Assembly (NCBI GenBank): GCA_018902915.1
Contig: JAHIPS010000016.1
Location: 4,368 to 68,367, forward strand
DNA from: Candidatus Omnitrophota bacterium
GTDB lineage: Bacteria > Omnitrophota > Gorgyraeia > Gorgyraeales > Gorgyraeaceae
Length of the DNA stretch: 64,000 nucleotides
Reading direction: 5' to 3'
Notes under the pieces: model-generated
The model's database searches: none
Told to the model about the DNA's origin: nothing
Seen by the model: the letters and a program-made list of their open reading frames with translations, nothing else
Part shown: piece by piece, positions 1-64,000 of the stretch
Layout: every line of letters starts with the position of its first letter
Position numbering within the stretch: the first letter of the stretch is position 1
Position numbers and translations under genes: made by a program

Positions 1-1183
1 GAGGGCTGACTATACAGATATTCGCCAGCTTATAAAACGCCATGACCTCTGGATAATTTATATACCTCCTCACAAAGATTATAGGAGTCCATCCCTCGTG
101 CGAGTGTTTCCAGTTTATCTCCTCGACAAGAGCGTTTATCTCGTCATTAAGGTTTTTGTACGCGGGTATGTGCATCCTTGAAAGGCGGCCCATCTGTATA
201 AATACAAACTTGCCCCTGTACTCGGGATACTTTTCCACGAATCTATCCACCGCGCGCAGGCGTTCGAGTATGCCCTTTGTATAATCGATTCTGTCCAGAC
301 CCAGCATGATAAAATCATAATGCAGAAGAAACTCTTCCTTCAGGCTCTGCATATATTCTTTGACCTCTTTAGACTCTGCAAGCTCTTCAACATATTTATC
401 ATCAACCCCTATGGGAAAAGGCCTTATCATTGTCTCGTGACCGCCTTTTATAATAGAAAATCTTTCTCGGTCAACCCTTGCCTCTATCTCCTTTTCCACG
501 GTGGATATAAAATTCTCGCAATGATGCCTGAGATGGAATCCCAAAAGGTCATTTGCCAGAAGTCCTTCCAGTATCTCGTTCTTCTTGGGGCAGATCCTGA
601 ACACCTCTGGATTAGGCCATGGTATGTGCCAGAAATGAGCAGTGATGATCCTGTTCCCGGCAGCGTCCTTTAAAAACTTGGGGAGAAGCGACATATGATA
701 ATCCTGTATCCAGACGAATGCCTTCCTGTCTCCCACCTCTTCCAGGATCGCGTCTGCGAATTTCCTGTTGACCAGTTCGTACATCTTCCAGTCCGCTTCC
801 TCGAATTTCGGACGCGTGTATGATATGTGCGAGAGAGGCCAGAGCGCCTCATTTGAAAACCCATAGTAATATCCGTCTTCCTCTTCCTTTGTAAGCCAGA
901 CCCTTCGAAGCGTGTATTTTGCGTCATCAGGAGGGACCTTTACTCTGCTGTTGCTATCCACGGTTTTTTTGTCCGCGTCCCCGCTTCCGTGGGCGACCCA
1001 GAGCCCGCTGCATGCCTTCATAACAGGGTCAAGCGCTGTAATCACGCCGCCTGCAGCGCGCTGGCAGATGATCTTACCCTTTTTATGCATATGGATATAC
1101 GGTTCTCTATTGGAAACAACTATCAATAGATAATCGCCCAATTGTTTTTCTATGACTTCCTTAAGCGATTCCTTGGTCCACAT
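1..1183 (-). CDS. otsA: alpha,alpha-trehalose-phosphate synthase (GT20, OtsA-like); 3' end runs off the window
   Basis: Absent from the supplied ORF track because it is open to the window edge. Own translation from ATG (1183-1181, GGTGG SD ~7 nt upstream): MWTKESLKEVIEKQLGDYLLIVVSNREPY..AAGGVITALDPV..YYYGFSNEALWPLSH..FVWIQDYHMSLLPKFLK..LLGFHLRHHCENF..LGLDRIDYTKGI, the conserved GT20 blocks. Confidence 0.85.
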   Translation of the reverse strand, partial: MWTKESLKEVIEKQLGDYLLIVVSNREPYIHMHKKGKIICQRAAGGVITALDPVMKACSGLWVAHGSGDADKKTVDSNSRVKVPPDDAKYTLRRVWLTKEEEDGYYYGFSNEALWPLSHISYTRPKFEEADWKMYELVNRKFADAILEEVGDRKAFVWIQDYHMSLLPKFLKDAAGNRIITAHFWHIPWPNPEVFRICPKKNEILEGLLANDLLGFHLRHHCENFISTVEKEIEARVDRERFSIIKGGHETMIRPFPIGVDDKYVEELAESKEVKEYMQSLKEEFLLHYDFIMLGLDRIDYTKGILERLRAVDRFVEKYPEYRGKFVFIQMGRLSRMHIPAYKNLNDEINALVEEINWKHSHEGWTPIIFVRRYINYPEVMAFYKLANICIVSP

Positions 1184-1197
1184 ATTGTCACCACCTT

Positions 1198-1500
1198 TTA
1201 CCTTAATCTAAAACTGATATCCAGGAGTGTCTTTACTAAAAAACTTCTTAAAAATATAAGTATGAGAAAGGTGATTATCGGAGATATATCAATGCCGATC
1301 CCCATTTGGGGAGGAATCATTCTTCTTATGGGATAAAGAATAGGCTCTGTGGCCTTGTACAGGAATTGGACTATTCGGTTGTACGGGTCAGGGTTTACCC
1401 AGCTTATCAATACCCGTATAAGAATAAGCCAGTAAAAAATCGTAAGTATTACATTTAACAAATTTGCCAATGCTGCTAAAAAATTCGACAATACAAACAT
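1198..1500 (-). CDS. YggT family membrane protein
   Basis: 100 aa, hydrophobic; ..WLILIRVLISWVNPDPYN..EPILYPIRR.. matches the YGGT repeat signature. Confidence 0.75.
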   Translation of the reverse strand: MFVLSNFLAALANLLNVILTIFYWLILIRVLISWVNPDPYNRIVQFLYKATEPILYPIRRMIPPQMGIGIDISPIITFLILIFLRSFLVKTLLDISFRLR

Positions 1501-2561
1501 TACTTCTCCGCCTTCTCCTGCGCATAATTTATGGCCCGTATAGGATACGGGATTACAATGCCTTCTTTAGCGTATCGCTCGTGCAGTCGTTTTATAAATT
1601 CATGCTTGATTAAATAATTGTCCACGAATTCCTTTGCGCGCAATATCACTGTAAAATCTATACTAAAGTCATTAAAGGTATGGTATCGAATAAATGGATC
1701 AAACTCAGGTACGCCTCCCTTAACTGTCTTCATGATCTCTTTTCCAACCTCGCAGGTCACCTTTTCCACCTGCTTCAAGTCAGAGTCGTAATGGACCCCC
1801 ACCTGGACTAATACTGCCATTTCTGTCTCAGGATAGTAGTAATTCAGTACCTTGGAATCCACCAAGACCTTATTAGGTATTACCACCACGTTATTCTGGA
1901 GCATCCTCACCCATGTAGAGCGCCATCCTACCCGTTCCACATACCCTTCCTCGCCAGAATCAAGCTTTATAAACTGGCCCACCTTTACTGGTTTGTCTAT
2001 AACGATCTGTATGCCTGAGAAAAAATTCTCTAAAGTCGGCTGGAGCGCCAAGGCCACTGCCAGAGAGCCAATACCAAGAGAGGCAAGAATAGGTGTGATA
2101 GATACCCCAAAACTGTCCAGGAGTATCAATAAACCCAGCGCCATTACTATTATCCTTACGAAACCCCTTGCCACACCTCCTGATGTCTTTAATATATTGA
2201 CCTTGCGCGAATATACATGAATAAGGTTATTAAAAAGCCTGTCAAGGAAAAGGACTATAGCCAGGATCGCGGTCGTCTTAAGCGCTACTATTATAAGCCT
2301 TGAAAGGTCAGAATCTGTCAAAATAGGCGAGATCTTCTCTATTATAAACGCTCCGCTTACAAATATTAAAAGCACCAGCGGGAAATTCAGCGCACCTAAG
2401 AGTATATCATCCAGCTGCGAGCTAGTACGGCTCGCAAACTTCTCCACGCGGCCAAATATGATCTTTTTAATGAATAAAAGCAGGCTTACCCACACAAAAT
2501 ACACCACTGGCGCGTATATATAGGCAGGGATAGTTATATTAAACAATGTGATTTCTGTCAT
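1500..2561 (-). CDS. mscS: small-conductance mechanosensitive channel (MscS family)
   Basis: 353 aa; N-terminal TM helices then LGIGSLAVALALQPTLENFFSGIQIVIDKPVKVGQFI (MscS TM3/beta-domain signature). Confidence 0.85.
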   Translation of the reverse strand: MTEITLFNITIPAYIYAPVVYFVWVSLLLFIKKIIFGRVEKFASRTSSQLDDILLGALNFPLVLLIFVSGAFIIEKISPILTDSDLSRLIIVALKTTAILAIVLFLDRLFNNLIHVYSRKVNILKTSGGVARGFVRIIVMALGLLILLDSFGVSITPILASLGIGSLAVALALQPTLENFFSGIQIVIDKPVKVGQFIKLDSGEEGYVERVGWRSTWVRMLQNNVVVIPNKVLVDSKVLNYYYPETEMAVLVQVGVHYDSDLKQVEKVTCEVGKEIMKTVKGGVPEFDPFIRYHTFNDFSIDFTVILRAKEFVDNYLIKHEFIKRLHERYAKEGIVIPYPIRAINYAQEKAEK

Positions 2562-2610
2562 AATACATTAATTTTAAACGAGTTGTACCACTTTGTCAAG
2601 CACTTTCCCC

Positions 2611-3288
2611 TTAAGTTGAGGCGCCCTTTATAATAAGAGTGAATTCGCCGCGAGGGGAATGCTTGGTAAGGTGCTGAATGGCCATGGAGGCCTTTAAACG
2701 GAGAGTTTCCTCAAATATCTTTGTCAGTTCTCTGGCAATAGCAATCTCCCTATCGCCTAATATATCCAATATATCTGCCAGGGTCTTTAAAACCCTGTGG
2801 GGTGATTCATAAAGGATAATGGTCCTCTTCTCTTTCTTAAGCGCTAGTATCTGCTTGCGTCGTTTTGCGCCTTTATTTGATAAAAATCCCTGAAATATAA
2901 AGCTATCTGTAGGCATGCCAGACTCAACAAGCGCTGCTATAATCGCGCTTGGCCCAGGAATAACTGTAACTGGAATCTCGCTCTGAATAGCAAGGTTTAT
3001 AATCTTAAATCCTGGATCACTTATGCCAGGCGTACCGCTGTCAGAGACAAGGGCAATTGTCCTGCCTTCACTTAAAAGCCGCGTCAAATATTCGCCTTTC
3101 CTGACTTTATTATGCTCAAAGTAACTTGTGGTAGGCGTGGTTATCCCGTAATGCGAAAGAAGTTTTTTTGTATGGCGGGTATCCTCGCACGCGATCAGGT
3201 CGACCTCTTTAAGCGTCTCGACAGCCCTGAATGTTATGTCCTTGAGATTTCCTATAGGAGTGGCTACTATGAAAAGTTTTCCTGGCAT
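2611..3288 (-). CDS. rsmI: 16S rRNA (cytidine1402-2'-O)-methyltransferase
   Basis: 225 aa; GKLFIVATPIGNLKDITFRA..LIACEDTRHTKKLL..SDSGTPGISDPG: tetrapyrrole-methylase fold RsmI motifs. Confidence 0.9.
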   Translation of the reverse strand: MPGKLFIVATPIGNLKDITFRAVETLKEVDLIACEDTRHTKKLLSHYGITTPTTSYFEHNKVRKGEYLTRLLSEGRTIALVSDSGTPGISDPGFKIINLAIQSEIPVTVIPGPSAIIAALVESGMPTDSFIFQGFLSNKGAKRRKQILALKKEKRTIILYESPHRVLKTLADILDILGDREIAIARELTKIFEETLRLKASMAIQHLTKHSPRGEFTLIIKGAST

Positions 3289-3290
3289 GA

Positions 3291-6200
3291 TTATTCCACT
3301 GTCACGCTTTTCGCGAGATTCCTTGGCTGGTCCACATCGCAGCCCCTCTTGACTGCAATGTAATACGCTAAGAGCTGGAGCGGCAGGACGCTAGAAACAG
3401 GTGAAAACAGTTCATCTATTTTAGGAATATAAATAACATCCTTCGTGAAATGTTTTATCTCTGTATCGCCCTCGGTCGCGACTATGATCACCTTTCCTTT
3501 TCTCGCGCAAATCTCCTGTATATTGGAAACCATCTTATCGTATGTAAAAGAATCCGGCGCAATGCAGACAACTGCCCTGTATTCATCTATTAAAGCGATC
3601 GGCCCATGTTTCATCTCTCCAGCAGCATAGCCTTCGGCAGGGATATATGAGATCTCTTTTAATTTCAACGCGCCCTCAAGCGCTGTTGGAAAATTCAGGT
3701 TACGTCCCAGATACAGAAACGAACCAAAATGCGAATGTTTTTTTGCCAGCTTCTGGATCTCGTTTTTCTTTTTTAATATCACGTCCAATATCCTGGGCAA
3801 TTCCCTGAATTCTTTTATTAAAAATCTTTTAACCCTTTTTCTCAATGAACCCCTTTTCTCCGCAATATAAAATGCCAGTAAATATAGTATTGCCAGCTGA
3901 GCAGTATAGGCCTTTGTAGATGCCACGCCTATCTCTGGCCCGGCATAAGTATAAAGCACCCCGTCAGAGATCCTCACAAGGCTCGAGCCCACGACATTAC
4001 ATATAGACAGGATCCTCGCGCCTTTTTTCTTTGCCTCTTTTACGGCAGCGAGCGTATCCGCTGTCTCACCTGACTGGCTTATAGCTATTACAACAGTGTT
4101 CCCATTGACAATAGGGCTCCTGTATCTAAACTCTGACGAGAGATCCACCGTAACCGGGATATTCGCAAACTTCTCTATTAAATATTTTCCAACGCATCCC
4201 GCGTGATACGCGGTTCCGCAGGCCAATACTATGATATTTGATATATTTTTAATTTCCTTGTCCGAGAGATTTATACCGTCGAGCGATATCCCGCAAGCGC
4301 CTTTCAAACGCGAAGATATGATCTGTTTTAAAACCCTGGGCTGCTCGTGTATTTCCTTTAGCATAAAATGCGGGAATCCTGACTTTTGCGCGCTGGAGAC
4401 AGTCCACTTTATAGTGTCTATCTTTTTCCTCTTAACCTTCCCAGCTGAATCTAAAATCTTAACCTTGTCCTTTCTTAACGACACTACCTCGCCATCATCC
4501 AGGTATATTACCTTTTTCGTATACCTCAATATAGCCGGCACATCTGACGCAATAAAATTCTCGCCTCTCCCGACTCCGACGACGAGAGGGCTTTCCCTTC
4601 TCGCGCCAACCAGTTTATCCGGCTCATTAGAGGAAATAACGCCAAGCGCGAAGGAGCCCTTTAAATATTTAAGCGCTTTTAAAACCGCCTTTTCCAGATC
4701 CCCTCTATAATATTCCTCTATAAGATGCACCACTGTCTCTGTATCTGTCTCTGACTTAAACTTATGCCCTTTTCTAATGAGCTCTTCTTTTATCTCGTTA
4801 AAATTCTCTATGATCCCGTTATGCACCAGCGCGATGCCGCCTGAGCAATCTGTGTGAGGGTGCGCGTTTATATTTGTCGGAGTGCCATGGGTGGCCCATC
4901 TTGAATTATGAGAAATAAAACCGTTGGCTATAAAGTTAGAATCCGGATGATCCACTTCTAAATCAAAAAGAAATTTCTCTTCTGATTTAATTTTTTTAAT
5001 CTCTAAAATTGGCTGAAGCAAAATATTGGACTTTTTAAGTTTTTCATATTTGAGAGAAGATTTTCTTTTTAACAAAATATTCGATCGCTCTAATTTCTTT
5101 TTTGAGGAAAAGCCTATTTTTTTGGCAAAATTTTTAAAAGAATAGACGTTACTTATATGTAAAACATAACGATCATTCCAATTTTTTTCTTTCCGCTTCT
5201 CTTGATAGAGAAATGCCAGTATATTAAATCTTAGCAGAAACATCTGAACCATTTTAGCAATTCTTTCATCAGTAATAGCAAAACATATCTGTTGCCCTTT
5301 TAACCCTACATATCCTTCTGCATCAAAAATTCCTCTTAAAAAAGCGGCTATTTCATCTCTAGGAAGTTTGCCTATTTCACTTAAAAAATCTTCCTTCCGG
5401 GAAATTATATTTTTCTTTAACCACTGGCACAGGTAAAAGCTATTTGCTTCCAAAAGCCAGGCCCTAGTATCCTTCATAGAAACTATTCTTCCTTGAATCC
5501 CAAAGACCTCTGAAATTAAATCTTTATAAACAAATAAGAGATCTTTATCTAAATCTTTAAATCTTATTGTTCTCTTCTTTACTGTACCGTCTCCTAATAA
5601 ATAGCCAATTATTTGCATTAACTCAGGCGAGCTTTCTTTCGGCAAATTTATAAATTTCCCATGAATTGTATTTTGTGGGATAAAATAAGGTTCTTTAAAG
5701 CCGATGGACAAAGCAGGTAATAATTTTTGCAATTGATCTTCTCTGAAATTGCGGTCATTTCTTCTAATATGGTCCACATACCCTATGCTTATCCCGACCA
5801 AAGAAGAACAAGAGCTTTTGGTTAGTTGTAATTCTTTCAATCTATTCTTAATCAATAAATTTGCTTCTTCTGTAGCCTTAAAATATCTTTTAATAAAAAT
5901 TGACTCGAAATGCATCTTCTGTTCTTTAATTTCTATTGCCCGAGGAATAATCAATATATTTTTCTTATTAAGATTCTTGACTTTCTTTTCTATGATTCTG
6001 CCATCTGACATAACAAACATACGATGTTCACCTGTGCATTTTAGATAACCAAAAGAAGTTCTGATTTGATACAAAAATTCGGGCGAAGCATGGCATGCAA
6101 CTTCTAGTTGTGCAGATTCTAATTTGTTCGTCTTTAAATTGAAAGATAAAACATTGTCTCCTTTTTTTACTTTTGATATTGGGGTAATTCTGCCATCTGC

Positions 6201-6449
6201 TAATTGAACAAGCGTATCTTTTGACAAACAATGGCCTATGCCTAACCTGCTATCGTTTAAGTCGTTTCTCTCTTTTATAGCAAGAATTAAATCTTTGATC
6301 TTTCCTGAGCGTTTTGCAATCTTTATCTTATCATGGCTCAATATAGCTATGCCAGCTGAGTCATACCCGCGATACTCAAGCTGCTTCAGGCCGTCCAATA
6401 AAACCGGTAGCGCGTCCTTTTTACCTATATATCCCACTATCCCGCACAT
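3291..6449 (-). CDS. glmS: glutamine--fructose-6-phosphate aminotransferase, interrupted by an intein
   Basis: 1052 aa; MCGIVGY Ntn start, GIGH/[442-aa insert]/SRWATHG, two SIS domains, C-terminal DQPRNLAKSVTVE. 610 aa after removing the insert. Confidence 0.95.
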   Translation of the reverse strand: MCGIVGYIGKKDALPVLLDGLKQLEYRGYDSAGIAILSHDKIKIAKRSGKIKDLILAIKERNDLNDSRLGIGHCLSKDTLVQLADGRITPISKVKKGDNVLSFNLKTNKLESAQLEVACHASPEFLYQIRTSFGYLKCTGEHRMFVMSDGRIIEKKVKNLNKKNILIIPRAIEIKEQKMHFESIFIKRYFKATEEANLLIKNRLKELQLTKSSCSSLVGISIGYVDHIRRNDRNFREDQLQKLLPALSIGFKEPYFIPQNTIHGKFINLPKESSPELMQIIGYLLGDGTVKKRTIRFKDLDKDLLFVYKDLISEVFGIQGRIVSMKDTRAWLLEANSFYLCQWLKKNIISRKEDFLSEIGKLPRDEIAAFLRGIFDAEGYVGLKGQQICFAITDERIAKMVQMFLLRFNILAFLYQEKRKEKNWNDRYVLHISNVYSFKNFAKKIGFSSKKKLERSNILLKRKSSLKYEKLKKSNILLQPILEIKKIKSEEKFLFDLEVDHPDSNFIANGFISHNSRWATHGTPTNINAHPHTDCSGGIALVHNGIIENFNEIKEELIRKGHKFKSETDTETVVHLIEEYYRGDLEKAVLKALKYLKGSFALGVISSNEPDKLVGARRESPLVVGVGRGENFIASDVPAILRYTKKVIYLDDGEVVSLRKDKVKILDSAGKVKRKKIDTIKWTVSSAQKSGFPHFMLKEIHEQPRVLKQIISSRLKGACGISLDGINLSDKEIKNISNIIVLACGTAYHAGCVGKYLIEKFANIPVTVDLSSEFRYRSPIVNGNTVVIAISQSGETADTLAAVKEAKKKGARILSICNVVGSSLVRISDGVLYTYAGPEIGVASTKAYTAQLAILYLLAFYIAEKRGSLRKRVKRFLIKEFRELPRILDVILKKKNEIQKLAKKHSHFGSFLYLGRNLNFPTALEGALKLKEISYIPAEGYAAGEMKHGPIALIDEYRAVVCIAPDSFTYDKMVSNIQEICARKGKVIIVATEGDTEIKHFTKDVIYIPKIDELFSPVSSVLPLQLLAYYIAVKRGCDVDQPRNLAKSVTVE
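4905..6230 (-). mobile_element. GlmS intein with LAGLIDADG homing-endonuclease domain (442 aa)
   Basis: Begins CLSKDTLVQLADGR (Cys1 codon 6230-6228, preceded by His), ends FIANGFISHN (Asn codon 4907-4905) followed by Ser+1. Internal IIGYLLGDGTV and FLRGIFDAEGYV LAGLIDADG motifs. Splits the conserved GH-(T/S)RWATHG block. Confidence 0.9.
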
Positions 6450-7111
6450 AATTCCTCCGGAATGCCAATATCAGCTACTATAACCTCGCCAGTATATCTT
6501 GGACCCTCGCCTCTATAAAACCCGTTTTTTGCGATCTGCATTGTCACCGTCTTTGTCGCCTTTATTGCCTCGCCCAGCACTCTACCTGTATCTGCATCTA
6601 ATCCAGACGGCACATCAACTGAAATAACTGGAATAGATTTTGCATTTAAATCTTTAATTATAGTTCTTGCCGGCTCTTTAACCTCGCCCTTTAGCCCTAT
6701 ACCAAATATAGCATCTATAACCAGATCTACATCACCTCTCTCCCTAACCTTCTCCCCATCGCCTTCAGCGATGGGGAGAAGGAAGGGTGAGGGGATTATT
6801 TCAATGCCTATTTCCTGTAATCTCTCCAGATTAACCCTTGCATCACCTTTTATCCTCGCCATCTCGCCAACCACATATACTTCGACCTTAGTACCCTTCT
6901 TAGCTAGATACCTCGCAGCCACAAACCCGTCCCCACCATTATTGCCTGTGCCGCAGAATATTGCAACCTTTTTCCTAAATCCTGCCGCCTCAGCCACGCT
7001 TCTTCCGGCATTCTCCATAAGCACGATCGAAGGCATGCCAGCCTCCTCGATCGCCCTCCGGTCCATCTCCTGCATCTCGCGCACACTCATGCTCTTCACA
7101 GTGCCATACAT
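6437..7111 (-). CDS. nnrE: NAD(P)H-hydrate epimerase (YjeF N-terminal domain)
   Basis: MSVREMQEMDRRAIEEAGMPSIVLMENAG..IFCGTGNNGGDGFVAARYL..DLVIDAIFGIGL. Start moved to ATG 7111 (GGGAG SD); the track's longer N-terminus is hydrophobic read-through into the divergent promoter. Confidence 0.85.
   Translation of the reverse strand: MYGTVKSMSVREMQEMDRRAIEEAGMPSIVLMENAGRSVAEAAGFRKKVAIFCGTGNNGGDGFVAARYLAKKGTKVEVYVVGEMARIKGDARVNLERLQEIGIEIIPSPFLLPIAEGDGEKVRERGDVDLVIDAIFGIGLKGEVKEPARTIIKDLNAKSIPVISVDVPSGLDADTGRVLGEAIKATKTVTMQIAKNGFYRGEGPRYTGEVIVADIGIPEELCAG
6735..6794. repeat. 60-bp palindromic element, copy 1, in frame inside nnrE
   Basis: cctctctccctaaccttctccccatcgccttcagcgatggggagaaggaagggtgagggg. 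It is the reverse complement of copy 2 apart from a few substitutions. Read on the minus strand as PSPFLLPIAEGDGEKVRERG. Confidence 0.85.
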
Positions 7112-7163
7112 TATACCACTCCCAGCCCCGCCCTTCAACCTCCGCTTGCATAATAGACTGGAT

Positions 7164-9428
7164 ATGCTAAACTTATATGCGATGAATATTAAAAATAAAC
7201 TCAATATCAGCGCAATTATATTAGGCCTTACCTCAATGATAGGCCAGATAATTGTGATCCGCGAGCTCATCGTGGTATTTTACGGAAACGAGCTCTCGCT
7301 CGGAGCCATACTTGCCTCGTGGCTCTTCTGGACAGCAATCGGAAGCTCTGTATTCGGAAGACTGGTTGATAAAATCAGTTTTAAAACAACTCTTCTTGCC
7401 GCCATACAACTTGTCATCTCCATAATCCTTCCTTTAAACATATTATTAATACGCTATATTAAATCGCTTCTAAATATTTCAACTGGCGAGATAATCGGGC
7501 TCCAGCCCATGTTCATGGTTTCTTTTCTATCGCTGTCTTTGATATGCGTGCTGCTTGGCTTCACATTCACTCTTATATCAAAACTCGCTTCTGAAAATAG
7601 CTCCAGCTCGGCAGGATCAATAGGAAAAATATATTTACTGGAAGGGCTTGGCGCCTCAATGGGGGGCCTTTTATACAGCCTTTATCTAATAAAGGTCTTT
7701 TCCCAGTTTCATAATTCGCTCATTGTTTCATGTTTCAATATAATCATCTCCATCTTCTTCGCGAGAAATATAATCCAGCTTGTGCTTCTGGCAGCGCTCG
7801 GCGTAGCATTTATATTCAACTGGCCCCGTCATGTCGACGGATTTGTCAGATCCCTGCAGTTCAGGCCATTTAAGGTAGTGGAAAGCATCGATTCCATATA
7901 CGGAAATATCGCTGTAACAAAATCAGGCAATGACTACAGCTTCTATGAAAACGGGCTTTTGATGTTTACGACCAATGACTTTTTAACAAGCGAGGAATCT
8001 GTCCACTACGCGATGCTGGAGCATCCTGCGCCTAAAAAAGTGCTTCTTATAGGAGGCGGGGTAAGCGGCTCGCTCGAACAGATCCTGAAGCACGACGTGG
8101 ATAGAATAGACTATGTTGAGCTGGATCCTTTAATAATAGAACTCGCCCGCAAATATGTCCCTGTCCCTGCTGATAAAAAGATAAACTTCATCAACGCGGA
8201 CGGGCGGCTTTTTATAAAGTCAGCCCCCTCACCCTCCCTTCTCCCCATCGCCGAAGGCGATGGGGAGAAGGTTAGGGTGAGGGGTTACGACGTAATTATC
8301 GCAAACCTCCCGGACCCGTACACTGCCATGCTTAATCGTTTCTACTCGCTTGAATATTTCCGGGAGGCAAAGAAACTCCTGGCAGATGGAGGAATCCTTT
8401 CATTCTCGCTAAGCTCATCTGAGAATTATATAAACCCTGAAAACGCGGCTTACCTCGGGTGCATCTTTCATACGCTTGAAAAGGTATTCTCGGAAATAAA
8501 GCTGCTTCCGGGTGACAATGTCGTATTTCTGGCGTCAGATAAAAAGGACCTATTGACTCACGATACCGGCCTTTTGCTAAAAAGACTCGGCGACAGGAAA
8601 ATAAAAACCCAGTTTGTAAGAGAATACTACCTCCCGTTTAAGCTTTCGCCGCTCAGGATCAAATACGTGGAAAACACCTTAAAAGAATTCGGGGGCAGAA
8701 AGATCAACACTGATTTCAGGCCCATAGGGTATTTCTATCACATGCTTCTGTGGCTGACATTATTCAGCGCAGGCCGCGGGATCCTGCCGCACATAGGCAT
8801 ATTTAATATCTGGTTATTTATAGGGGTTGTAACAACGCTCTTTTTGATCATGTTTATGTTCCAGAAACTGCGAAGATCTTCTTTTAGGACGCCTGTCAGG
8901 ATATCCATCGGCGCTACCGGCATGAGCGAGATATGTTTTCAGATAATCGTTATACTGGCCTTCCAATTCCTGTACGGGTATGTATATTACAAGATAGGGC
9001 TTATCCTGACATCTTTCATGATAGGTCTTGTTTTGGGCAGCTTCTTTATAAACAGGCGGCTCGAGCGCATTCAGGATGAACGCTCGCTTTATCTAAAGAC
9101 CCAGGCCGCGATATGCCTCTACCCTCTGGTCCTTCCCCTGGCATTTAAAATACCTGATTTCCAGCTGGGTTTCGCGTTTCTTCCGATAATCGCCGGATTC
9201 TTAGGCGGGTTCCAATTCCCTCTTGCGAACAAAATCTGCCTCAAATCTTCATCTAATGTCGGGAAAACAACCGGCACTCTTTACGGTCTTGACCTCTTTG
9301 GCGCCTGTGTCGGTGGGTTATTGGTAGGTTTGCTACTCATCCCGCTACTCGGCATCACCCAGACCTGCTTAATCCTCTTTATCATAAACACTCTCGTATT
9401 AATACTACTTTTTTCCTCCAGTCGTTAA
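7164..9428 (+). CDS. spermidine-synthase-like (polyamine aminopropyltransferase family) polytopic membrane protein
   Basis: Start taken at ATG 7164 (or 7182); the track's 6771 start is antisense to nnrE. Multi-TM N- and C-terminal regions flank VLLIGGGVSGSLEQIL..VELDPLIIELARKY..YDVIIANLPDPYTAMLNRFYSLEYF..LADGGILSF. Confidence 0.75.
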   Translation: MLNLYAMNIKNKLNISAIILGLTSMIGQIIVIRELIVVFYGNELSLGAILASWLFWTAIGSSVFGRLVDKISFKTTLLAAIQLVISIILPLNILLIRYIKSLLNISTGEIIGLQPMFMVSFLSLSLICVLLGFTFTLISKLASENSSSSAGSIGKIYLLEGLGASMGGLLYSLYLIKVFSQFHNSLIVSCFNIIISIFFARNIIQLVLLAALGVAFIFNWPRHVDGFVRSLQFRPFKVVESIDSIYGNIAVTKSGNDYSFYENGLLMFTTNDFLTSEESVHYAMLEHPAPKKVLLIGGGVSGSLEQILKHDVDRIDYVELDPLIIELARKYVPVPADKKINFINADGRLFIKSAPSPSLLPIAEGDGEKVRVRGYDVIIANLPDPYTAMLNRFYSLEYFREAKKLLADGGILSFSLSSSENYINPENAAYLGCIFHTLEKVFSEIKLLPGDNVVFLASDKKDLLTHDTGLLLKRLGDRKIKTQFVREYYLPFKLSPLRIKYVENTLKEFGGRKINTDFRPIGYFYHMLLWLTLFSAGRGILPHIGIFNIWLFIGVVTTLFLIMFMFQKLRRSSFRTPVRISIGATGMSEICFQIIVILAFQFLYGYVYYKIGLILTSFMIGLVLGSFFINRRLERIQDERSLYLKTQAAICLYPLVLPLAFKIPDFQLGFAFLPIIAGFLGGFQFPLANKICLKSSSNVGKTTGTLYGLDLFGACVGGLLVGLLLIPLLGITQTCLILFIINTLVLILLFSSSR
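8225..8284. repeat. 60-bp palindromic element, copy 2, in frame inside the speE-like gene
   Basis: cccctcaccctcccttctccccatcgccgaaggcgatggggagaaggttagggtgagggg: 11-bp outer stem, 16-bp inner stem, GAA loop. Translated as PSPSLLPIAEGDGEKVRVRG between FIKSA and YDVII. Confidence 0.85.
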
Positions 9429-9524
9429 CTTGTTTTCTCAAAAAAATATGCTATACTTTTATATAGAAGAACACAACAGGAGGTGCAGGAGTAGCGCAAG
9501 CACAAAGGTTTATAGCCTATAAAA

Positions 9525-9547
9525 AGAGCCCTTTTCTAAAGGGCTCT
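9525..9547. terminator. bidirectional intrinsic terminator between convergent genes
   Basis: agagcccttt-tcta-aagggctct hairpin flanked by an A-run upstream and a T-run downstream (aaaaAGAGCCC..GGGCTCTttttt). Confidence 0.75.
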
Positions 9548-9549
9548 TT

Positions 9550-11049
9550 TTATTTTATATCATTTTCATTAAATACCTCTGCGGAATAGATGTAGATCTC
9601 GGTTGACTCGTCCTTCCATGCGTCTTTTGGCAGGCCTGCTTTCATGCAGGTGTGTTCAAGGAATGTCTGGCGATCCCAGCCGTATTCTGTCGCGACCTGG
9701 GGGAGGAGGATCCCTGAATAAAATCCTCTTTTCATATATATGCCGTGCTTTCCAACCTCTATCTCTCCTACATCAGTAATCCTTTTTAGAGGCGTAAGCG
9801 CTGATATCTCAAGCTCTATATCTTTAAGCTCCTCATCAGACACAGGCCTGAAACGATGGTCATTTATTGCAGCGGATTTCGCGACCTCTTTAACAGTCTC
9901 GTGAAGCGGCTTTACAGCTATTATATACCCTATGCACCCTCGCAGCTGGCCATGTTTTTTTATTGTAACAAACGCTCCTGTATTCTCTTTTAAGCGCTCC
10001 TCTGTCACCTCTGGCTGCTCCTCTCTCTTACCGGTAACCGCCTCTATTATCGAGGCCCTGGCAATCTGAAGCAGCTTCCCTTTCTCGTCCTTATTTAAAT
10101 ATTCATCCTTTATCATCGCCTCCCCCTTTTGTGCTAAATCGCTAGGGATGTACATCAAAAGAGCACCGTAACCCACTACCCTTGACTTGTCACCTATTGG
10201 CACATCACCACTATTTGCATACCTTAAAATTTCAAATTCTGCGCCTAAAATATTACTCATCTCTATAGCAGTCTTTACGCCGTCTATGCCGCAGCAAAGA
10301 GTTTGCTCTCCTGGAATATTTAAAGACATAACTCGTCTTATGTATTTTTCTAGCTTAAAAATATCCTTTTCTTTTATTACCTCTAATAGCTTCACGTCTA
10401 TCCTGTTTGCGTCTTCATATCCTGGATAATGCGACATGTCAGTGGAGACAACCACTAAATCATTCTTTCCTAAATTTACAGCCAAAAGCCGAGCTAATTC
10501 TTTATAGCTATCGTCGTAAGAATTTCCAAAAAGTATTGGCACTATCTTAAAATCGCCCTCCAGAACCGTCTGTAAAAATGGTATTTGCACTTCAAGCGTA
10601 TGGTCATTTGCATGCACGTTTTTATCATATTCGATTACATCTCCATCATTTACTAATTTATCCGCCAGTCTCTTATCTATCTTAACAATACCCAGCGGCG
10701 TCTTCCATGAATCACTCTCGTCAATTGCAATGCCCTGAAAATGAGCAGTATGTGAATTGCAAATTAAAACTACTGTATTGATCTTACGGCCCTGTATTTG
10801 TTTAAAGCTATACACAGCAACCTGACCTGAATATACATAGCCGGCATGAGGCACAACTATAGCTACAATCTCTCCCTTTACATCAACCTTCTCTACATTA
10901 TCCAGAAACCCCTCTATCGTCTCACTAATCCCTTGTTCATCCCCTGGATAAAACGCGCCTGCTACAGCTGGCCTTCGCACCTCTTCAGATGAGGAGCTGG
11001 TGCATGAGAACAAAAACATGACAAATACTAAAATAATTATCTTTTTCAT
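9550..11049 (-). CDS. fused AmmeMemoRadiSam system protein B (Memo-like) + protein A (AMMECR1 domain), with predicted lipoprotein signal
   Basis: Start at ATG 11049: MKKIIILVFVMFLFSC (lipobox-like). N-half RRPAVAGAFYPGD..VVPHAGYVYSG..DMSHY = Memo family. C-half GAFVTIKKHGQLRGCIGYI..GILLPQVATEYGWD = AMMECR1. Confidence 0.8.
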   Translation of the reverse strand: MKKIIILVFVMFLFSCTSSSSEEVRRPAVAGAFYPGDEQGISETIEGFLDNVEKVDVKGEIVAIVVPHAGYVYSGQVAVYSFKQIQGRKINTVVLICNSHTAHFQGIAIDESDSWKTPLGIVKIDKRLADKLVNDGDVIEYDKNVHANDHTLEVQIPFLQTVLEGDFKIVPILFGNSYDDSYKELARLLAVNLGKNDLVVVSTDMSHYPGYEDANRIDVKLLEVIKEKDIFKLEKYIRRVMSLNIPGEQTLCCGIDGVKTAIEMSNILGAEFEILRYANSGDVPIGDKSRVVGYGALLMYIPSDLAQKGEAMIKDEYLNKDEKGKLLQIARASIIEAVTGKREEQPEVTEERLKENTGAFVTIKKHGQLRGCIGYIIAVKPLHETVKEVAKSAAINDHRFRPVSDEELKDIELEISALTPLKRITDVGEIEVGKHGIYMKRGFYSGILLPQVATEYGWDRQTFLEHTCMKAGLPKDAWKDESTEIYIYSAEVFNENDIK

Positions 11050-11050
11050 A

Positions 11051-11203
11051 TCAACCTGCCAGATTTTTGTAATATCTCGCGTCTTTTTGCGAGACATTGC
11101 TCCTATTATTAAAAATCCTCAAAAGCGGCAAGGCCAGGAAAGCTAGTGCCCCCAGAAAACCTGTCTTCAAAAACTCTCCCCGTGTAATCTTCCTCTTTAA
11201 CAT
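11051..11203 (-). CDS. 50-aa ORF with Tat/Sec-like signal sequence only (hypothetical)
   Basis: AAGGAGG SD 5 nt before ATG 11203; MLKRKITRGEFLKTGFLGALAFLALPLL.. resembles a degenerate RRxFLK signal. Its stop TGA overlaps the next start (TGATATG). Confidence 0.35.
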   Translation of the reverse strand: MLKRKITRGEFLKTGFLGALAFLALPLLRIFNNRSNVSQKDARYYKNLAG

Positions 11204-11218
11204 CCCTGCCTCCTTACA

Positions 11219-11270
11219 TTGTTCAAGGCTAAGCCTTGGACAGGCCTGTCCAAGGCTTAGCCTTGAACAA
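11219..11270. repeat. perfect 52-bp palindrome with nested 15-nt mini-hairpins
   Basis: ttgttcaaggctaagccttggacagg|cctgtccaaggcttagccttgaacaa. The arms are exact reverse complements with no spacer, and each arm contains CAAGGCT(A/T)AGCCTTG. Confidence 0.9.
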
Positions 11271-11283
11271 TAGAATAATGACC

Positions 11284-12258
11284 TCATTGCCACTTGCCAG
11301 GTATAGTGTGGTTACAAAACTTGCACTTGTCTTCGACTATATTATACTCCAGGATCATATATCCGCGCCTTGCAATAACAATATTTTTACACATAGGGCA
11401 ATAGGTATTATTGCCTTTGTGGCCTGGCACATTGCCCACATACGTATAATGGATGCCTTTTGAGATCGCGATATCCCTTGCCAGCGTCAACGTCTCCTCT
11501 GGTGTCGGCGGAAGATTCTTTAACTGATACATGGGCCAGAACCTTGAAAAATGTAACGGCACCTCTACCCCTACGTTTTCAACTATCCAGTCGCAAAGCC
11601 TTAAAAAATCCTCCTTAGTGTCATTATATGTCGGCACCACAAGATTCGTAAGCTCTACCCACACGCCCTCTCTTTTCATCGTAACTATTGTATCCAGGAC
11701 TGGCTTGAGCGTGCCCTTTGGCACAGTCTCATAAAATTTCTCTGTGATGCCTTTTAAATCAATATTCGCAGCGTCGACAAAACTAACTGCCTCTTTTAAA
11801 GGTCCTGGGTTTATGTATCCGGCTGTCACCCACACATTTAAAAGATTATTTTTATGCGCCAATCTTCCGGTGTCAGCAGCGTATTCAAAAAATATAACTG
11901 GATCAGAATATGTATAAGCAATTGTCCTGCATTTAGCAGCTATTGCCTGGTTCACTACTTCTTGAGGCTGGAGGTCGATGTTGCGCGTATTCTCTGGCTC
12001 TCTCTGGGATATTTCCCAGTTCTGGCAATACATGCAATGGAGATTACACCCGGCAGTCGCAATAGAAAACGAACTGCTCGACGGTAAGTAATGAAAAAGC
12101 GGTTTTTTCTCAATGGGATCCACGTGCACTGCGCAGGGTTTTCCATATACGAGTGTCTGGAGCTTCCCGCCTACGTTCATACGAGCGAGGCAATCGCCTC
12201 TATCTCCGCTGCCGAGCTCGCATCCCCTCGGGCACAATAAACATTTAACCTTACTCAT
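11284..12258 (-). CDS. AmmeMemoRadiSam system radical SAM enzyme
   Basis: 324 aa; N-terminal Cys cluster CLLCPRGC, radical-SAM CNLHCMYCQNWEISQ, PflA-like core. Adjacent to the Memo/AMMECR1 fusion. Confidence 0.85.
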   Translation of the reverse strand: MSKVKCLLCPRGCELGSGDRGDCLARMNVGGKLQTLVYGKPCAVHVDPIEKKPLFHYLPSSSSFSIATAGCNLHCMYCQNWEISQREPENTRNIDLQPQEVVNQAIAAKCRTIAYTYSDPVIFFEYAADTGRLAHKNNLLNVWVTAGYINPGPLKEAVSFVDAANIDLKGITEKFYETVPKGTLKPVLDTIVTMKREGVWVELTNLVVPTYNDTKEDFLRLCDWIVENVGVEVPLHFSRFWPMYQLKNLPPTPEETLTLARDIAISKGIHYTYVGNVPGHKGNNTYCPMCKNIVIARRGYMILEYNIVEDKCKFCNHTIPGKWQ

Positions 12259-12478
12259 CCATCACCTGATAATAATCGGCTTCCCGCGGCTGTAATCCTG
12301 TTTGTTCTAGTTCGATTAGAATCCCTGAGGTGTCGTTCTCGACTCGCTTCGCTCGCTCGAACAATATTGTACCAGAATATTCTTCGAGCGAAGTCGAGAA
12401 GAGTATATTCTCTAATACACTCGCTACAAATAATACTACTAGTATTATAGTTATAAAAATAAATAATCTATCCTTCAT
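12251..12478 (-). CDS. hypothetical small membrane protein (one TM); its middle is encoded by a palindromic repeat
   Basis: ATGA overlap with the upstream stop; TM RLFIFITIILVVLFVASVL; residues ~25-48 derive from repeat copy A. May be read-through of intergenic DNA. Confidence 0.3.
   Translation of the reverse strand: MKDRLFIFITIILVVLFVASVLENILFSTSLEEYSGTILFERAKRVENDTSGILIELEQTGLQPREADYYQVMDE
12336..12400. repeat. nested-palindrome element family 2, copy A (inverted, with central duplication)
   Basis: ttctcgac..ctcgaacaatattgtaccagaatattcttcgag..gtcgagaa. Shares TTCTCGAC/GTCGAGAA outer arms and the CTCGAA-GAATATTG-TTCGAG core with copies at 24.8 and 25.3 kb. Confidence 0.8.
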
Positions 12479-13509
12479 CTTTTTCTAAAAACCCTCCTGC
12501 CGCATCCTGCCAATATATCCATAAACGCGCCTGCAGCGCAGAAATAATTACAGAATGGCCTGTGGTGGAATAAGGATAAAACCAGTATTATGGAAGCTAC
12601 TGACCACGCTATTATACTTCCGCGCCTTAAAAATACAGTTGAAAACGGCTCGTAATTTACAATATTTGGATTATTTAATAATAAAACCAAAACCACAAGC
12701 ACCCACAACAAGATATACCTGATCTTTCTAAATTTATTGGAAAGAGCTGGCGTTATTTCAATTTTAAATTTAAAGATCTTGTTCAAAAATATCTGCAAGC
12801 CCCCAAAAGGACACATATGCGAACAATAAAACCCGCCTAATAAAAATGTCAGCACGAGTCCACCAAAGATAAATACAAACCAGGCAATGTTTGGCCCAAC
12901 CACTGGCACCTGCCACAAAAATATCTTAGCGATCGTTGTCATTGAAATAAAATTCGCCTTTAAAAATCCAAAATATACAATTGAAGCCAATAACCCGATA
13001 TGCCTGAACCACGTCTTTTTAAGATAAAACGCGATTAAGAGAAATGTTATGATTAAAATCGTTATATAAAAATTTAAATCCAGGGCCAAAGGCGGTTTTT
13101 TCCTTGCCTTCACGCCTTTTAGTCTTTCCAGGGACGTCTTTAACGTCCTGGCAACTGCCTTACTGGATATAGTCGCGTGCGTTATAGCGTCTATATCGTC
13201 AAAATCATCTTCCGCCTTCTTTCCTTTAAATTGGGCTAAAAATTCCGGCCGCGCCATCATGTCAGCCACATATTCGCTTGTCTCGCTGTGCTCCAGGATT
13301 TCAATATCCTTGATGCTTTCATCTTTGTTCAGCTCTACCAGCATCTCTATGTGGCCTCCAAACCCTTTTACTTCTGGCGCAAGATCCTTTGTGTTAAAAA
13401 AATATCCTTCCCTGACCACGCTTTCCTTCTGAAACTGGCCCCTTCCATAGATATTCACGCCAATGGCTATCAGTAAAGCTATAGCGATAATTATATATTC
13501 TTTACGCAT
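12475..13509 (-). CDS. FMN-binding domain + polytopic 4Fe-4S membrane protein (NosR/NapH-like)
   Basis: 344 aa; signal anchor, periplasmic DAITHATISSKAV (FMN_bind motif), then TM region with CSHMCPFGGLQ and RPFCNYFCAAGA Cys motifs. Confidence 0.6.
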   Translation of the reverse strand: MRKEYIIIAIALLIAIGVNIYGRGQFQKESVVREGYFFNTKDLAPEVKGFGGHIEMLVELNKDESIKDIEILEHSETSEYVADMMARPEFLAQFKGKKAEDDFDDIDAITHATISSKAVARTLKTSLERLKGVKARKKPPLALDLNFYITILIITFLLIAFYLKKTWFRHIGLLASIVYFGFLKANFISMTTIAKIFLWQVPVVGPNIAWFVFIFGGLVLTFLLGGFYCSHMCPFGGLQIFLNKIFKFKIEITPALSNKFRKIRYILLWVLVVLVLLLNNPNIVNYEPFSTVFLRRGSIIAWSVASIILVLSLFHHRPFCNYFCAAGAFMDILAGCGRRVFRKR

Positions 13510-14242
13510 TCTTCTCTCTTTTCACAAAAAGGATTAACGCGATTATAAAAATCACACCGCTCAAAACCTGGGCTATCTTCAAACCAGTACCCCATATATA
13601 CAGACTATCCCAGCGCAGGCTTGATATAAAAACCCTTATAGAGTTATATATCATCAGATACGCGAGAAAAAGCCCGCCTTGAAATTTGATCTTTTTCCTC
13701 AAATTCCACAAAACAAAAAATCCAATGAGATTAAATATAAGCTCGTAAAGCTGCGTAGGATGAACTGTCACGCCTATCTCTGGAAATTTCACTCCAAATA
13801 TTGACTCTGTTGGCACGCCGTAACAGCATCCGTTTAAAAAACACCCGATTCTCCCAATTGCCTGGCCTAATAGTATTGAAGGCGCGATGAGATCAGCCAG
13901 CACCCAGAAAGAAACCTTGTGTCTTTTTGAAAATACAATACCTGTTACTATGCCCCCTATAATGCCTCCATGTATAGCAAGCCCTCCCTGCCATACCTTA
14001 AAGATCGAGAGAGGCGTTTTTATAAAAATCTCAGGGCTTGAAAATGCCAGGTAATAAAGCCTCGCGCCTATTATCGAACCAATGACAATATAAAGTCCAA
14101 GGTCATAGATCAGATCCGGCTTTATCTTCTTCCGCCTTGCCTCTATCCTTGCGACAAAAATACCCAATAAAAAAGCTATGGCAATCATCATGCCATAGCT
14201 ATAAATTGTAACAGGTCCGAATTCGGCTATTACAGGATACAT
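13502..14242 (-). CDS. lgt: prolipoprotein diacylglyceryl transferase
   Basis: 246 aa; FGPVTIYSYGMMIAIAF..GARLYY..WQGGLAIHGG..GRIGCFLNGCCYG..HPTQLYE. Confidence 0.9.
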   Translation of the reverse strand: MYPVIAEFGPVTIYSYGMMIAIAFLLGIFVARIEARRKKIKPDLIYDLGLYIVIGSIIGARLYYLAFSSPEIFIKTPLSIFKVWQGGLAIHGGIIGGIVTGIVFSKRHKVSFWVLADLIAPSILLGQAIGRIGCFLNGCCYGVPTESIFGVKFPEIGVTVHPTQLYELIFNLIGFFVLWNLRKKIKFQGGLFLAYLMIYNSIRVFISSLRWDSLYIWGTGLKIAQVLSGVIFIIALILFVKREKNA

Positions 14243-14248
14243 AATATT

Positions 14249-15013
14249 TTATTTTATCTCTATATTCAGCTTGTTGGTGCGCTGCTTTGCAAGGTCCCAG
14301 CTATAGTCATAGAGATGCAGTCCCTTGCTCGATGCAATGATCTCGCCGTTCTCAACGCCGATCTCTTCAGCCATGTACTGCTTCACCAGCTCGAGCCCCC
14401 CGAGATTTGACGGAAACCCGCCCCACAGATCCCATGACCTGAAATAAGGGAAGAAATGCAGCTTCCCGTATCTGATCCTCGTATCAATGAGCCTAAGACA
14501 TGGCGGATCATGAAGCTTTATATCAGAAGGCATGCCTATCTCCATTATTGCCTGATTCGTGCCATGGCCCTTGGTCTTGTACATCTTCATAACTTCTTCA
14601 ACCTGATTTACTTCAAGCGGCATCTCCTTTACCAATTCTTTGGCGTCCTTTATCTCCTTTATCCTGACCTTGGCGTCCACAAGCCGCTCGCCATAAGTAT
14701 AATCCTCTGTCTCTGTTTTCTGGCCAGTCAATAAATAAGAAAGATACCCGTTTATATACTCCATACTCGTAGGCGCTGGTATACTAGAGCCCTCGGGCAT
14801 TATAGGGATGATCTGATGGGCTGGATTCTTTACTCTTACTGTAACAAAATCAAATTCAAGCCTCCTCTGGCCTTCGTAACTCCCGCTAGTTATCTTATAG
14901 ACATGTCCGTGCTCTAAAATCTCTGAAAGACACTGAAACCACGCATTATCCAGATCAAATGCCTCTATGTAAACTGGCTTTAGCCCTTGTTTTGCCATTA
15001 CTTTAGCCCCCAA
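14249..15013 (-). CDS. divergent thymidylate-synthase-fold protein (archaeal ThyA-like)
   Basis: DPPCLRLIDTRIRYGKLHFFPYFRSWDLWGGFPSNLGGLELVKQYMAEEIG..LHLYDY parallels ThyA PCH..QFYV..YQRSxDxxLGxPFNIASYxLL..H.Y blocks, but the rest is diverged. The start may be ATG 14998. Confidence 0.5.
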   Translation of the reverse strand: MGAKVMAKQGLKPVYIEAFDLDNAWFQCLSEILEHGHVYKITSGSYEGQRRLEFDFVTVRVKNPAHQIIPIMPEGSSIPAPTSMEYINGYLSYLLTGQKTETEDYTYGERLVDAKVRIKEIKDAKELVKEMPLEVNQVEEVMKMYKTKGHGTNQAIMEIGMPSDIKLHDPPCLRLIDTRIRYGKLHFFPYFRSWDLWGGFPSNLGGLELVKQYMAEEIGVENGEIIASSKGLHLYDYSWDLAKQRTNKLNIEIK

Positions 15014-15495
15014 TGCTTCTTTAATTCCTCGTTTATATGCCTGAGCGTCTCGCCTTCCAAATGCTTTTCCTCTATTTTACTCCCAGTTCTTTTCTTCTTC
15101 AACATAATTATGTTTTTTAATTCGCTAATCGGCATGACCTCGCGCCCGTAGACCCTAGCGTGATTCCTGATAAAATTATCATCTGATGAAACTGTTATTC
15201 TTTCCGAGGATGAAGCGCCTCTTAATATGTCAACTATAACGCCATCCGCGTCCTTATCTCTAGTTGCAAACAATACTTCTACCCTTCCGTAAGAATCCTT
15301 AGTCACGCCAATATCCTTGTCTTTACTGTCAAACACTATAGAAATCTTGTCAAAACTCCGGTTCTGGGCCATAAAATCTACTAAGATCTTAATAAAATGC
15401 ATGCGGCTCGCCTCAAGGCTTATATCCTTTTTTGCCTCAAGCTCCCTGATCTTACCAATCGCATTATATCCGTCTATGATTAAATGCCTCGACAC
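14998..15495 (-). CDS. NYN-domain RNA-binding/RNase protein (YacP-like)
   Basis: MSRHLIIDGYNAIGKIRELE..VFDSKD..ADGVIVDIL..VSSDDNFI matches the YacP/NYN pattern. Confidence 0.75.
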   Translation of the reverse strand: MSRHLIIDGYNAIGKIRELEAKKDISLEASRMHFIKILVDFMAQNRSFDKISIVFDSKDKDIGVTKDSYGRVEVLFATRDKDADGVIVDILRGASSSERITVSSDDNFIRNHARVYGREVMPISELKNIIMLKKKRTGSKIEEKHLEGETLRHINEELKKHWGLK

Positions 15496-15890
15496 AATAT
15501 GCCCTCTCTTTTAAGAAGCGCTGCTGTAATGCCATCGCCATCGGCTAACTTACCTTTAAAACTCCCGTCATAGATCTTTCCAACCCCGCACGACGGGCTT
15601 TTTGACTTTAAAATCGCTTCTTTTATATTATATTTTTTTGCGATTTCTAGTGTTTTCTCAGCGCCTTTCAGGAGCTCAGCCGTAACATCAACGCCATTTT
15701 CATCAATAACTTTTGCTGTCGAGACCCTGATCTCTGTCTTTGTCCTTGGAATGCCTCTTCCGCCTAAAACTTCAGGGCATACTGCAATTGCTTCTTTTTT
15801 ATCCACCATCTCTTTTATCTTAGGGTCCAGGCGATTCTTCCCGTCCCACGCGCAATCAACCCCTGCTAAACACGCGCTAACCAATATCAC
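15480..15890 (-). CDS. DUF523 family protein (TudS-like 2-thiouracil desulfurase family)
   Basis: 136 aa; MILVSACLAGVDCAWDGKN..AVCPEVLGG..SPSCG. Confidence 0.7.
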   Translation of the reverse strand: MILVSACLAGVDCAWDGKNRLDPKIKEMVDKKEAIAVCPEVLGGRGIPRTKTEIRVSTAKVIDENGVDVTAELLKGAEKTLEIAKKYNIKEAILKSKSPSCGVGKIYDGSFKGKLADGDGITAALLKREGILCRGI

Positions 15891-16504
15891 TATATAAGCT
15901 CCTTTTTAACCCTCTCGAATGCAGCCTCACCATCAAAAACCATGCCTTTAATCCCCAGCTTTCCAGCTCCCTCGATTAAGTCTCGTCTATCGTCTATATA
16001 AAATGCCTTTTCCGGCCCGACCCTCGCAAAATCAAGGGCTACCTTATAGATCTCAGGCGCTGGTTTTCTGTACCCCACCTCGTAAGACAAAACGAGCTTG
16101 TCAAACTCGTTAAAAATCCTCATCCTTGGCTTTAAAAACTCAAAATGCGTCACATTCAGATTAGAAATCAGGACCAATTTATATTTTGACTTAACGCCTT
16201 TTAAAAAATCGCACATCTTAATATTAAGAGGCGTCTCAAAGAATATATCGTTCCATATAGGAAAAAACTTATCGCCTTCCATATCTAATTTAAGAAACTC
16301 CTTTACCCGACGATAAAACTCATTTGTATCGATCTTGCCCTCTTCATAAGCTTCAGTAAGCCCTGAATCAAAAAAGAGATCATAGACATCCTCTTCTTTC
16401 TTAGGCGTGCAGCACAGAATCTTCTTCACCGCGATCCTGTGGTCAAAGTCGATCAGCACATTCCCCAGATCACAGATTATCGCGTCGTACTTATTCTGTG
16501 TCAT
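15890..16504 (-). CDS. HAD-superfamily hydrolase
   Basis: AIICDLGNVLIDFD (motif I DxG/DxV), LISNLN, YRKPAPEIY, FYIDDR. Confidence 0.75.
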   Translation of the reverse strand: MTQNKYDAIICDLGNVLIDFDHRIAVKKILCCTPKKEEDVYDLFFDSGLTEAYEEGKIDTNEFYRRVKEFLKLDMEGDKFFPIWNDIFFETPLNIKMCDFLKGVKSKYKLVLISNLNVTHFEFLKPRMRIFNEFDKLVLSYEVGYRKPAPEIYKVALDFARVGPEKAFYIDDRRDLIEGAGKLGIKGMVFDGEAAFERVKKELI

Positions 16505-17115
16505 ATGTTACTACGCAGAAAGTAGGTGAGGCGTTCGAGTTCCATTGAGAGGTCTATGTTTAAGAGTTCAACGCCGCTAGGCACCTTGAGAGTTACAGGC
16601 GCGAAATTAAGGATGGCCTTAATGCCTGATGTAACCAGGTTGTCAACGACAGTTTGTGCTGATTCCTGCGATACTGCTAATATTGCCATGTCTATATGCC
16701 TTGAGCGTATAATAGATTTTAACTCTCTTGTGCTCCTTATTTTTATGCCCTGTTTTGTCTTTCCTATCTTTTTTATGTTATTGTCAAAGGCATATTTTAT
16801 GTTAAATCCCTGGCTTTTAAATCCTTTGTAGGCAAGGAGCGCTGAACCCAGGTTTCCGACGCCGACCAGCACTACATCCCAGTCCCTGTCTATACCCAGT
16901 ATCTTCTTTAACTCCAGCTTCAAGGTCTCAGTATCATAGCCTTTGCCAGGCCTGCCAAACTGGCCAAAATACGTGAGGTCTTTCCTGACCTGGGCAGCAT
17001 TACATTCTGTGAGATCAGCTAATTCCTGTGAAGAGATCACAGATGTGTCTTTTAATGATAGGAGAGCCCTGTAGTAAAGCGAGATCCTGGATATGCTGGA
17101 TGATGGGATTTTCAA
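16501..17115 (-). CDS. rex: redox-sensing transcriptional repressor Rex
   Basis: 204 aa; ISRISLYYRALLSL..SSQELA (wHTH) and VVLVGVGNLGSALLAY Rossmann NADH site. Confidence 0.9.
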   Translation of the reverse strand: MKIPSSSISRISLYYRALLSLKDTSVISSQELADLTECNAAQVRKDLTYFGQFGRPGKGYDTETLKLELKKILGIDRDWDVVLVGVGNLGSALLAYKGFKSQGFNIKYAFDNNIKKIGKTKQGIKIRSTRELKSIIRSRHIDMAILAVSQESAQTVVDNLVTSGIKAILNFAPVTLKVPSGVELLNIDLSMELERLTYFLRSNI

Positions 17116-17333
17116 TCCACTGCCTCTACGCTTTTAATCTCAGGAACGTCCTTTTTAATGGCCCTGCCAACGCCTTCCCGCATCGTAATCTGAGACATTG
17201 GGCACCCCATACACGCGCCCTTTAGTCTTACCTTTACCACGCCGTCTACTATATCCACCAGCTCAATATCTCCGCCGTCCCTTTGTAGAAACGGCCTTAT
17301 CTTCTCTATTGCCTTCTCGACTTTTTCACGCAT
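17112..17333 (-). CDS. NifU C-terminal-domain (Nfu-like) Fe-S scaffold protein
   Basis: 73 aa; IRPFLQRDGGDIELVDI..VKVRLKGACMGCPMSQITM. Confidence 0.85.
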   Translation of the reverse strand: MREKVEKAIEKIRPFLQRDGGDIELVDIVDGVVKVRLKGACMGCPMSQITMREGVGRAIKKDVPEIKSVEAVD

Positions 17334-17350
17334 AACAATCCTTTCTTGCT

Positions 17351-17397
17351 GGTTACAAAGGGTACAAAAATCTCATAATTTTGCACCCCTTGTAACC
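17351..17397 (-). promoter_or_regulatory. 19-bp-stem RNA hairpin between the COG1900 gene and the nifU-rex operon
   Basis: ggttacaaagggtacaaaa-tctcataat-tttgcaccccttgtaacc. The two arm differences are A.C on the plus strand but U.G wobble on the minus (coding) strand. Confidence 0.45.
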
Positions 17398-17425
17398 AAG
17401 TTATCCACACATTATTAACAAGCCT

Positions 17426-18631
17426 TTATTCCCAGGGCCTTTCTTTTAATGGCTTAAAAGTAAGACCGCTTTCAACTCCTGGTATAGGAGCTACTGGTTC
17501 TGTCAAAAGGAACTTACCTTCATTAATCCAGTCCTTTAAGGTCTCTGCTATCTCAACTGCCTTTGAATAGCTTGAGAGCGCGCCTGTGGGAACCTCTTTG
17601 CCTTTGACCTGGATCTTGCCGCTTTTGAGTTGAGCATAGTTTACCTCGCCCAGGCTGCCTGGTTTACAATTTGGATACGCATCACTATAATCAACTATCT
17701 GTGTCCAGATCTCCTCGTCCTTTACTGCTGTGAACTTACAGATCTCTTCATTCAATATAGGGATCGGCACTCCTACGCCAACAGTAAGCGTGACACCATA
17801 CCCCTGGAATGTCGTGCCAACCAATTGATCAGGCGACATGCCTTTTAAATCACCTATCAGGGCAAGCGTGCCTGCAGGCGCCTGCGGGATGCCGGTTGCC
17901 TTGCGTTTTACAGTTGGCGCATGTTGTGTTCCCTGCCATGCAATATAGCCTTCTCCGCCTCCCAGGAAAATCTTGGTGCCTATGCCCAGTGTCTTGTAAT
18001 GCGGGTCATTCAAAAGCGGCGAAAGCTGGCCTGCTGAGCAATAATACGCATTGCCAAGCTGCGGCCGCAACGCGCCCATGTAGGTATAGATCATCTTATC
18101 AGAAAGATTCACTGCGCAGTTGTAATTCTGATACACATTCCTCATGTTAAAAAGCACTGCTTCGTTCAGATCCTTTATATTGATCAATGTATCGAGTTTT
18201 TTACGAGGATAGCAATCCGTGCCATAGGCAGTTGCGGAAAGCTTCACGTCTTTTCCTGCAACAAGCTCCTGTATTACGTGCGCACCTCCGTATTTAAACT
18301 CACCTGGATAGACCTTGTTTTGAGGATCGCTTTCTGGCAGGGCAGTTGCACCCAAAAGTAAATCAACTGCTGCAAAGCCTGCATACACTGGCACGTCATT
18401 TAAAGTAATCTTTCCTCCTCCAAGCTTTATCCTTGGCTTTGAGTGACCTGTATTAAAATACGCGCCTGAAGAACACATTGGCCCGAATGTCCCAGTGGTT
18501 ACAACATCGACCCGTTCAGCTGTTTTTTGCAGGCCGTCATTTTCCACCAGACCTATTATCTCCTCTGCTGTGACAACCACTGCCTTGCCTTTTTTAATCT
18601 TTTCATTGATTTCCCTGATCGTCTTAGGCAT
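17426..18631 (-). CDS. COG1900/DUF39 homocysteine-biosynthesis enzyme (L-aspartate-semialdehyde sulfurtransferase type)
   Basis: 401 aa; MPKTIREINEKIKKGKAVVVTAEE..VDVVTTGTFGPMCSSGA..: the family characterised in methanogens (MA1821-like). Confidence 0.75.
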   Translation of the reverse strand: MPKTIREINEKIKKGKAVVVTAEEIIGLVENDGLQKTAERVDVVTTGTFGPMCSSGAYFNTGHSKPRIKLGGGKITLNDVPVYAGFAAVDLLLGATALPESDPQNKVYPGEFKYGGAHVIQELVAGKDVKLSATAYGTDCYPRKKLDTLINIKDLNEAVLFNMRNVYQNYNCAVNLSDKMIYTYMGALRPQLGNAYYCSAGQLSPLLNDPHYKTLGIGTKIFLGGGEGYIAWQGTQHAPTVKRKATGIPQAPAGTLALIGDLKGMSPDQLVGTTFQGYGVTLTVGVGVPIPILNEEICKFTAVKDEEIWTQIVDYSDAYPNCKPGSLGEVNYAQLKSGKIQVKGKEVPTGALSSYSKAVEIAETLKDWINEGKFLLTEPVAPIPGVESGLTFKPLKERPWE

Positions 18632-18667
18632 GTTAATTCTCCTTTTTGTTAATTAATTTCCTGTTTA

Positions 18668-19591
18668 TTATTTAAAGAGATCTGTACTAATGTACCGTTC
18701 TCCTGTATCAGGTAATATTGCTACTATAAGTTTGCCCTTGTTCTCTGGCCGCTTGGCTATTTCTATCGCTGCAAAAACTGCTGCGCCGCTTGATATGCCT
18801 GTGAGTATGCCTTCTTCTTTTGTCAATAGCCTTGCCGTCTGAAATGCATCCTCGTTTTTAACCTTTATAATCTCGTCTATCAGGCCCCTGTCCAGAACAT
18901 CTGGCACAAAACCAGCTCCTATGCCCTGGATCTTGTGCGGCCCTGACCCTCCGCCTGATAAAACCGGCGAATCAAATGGCTCTACAGCTATAACCTTAAA
19001 ATCCTTTTTCCTCTCCTTTAAAACCTTACCGACCCCTGTCAATGTTCCGCCTGTTCCCACGCCGCTCACCAGTATATCCACCCTCCCCGCAGTATCATTC
19101 CATATCTCCTCTGCTGTGGTCTCCCTGTGGATCTTTGGGTTTGCAGGATTTTTAAACTGCTGCGGCATAAAAGCGCCTTTTGTCTTTTTTACAAGTCCCT
19201 CTGCCTCTTCGCAAGCGCCCTTCATGCCTTTTTCACCAGGCGTCAAAACAATCTCAGCCCCGAATAATTTCAAAAGCTGGCGGCGCTCAACACTCATCGT
19301 GTCAGGCATTGTAATAATAAGCTTGTATCCTTTAGCTGCTGCAATAAACGCGAGGCCAATGCCGGTATTTCCGCTGGTAGGTTCGATTATTGTCCCCCCT
19401 GGCTTTAAAATACCTTTTTCCTCTGCGTCCTTGATCATTGAATAGCCGATCCTGTCCTTCACGCTGCCGCAGGGATTAAACGACTCCAGTTTCCCAAGGA
19501 CCTCAGCCCCAGCGCCCTTTACTATTTTATTCAATCGAACAAGGGGTGTATTCCCAATAGTCTCTGTTATATCACTGTAGATTCCTGGCAT
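18668..19591 (-). CDS. cysK: cysteine synthase A (O-acetylserine sulfhydrylase)
   Basis: 307 aa; [38 protein letters not shown]. Confidence 0.93.
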
Positions 19592-19603
19592 AAAAACCTC
19601 CCT

Positions 19604-20056
19604 TTAAATACTGTATGTATGAGGTATTTTTTCTCTTTGTCTTGTCTCGACCCTTCTTGCAAGCTCAGCAAATGTAACAGTGTCTATGACAAAAGATGTT
19701 GCTGTATAAACCTGGCCCCATATATCCCTGAATACGCAGGCCCTGAAATCCTTACACTCGTCATAGCTTTTTCTTCCCACGCAACTGATAGGTTCTATAG
19801 GGCCTTCTATAAACCTGATCACCTCTCCTATTGTAATCTTATCAGGCGCCTTGGCCAAACAATAACCTCCGTTTACGCCGCGCTTAGAATCTACAAATCC
19901 GCCTTTTTTTAACATCAATAAGACCTGCTCCAAAAATTTATCAGGTATGTCGCCTTTTTTAGCAAGCTCCTGTATTGAGAAAACTCCTTTATCATAACTC
20001 ACAGCTAACTCTAATAGTGTTTTAAGAGCATAATCTGTTTTATAACTAATCTTCAT
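19604..20056 (-). CDS. Rrf2-family transcriptional regulator
   Basis: 150 aa; MKISYKTDYALKTLLELA..IQELAKKGDIPDKFLEQVLLMLKKGGFVDSKRGVNGGY; three Cys (C..C..C) downstream. Confidence 0.85.
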   Translation of the reverse strand: MKISYKTDYALKTLLELAVSYDKGVFSIQELAKKGDIPDKFLEQVLLMLKKGGFVDSKRGVNGGYCLAKAPDKITIGEVIRFIEGPIEPISCVGRKSYDECKDFRACVFRDIWGQVYTATSFVIDTVTFAELARRVETRQREKIPHTYSI

Positions 20057-20146
20057 GTAATTCCTCCAATCTCTATAATCCCTATTAACTTAGTAGTCAT
20101 TATACCACACTATCAAAACCTGTCAAGCCTTTTTCTTATTTGACAA

Positions 20147-21145
20147 TTATAGTCGGAATGAAGCAATGATTGATTCTAGAGCAGGAGAGGATTGCATAAA
20201 TCTCAATTCTTCTGATGGAAGGATTTTATAAGAAACCTTTGCGCTCTGGGACTTTGCATCTGAATATCTGACCATTATAGAGGAAGATAATGATATATCT
20301 TTTTCAGTGACCTCCCCCCTGACCAAACCAATAGGGCTGGGTATATCTACAACGTCAAAAATATAATCGCCTGGCTGCGAAAATGAAAGAAGCTGTTCAT
20401 TTTCTCGTTCGTTGCGACCTATAAATAATTTTGCCTTTTTATTTATCCTAAATTGCCTGGCTGTCTTTAAAATATGGAGATCGCTAAGCTCGTACTCCGG
20501 CTTATGCTCGAGGAGGTCCTTTAATCTATTGGAAAACCCCTTATCTGTCAATAGACACCCCCCTGCAGGGCAAGGATAATCATTCACGCCCAGTTCTTCT
20601 GCTAGCGCGATCTGTCTGATGCGCTGGCGGCCCTGGATGTCTAAGAGTCTATCTCTATCCACAATACCTGCTTTCTCAGGCAAACTAGGTTCAAAGAATT
20701 TTGCAGAAAGCGGCCTGACAATAAGGCCCTTGAGACCTGATTCTTTTTCTATAATTTCAATCGCGTTCTTTCTCTGAGACATAGGCCTTTGGCCAAGCAC
20801 TTCTCCTGTTATAACAAAAGATGCTCCCATTTCTTTCATAAATTCCTTTGCCTTCTTAAAAGTAAATATCCTGCAATCAATGCACGGATTCATGCCTCGG
20901 CCGTGGCCATATTTAGGATTTTTCACAACCTCCATATATTCCTTTGTTATATTCATTACCTTTAAAGGCACGCCGAGCTCCTTTGCCGCCTTTGTTGCCT
21001 GGTGCATGCAACCCTTGGATGTGCAGGTGCAGAAAATTGTCAAAAAGTTCAATGCATGCACTTCGACCCCCTGCTCGAGCATGAGCTTTATTGCAAGCAT
21101 GCTATCCAACCCGCCAGAAAATAACGCTACTGCCTTCTTATTCAT
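20147..21145 (-). CDS. PP-loop ATP pyrophosphatase, ThiI/MnmA-like tRNA sulfurtransferase family
   Basis: MNKKAVALFSGGLDSMLA (SGGxDS PP-loop), NPCIDCRIF, CPAGGCLLTD Cys motifs. Confidence 0.65.
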   Translation of the reverse strand: MNKKAVALFSGGLDSMLAIKLMLEQGVEVHALNFLTIFCTCTSKGCMHQATKAAKELGVPLKVMNITKEYMEVVKNPKYGHGRGMNPCIDCRIFTFKKAKEFMKEMGASFVITGEVLGQRPMSQRKNAIEIIEKESGLKGLIVRPLSAKFFEPSLPEKAGIVDRDRLLDIQGRQRIRQIALAEELGVNDYPCPAGGCLLTDKGFSNRLKDLLEHKPEYELSDLHILKTARQFRINKKAKLFIGRNERENEQLLSFSQPGDYIFDVVDIPSPIGLVRGEVTEKDISLSSSIMVRYSDAKSQSAKVSYKILPSEELRFMQSSPALESIIASFRL

Positions 21146-22452
21146 TTCTTCCTCAGTTTATCTAAATATTCTCTTATCTTTTTTTCGTACCCGATGTCAG
21201 TCGGCTCGTAATATCTTTTCTCGTCAGGAATATATTCCTGCTCCACGTAATGGTCCTTATACTGGTGGGCGTATTTGTAGCCTTCTCCGTGGCCTAATTT
21301 TTTCGCGCCAGGATAGTTTGCGTCTTTGAGATGCGTCGGCACCTCCAGCGTCCTGTGTTTTTCCACGTCCTTCATTGCCTTTTCAATCCCAAGATACGCG
21401 GCATTGCTTTTTGGCGCGCAGGCAATATAGCACGTTGCCTGCGCCAGGGGAATCCTCGCTTCAGGCATACCCACAAACTCAGCCACCTGAAAAGCCGCAT
21501 TTGCCAAAACGAGCGCCTGCGGGTCAGCATTGCCCACATCCTCTGCCGCGCAGATAACAATACGACGCGCGATAAACCTCGGGTCCTCTCCTGCGTAAAG
21601 CATCTTTGCCAGCCAATAAAGTGCAGCATCAGGATCAGACCCGCGCATGCTTTTTATAAAAGCGGAGATCGTATCGTAATGGCCGTCCTCGTCCCTGTCA
21701 TACATCACTGCCTTTTTCTGTATAGACTCTTCCGCCACCTCTATATTAAAATTTACAGCGTTGTCTTTGCCTGGCCTCGTAGTCAGCGCCCCTACCTCCA
21801 GCGCATTAAGCGCCTTTCTCGCATCGCCATCTGAGGCCTCTGCTAAAAAAGACAATGCCTTCTCGTCCATCTTAACAGGAATATTGCCAAGCCCTCTCTC
21901 TGTATCCTTTAACGCGCTCCTTAATATCTCGGCTATGTCCTCTTTTGAAAGTCTTTTCAATTCAAATACGATCGAGCGCGATATAAGCGGCGAGACAAGA
22001 GAGAAAAACGGATTATGCGTTGTCGCGCCTATCAAAACAGGATTGCCTGATTCCACGTCTGGCATCAATACATCCTGCTGCGCCTTATTAAACCTGTGTA
22101 TCTCGTCTATAAAAAGTATTGTCCTTTTCCCGCTGGCTTGCGCGCGCTCCTTGCTGGATTTTATGGCGTCCCTTAATTCCTGCACGTTTGAAATAACAGC
22201 ATTTACTTCCTTAAAATGCGCCTTTGTGATATTCGCGATTACATGCGCAAGCGCTGTCTTTCCTGTCCCAGGCGGACCGTAGAGGATCAGAGAAGTAATC
22301 CTGTCAGCGTCTATTGCGCGTTTAAGAAGTTTTCCCTCGCCAAGAATATGTTTCTGTCCTACGAATTCATCCAAACTCCTTGGCCGCATGCGCATAGCTA
22401 AAGGAAGCTTGGTCTTTAAATTTTTTTTCTGAGATTCGAATAGATCAGACAT
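21142..22452 (-). CDS. rarA: replication-associated recombination protein A
   Basis: Start at ATG 22452 (MSDLFESQ..). LYGPPGTGKTALA Walker A, LFIDEIHRFNK, MgsA C-terminal helical domain (YWLAKML..GEDPRFIARR). Confidence 0.93.
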   Translation of the reverse strand: MSDLFESQKKNLKTKLPLAMRMRPRSLDEFVGQKHILGEGKLLKRAIDADRITSLILYGPPGTGKTALAHVIANITKAHFKEVNAVISNVQELRDAIKSSKERAQASGKRTILFIDEIHRFNKAQQDVLMPDVESGNPVLIGATTHNPFFSLVSPLISRSIVFELKRLSKEDIAEILRSALKDTERGLGNIPVKMDEKALSFLAEASDGDARKALNALEVGALTTRPGKDNAVNFNIEVAEESIQKKAVMYDRDEDGHYDTISAFIKSMRGSDPDAALYWLAKMLYAGEDPRFIARRIVICAAEDVGNADPQALVLANAAFQVAEFVGMPEARIPLAQATCYIACAPKSNAAYLGIEKAMKDVEKHRTLEVPTHLKDANYPGAKKLGHGEGYKYAHQYKDHYVEQEYIPDEKRYYEPTDIGYEKKIREYLDKLRKK

Positions 22453-22457
22453 GATTG

Positions 22458-22645
22458 AAATAAAAATCCCCACAGATGCCGTGTAAAAGGTCGCTTTTTG
22501 AACCCATTTGACAAGTGGGTGCCCTCTTAAGCGCTTGATGTTCCCTTGCCGCTAGCGACCAGGTATACAGCCGCGCCTAAAGTTAGGCTCCCTATATAAT
22601 GGTGTTAGCTCAAAAACTTCCTTTCACCACGCACATCGCAGGGAT
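22458..22645 (-). ncRNA. candidate structured RNA (~190 nt, rod-like; possibly 6S/SsrS) or long structured rarA leader
   Basis: ORF-free gap. The consensus promoter sits just upstream. The 5' CCCUGCGAUGUGCGUGGUGAAAGG pairs with 3' CCUUUUACACGGCAUCUGUGGGG. Inner helices are UUUUUGA/UCAAAAA, ACCAUU/AAUGGGU and UUAGGCGC/GCGCUUAA. It ends in AUUUUUAUUU. Confidence 0.4.
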
Positions 22646-22651
22646 ATGTAT

Positions 22652-22680
22652 ATTATAACACAAAGAGCTGGTTAAATCAA
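22652..22680 (-). promoter_or_regulatory. sigma70-type promoter (TTGATT-17 nt-TGtTATAAT)
   Basis: Minus strand: -35 TTGATT (22680-22675), 17-nt spacer, extended -10 TGTTATAAT (-10 hexamer 22657-22652). Confidence 0.6.
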
Positions 22681-22710
22681 CTCAGCGGATCTGGGCTCAG
22701 CGGATCTGGG
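22681..22710. repeat. 15-bp perfect tandem duplication spanning the pheT stop codon
   Basis: ctcagcggatctggg x2; on the coding strand it reads ..AQIR*AQIR*. Confidence 0.9.
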
Positions 22711-24757
22711 CGTTGAGTTTTTTTACGAGCGCGTCCTGTATGTTCTTGTGGATCCCGGTTACGTCCTCGTCCTTGAGCGTCTTCTGGTCCGAGCGATACT
22801 CTACCGTGTAGGCGAGACTCTTCTTTCCCTCGCCTACCTGCTGGCCTTTATATAGATCAAAGACATCGATTGACTTCACGAGATCTTTGCCGGTTTCTTT
22901 TATCAGATCGAATATGCTCGAGGATGCCACAGAATCACCTATGAGTATTGATATGTCTCTTTTTACAGAAGGATATCGAGGGATCGGGCTAAATCTTTTC
23001 TTTAGATCCGCGATGCCCAATAGATTCTCTATGTATATCTCCGCGACATAGACCTTTTGTTTTATATCAAACTTTTTAGCGATCTCCTTTTTTACTTCTC
23101 CTAAGACACCTATTGTCTCCTCGCCTATCTTTATGGAGCTCGACATCTTGTCCCTGAATATAAAGGAATCTTTGGCCTCAAGCGTATATTCCTTTATGCC
23201 GAGCTTGTTCAAAAGGACCTCCACGCTCCCCTTTAAATCAAAGAAATCTATATCCCTCGATTTTTCCTTCCAGTTGCCGGAGGTCGCGCCGCACATGCCC
23301 AGGCACAGGTTTTTATTTTCTCTCACACTATCTCCATCTCCTTTAAGATACACCTTGCTCAATTCAAAAAGCCTGAGAGAGGAACTACGCCTGTTAAGAT
23401 TCCAGCTCACTACTTCGAGCATCTCTGGTAAAAGGCTCGGCCTCATAAATTCCTGGTTGGAGCTCAAAGGATTTTCAAGCCGCACAAGATTATCAAAGCT
23501 GATGCCTAGCGATTCTACAGAAAACCTGCTTGTCAAACTATATGTAATGATCTCGTTCATGCCAAGGGATATAAGGACATCTTTTGCCTTCTTATCCAAA
23601 GAGACCTGTGCCTTTTTTTCCTCCTCATACGTCTTCTGCAGCGTAAACGTGGGTATCTTTGTAGGCACCTTGTCATAGCCATACAAACGCACTATCTCTT
23701 CTATTAAATCTATGTCCCTTTCAAGGTCCTGCCTGTAATTAGGCACCTTTACAACGATCTTATCCTTTGTCTTCTTAACAACCTTTATGTCCAGCTGCTT
23801 TAAAAAATCCGCTACCTTTGAAGGCAATATCTCTATCCCCAATACCCTTGAGATCTCGCCGAGCTCCAGCGAGACCTCTTTTTCCTTTATCAGTTTTCCG
23901 CCAACATCAGTACTGGTGCCTGAGACCCTGCCGCCAGCAATGTCGCGTATCATCTCCTGCGCCCTGGCGCTCGCGGCAAATACCATGCTAAAATCCACGC
24001 CTCTCTCAAACCTGTAGCTTGACTCTGACACCAGACCCAGCTTTCTCTGCGCCTTTCTTACGACGATAGGATCAAAATACGCGCTCTCTAAAAGCACTGT
24101 CTTTGTGTCGCCTGATATCTCTGTGTCTTTTCCGCCCATTATGCCTGCTATCGCGACCGGGCTCGCGGCATCTGCTATAACCAGTATATTAGGATCCAGC
24201 TCTCTTCTAATGCCATCGATAGTAGTAATGCCTTCGCCTTTTTTCGCCTTTCTGACAATAATCCTTTTACCCTCTAGTTTATCCAGATCAAATGCGTGAA
24301 GCGGCTGTCCTGTTTCAAAAAGGATATAGTTTGTTATGTCTGCCACGTTATTTATAGACCTGAGGCCCATGGCATTCAGCCTTTGAACCAGCCATTTGGG
24401 TGAAGGCCCTATCTTTACATTTTTTATAATACAGCCGACATACCTCGGGCATGCCTTTTTATCCTGCACCTCTATTTTAGCGCTGCCGCGGCCAGGCGCT
24501 TTTTTACCATAGGCCTTTTTAATCGATAGAGGCACCTCCAGCGACTTGTTCGTGGCTGCTGCCAGCTCTCTTGCCACACCTATAATAGACAGGCAATCCG
24601 GCCTGTTAGGTGTTATCTCTATATCCATGATCTTGTCGTCTTCCACGTCAACAATAGAGCCGACCTCAAGACCTGTCATGGTAAGAGCCTGTGGTACCTT
24701 TTCCAGGTCGGCCTTTAAGTCAACAAAATCCTTTAACCAGTTTAAACTAACCCGCAT
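22697..24757 (-). CDS. pheT: phenylalanine--tRNA ligase beta subunit (short form, no OB-fold tRNA-binding insert)
   Basis: 686 aa; MRVSLNWLKDFVDL.., B3/4, B5 and FDX-ACB regions (..VFDLYKGQQVGEGKKSLAYTV..). Confidence 0.93.
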   Translation of the reverse strand: MRVSLNWLKDFVDLKADLEKVPQALTMTGLEVGSIVDVEDDKIMDIEITPNRPDCLSIIGVARELAAATNKSLEVPLSIKKAYGKKAPGRGSAKIEVQDKKACPRYVGCIIKNVKIGPSPKWLVQRLNAMGLRSINNVADITNYILFETGQPLHAFDLDKLEGKRIIVRKAKKGEGITTIDGIRRELDPNILVIADAASPVAIAGIMGGKDTEISGDTKTVLLESAYFDPIVVRKAQRKLGLVSESSYRFERGVDFSMVFAASARAQEMIRDIAGGRVSGTSTDVGGKLIKEKEVSLELGEISRVLGIEILPSKVADFLKQLDIKVVKKTKDKIVVKVPNYRQDLERDIDLIEEIVRLYGYDKVPTKIPTFTLQKTYEEEKKAQVSLDKKAKDVLISLGMNEIITYSLTSRFSVESLGISFDNLVRLENPLSSNQEFMRPSLLPEMLEVVSWNLNRRSSSLRLFELSKVYLKGDGDSVRENKNLCLGMCGATSGNWKEKSRDIDFFDLKGSVEVLLNKLGIKEYTLEAKDSFIFRDKMSSSIKIGEETIGVLGEVKKEIAKKFDIKQKVYVAEIYIENLLGIADLKKRFSPIPRYPSVKRDISILIGDSVASSSIFDLIKETGKDLVKSIDVFDLYKGQQVGEGKKSLAYTVEYRSDQKTLKDEDVTGIHKNIQDALVKKLNAQIR

Positions 24758-24785
24758 AAACTAACCCGCCTCTCTATAAATATTC

Positions 24786-24828
24786 TTCTCGACAAGCTCG
24801 AAGAATATTGTTCGAGCAAAGTCGAGAA
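24786..24828. repeat. nested-palindrome element family 2, copy B
   Basis: ttctcgacaagctcgaagaatattgttcgagcaaagtcgagaa, intergenic between pheT and the inserted ORF. Confidence 0.85.
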
Positions 24829-24833
24829 CAAAA

Positions 24834-25226
24834 CTATATTATGCTCGTAATAATTCCATTTGTAACTATAATTGTAATAGGCGTTACTCCATCGGAAGAT
24901 AAAACTTTTATTTCGCCATCGTAACTTGTCCCGCCAACTGAAAAACCTGTTGCGTTTACCGTACCGTTTACATCTAATTCTGTTGCAGGATTCGTTGTGC
25001 CAATGCCCACATTACCTTCCACAATCAAATTATCATCACTAATGCTTACTGTCGAACTATCTGAGTAATTAGTCCCTACCCCTAGCTTTTTTGCCCTCAG
25101 GTCAACATAATCCCCGTTCGGCGCAGGATAGTATGTCGTGAGAGTGATCTCCTCTGCAATGCTAGCTGTGCCAAAACAAAATGCGATAAACAAAAACACC
25201 ACAAAAAACCTACTCATTCTATCCAT
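24834..25226 (-). CDS. hypothetical secreted protein inserted between pheS and pheT
   Basis: AGGAGG SD 6 nt before the ATG. Signal peptide MDRMSRFFVVFLFIAFCFGTASIA. TTYYPAPNGDYVDL and GNVGIGTTNPATELDVNG motifs (the latter recalls tail-fibre-like repeat proteins). Confidence 0.6.
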   Translation of the reverse strand: MDRMSRFFVVFLFIAFCFGTASIAEEITLTTYYPAPNGDYVDLRAKKLGVGTNYSDSSTVSISDDNLIVEGNVGIGTTNPATELDVNGTVNATGFSVGGTSYDGEIKVLSSDGVTPITIIVTNGIITSII

Positions 25227-25242
25227 AACCCCTCCTTTTTAC

Positions 25243-25306
25243 TTCTCGACTCGTCCTTCGGCCTCGCTCGAAGAATATTGTTCGAGCGAGCAAAGCGAGT
25301 CGAGAA
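25243..25306. repeat. nested-palindrome element family 2, copy C
   Basis: ttctcgactcgtccttcggcctcgctcgaagaatattgttcgagcgagcaaagcgagtcgagaa, abutting the pheS stop codon. Confidence 0.85.
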
Positions 25307-25307
25307 C

Positions 25308-26324
25308 CTAAAACTGTTTCAAAAACCTCACGTCGTTTTCGTAAAGTAACCTTATATCGTCTATGCCGTGCTTCAGCATGCATATCCTGTCCACTCCCAT
25401 GCCAAATGCAAAACCAGTGTATTTTGAAGTGTCGTATTTCACGCATTCAAACACCCTCGGGTTTATCATGCCCGCGCCCAGCACCTCGAGCCAGCCCTTG
25501 TAAGAACACACCCTGCAGCCCTTGCCTCCGCATATAAAACACGATATGTCCGCTTCAGCTGACGGCTCTGTAAAAGGAAAATAATGCGGCCTGAACCTCA
25601 TCTTTACGCTTTCGCCAAAATACTCTTTTGCAAAATGCTCTAGCACGCCTTTTAAATCAGAAAACACAATACCCTCATCGACCATAAACCCCTCTATCTG
25701 GTAAAACATAAACGAGTGGCTCGCGTCCACTGCGTCCGGCCTGTAGACTTTACCTGCGTGCACCACCTGTATAGGCGGCTTTTCCTTTTCCATCATCCTT
25801 ATCTGAGCGGTTGATGTCTGGCTGCGTAAAAGCCTTCCGCCATCAACATAAAATGTATGAAAGGTCTCCCTTGAGGGATGATTCTTCGGGATGTTCAGCC
25901 CCTCAAAATTATAAAACTCTGTCTCGACCTCTGGCGTCACCACAGACTTAAACCCCATCCTGACAAATATGTCTATGATATCCTGCATGGTCTGCATCAG
26001 AGGGTGCCTGTGACCGATATCTATATTTATGCCGGGAAGCGTCATGTCATTATTTTCAAACATCGACTGTTCCTGCTCCCTGAACACATCCTCTTTTTCC
26101 TTTAATAAAGAGTCTATCTTTGTCTTTAATTCATTGATATATTTGCCGACCTTTGGCTTGTCTTTTTTCGCGACATTCTTCATGCCTTTTATCGCAGTAG
26201 TGACAACGCCTTTTCGGCCAAGATACTGCACCCTGAGCTTTTCCAGATCATCCAGGCTGGACGCCTCCACAGCTTCTTTTATCGCAGCCTTTTCCATGCC
26301 CCCTAACTTCTCTAATAACTTCAT
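25308..26324 (-). CDS. pheS: phenylalanine--tRNA ligase alpha subunit
   Basis: 338 aa; HPSRETFHTFY, LLRSQTSTAQIR, class-II motifs FRPHYFPFTEPSAE and GFAFGMGVDR. Confidence 0.95.
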   Translation of the reverse strand: MKLLEKLGGMEKAAIKEAVEASSLDDLEKLRVQYLGRKGVVTTAIKGMKNVAKKDKPKVGKYINELKTKIDSLLKEKEDVFREQEQSMFENNDMTLPGINIDIGHRHPLMQTMQDIIDIFVRMGFKSVVTPEVETEFYNFEGLNIPKNHPSRETFHTFYVDGGRLLRSQTSTAQIRMMEKEKPPIQVVHAGKVYRPDAVDASHSFMFYQIEGFMVDEGIVFSDLKGVLEHFAKEYFGESVKMRFRPHYFPFTEPSAEADISCFICGGKGCRVCSYKGWLEVLGAGMINPRVFECVKYDTSKYTGFAFGMGVDRICMLKHGIDDIRLLYENDVRFLKQF

Positions 26325-26342
26325 CTATTCCTCCCGCTCCCC

Positions 26343-27026
26343 TTATTTCTCGATGTGATACGTCTTTTTAAATTTGTCTAAATTTTCATTTGAGCCAACG
26401 ATTATAAAAACATCTTTCTGTTTAACGATATAGTCTGCCTTTGGCGCTACATTCAGCTCGCCCTCGCCTTCACTAGAGGAGTCTTTGTTGCGTACCGCAA
26501 TAATATTTAGCCCGTGTTTTGCCCTTATGCCCAGATCCCTTATGGATTTTCCTGTAAACTCTTTTGGCGGCACTGTCTCCATTATGCCAAATTCCGGAGA
26601 GAGCTCTATGTGTTCCAAAATTGACGGAGAAACAAGCGAGTTCGCGACCCTTGAACCCATGTCCCTCTCCAAAAATACCACCTTTTCCACGCCAATCCTC
26701 TGCAGCACCTTGCCGTGCTCGTCTGTAACCGCGCGCGCCACAACATGCTGCACGCCAAGCTCCTTCAGGATCAATGCAGTGAGAATAGACGCTTCCAGAT
26801 TCGTACCTATACCCACAATAGCCAGGTCCACATTCATTATGCCCACTGCCTTTAGCGCCTTTTCATCCGTGGCATCGACCTGCACTGCCTCTGTCACAAA
26901 CTCAGACGCCTCCTGCACGAGCTCCTCGTCCTTGTCAATCCCCAATACCTGATGCCCTTTCTCGCTCAATGTCTTTGCCACGCTCATCCCGAATTCACCC
27001 AAACCAATTACCGCGAATTGTCTCAT
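26343..27026 (-). CDS. trkA: Trk/Ktr potassium-uptake NAD-binding subunit
   Basis: Start at ATG 27026: MRQFAVIGLGEFGMSVAKTL (GxGxxG), TrkA-N + TrkA-C domains. Confidence 0.88.
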   Translation of the reverse strand: MRQFAVIGLGEFGMSVAKTLSEKGHQVLGIDKDEELVQEASEFVTEAVQVDATDEKALKAVGIMNVDLAIVGIGTNLEASILTALILKELGVQHVVARAVTDEHGKVLQRIGVEKVVFLERDMGSRVANSLVSPSILEHIELSPEFGIMETVPPKEFTGKSIRDLGIRAKHGLNIIAVRNKDSSSEGEGELNVAPKADYIVKQKDVFIIVGSNENLDKFKKTYHIEK

Positions 27027-27042
27027 ATATCGTCTCCTTTTT

Positions 27043-28401
27043 TTATCCCACCATGACCTTTTCTTCTGGATATTTGTAAACAACCTGCTGCTCGCGCATC
27101 GCAACTGCCAGGGCCAGCGTCAAAGGCCCGACCCTGCCAACAAACATCGTGATCATGATAAGAAGTTTTCCTAACGGGCTCAAAATCGGAGTAATGCCTG
27201 TTGATAAACCAACGGTGCCGAATGCAGACGTCACCTCGAACAGTATCCTTAAAAAATAGTTCGGCATTGCCTCGTGAGCATGCTCGATGAAACTTAAGAG
27301 CATTGTAAAAACCACTATCCACGCAACAGCCAACCCGCCTATCATAACCGCTTTTCTAAATACTGGTTTCGGTATGGTCCTTTTAAATACATGGATATTG
27401 TTTCTGTTCTTCATCATGCTCCACGCGCCTGCCAAAAGCACCCCCAGGGTGCAGGTCTTTATGCCTCCGCCTGTAGAACCGGGTGAGGCGCCTATAAACA
27501 TCAGTATTATGAGAAAAAATAATGTCGGGCTTGCGAGGTTTATGATCGGCAATGTATTAAACCCTGCTGTCCTCGCGGTAGTGGACTGGAAAAATGACGC
27601 GAGGAGCTTATCCTTTAGAGTAAAACCGTACAATATCTTGTGATTTTCCAACAAGAAAAACACGACCGTGCCCAGAACCAAAAGCGCAATACTGACACTG
27701 ACAGCGATCTTTGTTTGAAGGCTTATCCTTGAAAAAAGATGCCTTATGTCTTCGTTGCTCCTTAAAAACAATCTTCTGAAACACCATTTGAATATCTTGG
27801 GGATGTCTATAAGCACTATAAATCCTATGCCGCCCAGGATAATCAAGCTCGTCATGACAAGATTTACGTACGCGTCATTAGAATAATTTGCAAAGCTTTG
27901 TGAATTGAGCGAAAAACCAGCGTTGCAAAAAGCTGAGATCGAATGAAATATCGAATAAAAGATATCACCGAACCTGTTGTGTAAAAGGAGAGCACCTATA
28001 AGTTCTATACAAAATGTTATGCCAAGTATGTATAAGATCAATGTCTTTACGCCCTGCACGCCTTGATGGCCCAGCGCGCCTTTTATAACAATATTTTCCC
28101 TGAGCGTGAGTTTTCTTCCTAAAAGTATTGCAAAGAAAGTAGAGAGAGTCATTATGCCCAGGCCGCCGATCTGTATCAGGAATAGTATGATCAGCCGGCC
28201 CATCCCTGAAAAGTCAGCGCCTGTGTCTTTTACAATAAGCCCTGTGACGCATGTGGCGCTTGTTGAAGTAAAAAACGCGTCCACTATACCTATCGAGGCG
28301 CCGCTGGCAGAGCATTGGGGCAGAGATAAAAGGCTCGCGCCTATGACAATCGTTATAAGAAAGCTAAATATTACCACCTGCGGCGGTTTTAGTCTTCGCA
28401 T
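27043..28401 (-). CDS. trkH: TrkH/KtrB family potassium transporter
   Basis: 452 aa polytopic; repeated selectivity-filter-like segments TCVTGL, NAGFS, RTAGFN, GTVGLS. Confidence 0.9.
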   Translation of the reverse strand: MRRLKPPQVVIFSFLITIVIGASLLSLPQCSASGASIGIVDAFFTSTSATCVTGLIVKDTGADFSGMGRLIILFLIQIGGLGIMTLSTFFAILLGRKLTLRENIVIKGALGHQGVQGVKTLILYILGITFCIELIGALLLHNRFGDIFYSIFHSISAFCNAGFSLNSQSFANYSNDAYVNLVMTSLIILGGIGFIVLIDIPKIFKWCFRRLFLRSNEDIRHLFSRISLQTKIAVSVSIALLVLGTVVFFLLENHKILYGFTLKDKLLASFFQSTTARTAGFNTLPIINLASPTLFFLIILMFIGASPGSTGGGIKTCTLGVLLAGAWSMMKNRNNIHVFKRTIPKPVFRKAVMIGGLAVAWIVVFTMLLSFIEHAHEAMPNYFLRILFEVTSAFGTVGLSTGITPILSPLGKLLIMITMFVGRVGPLTLALAVAMREQQVVYKYPEEKVMVG

Positions 28402-28411
28402 ATAAGCTTTC

Positions 28412-28467
28412 AGCTTTCAGCTGTCAGCTTTCAGCATCTGATGGCTGAAGGCTGATGGCTGATAGCT
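28412..28467 (+). terminator. 24-bp hairpin with heptad-repeat arms + T-run, best formed on the plus strand (antisense to neighbours)
   Basis: Arms (cagcttt/cagctgt)n vs (gctgaag/gctgatg)n. 20 Watson-Crick pairs plus 3 G.U as plus-strand RNA (A.C on minus), followed by cattttttc. Confidence 0.4.
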
Positions 28468-28823
28468 CATTTTTTCTTCGAACTGACGTCCTCAACCAAC
28501 TTTTTAAATGCAGGCCTGTCATTAACTGCAATATCTGCGAGTATTTTTCTATTAAGCGTTATTTTTGAATCTCGCAGGGCCTTCATGAATTTACTATAAG
28601 ATATCCCGAGTTCCTTACAGGCATTGGAAATCCTCAAGATCCAGAGCTGCCTAAAATCTCTTTTCTTAACGCGCCTGTCCCGCGTGCTATAGGCCATGGC
28701 CTTGTTCACAGACTCCATTGTGATCCTGTGCCACTTGCTGCGGCCTGCGCGCTGGCCCTTTGCCATTTTAGAGACCTTTTTTCTGCGAGCCCTTGATGCT
28801 GGTCCATATTTTACTCGTGTCAT
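28467..28823 (-). CDS. rplT: 50S ribosomal protein L20
   Basis: MTRVKYGPASRARRKKV..QRAGRSK..QLWILRISNA. Confidence 0.97.
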   Translation of the reverse strand: MTRVKYGPASRARRKKVSKMAKGQRAGRSKWHRITMESVNKAMAYSTRDRRVKKRDFRQLWILRISNACKELGISYSKFMKALRDSKITLNRKILADIAVNDRPAFKKLVEDVSSKKK

Positions 28824-28836
28824 TTTTTTCTCCTTT

Positions 28837-29034
28837 TTAGCCGTAGGGTAGAAGTTTTTTTGTCCTCTTTGCTACTTTGCCTACAATAATAGAACTTCTT
28901 CTTAAGCCACGCTTTCTATCAGAAGACTTTGATGTCAAAAGGTGACGTCTCCCCGGTTTCCACCCTTTGAGCTTGCCTTTCTTTGTTAATTTAAACCTCT
29001 TCCTTGCGCTCTTGTTAGTTTTTAACTTTGACAT
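28837..29034 (-). CDS. rpmI: 50S ribosomal protein L35
   Basis: MSKLKTNKSARKRFKLTKKGKLK..RRHLLTSKS. Confidence 0.97.
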   Translation of the reverse strand: MSKLKTNKSARKRFKLTKKGKLKGWKPGRRHLLTSKSSDRKRGLRRSSIIVGKVAKRTKKLLPYG

Positions 29035-29057
29035 GACACTCTCCTTTATTACAATGT

Positions 29058-29585
29058 TTATTTTTTTGTTTTGCTAACGGCACGGGGCATAAAGTACACC
29101 TGGATACTTCTGCCTTCGCGGGTAGGGCCCTTTTCAACCTCTGCGACATCTGCAAGATCAGAAACAACCCTATCCAAAATCTTTCTCCCTATCTCCTGAT
29201 GACTCATCTCCCTGCCCCTGAAAACCATTGTGATCTTTGCCTTGTCTCCTCTTGATAAAAACCGCTTTAGATGTTGCAGTTTGACCTGGTAATCATGCTC
29301 TTCTATGTGCGGTTTTATCTTTATCTCCTTTAGATGCACGATCTTTTGGTGCTTGCGAGCCTCTCTCGCCTGTTTCTCCTGCTCGTATTTAAACTTGCTG
29401 TAATCCATGATACGACAAACAGGCGGATTCGCGCCCGCGGCCACCTCTACCAGATCCAGGCTGACATCCTGCGCCTTTTGCAATGCATCGCGCGTGGCAA
29501 CTACTCCCATCTGCTCGCCGTCCGGCCCTATAAGTCTGACCTCTTTTATTCTAATCCTTTGATTTATTCTAAGCGGTCGTGAAAT
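29058..29585 (-). CDS. infC: translation initiation factor IF-3 (probable AUU start)
   Basis: ..INQRIRIKEVRLIGPDGEQMGVV..IF-3 N and C domains. The track's GTG (29594) overlaps the GGAGG SD, while the in-frame ATT at 29585 lies 8 nt after the SD. Confidence 0.9.
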   Translation of the reverse strand: MSRPLRINQRIRIKEVRLIGPDGEQMGVVATRDALQKAQDVSLDLVEVAAGANPPVCRIMDYSKFKYEQEKQAREARKHQKIVHLKEIKIKPHIEEHDYQVKLQHLKRFLSRGDKAKITMVFRGREMSHQEIGRKILDRVVSDLADVAEVEKGPTREGRSIQVYFMPRAVSKTKK

Positions 29586-29601
29586 AAAAATCACCTCCTG
29601 G

Positions 29602-31320
29602 TTAAATTTTCTCTTTGATCTCTTTTTTTATCCTCACTATAAACTCGTCAATTTTTACACTACCCACGTTACCCTCTTTTTTCGCGCGAAGCGACACTGT
29701 GCCCGCTTCTTTTTCCTTGTCACCCACCACCAGCATGTACGGGATCTTTGCTAACTCTGCTTCTCTTATCTTATACTGGAGCTTCTCGCTTCTTTTATCA
29801 ACCTCGACCCTAACATCTTCATTTTGCAATCTATTAAAAATCTCGTCTGCATAATCATACGAGCGGTCAGTAATAGGAATGACCTTTGCCTGCACAGGAC
29901 TCAGCCACACAGGAAACACCCCGCCATAATGCTCTATGAGCGTGCCAATAAACCGCTCTATACTCCCGAGAATAACCCTGTGTAGTATCACGGGCCGTTC
30001 CTTTTTACCCTCTGGCGAAATATATGTTAAGTCAAATCTTTCAGGAAGCGCGAAATCACACTGTACTGTCGCGCATTGCCATGGCCGGCCCAGCGCGTCC
30101 TTTACCATGATGTCTATCTTTGGCCCATAAAACGCTCCCTCGCCTTCATTGATCTCAAACTCCATACCTTTTGATGAGAGCGCTTCTTTAAGCGCTCCTG
30201 TTGCTCTGTCCCACGCTTCGGGCGTGCCAATATATTTTGGCGGCCGCGTTGAAAGATCGATCTTGTAATCCTTAAAACCAAACACCCTCATTGTATCCAG
30301 CACAAAATCTATAACGCCTTTGATCTCGCTCTCGACCTGCGACGCGAGACAAAATATATGCGCATCATCCTGTGTAAAACCTCTCACGCGCAAAAGCCCG
30401 TGCAAGACCCCTGATTTCTCGCGGCGGTGCACATTGCCTAATTCAAAAAATCTTATTGGAAGATCCCTGTAGCTCCGGATCTTTGATTTATAAATAAGCA
30501 TGTGCGCCGGGCAATTCATGGGTTTTATCACGTATTCCTCGCCTTCGGTCTTAAAGATATACATGTTTTCTTTATAATATTCATAATGGCCTGATGTAAC
30601 CCATAAATCCTTCTTTAAAATATGCGGCCCCATTACCAGTTCGTATCCGCGCTTTAGATGTTCCTTCTTTACATAGTCTTCTATGGTCATCCTTAATATT
30701 GCGCCCCTTGGGTGATAAAACACAAGCCCTGGCCCGACATCATCGTGGATACTGAATAGCTCGAGTTCCTTGCCTATTTTTCTATGGTCGCGCTTTTTTG
30801 CTTCTTCTCTTAAGTTAAGGAATTTCTCAAGCTCTAGCTTGCTCTCAAAACAGGTGCCGTAGATACGCTGGAGCATTGGATTTGTCTCAATGCCATGCCA
30901 GTACGCGCCTGCCAGATTCAAAAGCTTGAATGCCTTGACTTCACCTGTGGATTTAACATGCGGGCCCCTGCAAAGGTCGACAAATTTCCCGTGCTTGTAA
31001 AGCGAAACAGTATCGCCTTCTAAATTATTTATTAGCTCTGTCTTGTAAGGTTCTTTCTTAAATAATTTCAGCGCCTCTTTTTTGGAAATCTCGCTATATT
31101 TAAATTCCTGATCCGCTTTGATGATCCCCTGCATCTCTTTTTCTATTCTGACGAGGTCCTCTGGCGCAAACCCGTCCTTTTTATCAAAATCATAGTAGAA
31201 CCCGTCCTCAATAGCAGGTCCTATGCCAAGCTTCACTTTTGGGAAAAGCCGCTTCACAGCATCTGCCATCACGTGCGAACAACTATGTCTTAACGCGTCT
31301 AGATTTTTTGTCATATTCAA
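29602..31320 (-). CDS. thrS: threonine--tRNA ligase (lacks N-terminal TGS domain)
   Basis: 572 aa; starts in the editing/second additional domain ([12 protein letters not shown]), then class-II core (FRRE-like [17 protein letters not shown]) and anticodon-binding domain. Confidence 0.95.
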
Positions 31321-31335
31321 TCCTTATTTAACATT

Positions 31336-31929
31336 TTAGAACTTGCCTAAATAACTTGCTGATTCTTTATCTATCCAATTTTTCAACTTATAATTATGGA
31401 CCTGAATCCTAGCAATGCCAAATTTTGATACCTGCCCCTCCATTTTGCTTCTTTTATCGGTGTGAGGATAAACAACTATTTGGGGCTTGGGTATTCTTAA
31501 AACTTTTGACCAATAATCTCTCGCCTCGTTTTGATTAAATTGCTTGTATAGCTGAACATATAGACCAATCTTCTTCTTATGTATTCCACAAATTTTTCTT
31601 AAAAATTCGACGAATACTTTCAGGATTCTATGGTCTAAATTTGCAAGCTGAACCGAATGCCGATTAGTTCGATGGCCCTCCGCGCAATATAACATCAGAC
31701 CGCTTATTAGTAATTCTCTCTCTTTGTTATCAAGTTTCTTTTTTATTCTAAACGGGTCTCCGTTTGGATTTTGTTTTACGTAAGAACTTTCACTCCTTGA
31801 CCTTCTAGCTATTCCATATCTTTTAAGCCAGTAATAAACTTTTGCTTGGGTAGTCTTTAATTGCTTTGCAATATCTACCATGGAAAGTTTTTTAACATCA
31901 TATAAATAACTTGGTTCTCTTTTGTTCAT
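31336..31929 (-). CDS. free-standing LAGLIDADG-like homing-endonuclease-type protein with N-terminal HTH
   Basis: 197 aa; HTH LSMVDIAKQLKTTQAKVYYWLKRYGI, then LLISGLMLYCAEGHRT..VQLANLDHRILKVFVEFL, which resembles the LYWAEG-type single-motif HENs seen in rRNA introns of uncultivated bacteria (recalled from memory). Confidence 0.45.
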   Translation of the reverse strand: MNKREPSYLYDVKKLSMVDIAKQLKTTQAKVYYWLKRYGIARRSRSESSYVKQNPNGDPFRIKKKLDNKERELLISGLMLYCAEGHRTNRHSVQLANLDHRILKVFVEFLRKICGIHKKKIGLYVQLYKQFNQNEARDYWSKVLRIPKPQIVVYPHTDKRSKMEGQVSKFGIARIQVHNYKLKNWIDKESASYLGKF

Positions 31930-31938
31930 ATCTTTATA

Positions 31939-32015
31939 TGGTGGGCGGTACTGGACTCGAACCAGTGACCTTCACGATGTCAACGTGACGCGCTAACCAA
32001 CTGCGCCAACCGCCC
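31939..32015 (-). tRNA. tRNA-Val (GAC), CCA encoded
   Basis: GGGCGGTTGGCGCAGTTGGTTAGCGCGTCACGTTGACATCGTGAAGGTCACTGGTTCGAGTCCAGTACCGCCCACCA; cloverleaf folds by hand, anticodon loop TTGACAT. Confidence 0.95.
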
Positions 32016-32016
32016 A

Positions 32017-32104
32017 TGGTGCCGAGAGTGGGATTCGAACCCACACGGGCTTTTGGCCCAATGGATTTTAAGTCCATATTGTCTGCCAGTTCCAACATCT
32101 CGGC
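32017..32104 (-). tRNA. tRNA-Leu (UAA), long variable arm, CCA encoded
   Basis: GCCGAGATGTTGGAACTGGCAGACAATATGGACTTAAAATCCAT..GGGTTCGAATCCCACTCTCGGCACCA; anticodon loop CTTAAAA. Confidence 0.95.
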
Positions 32105-32124
32105 TAAATTTACCTCATAAATTC

Positions 32125-32199
32125 TGGAGGCGGCGACCGGAATCGAACCGGTGTATAGTTGTTTTGCAGACAACTGCCTTGCCCCTTGGCTACGCCGCC
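32125..32199 (-). tRNA. tRNA-Cys (GCA), CCA encoded
   Basis: GGCGGCGTAGCCAAGGGGCAAGGCAGTTGTCTGCAAAACAACTATACACCGGTTCGATTCCGGTCGCCGCCTCCA; U73 discriminator. Confidence 0.95.
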
Positions 32200-32200
32200 T

Positions 32201-32246
32201 TAGAAAACAAAAACGTGTAACCTTAAAGGAAACACGGCTACACGTT
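32201..32246 (-). terminator. intrinsic terminator of the pilin-like gene
   Basis: Minus strand AACGUGUAGCC..GGUUACACGUU stem (one U.G that would be A.C on plus) followed by UUUGUUUUC. Confidence 0.7.
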
Positions 32247-32267
32247 GTTAAAAAACCTCTCTATCCA

Positions 32268-32726
32268 TTAAAACGGCTGGGTCCAGCTGCCGCCAGAGGC
32301 AGAACTCCATCTTATGTGCCCGCCGACATACAACACATTGCCACCCTTGGACTTATGATTCTCTGGCTTATCAGTAACTATCGGTGTGTCAGAATCAGCT
32401 GACTCTGTAAGGCCTGACTGATACACATAATCTCCGCTATCAGCGTTTGAAGGAATGCTGCTCGCGCTCGAAGGGCACTTAAAGATCTCTAATGTATCAA
32501 TATAATCCCCGTCCACCAACTCCTGCAGGTTCTCAGGGAACCTCTCCATATTATCCGTGGCATACATATGAAGCGCTATCCCTATCTGCTTCAGGTTATT
32601 CATGCAGCTCGCGCGCCTTGCCCTCTCGCGCGCCTGGCCAATAGCCGGGAGAAGCATGCCAGCGAGTATGCCTATAATCGCGATTACAACCAATAATTCA
32701 ATTAATGTAAATCCGCGCTTTTTCAT
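32268..32726 (-). CDS. prepilin-type N-terminal cleavage/methylation domain protein (DUF1559-like pseudopilin)
   Basis: [43 protein letters not shown]-terminal [13 protein letters not shown]. Confidence 0.85.
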
Positions 32727-32727
32727 A

Positions 32728-33390
32728 TTAACCTTCCTTCCTTAAATACCACAGCTCCTGGATTTTGTCAAGCAAAACCTGCGCTATGTATGACTTAGAT
32801 TCATTACTAATATATATGCTATTGCCCCTTGCGTCTATTATAGATACTCCTAACCTATTGTTACCAAATGGGTTATGTCGATTTGTCAGCCTATTGGCCA
32901 CTATCAGGTCTAATTTTTTGGGCCTTAATTTTTTCCTTGAATTTTTAACCAGGTCCTCTGTTTCTAAGCTAAATCCCACAAATAGCTTATCTCTTTTATG
33001 CTTGGCCAATTCTTTCAATATGTCCTTAGTTGGAACGAGTTTAAGCAGCAAACTCTCTTTTCTTTTTATCTTTCTCCTCGCAGCGCTCGCTACCCTAAAA
33101 TCCCCTACTGCAGCACACATCACCAGACAATCTGCTTTCTTAATCTCTTTCTTAAGCACTCTCAACAAATCATCCGCTGTTTCAATTGAAATGAACTTTT
33201 TAACCCTGGGAGGTTTTAGTTTGGTAGGTCCGCTTACGAGCGTAACAGCATGCCTCTTTCTCGACGCAACCTCTGCAACCTTATATCCCATGACCCCAGT
33301 GGATCTATTTGAAATAAACCTCACAGGATCGATCCGCTCTATTGTTGGCCCAGCAGTTACTATGATTTTAATGGCGCACCGCCCTTTCAA
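32728..33390 (-). CDS. coaB: phosphopantothenate--cysteine ligase (stand-alone CoaB)
   Basis: 220 aa; [44 protein letters not shown]. Confidence 0.88.
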
Positions 33391-34414
33391 TCATAAACTG
33401 CACGTTAGTATTGGCATTCAACGGGATAATTTTAACATCCGGGCAGTTCTGCTTCCACACCCTGAAAATCTCGTCTGCAAATCCCTGCCCTATAGTCTCT
33501 ACGCCATCGAAATCCAATATAATCGTTTTAAATTTACCCAAGCCGCTCAATATTCTCCTTGCCTGGGAACGCGAAACATACTCAGAACCTGGTTTGTAAA
33601 GCTTGACTTTTACCTCTGTCTTATTAAACTCGACTGATTCATCTGTATATTCCTTAAATACTGCACTCAATTCCCTTATCGAATCAATGCTGATAGAAAA
33701 GAAAACCTTTGTGCCAATAACATTCTTTCTAACGCCCTTGATAAAAATGTCATTTATAAGATTATCGAATATCAGTTTCTTTCGTGCGCCCTGCAATACC
33801 AGCTTATCCGCTACCTTTGATGTAAAAAAAATACCTTCCCCGCTATGAGATTCGGAAGCTGTTGTCAATTTGCCTTTCATGAGATCCTGTATTGCCTCCA
33901 TATCATCATTAAAGCCTTTCTTGCTTCTTATATTGTCAAAAATCCCTACGCCTTTATCTATTACCTCAAAACGTATGTGCCCTTTATCCCTTTCCATGGT
34001 TACTTCTATCATCTCCGAGCCCGAATGTTCAATCGCATTATTAAGCATCTCTGTAAACGCATAGGATACAATACGCGTGATGTTTTCAGGAAGCTCCATC
34101 AATACGCCTGTCTCGTTTTTTATTCTGTCCAGGACCAGATCTTCGGAAAGTTCTTTATTCTGCATAATGCGATGAATGCGCCTTATATCCTTTTTAGCCT
34201 GCATAAGCGCCTTTTTAGTCGCAGGGATATAACGGGCCCTGTTAGCTTTCCCTATTAATATAACCTTGCCTTGATCTTTCAACTTCTGAAAAAATCTATT
34301 TATATAGGCGCGTGAAAATCCTGTCTTTTCCACTATCTCAGAGGTCTTCACTTCGCCTTTTTCATCCAGCAACACGAGGATAAGTTTAGTTATAGAATCC
34401 ATAATACCCCACAC
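33368..34414 (-). CDS. wHTH + histidine-kinase-like ATPase + STAS-like (DUF4325-type) protein
   Basis: 348 aa; N-terminal wHTH (TSEIVEKTGFSRAYINRFFQKL), N-box FTEMLNNAIEHS, G1 DKGVGI, G2 SGEGIF, C-terminal ILDFDGVETIGQGFADEIF. Confidence 0.7.
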   Translation of the reverse strand: MWGIMDSITKLILVLLDEKGEVKTSEIVEKTGFSRAYINRFFQKLKDQGKVILIGKANRARYIPATKKALMQAKKDIRRIHRIMQNKELSEDLVLDRIKNETGVLMELPENITRIVSYAFTEMLNNAIEHSGSEMIEVTMERDKGHIRFEVIDKGVGIFDNIRSKKGFNDDMEAIQDLMKGKLTTASESHSGEGIFFTSKVADKLVLQGARKKLIFDNLINDIFIKGVRKNVIGTKVFFSISIDSIRELSAVFKEYTDESVEFNKTEVKVKLYKPGSEYVSRSQARRILSGLGKFKTIILDFDGVETIGQGFADEIFRVWKQNCPDVKIIPLNANTNVQFMIERAVRH

Positions 34415-34423
34415 CCTGCTTTA

Positions 34424-34537
34424 GTTTACAACTATAGTATATATTATAAAATGAAAGTTGTCAACAAGATGTTAATTCAGATATGGTTTATGACTTGTTT
34501 ACAACTTTAAAATTTAATATGCTCTAAAGTTGTAAAC
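34424..34537. promoter_or_regulatory. four GTTTACAACT-type half-sites as two inverted-repeat pairs (putative operators)
   Basis: gtttacaact 34424-33 / agttgtcaac 34456-65; TTGTTTACAACTTTA (34497-) / TAAAGTTGTAAACAA (-34537), a perfect 15-bp IR. Confidence 0.5.
34436..34464 (-). promoter_or_regulatory. promoter of the HTH-ATPase-STAS gene (TTGACA-17-TATACT)
   Basis: Minus strand: -35 TTGACA (34464-34459), 17-nt spacer, -10 TATACT (34441-34436). One half-site overlaps -35 and one overlaps the predicted TSS. Confidence 0.55.
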
Positions 34538-34589
34538 AACATCGGGCCGAAAGTCTGATGTGCCGATGAAGATATCGGATTGTAACCAA

Positions 34590-35132
34590 TTATTTTAAGA
34601 GCTTTTTTGCTTCTTTTATGATTATATCGATGTCCTGGATATGCCCCACGCCTTCACTGCCGCAGGCGAGCTTGCCTTTGATAGGACCGGTGAAGTGATA
34701 GTCGAGTTTTCTGAGTTTCTGGATATTTTGCTGCACGATTTTATTATTATACATCCCGGAATTCATTGCCGGAGCAAAAAGAACAGGTGCTTTTGTGGCG
34801 CAAATAGCGCATGTTAGTATGTCGTCGCATATGCCATTAGCAACTTTTCCAATAATGTTTGCTGTGGCTGGCGCAACCAGCACAAGATCTGCTTTTTCAG
34901 CTAAAGATATATGAGCGGCGTCCCACTCCTCAGGCAGCGCAAATAAATCCGATGTTACGACTTTGTTCCCGGATATCGCCTGGAAAAGAATCGGCCTTAT
35001 AAACTCCTCTGCCTCTTTTGTGAGAACTACTCCTGTAGACACACCGAGACGCTGAAGGCCCCGTATTATATCCAGGGCCTTGTAACACGCGATGCTACCC
35101 GTGACACCGACTATGATATATTTGGCTTTCAT
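34590..35132 (-). CDS. coaC: phosphopantothenoylcysteine decarboxylase flavoprotein (stand-alone CoaC)
   Basis: 180 aa; IIVGVTGSIACYKALD..VLTKEAEEFI..HISLAEKADLVLVAPATANIIGKVANGICDD..PAMN. Confidence 0.88.
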   Translation of the reverse strand: MKAKYIIVGVTGSIACYKALDIIRGLQRLGVSTGVVLTKEAEEFIRPILFQAISGNKVVTSDLFALPEEWDAAHISLAEKADLVLVAPATANIIGKVANGICDDILTCAICATKAPVLFAPAMNSGMYNNKIVQQNIQKLRKLDYHFTGPIKGKLACGSEGVGHIQDIDIIIKEAKKLLK

Positions 35133-35137
35133 AAATT

Positions 35138-35245
35138 AAAAACTCTAAACACTAAATCCTAAACAAGCTCAAAAATTCAAATGTTCAAAACCGTAATGTT
35201 TTGGGTTTAGGGTTTGTTTAGAGTTTAGGATTTCGGATTTAGTGT
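35138..35245 (-). terminator. long imperfect hairpin with CTAAA/TTTAG-repeat arms after rpoZ (terminator-like)
   Basis: aaactctaaacactaaatcctaaac ... gtttagagtttaggatttcggatttagtgttta. The minus-strand hairpin is followed by UUUUUAAUUU, which abuts the coaC start. Confidence 0.4.
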
Positions 35246-35449
35246 TTATGCCTTTTTGTCTTTTATCTTGTATCTCACCTTGCCCTGGCCTATTTCTTCC
35301 AGCGCAATGGTTGAAAACTTCTTCGTGGTTGTCTCTATTAATTTCTGCGCGCCATCATTGAGCTCTATTGCGCGTCTTGCAGCAAGTAACGTTACCTTGA
35401 AAATACTGTCACCGTTTTTAAAAACACTTTCTCGCGGAACATAAGACAT
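35246..35449 (-). CDS. rpoZ: DNA-directed RNA polymerase omega subunit
   Basis: 67 aa; SIFKVTLLAARRAIELNDGA. Confidence 0.85.
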   Translation of the reverse strand: MSYVPRESVFKNGDSIFKVTLLAARRAIELNDGAQKLIETTTKKFSTIALEEIGQGKVRYKIKDKKA

Positions 35450-35450
35450 A

Positions 35451-36029
35451 TTACTTCCTCCTTATTCTACATCTCTCGGCAATAACGATAGAACGCAGGC
35501 TCTCTAGCGCTGATTCCAGCATATTATTGACGACAACATAGTCATATTTTGAAAAATGCGCTAATTCTTCTTTCGCGACCTTTAACCTTTTTGAGATCTC
35601 TCTTTTGGAATCTGTTGAGCGACCGACAAGCCTTTCTTTTAACATGCCCATGGAAGGCGGCGCGACAAATATATAGACCGAGCGCATCTTGAGCCTTTTT
35701 ATCTTCATGGCGCCCTGCACGTCTATATTTAAAATAGCGTCCTGGCCTTTTTCAACGATGTGCTTTATGTATTTTTTAGGCGTCCCGTAATATTCCTCAA
35801 AGACCTTTGCCCATTCCAGGAATTCATCTTTCTTTTTGCGCCTTAAAAACTCGTCCTTCTCCATAAAGATATACTCCATGCCGTCTCTTTCGCCGGAACG
35901 AGGCGGACGCGTAGTCATGGAGATAGACCGGCTCAATCCTCCCAGAGAATCTATCAATTTATTTATCAGCGTGGTCTTGCCTGACCCTGACGGCGCTGAG
36001 ATTATAAATAATATGCCTTTTCGTTTCAT
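35451..36029 (-). CDS. gmk: guanylate kinase
   Basis: ISAPSGSGKTTL P-loop, SMTTRPPRSGERDGMEYIF, VQGA. Confidence 0.95.
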   Translation of the reverse strand: MKRKGILFIISAPSGSGKTTLINKLIDSLGGLSRSISMTTRPPRSGERDGMEYIFMEKDEFLRRKKKDEFLEWAKVFEEYYGTPKKYIKHIVEKGQDAILNIDVQGAMKIKRLKMRSVYIFVAPPSMGMLKERLVGRSTDSKREISKRLKVAKEELAHFSKYDYVVVNNMLESALESLRSIVIAERCRIRRK

Positions 36030-36031
36030 GT

Positions 36032-36916
36032 CTATTCCACGTTCTGCGCCTGCTCGCGCATCTTGTCGATCTCACTTTTTACGTCCACTACTAAACCGGA
36101 GATCTTTACAGCGCCTGCCTTTGAGCCCAGCGTGTTTATCTCACGCTGCAATTCCTGTAGGATAAAATCCAGGCGCCTGCCAGCCTCTGTATTCGACTCG
36201 AGCGTCTCTTTCATCGCCCCCAGATGACTCTTGGCGCGCGTTATTTCCTCAGAGACATCGCACTGCTTTGCAAATATGGCGAGTTCTGTTTCTACCCTTG
36301 CCTTGTCTATATCATAATCGTCTCTTTTTAAGATCTCTTTTATCCTCGTATGCAATATATTGCGGTATTCTAAAATAAGCATCGGTGCGAGCTTTGAGAT
36401 TTTATCAATAGAGTCCGCTACTTTCTTGATCCTCCCCGACAAATCCTTGTAAAGCGCCTTTCCTTCTTTTTTCCTCATGCTGTCGCAATCCAGTACTGCC
36501 TTTTTCAATGCAGGCTCGATGGCCGACCATATTGAACTCGCATCATGAGCCTGCTGTTCCTGTATAATCACGTCTGGAAAAGAAAGTATGTGCGAGAGGC
36601 TTACCTCGTCGCTCAGCCTTAATCTCTTTTTTAATTTATTCAGCATCTTGTAATATTTTTCTATTGCCTCGTCGTTAAGTTTTGCTGACCCGAGATCCTT
36701 GTCGCCCTTTTTATGCAAAAGCGAGAGATTGACCTTGCCGCGTTTCACGTATTTATTTATGAAATGTTTTGCCTTATCTTCTAATGTGCCGAGACTATTA
36801 GGCATTCTAGACGAGACATCAAAATATCTGTGGTTCACTGTGCGCACCTCGACAGTAAATCTCCCGAACCTGCCTTTTGCCTCGCCTTTTCCAAACCCTG
36901 TCATGCTTTTTATCAT
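36032..36916 (-). CDS. YicC family stress-induced protein
   Basis: MIKSMTGFGKGE..TVEVRTVNHRYFD..; C-terminal REINTLGSKA..KSEIDKMREQAQNVE. Confidence 0.88.
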   Translation of the reverse strand: MIKSMTGFGKGEAKGRFGRFTVEVRTVNHRYFDVSSRMPNSLGTLEDKAKHFINKYVKRGKVNLSLLHKKGDKDLGSAKLNDEAIEKYYKMLNKLKKRLRLSDEVSLSHILSFPDVIIQEQQAHDASSIWSAIEPALKKAVLDCDSMRKKEGKALYKDLSGRIKKVADSIDKISKLAPMLILEYRNILHTRIKEILKRDDYDIDKARVETELAIFAKQCDVSEEITRAKSHLGAMKETLESNTEAGRRLDFILQELQREINTLGSKAGAVKISGLVVDVKSEIDKMREQAQNVE

Positions 36917-37416
36917 GCCCAGACCCGTTTCTTTTGCGTTTCCATGCTAACAGTCTTTGTCGGATACAGATCCACGATTATCTCGTCTGGTTCAAACCAG
37001 AGTTTTATCTCGCGCTCTGCTTCTTTGGCATCTGAAGACGTGTGAAGCACGTTTTCATAGATGCCTTTTGTAGTGATCCTGCCAAAAGAACCTCTTATGC
37101 TCGTTACATCTGCTTCTTCTGGATTGGTCGAGCCAGCTAGCTCGCGGACCTTTGTTAGAGCGTCTTCGCCCCAGTAAACCATTGCCATGACCTTACGCCT
37201 GCCATGAAGCTCGCCCTGGATATATCTGATAAGCTCTTTAAAAAATGGCTTGTCTTCCATATGTTTATAGTGTTCTTCAGCAAGCTCTTTATTAACCCTG
37301 AGTATTTTAGCCGCAACTATTTCCAGCTTTGACTCTGAGAGACGCATAAGTATATTTCCTGTTAGCGACTTTACCAATCCATCTGGCTTAATCAAAACTA
37401 AGGTTTTCTGGTTCAT
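36913..37416 (-). CDS. ndk: nucleoside-diphosphate kinase (extended C-terminus)
   Basis: QKTLVLIKPDGL..HYKHMEDKPFF..TNPEEADVTSIRGSFG..NVLHTSSD (catalytic His). Confidence 0.8.
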   Translation of the reverse strand: MNQKTLVLIKPDGLVKSLTGNILMRLSESKLEIVAAKILRVNKELAEEHYKHMEDKPFFKELIRYIQGELHGRRKVMAMVYWGEDALTKVRELAGSTNPEEADVTSIRGSFGRITTKGIYENVLHTSSDAKEAEREIKLWFEPDEIIVDLYPTKTVSMETQKKRVWA

Positions 37417-37427
37417 GTCCTACCTCT

Positions 37428-38294
37428 TTAACTCTTTGATTTTAAACGAGTTATGACTTTTTCTAAATCCTTGTCCGAGTAAAATTCTATTTCTATTTTA
37501 CCGCCTTTTTTGCCTTTTAAAATCTTGACCTTTGTTCCCAATGCATAACTTAGCTCTTCTTCAATAGCCCTGAGATTAGGATCTTTATCTATCTTCTTTG
37601 TCTTTGTCCCACCTGAAAACTTTTTTGCGTATCTCTCTGTATCTCTTACAGATAGGTCATTTTTTATAACCCTGGTGCAGAGCCTGAGCTGTTCTGATTC
37701 TTTGTCAAGTCCCAGTATTGCCTTTGCATGGCCCATTGAGATTGTTCCACGTGAAACAAAGGCCTGGATCTTCTCAGGCAGTCTTAATAACCTGAGGATA
37801 TTTGCAATAGTTGCCCTGTCCTTACCAATAGTGGCTGAAATAGCCTCCTGAGTCATGCTAAACTCGTCTAAGAGCCTCTTAAATGCCTTTGCCTGGTCAA
37901 TTGGATTAAGGTCTTCTCTCTGCACATTCTCTATAATAGAAAGCTCTAATGAATCAATATCAGAAACATCCTTTACAATAGCTGGCACCTCGCTTAGCTT
38001 AAGCATCTTGGCAGCCATGAATCGCCTTTCCCCAGCTATTAACTCATATTCGTCCTGCTGGGGCCTGACAATAACTGGCTGTATAAAGCCTTTTTCCTTT
38101 ATAGAAGCAGCAAGATCATCCAGGGCCTGTTTATCAAAACCTCCCCTTGGCTGAAACTTATTAGCCTTGACCTTTTCAACAGGTATATTAGTGATTATCT
38201 GGCCCTTTCCAGCCTTTAACAATGCTGAATCTTCCCTTGAGCCCTTCTCAGGTATTAATGCTCCTAGACCCCTTCCGAGACCTCTTTTTTCCAT
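37428..38294 (-). CDS. parB: chromosome partitioning protein ParB/Spo0J
   Basis: GLGRGLGALI, IQPVIVRP..YELIAGERRFMAAK, HTH FSMTQEAISATIGKDRATIAN. Confidence 0.95.
   Translation of the reverse strand: MEKRGLGRGLGALIPEKGSREDSALLKAGKGQIITNIPVEKVKANKFQPRGGFDKQALDDLAASIKEKGFIQPVIVRPQQDEYELIAGERRFMAAKMLKLSEVPAIVKDVSDIDSLELSIIENVQREDLNPIDQAKAFKRLLDEFSMTQEAISATIGKDRATIANILRLLRLPEKIQAFVSRGTISMGHAKAILGLDKESEQLRLCTRVIKNDLSVRDTERYAKKFSGGTKTKKIDKDPNLRAIEEELSYALGTKVKILKGKKGGKIEIEFYSDKDLEKVITRLKSKS
37743..37758. promoter_or_regulatory. parS site inside parB
   Basis: tgttccacgtgaaaca, 15/16 to the consensus TGTTTCACGTGAAACA. Confidence 0.8.
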
Positions 38295-39073
38295 TCTTTC
38301 ACACCCTCCCCTGCTAACCCTCTTAAGAGCTCGCCTGCCAGAGCTTCATAGGTTTTGGCTCCTGTTGAATGTTTATCATATAGGTGTACTGGCCTTCCAA
38401 ACCCAGGTGCTTCGCTCAACCTTATGCTCCTGGGTATGATTGTCTTAAACACCTTTTCCTTAAAGAATTTCCTGGCCTCCGCTATTACTTCAGAAGTAAG
38501 ATTAGTCCTATAATCAGCCATTGTCAGAAGCACGCCTTCTATCTCTAGTTCAGCATTGAGATTGTCGCGCACAAGATTTATAGTGTTCAAAAGCTGGCTC
38601 AGGCCTTCCAACGCATAATATTCACACTGGATAGGTATCAACACTGAATCAGCTGCTGTTAGAGCATTGATTGTCAAAAGCCCTAATGACGGCGGCGAGT
38701 CAATAAGAATAAAATCATAATTACTGGTCAGGTCTTTTATGCTAGACTTGAGCTTATACTCCCGATTCATCATGCTGATTAATTCTATTTCAGCTCCTGT
38801 AAGATTTATGCTTGAAGGGATTAATTGAAACTCTGGCGTGTAAAGCTCCTGTATAATATCCTGGGCAAGGATTTTATTTACCAATACATCGTAGATATTA
38901 TGCTCGATCTTTGTCTTGTCAACCCCGAGCCCACTTGTCGCATTTGCCTGCGGATCAAAATCAATCAGCAAAACTCTCTTTTTTTTATGGGAAAGATAGT
39001 AGCCTAAATTAATGGCTGTGGTGGTTTTTCCAACCCCGCCTTTCTGATTACAGATTGCTATTACTTTTCCCAT
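38264..39073 (-). CDS. parA: chromosome partitioning ATPase ParA/Soj
   Basis: MGKVIAICNQKGGVGKTTTAINL deviant Walker A, LIDFDPQANAT, ILIDSPPSLG. Confidence 0.95.
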   Translation of the reverse strand: MGKVIAICNQKGGVGKTTTAINLGYYLSHKKKRVLLIDFDPQANATSGLGVDKTKIEHNIYDVLVNKILAQDIIQELYTPEFQLIPSSINLTGAEIELISMMNREYKLKSSIKDLTSNYDFILIDSPPSLGLLTINALTAADSVLIPIQCEYYALEGLSQLLNTINLVRDNLNAELEIEGVLLTMADYRTNLTSEVIAEARKFFKEKVFKTIIPRSIRLSEAPGFGRPVHLYDKHSTGAKTYEALAGELLRGLAGEGVKEWKKEVSEGV

Positions 39074-39076
39074 AAT

Positions 39077-39109
39077 AACCGTATCACAACCGTATCACAA
39101 CCGTATCAT
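39077..39109. repeat. three tandem 11-bp repeats immediately upstream of the parA start codon
   Basis: aaccgtatcac x2 + aaccgtatcat (minus strand TGATACGGTTG x3 then TT-ATG). The third unit contains the stop codon of the upstream Jag-N ORF. Confidence 0.85.
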
Positions 39110-39312
39110 TTTTTATGTAACTTCTTTATTACCTTGACTTTAGCTAACTTTGACCCTTGCATGCGAAAAAGGCCTTTGTTCTCTTCCCGCAACACCTTTA
39201 CATCAACTTCAGATTTAGTAGCGCCTAATTTTGACAGGGCGATTTTTATTGCTTCCTGGGCTGTCTTTGCTTCTACTTCTATCTCTTTTAAGACCTGTTT
39301 TTTAGGGCTCAT
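39106..39312 (-). CDS. Jag/KhpB N-terminal-domain-only protein
   Basis: 68 aa; IEVEAKTAQEAIKIALSKLGATKSEVDVKVLREENKGLF; no KH/R3H part. Canonical position after yidC. Confidence 0.7.
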   Translation of the reverse strand: MSPKKQVLKEIEVEAKTAQEAIKIALSKLGATKSEVDVKVLREENKGLFRMQGSKLAKVKVIKKLHKK

Positions 39313-40892
39313 GACTTTCTTAAGAAAAAGAACTGTAAAGAACTTGTAAGAACGGTATTAGTCAGCCAGTATAGGACCAGGCCTGACGGCAGACTGTAAA
39401 ATATAAACCCAAACATGACTGGCATTATAGTAGCCATCATCTTTTGCTGGTCTGTCTGGGCTGCAGTGGTCTTTGCCTGCGACAGCTTCTGTTGTACTAT
39501 CATAGCACCTATCATCAAGATTGGCAATAGATTTATTGCATTGCCTAAGAAAGGCATGGTAAATGGCAGATGAAACGCGGCATCTGGCATGGATAGGTCC
39601 TTTATCCACAGAAAATGCGCGCCCTTTAGCTCCACAGACCTCATGAGCGTCTGGTAGAGCGCGATAAATATCGGCATCTGTAAAAGCATCGGAAAACACC
39701 CGCCCATTGGATTTACATTATACCGTCGATAAAGTTCCATCATTTCCTTGTTTAATTTTTGCGGGTTGTCCTTGTGTTCCTGGCGCACCTTTTCAATGTG
39801 CGGTTGTATCTCCTGCATCCTTCTCATTGATTTCAGGCTCTTGAATGACAGCGGGAACAGTAAAAAGCTCACGCAGCATGTAAGTAAAAGTATCGCGACT
39901 CCATAATTATGAAAAAGGCCATAGAAAAATCTCAGGACGCTTAAGAGAACGAGTATTATGCTCGTTAGTCTCCCAAAATACAATGCCTTGCCAAATGACT
40001 GGTCTACATCTTCCAGCTCGCCTCTCTCTGTCGGACCTATATAGTAAAGAATGTCGTAAGATCTTGTCTCCCCAGGAATGATTCTTTCATCTTCAAGCAT
40101 AAAACCTGTAACAGGGGCGTTCTTAATATTTTTTGTAAAAATACCTACGGGTTTGAATTCAGGCTTGGCAATGATTGAATAATATTTATTTCTTAACGCG
40201 AGCCATTCGATATCGGAATGATATAACTTATTGTATTTCTTGGAATTACCGCTTGTTATCCTTTTTACTGTTCCATCTTTGGACAAAAGATCCACGCCCA
40301 CAAACCTTGCTTCGAATTTTTCCTTGCTGGCAATCTTTGAAGCAGCTGTAAGTTCGAATGATAAGTTTTTTGTTGAGGAGGAGAGATTTGTTATTTTGAT
40401 GCTTGAGCGCAGCGCATATTTATCCCTTAAAAATTTTACAGACTTTTCTATGCCAAGACCTTGTTTTTCAACATAGAGAGAGTTCGTATCCTCTCTGATT
40501 GCAAAGAGTTGCGACGACAAACCAGATAGCTCGCCGCTTCCCTCTATTGACAGCATACCCTGCTGGAACAGGGCGTTTTCCACAAGATCAATATCAAAAC
40601 GCTTGCCGTCCTTTATTTTGATTCTCTGAATGCTGCCGCCTATATTAGAAAAATCTATCTCGTATTTAGCATTGGCGAGCATAGTTGATATTGCGCCATC
40701 CGGCAGCACAGCCTCTTCGATTTCCTCAGGCTTGCTCTCGCGGCGCGTTTCTACAACTTCTTTTTTTTCAACGAATTGCATAGGCTGTTCCAGACCGCTG
40801 GAAGACGGCGGGTTTATTTTTTTAAGAAAAATCGGGTACACCAGCATCACGATTATCGATAATGCAACTGCAGCTAAAAGTCGTCTCTCCAT
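39309..40892 (-). CDS. yidC: membrane protein insertase YidC
   Basis: 527 aa; periplasmic P1 domain then NYGVAILLLT..KMQEIQP..GCFPMLLQMPIFIALY..PSGLVLYW. Confidence 0.95.
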   Translation of the reverse strand: MERRLLAAVALSIIVMLVYPIFLKKINPPSSSGLEQPMQFVEKKEVVETRRESKPEEIEEAVLPDGAISTMLANAKYEIDFSNIGGSIQRIKIKDGKRFDIDLVENALFQQGMLSIEGSGELSGLSSQLFAIREDTNSLYVEKQGLGIEKSVKFLRDKYALRSSIKITNLSSSTKNLSFELTAASKIASKEKFEARFVGVDLLSKDGTVKRITSGNSKKYNKLYHSDIEWLALRNKYYSIIAKPEFKPVGIFTKNIKNAPVTGFMLEDERIIPGETRSYDILYYIGPTERGELEDVDQSFGKALYFGRLTSIILVLLSVLRFFYGLFHNYGVAILLLTCCVSFLLFPLSFKSLKSMRRMQEIQPHIEKVRQEHKDNPQKLNKEMMELYRRYNVNPMGGCFPMLLQMPIFIALYQTLMRSVELKGAHFLWIKDLSMPDAAFHLPFTMPFLGNAINLLPILMIGAMIVQQKLSQAKTTAAQTDQQKMMATIMPVMFGFIFYSLPSGLVLYWLTNTVLTSSLQFFFLRKS

Positions 40893-40921
40893 ATCCTCTT
40901 CCTTAATCCGCCTCAGGCGGA

Positions 40922-41140
40922 TTATTTTTTATACGGATCAAAGCCGCCTGGAAACAATGGATTACATCGTAATATGCGGCCAACACCCTTGATTAATCCC
41001 AAAAACGCGCCCCTGTGATTAATTGCATCAAGCGTATATTGCGAGCACGAAGGATAATATCTGCATTTACATAACATAAATGACGATATATAGTTATGAT
41101 AAAATTTTATACTATTTTTTAACACGTTTTTTAAAAACAT
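40922..41140 (-). CDS. yidD: membrane protein insertion efficiency factor YidD
   Basis: 72 aa; IKFYHNYIS..CRYYPSCSQYTLDAI..GAFLG. Confidence 0.92.
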   Translation of the reverse strand: MFLKNVLKNSIKFYHNYISSFMLCKCRYYPSCSQYTLDAINHRGAFLGLIKGVGRILRCNPLFPGGFDPYKK

Positions 41141-41471
41141 ATGCCAATTCTTTTTGTATCTCGCTGGATTTTGTGTCTTTCTTAAGATTTGAACCCAGAA
41201 TCACAATGTCATGGCCAGCTGGTAGTAATCCTTTTGTCTTAACGTAGGCCTGCCTTAAGATCCTTCTGAATCTGTTGCGCAAAACAAGCTTTTTATTATA
41301 GAGGCTTTTTCTGACTACAAAAGCAGCCCTGTTTACACCAGAGGCATAGTCTCTTTTTAATAAAAATACCGTGATTAGCCTGGCTCTGAAGGGAGCGCCT
41401 TTGTCAAAAACCTTTTTTATCAAGGCGTTGTTCTTCAGGCGCTCGTTCCTGCTAAAGGAATTGCCTGTCAT
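41112..41471 (-). CDS. rnpA: ribonuclease P protein component
   Basis: 119 aa basic; RLKNNALIKKVF..VVRKSLYNKKLVLRNRFRRILRQAY. Confidence 0.9.
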   Translation of the reverse strand: MTGNSFSRNERLKNNALIKKVFDKGAPFRARLITVFLLKRDYASGVNRAAFVVRKSLYNKKLVLRNRFRRILRQAYVKTKGLLPAGHDIVILGSNLKKDTKSSEIQKELAYVFKKRVKK

Positions 41472-41608
41472 TAAACAGTGAGGCGTTTTTTGCCTTTTTG
41501 CCGTCGGCGCCTCAGTACAGCACGGCCCTTGGCAGTGCGCATCCTGTGCCTGAAGCCATGTTTACGTTTCCGTTTTAAAAGGCTCTTTCTGGTAAGATGT
41601 TTTTTCAC
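41471..41608 (-). CDS. rpmH: 50S ribosomal protein L34
   Basis: Below the ORF-track size cut-off. Own translation from GTG 41608 (GAGGAGG SD): [45 protein letters not shown]. Its stop overlaps the rnpA ATG. Confidence 0.93.
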
Positions 41609-41631
41609 TATAGCCTCCTCATAGGCGTTTT

Positions 41632-41659
41632 ATTATAACATATAACTCCATATCGTCAA
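41632..41659 (-). promoter_or_regulatory. rpmH promoter (TTGACG-16-TGtTATAAT)
   Basis: Minus strand: -35 TTGACG (41659-41654), -10 TATAAT (41637-41632) preceded by TGT. Confidence 0.6.
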
Positions 41660-41680
41660 GGGGAAAAATGTGTATTGCCC

Positions 41681-41832
41681 AAATCTTATCTGACAGAACG
41701 TACGTGCCCCGTTCCAAATTCTAATTGATACTCGATTTATTGTTTGTAGCTGATTGTGTACAATTCTGATAAACTATTTGTTAATATTTAAGAATTTGGA
41801 ACGGGGCGTGTCGGATTTGTCAGATAAGATTT
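41681..41832. repeat. 152-bp inverted-repeat cassette in the rpmH-dnaA spacer (candidate oriC/DUE element or MITE)
   Basis: 41-nt arms aaatcttatctgaca-N10-gccccgttccaaattc and their reverse complement (outer 15 bp and inner 16 bp perfect, middle 10 nt diverged), flanking ~70 bp of AT-rich DNA. Confidence 0.6.
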
Positions 41833-41835
41833 TGC

Positions 41836-41864
41836 TTGATATGAAAATACTTGGCTGTTATAAT
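41836..41864 (+). promoter_or_regulatory. dnaA promoter (TTGATA-17-TGtTATAAT), 10 nt from the ATG
   Basis: -35 41836-41841, -10 41859-41864, dnaA ATG at 41875, no SD in between. Confidence 0.55.
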
Positions 41865-41874
41865 ACTCTGACCT

Positions 41875-43209
41875 ATGAGTGTTGACCTATCTAATATCTG
41901 GGATAAAATCCTTGATTACACAAAACAGGAAATAGGAGAGAGGGCGTTCGAAAACTGGTTCACCCAGGCCAAGCTCTCGTCTATTACAGAAGACGGCTTC
42001 GTCATAGAAGTGCCGTCTAGTTTTTTCAAGGATTGGATCTATGACCATTACCGGGATATATTGAATATTGCGATATTAAAAACTATTGGCAAGGTGATGC
42101 CGGTGACCTTTGAAATAAAAACGCCTCTTGCTGCAAAAAAATCTCAAGACGCACGGCCAGCCGCAACTGGTAAGCCTCTCCAGAAAAAACCTTTTTATTT
42201 AAACCCGCGATATACATTTGAGGGTTTTGTAGTGGGCTCGTCCAATAGATTCGCCCACGCGGCAACAATGGCTATCGCAGAATCTCCTGCAAAGGCGTAC
42301 AACCCGCTTTTTATATACGGGGGCGTGGGGCTGGGGAAGACCCACCTGATGCAGGCAGCGTGCCACTATGTGTCCGAAATGCACAATGGCCTGAAATTGT
42401 TCTACACGTCCAGTGAAAGATTCACAAACGAACTCATAAGCGCGATACAGAACAGGACCACGGCCAAGTTCAGGGAAAAATATAGGTCTATGGATGTACT
42501 CTTGATAGATGACGTGCATTTTATCGCGGGCAAGGAATCCACGCAGGAGGAATTCTTCCACACGTTCAACACGCTCTATGACGCGCATAAACAGATCGTG
42601 TTATCGAGCGACCGCCCGCCCAAGACCATACCAGGGCTCGAGGAACGGCTCGTCTCCAGGTTTGAGTGGGGGCTGGTGACAGATGTACAGCCGCCAGACC
42701 TTGAGACACGCATCGCGATACTTAAAAAGAAGGCCGAGAGAAACGCCGCGAATCTCCCGGAGGACGTCTTGTATTTCATCGCCGAAAGAATCAAGACAAA
42801 TATACGGGAGCTTGAGGGCGCGCTCATAAAGGTAATAGCATACGCGTCGCTCGAAAACACAACGATCTCGCTCGCCCTTACAAAGGACGTGTTAAAGGAC
42901 GTTCTTTTGGAAGGCGAGAAAAAGATATCCATGGACCTCATCCAGAAAAAGGTGGCCAGTTATTTTGATGTAAAGACATCTGATCTAAAAGCGAAAAAAC
43001 GAAACAGGCAGATCTCATACCCCAGGCAAATAGCAATGTATCTGGCGAGGGAGCTCACAAACATGACGCTCCCCGACATAGGCGAGCACTTCGGGGGCAG
43101 GGACCACTCCACGGTCATACACGCTTACGAAAAGATACAGAAGGAATCAAAGAAGAACCAAAATGTGAAGAACCTGCTGAACCGCTTGATGTTGGAGATA
43201 AATAGTTAA
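41875..43209 (+). CDS. dnaA: chromosomal replication initiator protein DnaA
   Basis: 444 aa; NPLFIYGGVGLGKTHLM Walker A, LLIDDVHF, box VII/VIII, C-terminal DNA-binding IGEHFGGRDHSTVIHA. Confidence 0.97.
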   Translation: MSVDLSNIWDKILDYTKQEIGERAFENWFTQAKLSSITEDGFVIEVPSSFFKDWIYDHYRDILNIAILKTIGKVMPVTFEIKTPLAAKKSQDARPAATGKPLQKKPFYLNPRYTFEGFVVGSSNRFAHAATMAIAESPAKAYNPLFIYGGVGLGKTHLMQAACHYVSEMHNGLKLFYTSSERFTNELISAIQNRTTAKFREKYRSMDVLLIDDVHFIAGKESTQEEFFHTFNTLYDAHKQIVLSSDRPPKTIPGLEERLVSRFEWGLVTDVQPPDLETRIAILKKKAERNAANLPEDVLYFIAERIKTNIRELEGALIKVIAYASLENTTISLALTKDVLKDVLLEGEKKISMDLIQKKVASYFDVKTSDLKAKKRNRQISYPRQIAMYLARELTNMTLPDIGEHFGGRDHSTVIHAYEKIQKESKKNQNVKNLLNRLMLEINS

Positions 43210-43372
43210 CAGTGTGAATAATTAGTATTTTTTTGTGGATTATTTTTGTTTCATAACTATAATTGAATAAGCGGGTTTTAAGGTTACTAACATACCAACA
43301 CCGTATTCTACTAATACTACTAATTTTTCAATTAGATATGGATAGTAAACAGTAAACACTTGGGGGATGTGG

Positions 43373-44464
43373 ATGAAGATAAAAATACTAAAAGACGAGC
43401 TAATAAGAAACATACAGAACGTGCAGAATATTATATCAAGTAAAAGCAGCCTGCCGATCTTATCAAACGTATTGATCGAATCAGAGCAAGGTAGTGTAAA
43501 ACTCACAAGCACAGATCTTGATATAGGCATATCATCCGTATTTGCATCAGAAGTAGAGGAAAGCGGCGCTATTACAGTACCGGCAAAAAGATTTAGCGAG
43601 ATAGTGAAGGAGTTGCCAGACGAGGACATTATAATAAACACAATGAAAAATAACTCCATGACGATCAAATGCGGGAAATGTTTTTTTAAGATACTGGGCC
43701 TCCCAAAGGAGGATTTTCCAAAACTGCCAGAGTTTAAGAAAGATCCGCATGTTACAATAGAGCAGAGTGTTTTAAAAAAAATGCTCACCATGACGCATTT
43801 TTCGATGTCGCGTGACGAGGCAAGGTATGTCTTGAACGGCGCGCTATTTTTATTTAAAGGAAACAAGCTTACAATAGTAACAACGGATGGAAAAAGGCTG
43901 AGTCTTGTTGAAAAAGAAGCAGGCAGGGAAGTGCCGGACATGTCCATTATAGTGCCGTCAAAGACAATACATGAGCTCAACAGGGTGTTGGAAGATGGGG
44001 GAGAGGTCAAGATCACATTCAGCGAGAACCAGGTAAAATTCGAGTCAGGAAACATCACGATCATCTCGCGTCTTATAGAGGGCGAGTTCCCAAACTACGA
44101 ACAGGTCATACCAAAAGAGGCAAAGGAAAAGATAATTGTTAACAGGGAGCAGTTTTTGTTAGGCGTGAGAAGGGCAGGGCTTTTAACAACACAGGATTCC
44201 CAGTCCATAAAGATAGACATATTGAAGAACAGGCTCATAATCTCAAAGTCAAACCCGACTGTTGGCGAGGCAAAAGAAGAGATCGATATCGCGTATAAGG
44301 GCCCTGAGATGGTAGTGGGGTTTAACCCGGGTTATTTGATAGACGCGCTAAAAGTAATACCAAAGGATGAATTAGAGATAGAGATTATGGGACCTGATAA
44401 GCCAGCAGTGATGCGGGTAGAGGGTTTTTATGTTTACCTCGTGCTTCCTATGCAGCTGGCATAG
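43373..44464 (+). CDS. dnaN: DNA polymerase III beta sliding clamp
   Basis: MKIKILKDELIRNIQNVQNIISSKSSLPILSNVLIE.. (ATG 43373 with GGGGGA SD; 43367 is an alternative); three-domain clamp length. Confidence 0.95.
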   Translation: MKIKILKDELIRNIQNVQNIISSKSSLPILSNVLIESEQGSVKLTSTDLDIGISSVFASEVEESGAITVPAKRFSEIVKELPDEDIIINTMKNNSMTIKCGKCFFKILGLPKEDFPKLPEFKKDPHVTIEQSVLKKMLTMTHFSMSRDEARYVLNGALFLFKGNKLTIVTTDGKRLSLVEKEAGREVPDMSIIVPSKTIHELNRVLEDGGEVKITFSENQVKFESGNITIISRLIEGEFPNYEQVIPKEAKEKIIVNREQFLLGVRRAGLLTTQDSQSIKIDILKNRLIISKSNPTVGEAKEEIDIAYKGPEMVVGFNPGYLIDALKVIPKDELEIEIMGPDKPAVMRVEGFYVYLVLPMQLA

Positions 44465-44473
44465 GTAACTATT

Positions 44474-44785
44474 GTGAGACGCAAGGCAAAGAAGCCAGAA
44501 GACATAAGGGATGTAGTCAGTAAGGTAATAGGCAAGATCGAAAAGCAGGGCCCTGGCAAGAAAGAAAAGATAGTAGCTGGCTGGAAAAAGGCAGCAGGGG
44601 AAAAGGCGGCCAGTCATTCGCGGCCAGTAAGCATACGGCAAAAGGTTTTGACAATAGAGGTAGATTCATCTACCTGGTTCTACGCGCTCAATTTAAAAAG
44701 GGCCAGCATATTAAAGGACATAAGGAAGGAATTAAGCGAGTACAGGGTAGAAGATATTCGCTTCCGCATGGGCGAGGCTGCTTAA
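44474..44785 (+). CDS. DUF721 (DciA-like) protein
   Basis: 103 aa, GTG start. ..WKKAAGEKAASHSRPVSIRQKVLTIEVDSSTWFYALNLKRASIL.. in the canonical position between dnaN and gyrB. Confidence 0.75.
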   Translation: MRRKAKKPEDIRDVVSKVIGKIEKQGPGKKEKIVAGWKKAAGEKAASHSRPVSIRQKVLTIEVDSSTWFYALNLKRASILKDIRKELSEYRVEDIRFRMGEAA

Positions 44786-48814
<4,029 letters not shown>

Positions 48815-48816
48815 TT

Positions 48817-51800
48817 ATGTACACGCAGAACGAAAAACTGATCCCGGTTTACATCGAAGACGAGATGAAGAATTCCTACCTCACTTACGCCATGAGCGTA
48901 ATCGTAGGAAGGGCCCTGCCTGATATCCGCGACGGTCTGAAGCCGGTCCACAGGCGCATTCTTTACGCGATGATGGATCTGGGCCTGGAGCACAATAAGC
49001 CGTATAAGAAAAGTGCTCGCATAGTTGGAGAATGTTTTGTTAGAGACACGCTTGTGTTAACCGAAAAGGGTTTGATTCCTATCCAAAATATTAGACGAGG
49101 AGACAGGGTGTTTACGCAACATAGCTTAAACCCTGTTACGCAGTTATATGAGATGCCAAAGAGAGAGCTTTTAAAAATTAGGCTTGACAATGGAACTCAC
49201 AATACAGTTACGCCTTCACAGAAATTTAAGGTGCTAGATAAAAATTTAGAATTTATTTGGAAAGAGGCAAAAGAATTAACCAGAGAAGATTATATTGTTA
49301 CAAGAGCTCATTATCCTGAAATTAAGGGTCCAGCGAAGCTGAACAAAAGCGTTGATATAAAAAAGCACCCTACTTATCTTAATGAAAATATAGCGTATGT
49401 GTTAGGTTTTTTGTTGTCAGATGGATCTGTGGAAAAATCTAACGGAAGACAGCGCAACAGGATGCGTTTTGATTCTTGCAGCGAAAGTATTTTAGAAAAA
49501 GTACGTTCAATTTTCAAACAAGAGTTTGATTATGAACCAAAGATTGAGGTGAAAGCATCTAGAGGCGTCACAAAGCACGGGAAGCCACTTAAAAAGATGT
49601 ATTCTATAAGGATCAACAGGAATCATATCAACAATTTCTTTATGTTAAATTTTAATCTCGAAGGCTGCAAAGCAAAGACTAAAGAAATCCCGCAGCAGCT
49701 ATATGTGTCCCCAAAGGAAGTAATATTTGCTTTTGTTTCCGGGTTAGTCGAAGGCGATGGTTCTATCCATCGCAGGAGAAACGTCATACATTATGGTTCG
49801 ATTTCCGAACAACTTATAGATGGGTTGCTAATACTTTTACAACATCAGGGTATTTTTGGTAGGAAATATAAGGCGAAGAAGACAAATTCTAGTTTTGTTT
49901 TAGGAAGGAAGGTCAAAGGCAAGGAAACATTTTATTCTTTAGAATTTAAAGGGTCTAACGCACTGTTGTTGGTCTCCAAAATTAACTGTGTTCAGGCGCT
50001 GAAACAGAGCAGGTTATTTGGTATATCTCTTAAACGGACGATTCCTTCAAGGCATGACCTTATTCCTTATGCAGGGGCTAATGTTTTTGCTGAATTGAGC
50101 ACAAGGCATATTGGGAGTGGCTGGTATCAAGATCTAAGCGGTGATAAATTCGGAAAGATAGGCCCGCCTCTTTCTACTTTTGTTGATGGCATAGTGGAGA
50201 ATAAAATTTATTTTTCAAAAATCGCTTCTATAGAAAAAGCTACGTCGCAGGAGACTTTCGACATACAAGTCGAAGGCGAGCACGAGTTTATTGCTAATGG
50301 CATGGTCTCTCATAATTGTCTTGGCAAATATCATCCGCACGGCGATACCGCTGTCTATGATTCGCTTGTCAGGATGGTGCAGAATTTTTCATTGAGGTAC
50401 CCTCTTATCGACGGTCAAGGCAATTTTGGCAGCGTCGACGGAGACGCTGCGGCTGCCATGAGATACTGCGTCGGCGGCGACTCTTTGATTGTGACAGAAA
50501 AAGGACTGCAAAGAATAGAGAAAATTCCGCATTATTCGAAAGTTTCTTTTAAGGCATTGTCAGCAAACAATAAAATAAATCATGTCTCAGAATGGTTTGA
50601 TTCGGGGGAACATCCGACAAAAACAATCAATACCTATAGAGGGTTTAGTTTATGCGGAAGCCTTAATCACCCTGTGCTGATTTGGCAAAAAGGGGGCGGC
50701 ACGAAGCCGCAGTTTAAATGGAAGTTACTGGACAAGATCAAAAAGGGTGATTATGCTGTAATTAGTAGAAATACTTCGCTGTTCCCTAAAAAAGAACCTT
50801 TTTTAATACCGTATCATCCGGAACTCAAAGGGGCTAGAAGAAACCACAGGCTTCCCGCCTTCATGAGCAAAGACCTTGCTTTTATTTTAGGAGCGGTGGT
50901 TTCAGAGGGTAATATTGATAAAAAGAAAATCGGTTTTTGTAATAACGACGATGTTTTTCTCAGAAAATTTAAAGAGAGTTTTAGAAAAGTATTCCCGGAT
51001 TGCAGGCTTCACGAATTTGTTAGAAAGCCGGTAGGGTATACAAAGAAGAATTATACTTCTTTAGAGATTCATTCACGCCATATTGTAGAATTCCTGAGCA
51101 ATCTTGGCCTTAAAGCAGGCACGGCAAAAGATAGAGCCGTGCCAGAAATTATATTTTCCTCGTCAAAGACATCAATAGCTTCTTTTCTGAGAGGATATGC
51201 GGAGGGGGATGGCAGCGTATACATGTCTTCTTCCTTGAAGAATATAGAAATTGTTTTTATATCGGTCAGCAAAAGGTTAATGCAAGAACTACAGATTTTA
51301 TTATTGAGGTTCGGGATAGATTCTTCCTATAGATGGCAAAGGACAAGAAATATTTTTAAATTATTTATACACGGACACAACAATCTCAATTTATTCAAAG
51401 ATCAGATAGGTTTTCTTACAAAACGAAAGCGTAATAAGCTAAGAGAAATTTGCGGTAGAAACAAAAGCGGCTGGGTTATGTCAAAGACAGATTTTGTGCC
51501 GTATGTTTCCGATTATATTAGAAGCAATGGTTACACAGGACACAGAGAGTGGCTTAGAAAACATAATATTGATAGATATACAAAGATAGAGAAATGCTGG
51601 GGAACTTTGAAGAAAATACTAAACAAAGAAGATAGGCAGTTGTATCAAATGTTAAAGAAAAATAAATATATTTTTGATCCCGTTATGTCTATAGAAGATA
51701 CAGGGCTGCAAAGGGTTTATTCCATAAAAGTAGATAGCCCCTGTCATTCATTTATATCGAACGGATTTATAAGTCACAATACAGAAGCGCGCATGGCTGC

Positions 51801-53844
51801 CATAGCAGATGAACTGCTCGAGGATATAGACAAGGATACAGTAGATTTTGTACCGAACTTTGACGAGTCTTTAGAAGAACCCAGCGTTTTACCGGCAAGA
51901 CTCCCTAATCTTTTAGTAAACGGCTCGAGCGGCATAGCAGTGGGCATGGCGACAAACATCCCGCCCCACAATCTTACCGAGATAGTGGACGCAGTAGTAA
52001 AGGTGATCTCTGAGCCAGATGTGTCCATAAAGGATCTGATGAAGATAGTAAAGGGCCCGGATTTCCCAACAGGCGGGATCATCTGCGGCAGGGACGGTAT
52101 AAAATCAGCGCATGAAACAGGAAGGGGCAAGCTAAGGCTTCACGCAAAGGCGGCTATAGAGCAGCAAAAAGGCAATAAAGAATCCATTGTCATAACAGAA
52201 ATCCCCTACCAGGTAAATAAATCAAAGCTCATAGAAAATATTGCTGACCTTGTGCAGGATAAAAAACTCGAGGGCATCTCTGACATAAGGGACGAGTCTG
52301 ACAAAGAAGGTATGAGGGTTGTCATAGACTTAAAGCGCGACCAGAACGCCCAGATCATCCTGAACCAGCTCTACAAGCGCACGCAGATGGAGACAACGTT
52401 TGGCGTGATCATGCTCGCGCTCGTCGACGGCAAACCAAGAGTTTTAAACCTAAAAGAGATTCTCGAAGAATATATAAAACATCGTCAGATCATAGTAAGG
52501 CGAAGGACCCAGTTTGAATTAAACAAGGCAGAAAAACGCGCGCATATCTTAGAAGGCCTTAAGATAGCCGTAGACCAGATAAACAAGATCATAAAGACGA
52601 TCAGAGAGTCAAAGGATGCCAAGGTCGCAAAAGACAGGTTAATGGAAAACTTTGACCTCTCGGATGTTCAGGCGCAGGCGATCTTAGAGATGCAGCTGCA
52701 GCGCCTGACAGCGCTTGAGAGGGACAAGATCGAAAAGGAATACCTGGAGCTTATAAAAAAGATCGAGATGTTAAATGCGATTTTAAAAAGCGAGAAAAAG
52801 ATTTTGGAGATCGTGAAAAACGAGGCGCTGGAATTAAAAAAAGTTTACGGCGACGAGCGAAAGACAGAGATAGTGGCAAAGGTCGAGGACATAGATATAG
52901 AGGACCTAATAGCAGAAGAAGACATGGTAATCACAATAAGCCACGCCGGTTACATAAAGAGGCTGCCCATAGGTTCTTATCGTAGCCAAAAAAGAGGGGG
53001 CGTGGGCGTAACAGGCATTGACATGAAGGACGAGGATTTTGTGGAGCACTTGTTTGTCGCATCCACGCACGAGCACATACTTGTTTTTACAAACACAGGC
53101 AAGGTCTTCTGGTTAAAAGTCTACGAGATACCTCAGGCGAGCCGCGCAGCCAGGGGTAAAGCGATAGTGAATCTTTTGCAGCTTGGCCAGGGCGAGCAGG
53201 TCTCTGCGTGCGTGAGGGTAAAGGAGTTTGAGGAAGGAAAATTTCTCGTGATGGCGACCAAGAACGGTTTGATCAAAAAGACAGATCTTATGGCGTATTC
53301 AAACCCGAGAAAAGGCGGCATAATCGGCATAACAATAGAAAAAGGCGACGAGCTTATAGAAGTAAAGTGGACTGACGGAAAGCAGGAGATGATCCTTGCG
53401 ACAAACCAGGGCAAGGCCATTAGATTTGCGGAGTCACAGGTAAGGAATATGGGAAGAGGCGCAAAAGGTGTAAAAGGAATCCGCCTTGGCAAAAAGGATC
53501 TGGTAATCGCGATGGAGCTCGCGAGAAAAGACGCCACGATCCTCACAGTTACATCACAGGGCTTTGCGAAGCGCACGCTTGTTGAACAATATAGAAAACA
53601 ATCCCGCGGCGGTAAAGGTATAAAGAACGTAAGTGTTACAAATAAGAACGGCGAGGCAGTGGGCCTGAGGATAGTAAATGACAAAGATGAACTCATGGTC
53701 ATGACAGAAAAAGGCATGGTCGTCCGCTGCCCGGTAAAAGATATACGCGCCACTGGAAGAGCAGCCCAGGGCGTCCGCATCATAAAACTCGACTCAGGCG
53801 ACAAGGTCTCTGCGATCGCCCGCGTCATACCTGAGGAAGAATAG
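48817..53844 (+). CDS. gyrA: DNA gyrase subunit A, interrupted by two inteins
   Basis: 1675 aa; ..[10 protein letters not shown]/[428 aa]/[29 protein letters not shown]/[438 aa]/TEARMAAIA.. then tower, coiled-coil and beta-pinwheel CTD. 809 aa spliced. Confidence 0.96.
49033..50316 (+). mobile_element. GyrA intein 1 (428 aa, LAGLIDADG) inserted in the QRDR-equivalent segment
   Basis: [13 protein letters not shown] (TGT 49033) ... [10 protein letters not shown] (AAT 50314-16) + Cys+1. [14 protein letters not shown] and [14 protein letters not shown]. Insertion after the residue equivalent to E. coli D72. Confidence 0.9.
50467..51780 (+). mobile_element. GyrA intein 2 (438 aa, LAGLIDADG) at the classic post-catalytic-Tyr site
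   Basis: [16 protein letters not shown] (TGC 50467) ... [11 protein letters not shown] (AAT 51778-80)/[18 protein letters not shown] and [14 protein letters not shown]. Blocks FDSGEHP.., [10 protein letters not shown] and [19 protein letters not shown] resemble the Mxe GyrA mini-intein as I recall it. Confidence 0.9.
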
Positions 53845-53850
53845 CCACAC

Positions 53851-53928
53851 GTCCCCATCGTCTAGTCTGGCCTAGGACATCAGATTTTCGATCTGACGAC
53901 ACCGGTTCGAATCCGGTTGGGGACGCCA
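53851..53928 (+). tRNA. tRNA-Glu (UUC), CCA encoded
   Basis: GTCCCCATCGTCTAGTCTGGCCTAGGACATCAGATTTTCGATCTGACGACACCGGTTCGAATCCGGTTGGGGACGCCA; anticodon loop TTTTCGA. Confidence 0.95.
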
Positions 53929-53986
53929 TCAATTCGGACACACCTGGACAGCGCTTCTTTATCATCTTATCTTCAATGATTATATA

Positions 53987-54184
53987 TGGACAGAAGTTAC
54001 GCTTCTAAAAGAGACTTCAAAAGCCATTTTAATAGAGTTTGATTATAGAAGAGCATGGTTGCCGAAGGCATGGATTTTGAGAATTAAGCGAGGCAAAGAC
54101 AAATCTTGTCATCGCGAGCCCCAAAAGGGTGAAGCAACCTCTATTAAAATATCCGAATATTACTGGACCAAGAAATTCCAATAA
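53987..54184 (+). pseudogene. small phage-like ORF lacking an in-frame canonical start
   Basis: Frame reads WTEVTLLKETSKAILIEFDYRRAWLPKAWILRIKRG..YYWTKKFQ*. The only nearby ATG (53986) is offset by one base (ATGG), suggesting a 1-nt indel or a non-canonical start. Confidence 0.35.
54107..54141. repeat. short hairpin element family 3, copy 1
   Basis: tGTCATcGCGAG-ccccaaaaggg-tGAAGCAAcc; same flanks as the copy at 60168. Confidence 0.6.
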
Positions 54185-54333
54185 AACCCTCTACAATCTA
54201 CAAGTGGGCCCATTATCATTATATGCCATGTGTTAAAATCGGCAATCGCATAAGATTCAAGGAGCAAAAGGTAGAAGAATGGCTCAAAAAGAGAGAAAGA
54301 AAAGGAAGAAATGCCTATAAAATGTCCCCATGA
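54148..54333 (+). pseudogene. excisionase/AlpA-type HTH remnant
   Basis: ..IPIKPSTIYKWAHYHYMPCVKIGNRIRFKEQKVEEWLKKRE.. resembles HTH_17 excisionase-family proteins. There is no ATG/GTG/TTG before the helix-turn-helix, and the first ATG (54223) would remove it. Confidence 0.4.
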
Positions 54334-54556
54334 AAACTCTTCCAGAACCCCCTATTCTGTGATATACTATATATAGAATATACATGTCTGCCAAATTAGG
54401 CCTTAGGGATTAAGGAGAGGTTGTTTTTTTACGTGCATTTTTGCTGGCATTAAAAAAGTATTAAGTTTCTTTTTATTGCCGCTATTTCTTTTTATTGATC
54501 TAATCTACTCCGCAAGGTAACTAGTTGAGTCAAAAAACCTGTTGCCTAGTCAAATT

Positions 54557-57500
54557 ATGTTAAAGTTCAAAAAGCATAATAAATTTAAAATCGCATCTCT
54601 GTCTTTTATAGCAAGCGCTAGCTTGTTATTTACCAATGCGTTATGCTCCTATCCTGCTCCTGAAGATCTTTTAAGAATGCCCGCAGGAGACGAGGAGACT
54701 TATCAACGTCTCCTGCATGGACAAATGAACAATCCTCATTTGTCAGCTAATAAATCTAAAGATTTAACTCGGGAATCAGAAACTATTAGAAAGATTGGGT
54801 TAGATCTTGCGCTTATCCAGCGTATGAAAAGCAAACAACGCAATTCCTTAATAGCTGCTTTTGAAAAAGCTGAAAGAGCAAGTAAGGATTCCTCGGACAA
54901 CGAACTAACCGAAGAGGATATAGAGTTTTTCAAGGTTTATGGTGAATTATTCAATGAGGAATATTTCGAGAAAGGAACTATTTCTTCGTACAAGAATTAT
55001 GGTACATTTCCTGGACTTATTGAGCCTCGCATCGAGACAATCATCAAGGAGCTAGGACTTAAAGCTGGGGATAGAGTTCTAGATGTTGGCTGCGGTAATG
55101 GAGACTATGTAAAACTGTTAAGATTGAGTGGAATTGACGCTAAAGGAATAGAGATCTCAACTTACGTCTTAGGAAAAGCAGATAAAGATACCAGAAAACA
55201 TTTATTTCTATTAGATCAATTGGATTTGTTCGATGAGTTCGAATCAAAAAGCTTTGATTTGATCCTGTTAAAAGATATATTAGAACATATACCAGAAGAA
55301 GTTCTTCCACGTTTTTTGTCTACCATAAAGAAGCTGGGAAAAAAAGCACTTATTACTGTGCCTCTTGCAGATAATGAGGGCAGATTCTTAAACCCGGATG
55401 ACAACCAGGACTTAACGCATGTAGTTAGGAGAGGAAGGAACTGGTGGCTTGAGTCTTTAAATTCAGATTGCGAAGATACGGATAATATAAATTTAGCATT
55501 TAAGAAAGAGAAGGCCGATGGAACACTTTGCGTAATTGCGTCTTTGGAAAGCAAGGAATCTATTGACAGAGGCGCAGATAGTACGTTATTCAACACTACC
55601 GGACCTATAAAAATAGCTTTAATGGGAACTGCAATGATAAGAGCAGAACCCATAAAGAAAAGCGACTATTATAAAAGCAAGATCCAGAAAAAGTTTTTGG
55701 AACCACCGATTGGCGTATATAGATTGCAACATTTTCTGCAGGAAATGTTTGCAGATCAAATAGAAGAAGGCAAACTAATCATAGATGTGTTTGATCCCAG
55801 TTTTCTCTCTGCAACAGATAGCCTCCCATCATTTTTTTCTAAAGTGCGGTCCGAAGGATATCATGTTATCGGATTCAGTCCGATAAGGGTCCTTTTAGGA
55901 GAAGACCTCTTTTTTATGAGCAGAGTTTATAAAGAAGCTCTTGGCTCTGGTGTCCGCCCTTTATTTATTTCTGGAGGAAACGAAGCCTCAATTAATAGTC
56001 AGGTTTTATTCGATACGATGCCATGGATGGATTTTTGCATATACGGCCTTGGAGAGCCTGTTTTACAGAACATTCTCAACGAAGTATTTAGTAGTCCTGC
56101 GAAACAGTTTACAAGGAAAAATTTTTATAATGTGCCAGGACTTATCTATTATAAAGACTCCAAATTATTTCGGAATCCTTACAAGGCTTCTCATGAAGAA
56201 ATTAAACACCTTTCAAACTACACCCCATTAAACATACCTTACCAGGATTATTGGGCTCTTGCCAACACTAGTGTTGGCAAGATAAAAGGACTCAGGCATA
56301 CTAACGTGATAAGAATATTTATGAGTAACTATTGTCCTTATAACTGCGCCTTTTGTAGTGACCATGCTATTGGTAGGGCAGTTTTTGGTAGAGATATAGC
56401 TCCTGTAACTGCAGCGGAGTTTGGGACCATTATCAAAACGCTCTATCAAAAAAAAGGGGTGGAAGGCATATATTTCAATGATGATGACATGTTTGTTGAT
56501 AGAAAAAGGGCTCGTGAGACTCTAAAAGAAATTATCAGAATGAAAGAAAATGGAGAAATCCCTGCTAATATGAAATTTTATGGTCAAACGCGAGTAGACA
56601 GAATTACCGAAGAATTATTAGATTTGGCGAGAAAAGCGAGATTTGTTTATCTGGGTTTTGGCGTTGAATCTTTTTCTGACGAAAGCTTGTCTGCTCCAGA
56701 TATGAACAAAGGATACAAGGCTAAGATAGCTTTTGATAATGTAAAGCGTTCCCTAGAAAAAAGAATCCCTATTACTAATATTAATTTACTATTGTTTCAC
56801 CCTACTATATCAAGAGCATCTTTTATTACAACAACTGAAAAAACAGTAGAACTATTGCATGAATCATCGAAGCATCGGGCGAAACTGTCGGTAAACAGTT
56901 TTCCTGTTATTGAATCATATGTAGGCGCTCCAATAAATGAACTAGCAAAAGCTAAGGGTTGGCCACTAGAAAAAGAAAGCATAACCCATAATGGGAAAAC
57001 ATGGGAATATACTGTAAATTATCTCCCTGTCGATAAAGAAATGCGAAGTGTGGTTGAAAATCAAAGACTGCTAAAAGAGTTCCAGGGTGTAATGAAAAGA
57101 CTTGCCGAAGACAAAAGATGGCCGGGGACAACTGTATCTAGGAGCATAGGAGTAAATGGCTTGGCAATGTTTATGGCTGCTTATAGGATTCTAGGCATCA
57201 ATAACAGAGAATCATCTGTATCTATAGAGGATATGGAAGAGTTGATATGGAAATTAATCGAGACATTCCACTATGTAGAAGAAACTGCTAAGATTCTTTC
57301 AACTCAGAATGCAAACATTGTATTTACACAGTATAACCAAAAATTTATCTTCCGCAGAGGTTCAATGCCTTTGTCAGAAATCCCTTCTTTTGTAACTGCA
57401 GCTCTAGGTGAAAAATGCCCCAGAGAAACATTGATTTCTTTTAGGAATGCAAATTATTTAGATATCGAGCAAGCCTTACAGGGGGTTCTTTCTGGAGAGG

Positions 57501-59986
57501 TAAATAGTTTACAAGAGGCGTTTTCAAAATACGGTATGCCTGCTTATGAATACCCTAACTTTAAAAAAGTGTTGTTAATTGCTCCGTGCGGAAACTACGA
57601 TGGAACACCATTAAAAACAGTCGTTCCACACCTAGGCCTGGAAAGAATAGCACATTATGTTTTGAGAAGCGCTCCTGATGTAGACTGTAGGGTGTTTAAT
57701 CCTAATATAGTTGGGCGCGATAGGTTAAAAAAAGTGATTGAAGATGAATTTTTTGACGTAGTGGGGTTTAGTTTTCTTCCAGTTACGCTTAAAAACGATT
57801 CCCCTATGATCGATCTTGTAGCCAAGGAGTCACCAAACTCTATCTTAATAGCTGGCGGGATTAATATCAGAAAATTGCCTCACCAAGAAATCTTTGGAAT
57901 AATTCCGCTTGATGTCTTTATAGCTGGTCCTGGAGAGGCGACCTTTTGTAAAATTTTGGAGCAATTGCCACCCTCTGCTTCTGGCAAAAAAAAGAGCGTA
58001 AAAATCAAAAAACTTGAAGAAATTGCCAATCTTTATATTTATAATGAAAATCGGCTCAGCGCTACTAAACAACATCCCTTCCATTTTGTACAAATAGAAG
58101 AAAGCGAGCTACGAAGAGATATTGCTTACACAACCCCTGATCTGATTCATGGAGTAACATACGAAGTTGCAACCCAAGACACTCACAGCGAAATTTTACC
58201 TTTTGATATGGTAGGAACTAGGCGTTTATATCTTAAGAGCACAGATAGATGCAAAGCAAATTGCATTTTTTGCTCTGCGCCTAAAGAAAAAAACGAATCT
58301 GAGAGCATGGATACTTTGATAGAAGCTATGAGGAATGTCAGAGGAGAATATGATAGTGTGCATTTTTCTGACAATGACTTTCTGGTTGACCACGCAACAG
58401 TAAGAGACCTTTGCTATAAGATTATCGAGGCGGGATTAGAAAAGATTCCCAAAGTATGCAAATCACGCACTGATGAAGTAAATCCAGAAATATTAACACT
58501 CTTAGCGAAGTCTGGCTTTAGAATAGTGACCTATGGAGTAGAATCATTTGATAATAGCGTCCTTCGCAGGATGAGAAAAGGAACGACGCAGGAGCAAAAC
58601 GAAAAAGCTTTAAATATGACTCTAATGGCCGGGATTAAGCCTGGGATGGACATGATTTTCTTTTCTCCTTGGGAGACCAAAGAGACGCTTCTTCATTCGG
58701 TTGAGAAAGCTGTAGAATATATAGAGAAAGGAGCTTATCTTAATTGCACAACCGCCATGCACACTCAACTTGGCGATAAATTTAGTTCTGAAGGAAAAAA
58801 ACAGCAAATTCGCTACCAAGAGATTGATTTTACAAGCACAGGAAAAACTTTTCTTAATCCGGAGCGCATAATTCTATCCGCAGATATGGAAGATTTGAGA
58901 AAAAGAGTTTTGGATAGGCGTGCAATACTTGAAGAGTTAGCTAAGAAGAAATATGCAGCTACACACGGAAAATATGTCTCCTTTTCAACTTTATCGCTAC
59001 TTTTTTGCAAGGCTTTTTACGAAGTTCTCTTAGACGAGGATGTTGAAAAAAAAATAGAGAAAGAGTATAAAGTAAAGATAGACCAAATTAATACATTAAT
59101 AGACAGGACAATTACATTAGAAAGCCAAAGAATAGTAATCTTGCCCAAAGCCTCTTCCGGTGCTTCTACTTCTGCAATAATTCACAACATTTCAATAAAT
59201 TCTCAAGAAATACCGAATATTGATAGCAGAAAAGATGCTTATAATGCGTGGCGTAGAAAAGTCCGTGATCGTGAAATGTTTAGCGAAGCTGAGCTTAAAA
59301 GAAAGAAGGTTTTTTATCGTTATGGAAAAAAAGCCAGTGATAGATTACCCTCGGGAGAGGGGCATTATGGTATGGCTGCTGCCCTTTTTTTAAAGCCTGC
59401 TGGAGCATTAAAAGATAACATTAATATTATTTACGACGCCTTTAGAGGAACGCAAGCATATAGAAATAATAAATTGAGACTGTACAATTACGATAGTATT
59501 CATCACTCCTTAAATATATACGCCAGATTTGAAGACAAGCCGATTGCAGAAGACTTACAGCTTAAACATATGTTGAATTTGCAAGAATCTATCAAAGGCA
59601 CCTCGAGCTTCTTAATATATTTCGAAGGGGTTAACTGGAATAGCAATGACCATAAATTTGCCTTGCAGGCTTATCCTGGAAAACAGTTTTTGGATATAGA
59701 AAGTAAACTAAGAAGAGAAAATTATGATCGTATTGAATTTTCATTTGCTACAATTGTTGGAGAGTTAACACAACAAGAGCTGGATGAATTATTATCTTTA
59801 GTTAATATGTATGCTGAATTACCCATTGGTCTTAAAGCAGTAAAAGAAGTGAGTTTAGTACATGCCAAGGATGAGATGCTTGCAGATTCTATCTTTGTTA
59901 AAGATGTTGCTTTGCAACATACCGAAGCAATTAAAGTTATAGATATAGATCGGATGAACCGAATTATTATAGAAACTGGATTGTAA
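54557..59986 (+). CDS. 1,809-aa multidomain protein: N-terminal signal/anchor, class-I SAM methyltransferase, two tandem B12-binding-type radical SAM modules, unassigned C-terminal region
   Basis: VLDVGCGNGDY (55076-55108). HVIGFS..ISGGNEAS..YGLGEPVL then CPYNCAFC (56333-56356). DVVGFS..IAGGIN..AGPGEATF then CKANCIFC (58250-58273). I recognise no motif in the last ~330-400 aa. Confidence 0.75.
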   Translation: MLKFKKHNKFKIASLSFIASASLLFTNALCSYPAPEDLLRMPAGDEETYQRLLHGQMNNPHLSANKSKDLTRESETIRKIGLDLALIQRMKSKQRNSLIAAFEKAERASKDSSDNELTEEDIEFFKVYGELFNEEYFEKGTISSYKNYGTFPGLIEPRIETIIKELGLKAGDRVLDVGCGNGDYVKLLRLSGIDAKGIEISTYVLGKADKDTRKHLFLLDQLDLFDEFESKSFDLILLKDILEHIPEEVLPRFLSTIKKLGKKALITVPLADNEGRFLNPDDNQDLTHVVRRGRNWWLESLNSDCEDTDNINLAFKKEKADGTLCVIASLESKESIDRGADSTLFNTTGPIKIALMGTAMIRAEPIKKSDYYKSKIQKKFLEPPIGVYRLQHFLQEMFADQIEEGKLIIDVFDPSFLSATDSLPSFFSKVRSEGYHVIGFSPIRVLLGEDLFFMSRVYKEALGSGVRPLFISGGNEASINSQVLFDTMPWMDFCIYGLGEPVLQNILNEVFSSPAKQFTRKNFYNVPGLIYYKDSKLFRNPYKASHEEIKHLSNYTPLNIPYQDYWALANTSVGKIKGLRHTNVIRIFMSNYCPYNCAFCSDHAIGRAVFGRDIAPVTAAEFGTIIKTLYQKKGVEGIYFNDDDMFVDRKRARETLKEIIRMKENGEIPANMKFYGQTRVDRITEELLDLARKARFVYLGFGVESFSDESLSAPDMNKGYKAKIAFDNVKRSLEKRIPITNINLLLFHPTISRASFITTTEKTVELLHESSKHRAKLSVNSFPVIESYVGAPINELAKAKGWPLEKESITHNGKTWEYTVNYLPVDKEMRSVVENQRLLKEFQGVMKRLAEDKRWPGTTVSRSIGVNGLAMFMAAYRILGINNRESSVSIEDMEELIWKLIETFHYVEETAKILSTQNANIVFTQYNQKFIFRRGSMPLSEIPSFVTAALGEKCPRETLISFRNANYLDIEQALQGVLSGEVNSLQEAFSKYGMPAYEYPNFKKVLLIAPCGNYDGTPLKTVVPHLGLERIAHYVLRSAPDVDCRVFNPNIVGRDRLKKVIEDEFFDVVGFSFLPVTLKNDSPMIDLVAKESPNSILIAGGINIRKLPHQEIFGIIPLDVFIAGPGEATFCKILEQLPPSASGKKKSVKIKKLEEIANLYIYNENRLSATKQHPFHFVQIEESELRRDIAYTTPDLIHGVTYEVATQDTHSEILPFDMVGTRRLYLKSTDRCKANCIFCSAPKEKNESESMDTLIEAMRNVRGEYDSVHFSDNDFLVDHATVRDLCYKIIEAGLEKIPKVCKSRTDEVNPEILTLLAKSGFRIVTYGVESFDNSVLRRMRKGTTQEQNEKALNMTLMAGIKPGMDMIFFSPWETKETLLHSVEKAVEYIEKGAYLNCTTAMHTQLGDKFSSEGKKQQIRYQEIDFTSTGKTFLNPERIILSADMEDLRKRVLDRRAILEELAKKKYAATHGKYVSFSTLSLLFCKAFYEVLLDEDVEKKIEKEYKVKIDQINTLIDRTITLESQRIVILPKASSGASTSAIIHNISINSQEIPNIDSRKDAYNAWRRKVRDREMFSEAELKRKKVFYRYGKKASDRLPSGEGHYGMAAALFLKPAGALKDNINIIYDAFRGTQAYRNNKLRLYNYDSIHHSLNIYARFEDKPIAEDLQLKHMLNLQESIKGTSSFLIYFEGVNWNSNDHKFALQAYPGKQFLDIESKLRRENYDRIEFSFATIVGELTQQELDELLSLVNMYAELPIGLKAVKEVSLVHAKDEMLADSIFVKDVALQHTEAIKVIDIDRMNRIIIETGL

Positions 59987-60167
59987 CTAATCTTCTGGTG
60001 CCCAAACAGGTGCCCAACCAAAGAGAATATAGAGTCAACAAAAGTAAACAAAAGTGAACTATATAGAAAGTCTAACCCCTTATCAAATATAGACTTAACT
60101 CCATAACTCCTTAAATCCCAATAAGTTATAAAAATCCCCTTAAAAGAATCCATCCCTCTCCGCCACG

Positions 60168-60203
60168 TGTCATTACGAGGGCATGAAATGCCCGAAGCAA
60201 TCC
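60168..60203. repeat. short hairpin element family 3, copy 2
   Basis: tGTCATtaCGAG-ggcatgaaatgccc-GAAGCAAtccc. Confidence 0.6.
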
Positions 60204-60305
60204 CACACCTGCCCCTAAAACTTAGAATAAAACTTACTATGTTACCCTACCAACTGGTAGATTATCGAACCTAACAATTTAACAACAAATAAGCTGTTAA
60301 AATAC

Positions 60306-60334
60306 TTGACAGCTGTAAATCTTTACAGTATACT
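60306..60334 (+). promoter_or_regulatory. lexA promoter with embedded SOS box
   Basis: TTGACA (60306-11), 17-nt spacer containing CTGTaaatctttACAG (60313-60328, CTGT-N8-ACAG), -10 TATACT (60329-34). The ATG lies 7 nt downstream. Confidence 0.7.
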
Positions 60335-60341
60335 TAAGGGT

Positions 60342-60977
60342 ATGCAAAGCAGGGTTCTTACAAAGCGCCAGACTCAGATATTCGACTTTATTTTATCCAA
60401 TATAGATAAATTTGGATACCCGCCTTCTATCCCAGAGGTCCAGAAAAGATTTTCTTTTAAATCTCCAAATGCTGTTCAATCTCACTTTGATGCCCTTGAG
60501 CGCAAAGGTTATGTTTCCCGCAGGCCCCATAAATCAAGAGGCATCGAGGTATTAGTTCACACTACACAAAAAGAAAATAATAATAGTACTACAATACCAA
60601 TACTAGGAAATATATCGGCAGGAAATCCTATCCTTGCACAGGAGAATATTGAAGGAGAGCTTGTTGTTGACAAGTCTTTAGCAAAGAACCCCGCAGGAGT
60701 TTTTGTATTAAAAGTCAAAGGGGACAGCATGATCGAAGCCGGCATATTGGAGGGAGATCATGTGGTGGTCAGGCAACAGCAAAGCGCAGAAGAAGGAGAT
60801 ATAATAGCCGCACTTATTGAAGATGAGGCAACTGTTAAAAAATTCTATAAAGATAAAAGCGCCAATAGAATAGTTTTACAGCCGGCAAATAAAAATATGG
60901 AGCCAATATATGTTGACTTATCGTATAATAATTTTATGATATTAGGAAAGGTAACAGGAGTTATTAGAAAAATATAG
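60342..60977 (+). CDS. lexA: LexA repressor (S24 peptidase)
   Basis: MQSRVLTKRQTQIFDFI..GYPPSIPEV wHTH. Ala-Gly cleavage site in GNISAGNPILAQENIEG. KGDSMIEAGI (Ser) and ATVKKF (Lys) catalytic dyad. Confidence 0.9.
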   Translation: MQSRVLTKRQTQIFDFILSNIDKFGYPPSIPEVQKRFSFKSPNAVQSHFDALERKGYVSRRPHKSRGIEVLVHTTQKENNNSTTIPILGNISAGNPILAQENIEGELVVDKSLAKNPAGVFVLKVKGDSMIEAGILEGDHVVVRQQQSAEEGDIIAALIEDEATVKKFYKDKSANRIVLQPANKNMEPIYVDLSYNNFMILGKVTGVIRKI

Positions 60978-60988
60978 GAGAATTAAAT

Positions 60989-62188
60989 ATGCCAGTTTCA
61001 GTTTATCAAATAATCAAAGAGCGGTTAAAGAATGATTGTCTATTAAAAGAGGGACAGGAGCAGTTAACCCTTTTTGATATTTTTAATTTGCCTACACTAG
61101 AACGCCCCCCGGTTATTTATCCCATAACTATATTAAAAAGGCAATCTCTTAGAAAAGCTGGTGATAGGCAAGAGTTACTGCAAATCCAGAGCAGAAGATA
61201 CATGGGCAATAAATTTAAATTATCAAGCTTTATAAGGGAAATCATTGACAGGGAATGCGAAGAATCCAGCAGTATTTGTGACATATTTGCTGGGACCGGT
61301 GTGGTGGGGAATGGATTCAATAAAAATGGCAGAAAAATAATAAGCAATGAGCTACTCTATAGCAATTATGTTTCTCTTTATGCATGGCTTTCTCCTGAGC
61401 AGTTTGATATGGGGAAGATAGCAGACTATATCCGGATGTTAAACGAAATCAATTCTGTTAAGGAAAATTATGTCTCACAGAATTTTGGAGGCACGTATTT
61501 TACGATTGAGAATGCGAAAAAGATAGGGGCTATAAGGGAAAAGATAGAAGAATTGGAAGTAAATTTTAAAGAAAAATGCATTCTTTTAACTTCTTTACTT
61601 TACGCAATGGATAAGGTTGCTAATACATGCGGTCACTACGATGCATTTAGGAGAACCTTAGATACAGTTACGCCAATAAAATTATTGATTCCGGATGTAC
61701 AACAGGACAAAAACAGCCAAAATGAGATATATAACGAAGATGCAAATCAGCTTGTACGTAAGATAAAGATGGATGTGCTTTATATAGATCCTCCTTATAA
61801 TTCCAGGCATTATTGTGACAGCTATCATTTATTAGAGAATATTATAACATGGAAAAAACCAGAGGCATTCGGAGTAGCCAAGAAGATGGTGCGCAGCGAC
61901 TTGAAGAGTCAATATTGCCTGAAAACAGCACCGAGGGTTTTTGACGATCTAATAAGAAATGCTAACTGCAGGTATATACTAGTTTCCTATAATAACATGG
62001 CAGGCAAGGGAAACAATCGTTCGAATGCCCGAATAAAAGATGAGGCAATGATCAGCAGTCTTTCCAAAAGAGGCAGGGTTAAAATCTTTGAAACTGGGTT
62101 CAAAAGTTTTACAACAGGAAAAAGCAAAATAGAAAACCATACAGAAAGAATATTTTTCTGTGAAGTATTAAGAAGTATTAAAGGGTGA
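60989..62188 (+). CDS. D12-class N6-adenine DNA methyltransferase (R-M modification subunit)
   Basis: 399 aa; RRYMGNKFKL, FAGTGVVG (motif I), LYIDPPYNSRHY (motif IV DPPY). AGGAG SD overlaps the lexA stop, with an 11-nt gap. Confidence 0.85.
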   Translation: MPVSVYQIIKERLKNDCLLKEGQEQLTLFDIFNLPTLERPPVIYPITILKRQSLRKAGDRQELLQIQSRRYMGNKFKLSSFIREIIDRECEESSSICDIFAGTGVVGNGFNKNGRKIISNELLYSNYVSLYAWLSPEQFDMGKIADYIRMLNEINSVKENYVSQNFGGTYFTIENAKKIGAIREKIEELEVNFKEKCILLTSLLYAMDKVANTCGHYDAFRRTLDTVTPIKLLIPDVQQDKNSQNEIYNEDANQLVRKIKMDVLYIDPPYNSRHYCDSYHLLENIITWKKPEAFGVAKKMVRSDLKSQYCLKTAPRVFDDLIRNANCRYILVSYNNMAGKGNNRSNARIKDEAMISSLSKRGRVKIFETGFKSFTTGKSKIENHTERIFFCEVLRSIKG

Positions 62189-62194
62189 AGTTTA

Positions 62195-64000
62195 ATGGCG
62201 CACGTTCAATGGTGTGTAGGCAATACTACATTAAGAGAAGCAGCGCGGCTTAAAGACGGCTTAAAGGTTCTTAAAGAACATTTTGATGGCGAACCCTGGA
62301 CATATGAAAATCAAAAGAGATTTTTGGAACTCTTACAGCAAGAAGGTATCTATGGACCAGCAGAAGCAAAAAGCAGTAAACAAATAGAACAACACGGAAG
62401 GATTTGGAGTTCGGCTTTTAATGAATTAGGATTTGCCACTTGTTATAAGAAAGGAAATAAATATGTACCAAGTGGTGCAAGGATCACCAAGGCAGGAGAG
62501 GCATTACTTTCTGATAATTATGTAGAAGAAGATGTATGGCTGCGCCAGCTTTTAAAAGTTCAATTTCCCAATTCTCTCCCTCAGAAATCAGAGAATCAAT
62601 ATCCCGGATTTAATTTATTGCCATTTCAGGCGGCACTTAGAATTATTAAACAATGTGATGGTGTTTCAAAAGATGAAGGGTTTATTGTAAATACTTTAAA
62701 GGCGATGGGTGATGTTAATAAAGCAGTCGGGTCTATTCAAAGATATAGAAAAGGATTAGATTTGGCGCGCGAAGAAGGTAGGGATGCTATTAGAAAATAT
62801 GTTATTCAGCAACAGTGTGATATGGCAAAGGGTCTTTATAGGGATGAAGTCGATGAACGCCTAAAATACATAAGAAGCTATTATAAAAGCAAGAGCCGCG
62901 CTAAAGATGGAAGATTGCTGTATGCGATAGTTAAAGGCGGCAAAGGATCAAGAACTTCTGAAGCAATTAGATTGGCAGGCGACCTCAAAGATTTAAAGAA
63001 AAAAGGTGCTCCTTCAAAAGAAATGGAAGGGCGCTTCCTTTCTTATTTTCTTATCTTGAAGTCCAACGCGTGGCGAGATTATATTGATGCGACTGCAAGA
63101 TATTTCAGGATGGGCGGCATATTGACGATTCGCCGTTCAAGGATAAATATAGCCGAGACTCATAGAGATATAGCGGATTGGATACTTTCGCAAGATTGGG
63201 TAATAAAGAAAAATGGCGACTATCTTGAGTATTTACACGATCATGCTTTACCAGTACTTCCTCAAGATAAAATAGACTACCTTAGGGGTAAAACAGATAG
63301 AGTTCTTGATGAGGTAATGCAACTTTCAAAATCGACCGCAATAAAAGTGGAACCAAAAATAGTAAAAATAGATAAAGAAATTGCGGATCCTCTGCTATTA
63401 AGAAAACAACTGCTCAACTTAACTGAAACAAAACGAGAATTAAAAGAATATGAATACATGTTATCGTTGCATCGGGGAAAAGATACCGTAGATAAGATCG
63501 TAGATTATTTCGATTCTATCAATCGCAAGGATATTTTAGGTTATAGGCCTACACATTTTGAATGGAATGTATGGCGTGGTTTTCTAGCTATAGATAAACT
63601 GCTAAAGTTACCACACGAATGCAGAAATTTCGACATCGATGATGATCTTCAGCCAAGAAATTTTGCGCCAGGCGGCAAACCCGATATGGTATTTTACTAT
63701 AAAGATTATGTGTTGGTGGTTGAAGTTACGCTTTCAGTGGGAGAGACACAATATAATACCGAACATGAACCTGTACCTCGACATGTTGTAAGGGTTATAG
63801 AGCAAGAGAAAAGTAAAGATGTCTATTCTTTATTCATCGCCCCTAAAATACACATCAATACGGCTATTCATTTCTACGCAAAGATGACATCAGCCCCACA
63901 TGTTAACTCGAACGGCGAAAAACTTTATCCTAAAATCATCCCTTTAACCTTAGATGATTATATATTACTGCTTAAGATATTTCAGGAGAAGAGATATTTA
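62195..64000 (+). CDS. AlwI-family (Type IIS/nicking-type) restriction endonuclease; 3' end runs off the window
   Basis: Not in the ORF track (open to the edge). Own translation: MAHVQWCVGNTTLREAARLKDGLKVL..ATARYFRMGGILTIRR..FEWNVWRGFLAI..DLQPRNFAPGGKPDMVFYYKDYVLVVEVTLSVGETQYNTEHEPVPRHV..YSLFIAPKI. This closely parallels N.BstNBI/AlwI-family blocks as I recall them. Confidence 0.8.
   Translation, partial: MAHVQWCVGNTTLREAARLKDGLKVLKEHFDGEPWTYENQKRFLELLQQEGIYGPAEAKSSKQIEQHGRIWSSAFNELGFATCYKKGNKYVPSGARITKAGEALLSDNYVEEDVWLRQLLKVQFPNSLPQKSENQYPGFNLLPFQAALRIIKQCDGVSKDEGFIVNTLKAMGDVNKAVGSIQRYRKGLDLAREEGRDAIRKYVIQQQCDMAKGLYRDEVDERLKYIRSYYKSKSRAKDGRLLYAIVKGGKGSRTSEAIRLAGDLKDLKKKGAPSKEMEGRFLSYFLILKSNAWRDYIDATARYFRMGGILTIRRSRINIAETHRDIADWILSQDWVIKKNGDYLEYLHDHALPVLPQDKIDYLRGKTDRVLDEVMQLSKSTAIKVEPKIVKIDKEIADPLLLRKQLLNLTETKRELKEYEYMLSLHRGKDTVDKIVDYFDSINRKDILGYRPTHFEWNVWRGFLAIDKLLKLPHECRNFDIDDDLQPRNFAPGGKPDMVFYYKDYVLVVEVTLSVGETQYNTEHEPVPRHVVRVIEQEKSKDVYSLFIAPKIHINTAIHFYAKMTSAPHVNSNGEKLYPKIIPLTLDDYILLLKIFQEKRYL

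Follow-up and report, generated by a model that had tools for sequence, protein, structure and literature searches.

Organization of the lexA locus

The window analysed here is a stretch of 64,000 nucleotides; the host DNA is probably an Omnitrophota chromosome. Its last few kilobases hold a promoter with a putative LexA operator in its spacer, an intact lexA gene and, on the same strand, genes for a D12-class N6-adenine DNA methyltransferase (M1) and an AlwI-family Type IIS endonuclease (R), which together form the beginning of a restriction-modification (R-M) unit (Table 1). An earlier note on this DNA had described a TTGACA-17-TATACT promoter enclosing an SOS box, an intact lexA with Ala-Gly cleavage site and Ser/Lys dyad, a methylase starting 11 nt past the lexA stop (with an AGGAG overlapping that stop) and an endonuclease starting 6 nt past the methylase stop: all of its coordinates hold, and Pfam and TIGR00498 matches agree with the gene assignments.

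Table 1. Coordinates of the features discussed in the text, numbered from the first nucleotide of the window
Feature	Position	Strand	Description
tRNA-Glu (UUC)	53851..53928	+	Directly 3' of gyrA; ARAGORN and Rfam
Conserved tRNA-proximal spacer with small ORF	53929..54185	+	Abuts the lexA promoter directly in relatives
Inserted block, ~6.1 kb	54186..60304	+	Between the conserved spacer and the lexA promoter
lexA promoter (P_lexA)	60306..60334	+	-35 TTGACA (60306-60311), 17-nt spacer, -10 TATACT (60329-60334)
Putative LexA operator (SOS box)	60313..60328	.	CTGTAAATCTTTACAG; fills the P_lexA spacer
lexA	60342..60977	+	211 aa, intact; Pfam and TIGR00498 equivalog
Candidate internal promoter P2	60913..60940	+	TTGACT-16-TATGAT in the lexA 3' end; 10/12 matches
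lexA/M1 junction	60975..60991	+	TAG stop, AGGAG overlapping the stop, 11-nt spacer, M1 ATG; direct reading
M1, D12-class N6-adenine DNA methyltransferase	60989..62188	+	399 aa, DPPY motif; Pfam MethyltransfD12 1.8e-30
R, AlwI-family Type IIS endonuclease	62195..64000	+	Pfam RE_AlwI 1.7e-57; leaves the window at codon 602 of ~643

The lexA product matches Pfam LexA_DNA_bind (1.5e-23) and Peptidase_S24 (6e-33) and reaches 233.6 bits with the NCBIfam model TIGR00498, a LexA equivalog with a cut-off of 110.95. Its cleavage site (Ala93-Gly94) and dyad (Ser129, Lys166) correspond in alignment to A84-G85, S119 and K156 of the E. coli protein and are invariant across a clade of LexA proteins that spans two unrelated phyla, Omnitrophota and Atribacterota, at 62-70% identity; the LexA proteins of other phyla are ~45% identical. 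No member of the clade was found on the viral contigs searched; MAGs carrying the gene include GCA_018818505.1, GCA_018901615.1, GCA_003513845.1 and GCA_039638295.1.

The nearest solved structure to R is that of N.BspD6I (2e-33). In three related loci (L001, L003 and L266) the R gene encodes 643 aa and is followed by the gene for an N6_N4 methylase (M2), which abuts or overlaps R in L001, L004 and L266; in the window this second methylase falls beyond the end. M and R are under purifying selection, with dN/dS of 0.07-0.08 for M1 and 0.09 for R (0.07-0.10 for M and R overall); for lexA dN/dS is 0.13. No C-protein gene adjoins the R-M genes in the window or in the relatives' loci inspected.

Conservation of the promoter and operator

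P_lexA is close to the sigma-70 consensus (11 of 12 positions) and is the top promoter-like site between 59500 and 64000. The lexA ATG lies only 7 nt downstream of the -10 element, and the lexA mRNA is thus probably leaderless. The bare CTGT-N8-ACAG motif is not rare – there are two matches in the window, and at least two in 11 of 100 shuffles – and sites were scored with a matrix derived from orthologous operators: the putative operator at lexA gives 25.4 bits and the next best site in the 64 kb gives 12.7. Neither the window nor ~200 kb of related loci yielded any operator other than that of lexA. The motif CTGTAAAT-N4-A(C/T)AG occupies the equivalent place in every lineage examined, and in L096 the operator is a perfect palindrome (CTGTAAATATTTACAG). 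The combination of promoter and operator is kept at all clade loci, in Omnitrophota and Atribacterota and down to 62% LexA identity, amid flanking DNA that is divergent.

R-M genes behind lexA in related lineages

Homologous lexA loci were surveyed for linked R-M genes, as proposed in the earlier note. All 15 related lineages have, downstream of lexA and on its strand, genes for a methylase or an R-M system (at least seven kinds in total) or the decayed 5' stump of such a gene; among distant lexA loci, none of 117 has a methylase or endonuclease match within 4 kb on either side, and the 25 Pfam families most frequent in 150 downstream ORFs of distant loci include no methylase. The AlwI type stands behind lexA in the window, L001-4 and L266 (decayed in L095); a C5 methylase with Vsr in L005-7; a D12 and an N6_N4 methylase with a 302-aa protein in L009-11, L179 and L261-4 (decaying in L265); an Eco57I-like methylase in L093; TdeIII with D12 and N6_N4 methylases in L096/97; an N6_N4 methylase, a 365-aa protein and a D12 methylase in L176; an N6_N4 methylase alone in L172-5; and stumps only in L008 and L094. 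The lexA-M junction recurs in independent assemblies (ENA, NCBI MAGs, JGI and Logan). The linkage characterises the LexA clade in its entirety and is far from accidental.

Spacing and divergence bear on how close this association is. Two unrelated R-M types share a gap of 9-14 nt between lexA and the methylase. In several lineages the gap to the first methylase is 61-416 nt, with no second operator in it, and there the coupling between lexA and the R-M genes appears looser. When the window or L001 is compared to L266, identities are 65% for LexA, 68% for M1, 69% for R and 62-64% for M2; within the second R-M type, LexA is 68-71% and the R-M genes are 75-90% identical.

The lexA/M1 junction and a candidate internal promoter

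The arrangement of stop, overlapping AGGAG and methylase start is conserved in L003, L266, L095, L093, L094 and L008, including loci that retain only an M1 stump. Allele swaps of the R-M genes have their breakpoint precisely at the lexA stop: relative to L001 and L002, the window shows 100% identity as far as the junction and 67-81% beyond it.

The earlier note had reported no terminator between the three genes, and had reasoned that an independent terminator or promoter separating lexA from the R-M genes would speak against a common unit. On the first point it stands, as there is no terminator-like site between 60306 and 63024, and the one weak site at 63025, within the endonuclease frame, is within chance expectation. 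On the second, it had missed a candidate promoter, P2, ~50 nt upstream of the methylase start, which could drive the R-M genes independently of LexA. A site of the form TTGAC(T/C)-16-TA(T/G)(G/A)AT has a fixed place in the 3' end of lexA, at -64 from the stop, in most lineages of the Omnitrophota type; at the same lexA position it is absent in L179, L176 and L172. Its hexamers coincide with the codons for V-D and for F-M-I or V-R-I, and coding constraint is inseparable here from promoter function as a cause of its conservation.

A variable island beside tRNA-Glu

The tRNA-Glu gene is the anchor of a variable island that contains lexA. In L003 and L005 an identical tRNA-Glu lies 277-281 nt upstream of lexA, and in L009 the 3' 53 nt of the tRNA are repeated past an integrase, forming an attL/attR pair with lexA in between. 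The conserved spacer of the window matches, at 77-80% identity, the entire stretch between tRNA-Glu and lexA in L003 and L005 as well as positions 7757-7942 of L009. The ~6.1-kb block that follows it in the window is missing at the equivalent position in these three loci. It contains a 1814-aa ORF (54542-59986) with SAM-methyltransferase, B12-binding and radical-SAM domains (Pfam), and has a G+C content of 37.2% compared to 43.7% for gyrBA; flanking repeats were looked for and none were found.

Composition and divergence set lexA apart from the neighbouring backbone. The G+C content of lexA (37.7% in the window) equals that of the R-M genes at Omnitrophota-type loci, 3-8 points under the adjacent backbone. 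Synonymous divergence is 0.26-0.37 for lexA and 0.36-0.59 for the R-M genes, against 1.4-2.8 for gyrA a few kilobases away: for lexA this is 5-10 times below the value for gyrA. These comparisons indicate a single low-G+C module, in which lexA and the R-M genes pass on together, by descent and by exchange; in Omnitrophota it is located in the variable island beside tRNA-Glu, ~18 kb from dnaA. Within the module, lexA is the conserved left-hand anchor, behind which R-M genes are swapped, decay and give way to others.

Proposed regulation of the R-M genes by LexA

We propose that the locus is a lexA-headed R-M module, that is, an R-M unit repressed by LexA and relieved by the SOS response, and assign to this reading a probability of roughly 0.6. 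lexA, M1, R and M2 form one tightly packed unit behind P_lexA. LexA, bound to the palindromic operator in the 17-nt spacer, would repress this promoter and hence its own synthesis. Because the gaps (11 and 6 nt, with M2 abutting or overlapping R in relatives) leave no room for a promoter or terminator, the R-M genes would be reached by read-through, and are most likely transcribed from the LexA-repressed promoter; they are probably also translationally coupled. Autoregulation would keep R-M output low and steady, and RecA-stimulated self-cleavage of LexA would lift repression and raise it: DNA damage, phage attack and self-restriction are candidate triggers. The sequences themselves establish the anatomy, the conserved promoter-operator, the linkage across the clade, co-divergence, horizontal exchange and purifying selection on M and R; that LexA occupies the box, that the genes share a transcript, that the SOS response induces them and that the cell benefits is inferred. 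If these inferences hold, the uncultured bacteria of the Omnitrophota/Atribacterota clade probably couple an anti-phage nuclease to the DNA-damage alarm. The suggestion in the earlier note that LexA is the controller of an R-M operon is supported in part, as regards a functional tie, given the survey of related and distant loci. Since the repressor precedes both M and R, there is no delay of R after M, and a role as a timing controller of the classical C-protein kind is unlikely.

Other readings were weighed against the same data. R-M and defence genes may accumulate beside lexA without regulatory meaning: a highly conserved lexA bordering a tRNA-Glu integration site would offer one-sided homology for recombination, and the R-M genes would be expressed from a promoter within the 3' end of lexA, with LexA control incidental or absent. 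The att pair of L009 fits this account, as do the crossover of allele swaps at the lexA stop, the mosaic of identity within lexA (one block is 99% identical between the window and L003), the old methylase stumps that remain after cargo replacement, and the serine recombinases, tyrosine integrases, AbiE, OLD-like AAA_15, HEPN_AbiV, PycTM and IS110 found distal to the R-M genes. Yet the first gene past lexA is in nearly every lineage a DNA methylase or endonuclease rather than another defence or mobile gene; the two unrelated R-M types that begin 9-14 nt past the stop both have a ribosome-binding site in the gap; lexA, M1, R and M2 diverge in proportion to one another, over a LexA divergence of 35% and in genomic surroundings that differ considerably; and the linkage extends to L172, L176, L265 and L266, where there is no tRNA or recombinase within 8 kb. 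The conserved promoter-like site at -64 would favour independent transcription, but its -35 and -10 are conserved codons and coding constraint alone may explain them. Accumulation without regulation is, on this evidence, rather unlikely. The earlier note had posed controller and hitch-hiker as alternatives, but the two are not exclusive, the module being horizontally exchanged and, in L009, lodged in a tRNA-Glu island.

Quite improbable, in our estimate, is that the protein is a captured mobile LexA paralogue with its own promoter as sole target – a damage switch for the R-M genes or the island – with repair genes under another lexA or none. In its favour, lexA shares the low G+C and horizontal history of the R-M genes, lies inside the att-bounded island of L009, and belongs to a clade that keeps one promoter-operator across two unrelated phyla. 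The lexA promoter also holds the only operator in the sequences scanned, but these lack canonical SOS gene promoters (recA, uvrA, imuA), and missing operators therefore say little. Against it, the protein clears the LexA equivalog model by a wide margin, the Atribacterota lexA lies among housekeeping genes without recombinases (in L176, 8 kb from recA-recX), and no clade member was found on the viral contigs searched. Finally, given that R-M systems are frequent and move readily and that metagenome assemblies supplied the sequences, an ordinary lexA might stand beside an ordinary R-M system by chance or in a chimeric contig; the recurrence of the junction in independent assemblies, the contrast between related and distant loci, and purifying selection on M and R effectively refute this.

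Relation to known systems

R belongs with AlwI, N.BspD6I, PleI and MlyI in having an RE_AlwI domain and N.BspD6I as its nearest structural relative; its recognition domain (residues 1-290) does not align with the solved structure and, unlike in that family, there is no small subunit gene. Two methylases flank R, the number expected when the recognition site is asymmetric. M2 resembles CcrM/HinfI (GANTC class), consistent with a site of the GAGTC type; the window shows no depletion of GAGTC.

Phage CI and SetR of SXT are S24-peptidase repressors with an XRE-type HTH that control lysis or transfer genes. The likeness is that of a self-cleaving repressor on a mobile element, coupling the genes of the element to the SOS signal of the host, and the L009 island, with its tRNA, att repeat and integrase, resembles other tRNA-integrated islands. 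Here, however, the equivalog model identifies the repressor as a genuine LexA, it is followed by R-M genes, and the scan of related loci gave no operator at integrase or excisionase genes.

Units headed by lexA include lexA-dinF of E. coli and the lexA2-imuA-imuB-dnaE2 mutagenesis cassette, and imuAB has dispersed horizontally with a lexA copy. In these, too, a unit of several genes begins with lexA and is repressed via the lexA operator, but the cargo serves repair, efflux or translesion synthesis; here it is R-M, of several unrelated types at the same junction. R-M systems act as toxin-antidote pairs, and a 2013 review of their regulation names LexA only for toxin-antitoxin systems (PMC3874152). 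SOS-controlled toxin-antitoxin modules (tisB/istR, symE/symR, and yafNO in the dinB operon) likewise place a potentially lethal pair under a LexA-repressed promoter. They belong to the regulon in the ordinary way, with SOS boxes of their own and no fusion to lexA, whereas here the toxic module – a DNA endonuclease and methylases – lies within the lexA operon.

In C-protein R-M systems (PvuII, BamHI, Esp1396I), XRE-type HTH activator-repressors without signal input delay R relative to M. As in these, the regulator gene heads the unit and travels with the R-M genes, and its product is predicted to bind an operator in its own promoter and so to set R-M expression. Here, however, it is a full LexA, with winged helix and self-cleaving S24 peptidase, that is predicted to respond to RecA and damage and precedes both M and R with no obvious delay between them; neither a C gene nor a C-box was found adjoining the unit. 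The earlier note knew of no such arrangement, and our literature searches likewise found no published description.

The WYL-domain proteins BrxR/CapW and the CapH-CapP pair are DNA-damage-responsive regulators upstream of defence systems; we know of no such case with LexA itself or with a classical Type II R-M system. The likeness lies in a damage-sensing regulator directly upstream of an anti-phage system, with immunity raised on damage signals, and in Moraxellaceae a WYL regulator links the damage response to anti-phage defence (PMC12392091). The protein families are different, and so is the way in which damage is sensed: those systems rely on WYL proteins that bind ssDNA or nucleotides, or on a partner protease, and the repressor here is predicted to rely on RecA-stimulated self-cleavage.

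A conserved LexA heads a probable restriction-modification operon

The earlier note had read lexA, with an intact cleavage site and dyad, as preceded by an SOS box and apparently co-transcribed with a Type IIS-like restriction-modification (R-M) pair; gene by gene the sequence features are recovered. The lexA product joins a winged-helix domain (PF01726, 1.5e-23) to an S24 peptidase domain (PF00717, 6e-33) and reaches 233.6 bits against the NCBI LexA equivalog TIGR00498 (cut-off 110.95). Its cleavage site (A93-G94) and dyad residues (S129, K166) are invariant in 15 sequences of the clade – the related LexA group of Omnitrophota and Atribacterota, down to 62% identity – and align with A84-G85, S119 and K156 of E. 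coli LexA: by every testable criterion the predicted product is a LexA. The nearest LexA proteins are labelled Candidatus Omnitrophica by their sources, and the sister group, at ~65% identity, is that of Atribacterota; the source organisms are uncultured. In all, the clade comprises more than 100 LexA clusters with at least 62% identity.

The D12 methylase (M1) begins 11 nt past the TAG stop of lexA, which its AGGAG overlaps, and the AlwI-family endonuclease (R) begins 6 nt past the stop of M1; no terminator-like site lies between the three genes. R matches RE_AlwI (PF09491, 1.7e-57, residues 77-591) and N.BspD6I (2e-33), and its frame is intact over 602 codons (dN/dS 0.09). In three related lexA-bearing lineages (L001, L003/4, L266) a second, CcrM-like methylase (M2, N6_N4) directly follows R; two adjacent methyltransferases are as for an asymmetric site, and the M2 of the window lies beyond base 64000. 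As judged by homology, the system is a Type IIS system of the AlwI/N.BspD6I family with two methylases, a class whose enzymes cut at a set distance to one side of an asymmetric site. M and R are under purifying selection (dN/dS 0.07-0.10) and are thus considered working genes. A site-avoidance test within the window, in which GAGTC is not depleted and GGATC mildly so (0.85), is uninformative.

Features of the window and of related lexA loci (L-numbers)
Feature	Locus	Coordinates	Strand	Remarks
6S RNA gene	window	22463-22647	-	
tRNA-Val/Leu/Cys cluster	window	31939-32199	-	
yidC / dnaA / dnaN origin region	window	39309-44464	yidC on -	dnaA at 41875
gyrB and gyrA	window	44798-53844		gyrB: 1 intein, LAGLIDADG domain; gyrA: 2 inteins
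tRNA-Glu	window	53851-53928		
Small ORF ending ...ISEY(H/Y)W(V/T)KKFQ	window	53929-54185		
	L009	7710-7949		
	L003	7720-7950		
6.1-kb insertion	window	54186-60304		G+C 37%
1814-aa ORF	window	54542-59986		class-I SAM methyltransferase, B12-binding, two radical-SAM domains
lexA promoter	window	60306-60334		TTGACA 60306-60311, TATACT 60329-60334
Operator (putative SOS box)	window	60313-60328		
lexA	window	60342-60977		
M1 (D12 methylase)	window	60989-62188		
R (AlwI-family endonuclease)	window	62195-		runs off the window
302-311-aa presumed endonuclease	L009	10535-11443		
	L179	2835-3743		
	L261	10524-11459		
Defence-type genes after R-M	L266	12626-13156		
	L176	11947-14735		
	L009	12347-16636		

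The operator is conserved with its promoter

Direct reading of 59800-64000 gives the promoter that the earlier note had described, with 17 nt between the hexamers and the SOS box CTGTAAATCTTTACAG inside this spacer; with 11 of 12 matches it is the top-scoring promoter-like site of the region. As a bare motif CTGT-N8-ACAG is statistically unremarkable (two matches in the window, a number reached by 11 of 100 shuffles). With a matrix built from the orthologous sites, the lexA operator scores 25.4 bits vs 12.7 for the runner-up in the 64-kb window. The arrangement TTGACA-N-CTGTAAAT-N4-A(C/T)AG-TAT is kept at the same position in every relative, down to 62% LexA identity and including Atribacterota, and the DNA on both sides is unalignable; in L096, another member of the clade, the operator is a perfect palindrome, CTGTAAATATTTACAG. 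The window form, CTGTAAAT-N4-ACAG, occupies the -35/-10 spacer, as a putative operator for LexA autoregulation should. By conservation the operator is real, and LexA is predicted to bind it. It lies near the E. coli SOS-box consensus, TACTGTATATATATACAGTA, of which it matches 15 of 20 positions (counted by hand). The CTGT-N8-ACAG type has so far been reported for Gammaproteobacteria (PMC4951493), and a literature search found no report of it for Omnitrophota or Atribacterota.

The other CTGT-N8-ACAG of the window (CTGTGGCCTTGTACAG, 1347-1362) misfits the extended clade motif, scores below 10 bits and is probably due to chance. The matrix scan found no operator at integrase or excisionase genes, at R-M genes separated from lexA by long gaps, at UDG or at PolX.

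Only 7 nt separate the -10 hexamer from the lexA ATG (60329-60344); L003 and L009 share this spacing, and L005 has 8 nt. The lexA mRNA is therefore probably leaderless; other clade members have a ~30-nt leader with a ribosome-binding site ahead of lexA. Rfam gave no structured RNA in 59987-64000. Most Omnitrophota-type lineages also have a promoter-like TTGAC(T/C)-16-TA(T/G)(G/A)AT at a fixed place inside the 3' end of lexA. Conserved codons make up this site, so that selection on the protein and selection on a promoter are inseparable here; an active promoter at this place would supply basal expression independent of LexA.

R-M genes of several types follow lexA throughout the clade

A survey of homologous lexA loci for linked R-M genes, as the earlier note had proposed, shows the linkage to be general: methylase or R-M genes, or a decayed 5' stump, directly follow lexA on the same strand in all 15 clade lineages for which the lexA surroundings were obtained. 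MAGs with the module include GCA_018818505.1, GCA_018901615.1, GCA_003513845.1 and GCA_039638295.1. The control comprised lexA loci of other phyla (LexA less than 55% identical) from the genome and metagenome contig matches listed, most of which are ~45% identical and from other phyla. None of 117 such loci had a methylase or endonuclease hit (tblastn, E<=1e-4, 11 seeds, 4 kb either side), and no DNA methylase family was among the 25 commonest Pfam families of 150 downstream ORFs at 79 control loci, where the neighbours of lexA are mostly convergent RsfS or HD genes. Chance adjacency or an assembly artefact is excluded by this control and by the independence of the assemblies.

Genes directly downstream of lexA in the clade
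Genes	Loci	Gap after lexA stop
D12 + AlwI + N6_N4	window, L001/2, L003/4, L266; decayed in L095	11 nt
Zn-ribbon ORF + C5 methylase + Vsr	L005-7	6 nt (to Zn-ribbon ORF)
D12 + N6_N4 + 302-311 aa + 163 aa	L009-11, L179/180, L261-4; decaying in L265	9-14 nt
Eco57I-like methylase	L093	416 nt
TdeIII endonuclease + D12 + N6_N4	L096/97	61 nt
N6_N4 + 365 aa + D12	L176	~190 nt
N6_N4 methylase alone	L172-5	177 nt
Stump only	L008, L094	not applicable

Four loci (L093, L094, L095 and L008) keep the TAG-GAG junction, the 11-nt spacer (9 nt in L008) and ATG-CAG, and the ~40 nt that come next are homologous to the start of the AlwI-type M1 gene; in L176, ~125 nt of the other D12 gene remain ahead of a different R-M system. 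These retained stumps argue that cargo has been replaced downstream of a persisting lexA junction.

The Zn-ribbon ORF (L005 1586-1789; also L006 and L007) encodes 67 aa with two CxxC pairs and has no family match. The 302-311-aa protein lacks a Pfam match and, given two LAGLIDADG-like motifs (AYLLGLIVGRGT and FLRGVADVTGS), is possibly a restriction enzyme of LAGLIDADG type. Farther on, defence-type genes follow the R-M genes (PycTM; DUF6338/HEPN_AbiV/DUF3800; OLD-like AAA_15/AAA_21; AbiEii), and on this basis the lexA flank is regarded as a small defence island in several lineages.

lexA lies in a probable island beside tRNA-Glu

The window spans the chromosomal replication-origin region, in the order yidC, dnaA, dnaN, gyrB, gyrA, tRNA-Glu, 1814-aa ORF, lexA, M, R, with lexA ~18 kb from dnaA. 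The order gyrA, tRNA-Glu, lexA is kept in three related Omnitrophota lineages (L003/4, L005/6, L009). The gyrA genes of L004 and L009 also bear inteins, and intein content differs. In L003/4 and L005/6 lexA lies only ~280 nt past tRNA-Glu, and the 256 nt after tRNA-Glu in the window are homologous to this whole spacer: the 1814-aa ORF thus belongs to a 6.1-kb insertion between spacer and lexA promoter, which is absent there in L003, L005 and L009. No repeats were found flanking it in the window. Elements of the form GTCAT(T/C)(A/G)CGAG – hairpin – GAAGCAA(T/C)C, which may be a small repeated element, lie at ~54110-54150, just inside the conserved spacer near the left edge of the insertion, and at ~60170-60212, ~100 nt inside its right edge. 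The small ORF between tRNA-Glu and the lexA promoter occurs in all four Omnitrophota lineages and had no match in NCBIfam, the one library searched.

In L009 the 3' 53 nt of tRNA-Glu (6965-7042) are repeated exactly at 15917-15969, 8.9 kb downstream and directly after a tyrosine integrase; this repeat places lexA and the R-M system of L009 inside an integrated island, with attL on one side and attR on the other. No such repeat occurs within the window, the far border of the putative island being past base 64000. Recombinases stand at the distal end in L001, L003, L006, L009 and L179, with no att repeats in L001, which ends shortly after the recombinase gene, or in L006, which ends within an integrase fragment. 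In L179 direct repeats of ~75 nt (1-214, 6542-6685), the only long ones there, flank the block from lexA to AAA_15, and 6630-6685 reappears, reverse-complemented, as the first 55 nt of the contig; att-like sites, an inversion or an artefact of assembly may account for this arrangement.

A viral origin of the clade lexA is rejected: the IMG/VR matches listed include no clade LexA (the best is 45% identical), and the sole viral match to the promoter-operator pattern is unrelated. This match (L267, 2092-2117) is a phage switch promoter, in a region with an HTH-type and an integrase-like gene and no lexA, and is possibly a LexA-type box belonging to an unrelated phage.

lexA diverges with the R-M genes and is exchanged

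Compared with L266, which has quite different flanks, the window or L001 shows identities of 65% for LexA, 68% for M1, 69% for R and 62-64% for M2; within the second R-M type they are 68-71% for LexA and 75-90% for the R-M proteins. Synonymous divergence is saturated in gyrA (dS 1.4-2.8; window, L003, L005, L009), 0.26-0.37 in lexA (window, L003, L005) and 0.36-0.59 in M and R (L001 vs L003); GyrA proteins are equidistant at ~82%, LexA proteins 91% vs 73% identical. The G+C content of lexA is that of the R-M genes (35-38%), and the backbone has 40-46% in Omnitrophota-type loci (window, L003, L005, L009, L094, L265, L266). Taken as an island criterion, composition also deviates: lexA, M and R have 36-38% G+C and the backbone 42-44%. 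The low dS and low G+C of lexA match the R-M genes, unlike gyrA, and we therefore reject, as a complete account, a chromosomal lexA inherited strictly vertically with R-M genes inserted later beside it.

Through lexA (60246-60986) the window shares every base with L001 and L002, after which identity drops abruptly to 67-81% in M1 and 82-94% in R; the M1 alleles share 76% protein identity (dS 1.8). L002 combines the upstream flank of the window with the R-M allele of L001. What these alignments record is an R-M allele swap, with the crossover at the lexA stop. lexA then acts as a fixed anchor for recombination, R-M alleles and types being exchanged behind it, and the locus is a concrete example of the turnover of defence cargo at a conserved gene.

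A predicted LexA-repressed transcript and its rivals

We favor, with a probability of roughly 0.6, a reading in which lexA, M1, R and M2 form a single transcript, with coupled translation, from the LexA-repressed promoter, and in which output rises upon LexA cleavage. LexA autoregulation would buffer R-M output at a low level. Our estimate stands no higher because of the promoter-like site inside lexA, and because lineages with 61-416 nt between lexA and the R-M genes gave no second operator in these gaps. The gene order makes a classical controller role, with R delayed after M, unlikely: the repressor sits ahead of both genes and so provides no M-before-R timing. A C-protein role is rejected on the same ground and for want of an adjacent small HTH gene, the ORF survey having found no small XRE-type HTH controller between or beside lexA, M and R; in relatives the nearest HTH_3 ORFs are more than 1 kb past M2, beside recombinase genes.

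It could be argued that the flank of lexA is a hot spot at which R-M genes accumulate by hitch-hiking alone. Such accumulation accounts for the crossover at the lexA stop and for the recombinases and defence genes farther downstream, but it leaves unexplained why the first neighbor is almost exclusively a methylase or R-M gene, why two unrelated systems have 9-14-nt junctions, and why divergence is proportional in loci without tRNA or recombinase (L172, L176, L265, L266); we consider it rather unlikely. We entertain, tentatively, that mobile R-M cassettes captured LexA to be their built-in damage sensor, making restriction SOS-inducible; that the module (promoter, SOS box, lexA, M, R, M) possibly spreads across lineages, even across Omnitrophota and Atribacterota; and that R-M cargo may be swapped behind a constant lexA anchor. 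At the core of such capture is a LexA dedicated to the module. That it serves the module only, and is not the SOS master of the cell, seems to us rather improbable. The scan of the 64-kb window and of ~200 kb of related loci, sequences devoid of a recA, uvrA or imuA promoter, gave no second operator.

Through a conserved lexA-R-M operon that is exchanged horizontally, R-M control would be linked to the SOS response: restriction would be kept low and buffered against noise by LexA autoregulation, and boosted once RecA responds to DNA damage, phage attack or self-restriction. Capture of LexA, if true, would be a previously unrecognized mode of R-M control, and a defence element may then supply the sole LexA of these reduced-genome cells.

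Comparison with known systems

The timing of R-M systems is ascribed to C-proteins, methylase autoregulation or antisense RNA, and the SOS response is credited with governing repair, mutagenesis, prophages and some toxins. In the main review of R-M regulation, LexA figures solely in connection with toxin-antitoxin systems (PMC3874152). A full-text literature search found no lexA-R-M operon or LexA-controlled R-M system, in keeping with the earlier note, whose author was aware of no such arrangement.

C-protein R-M systems have a small HTH gene and a C-box, and neither adjoins lexA, M or R in the window. As a lexA-headed cassette the locus resembles lexA2-imuAB-dnaE2 in form, and in logic it resembles SOS-controlled toxin-antitoxin modules. 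A closer functional analogy than the C-protein controller is provided by the damage-sensing repressors upstream of BREX and CBASS: the recently found WYL and CapH/CapP regulators run parallel to lexA-R-M, which differs in pairing the classic SOS repressor with Type II enzymes of the classic kind. The locus is a defence system with a built-in DNA-damage-responsive repressor, the parts of which are ordinary, but the combination is not.
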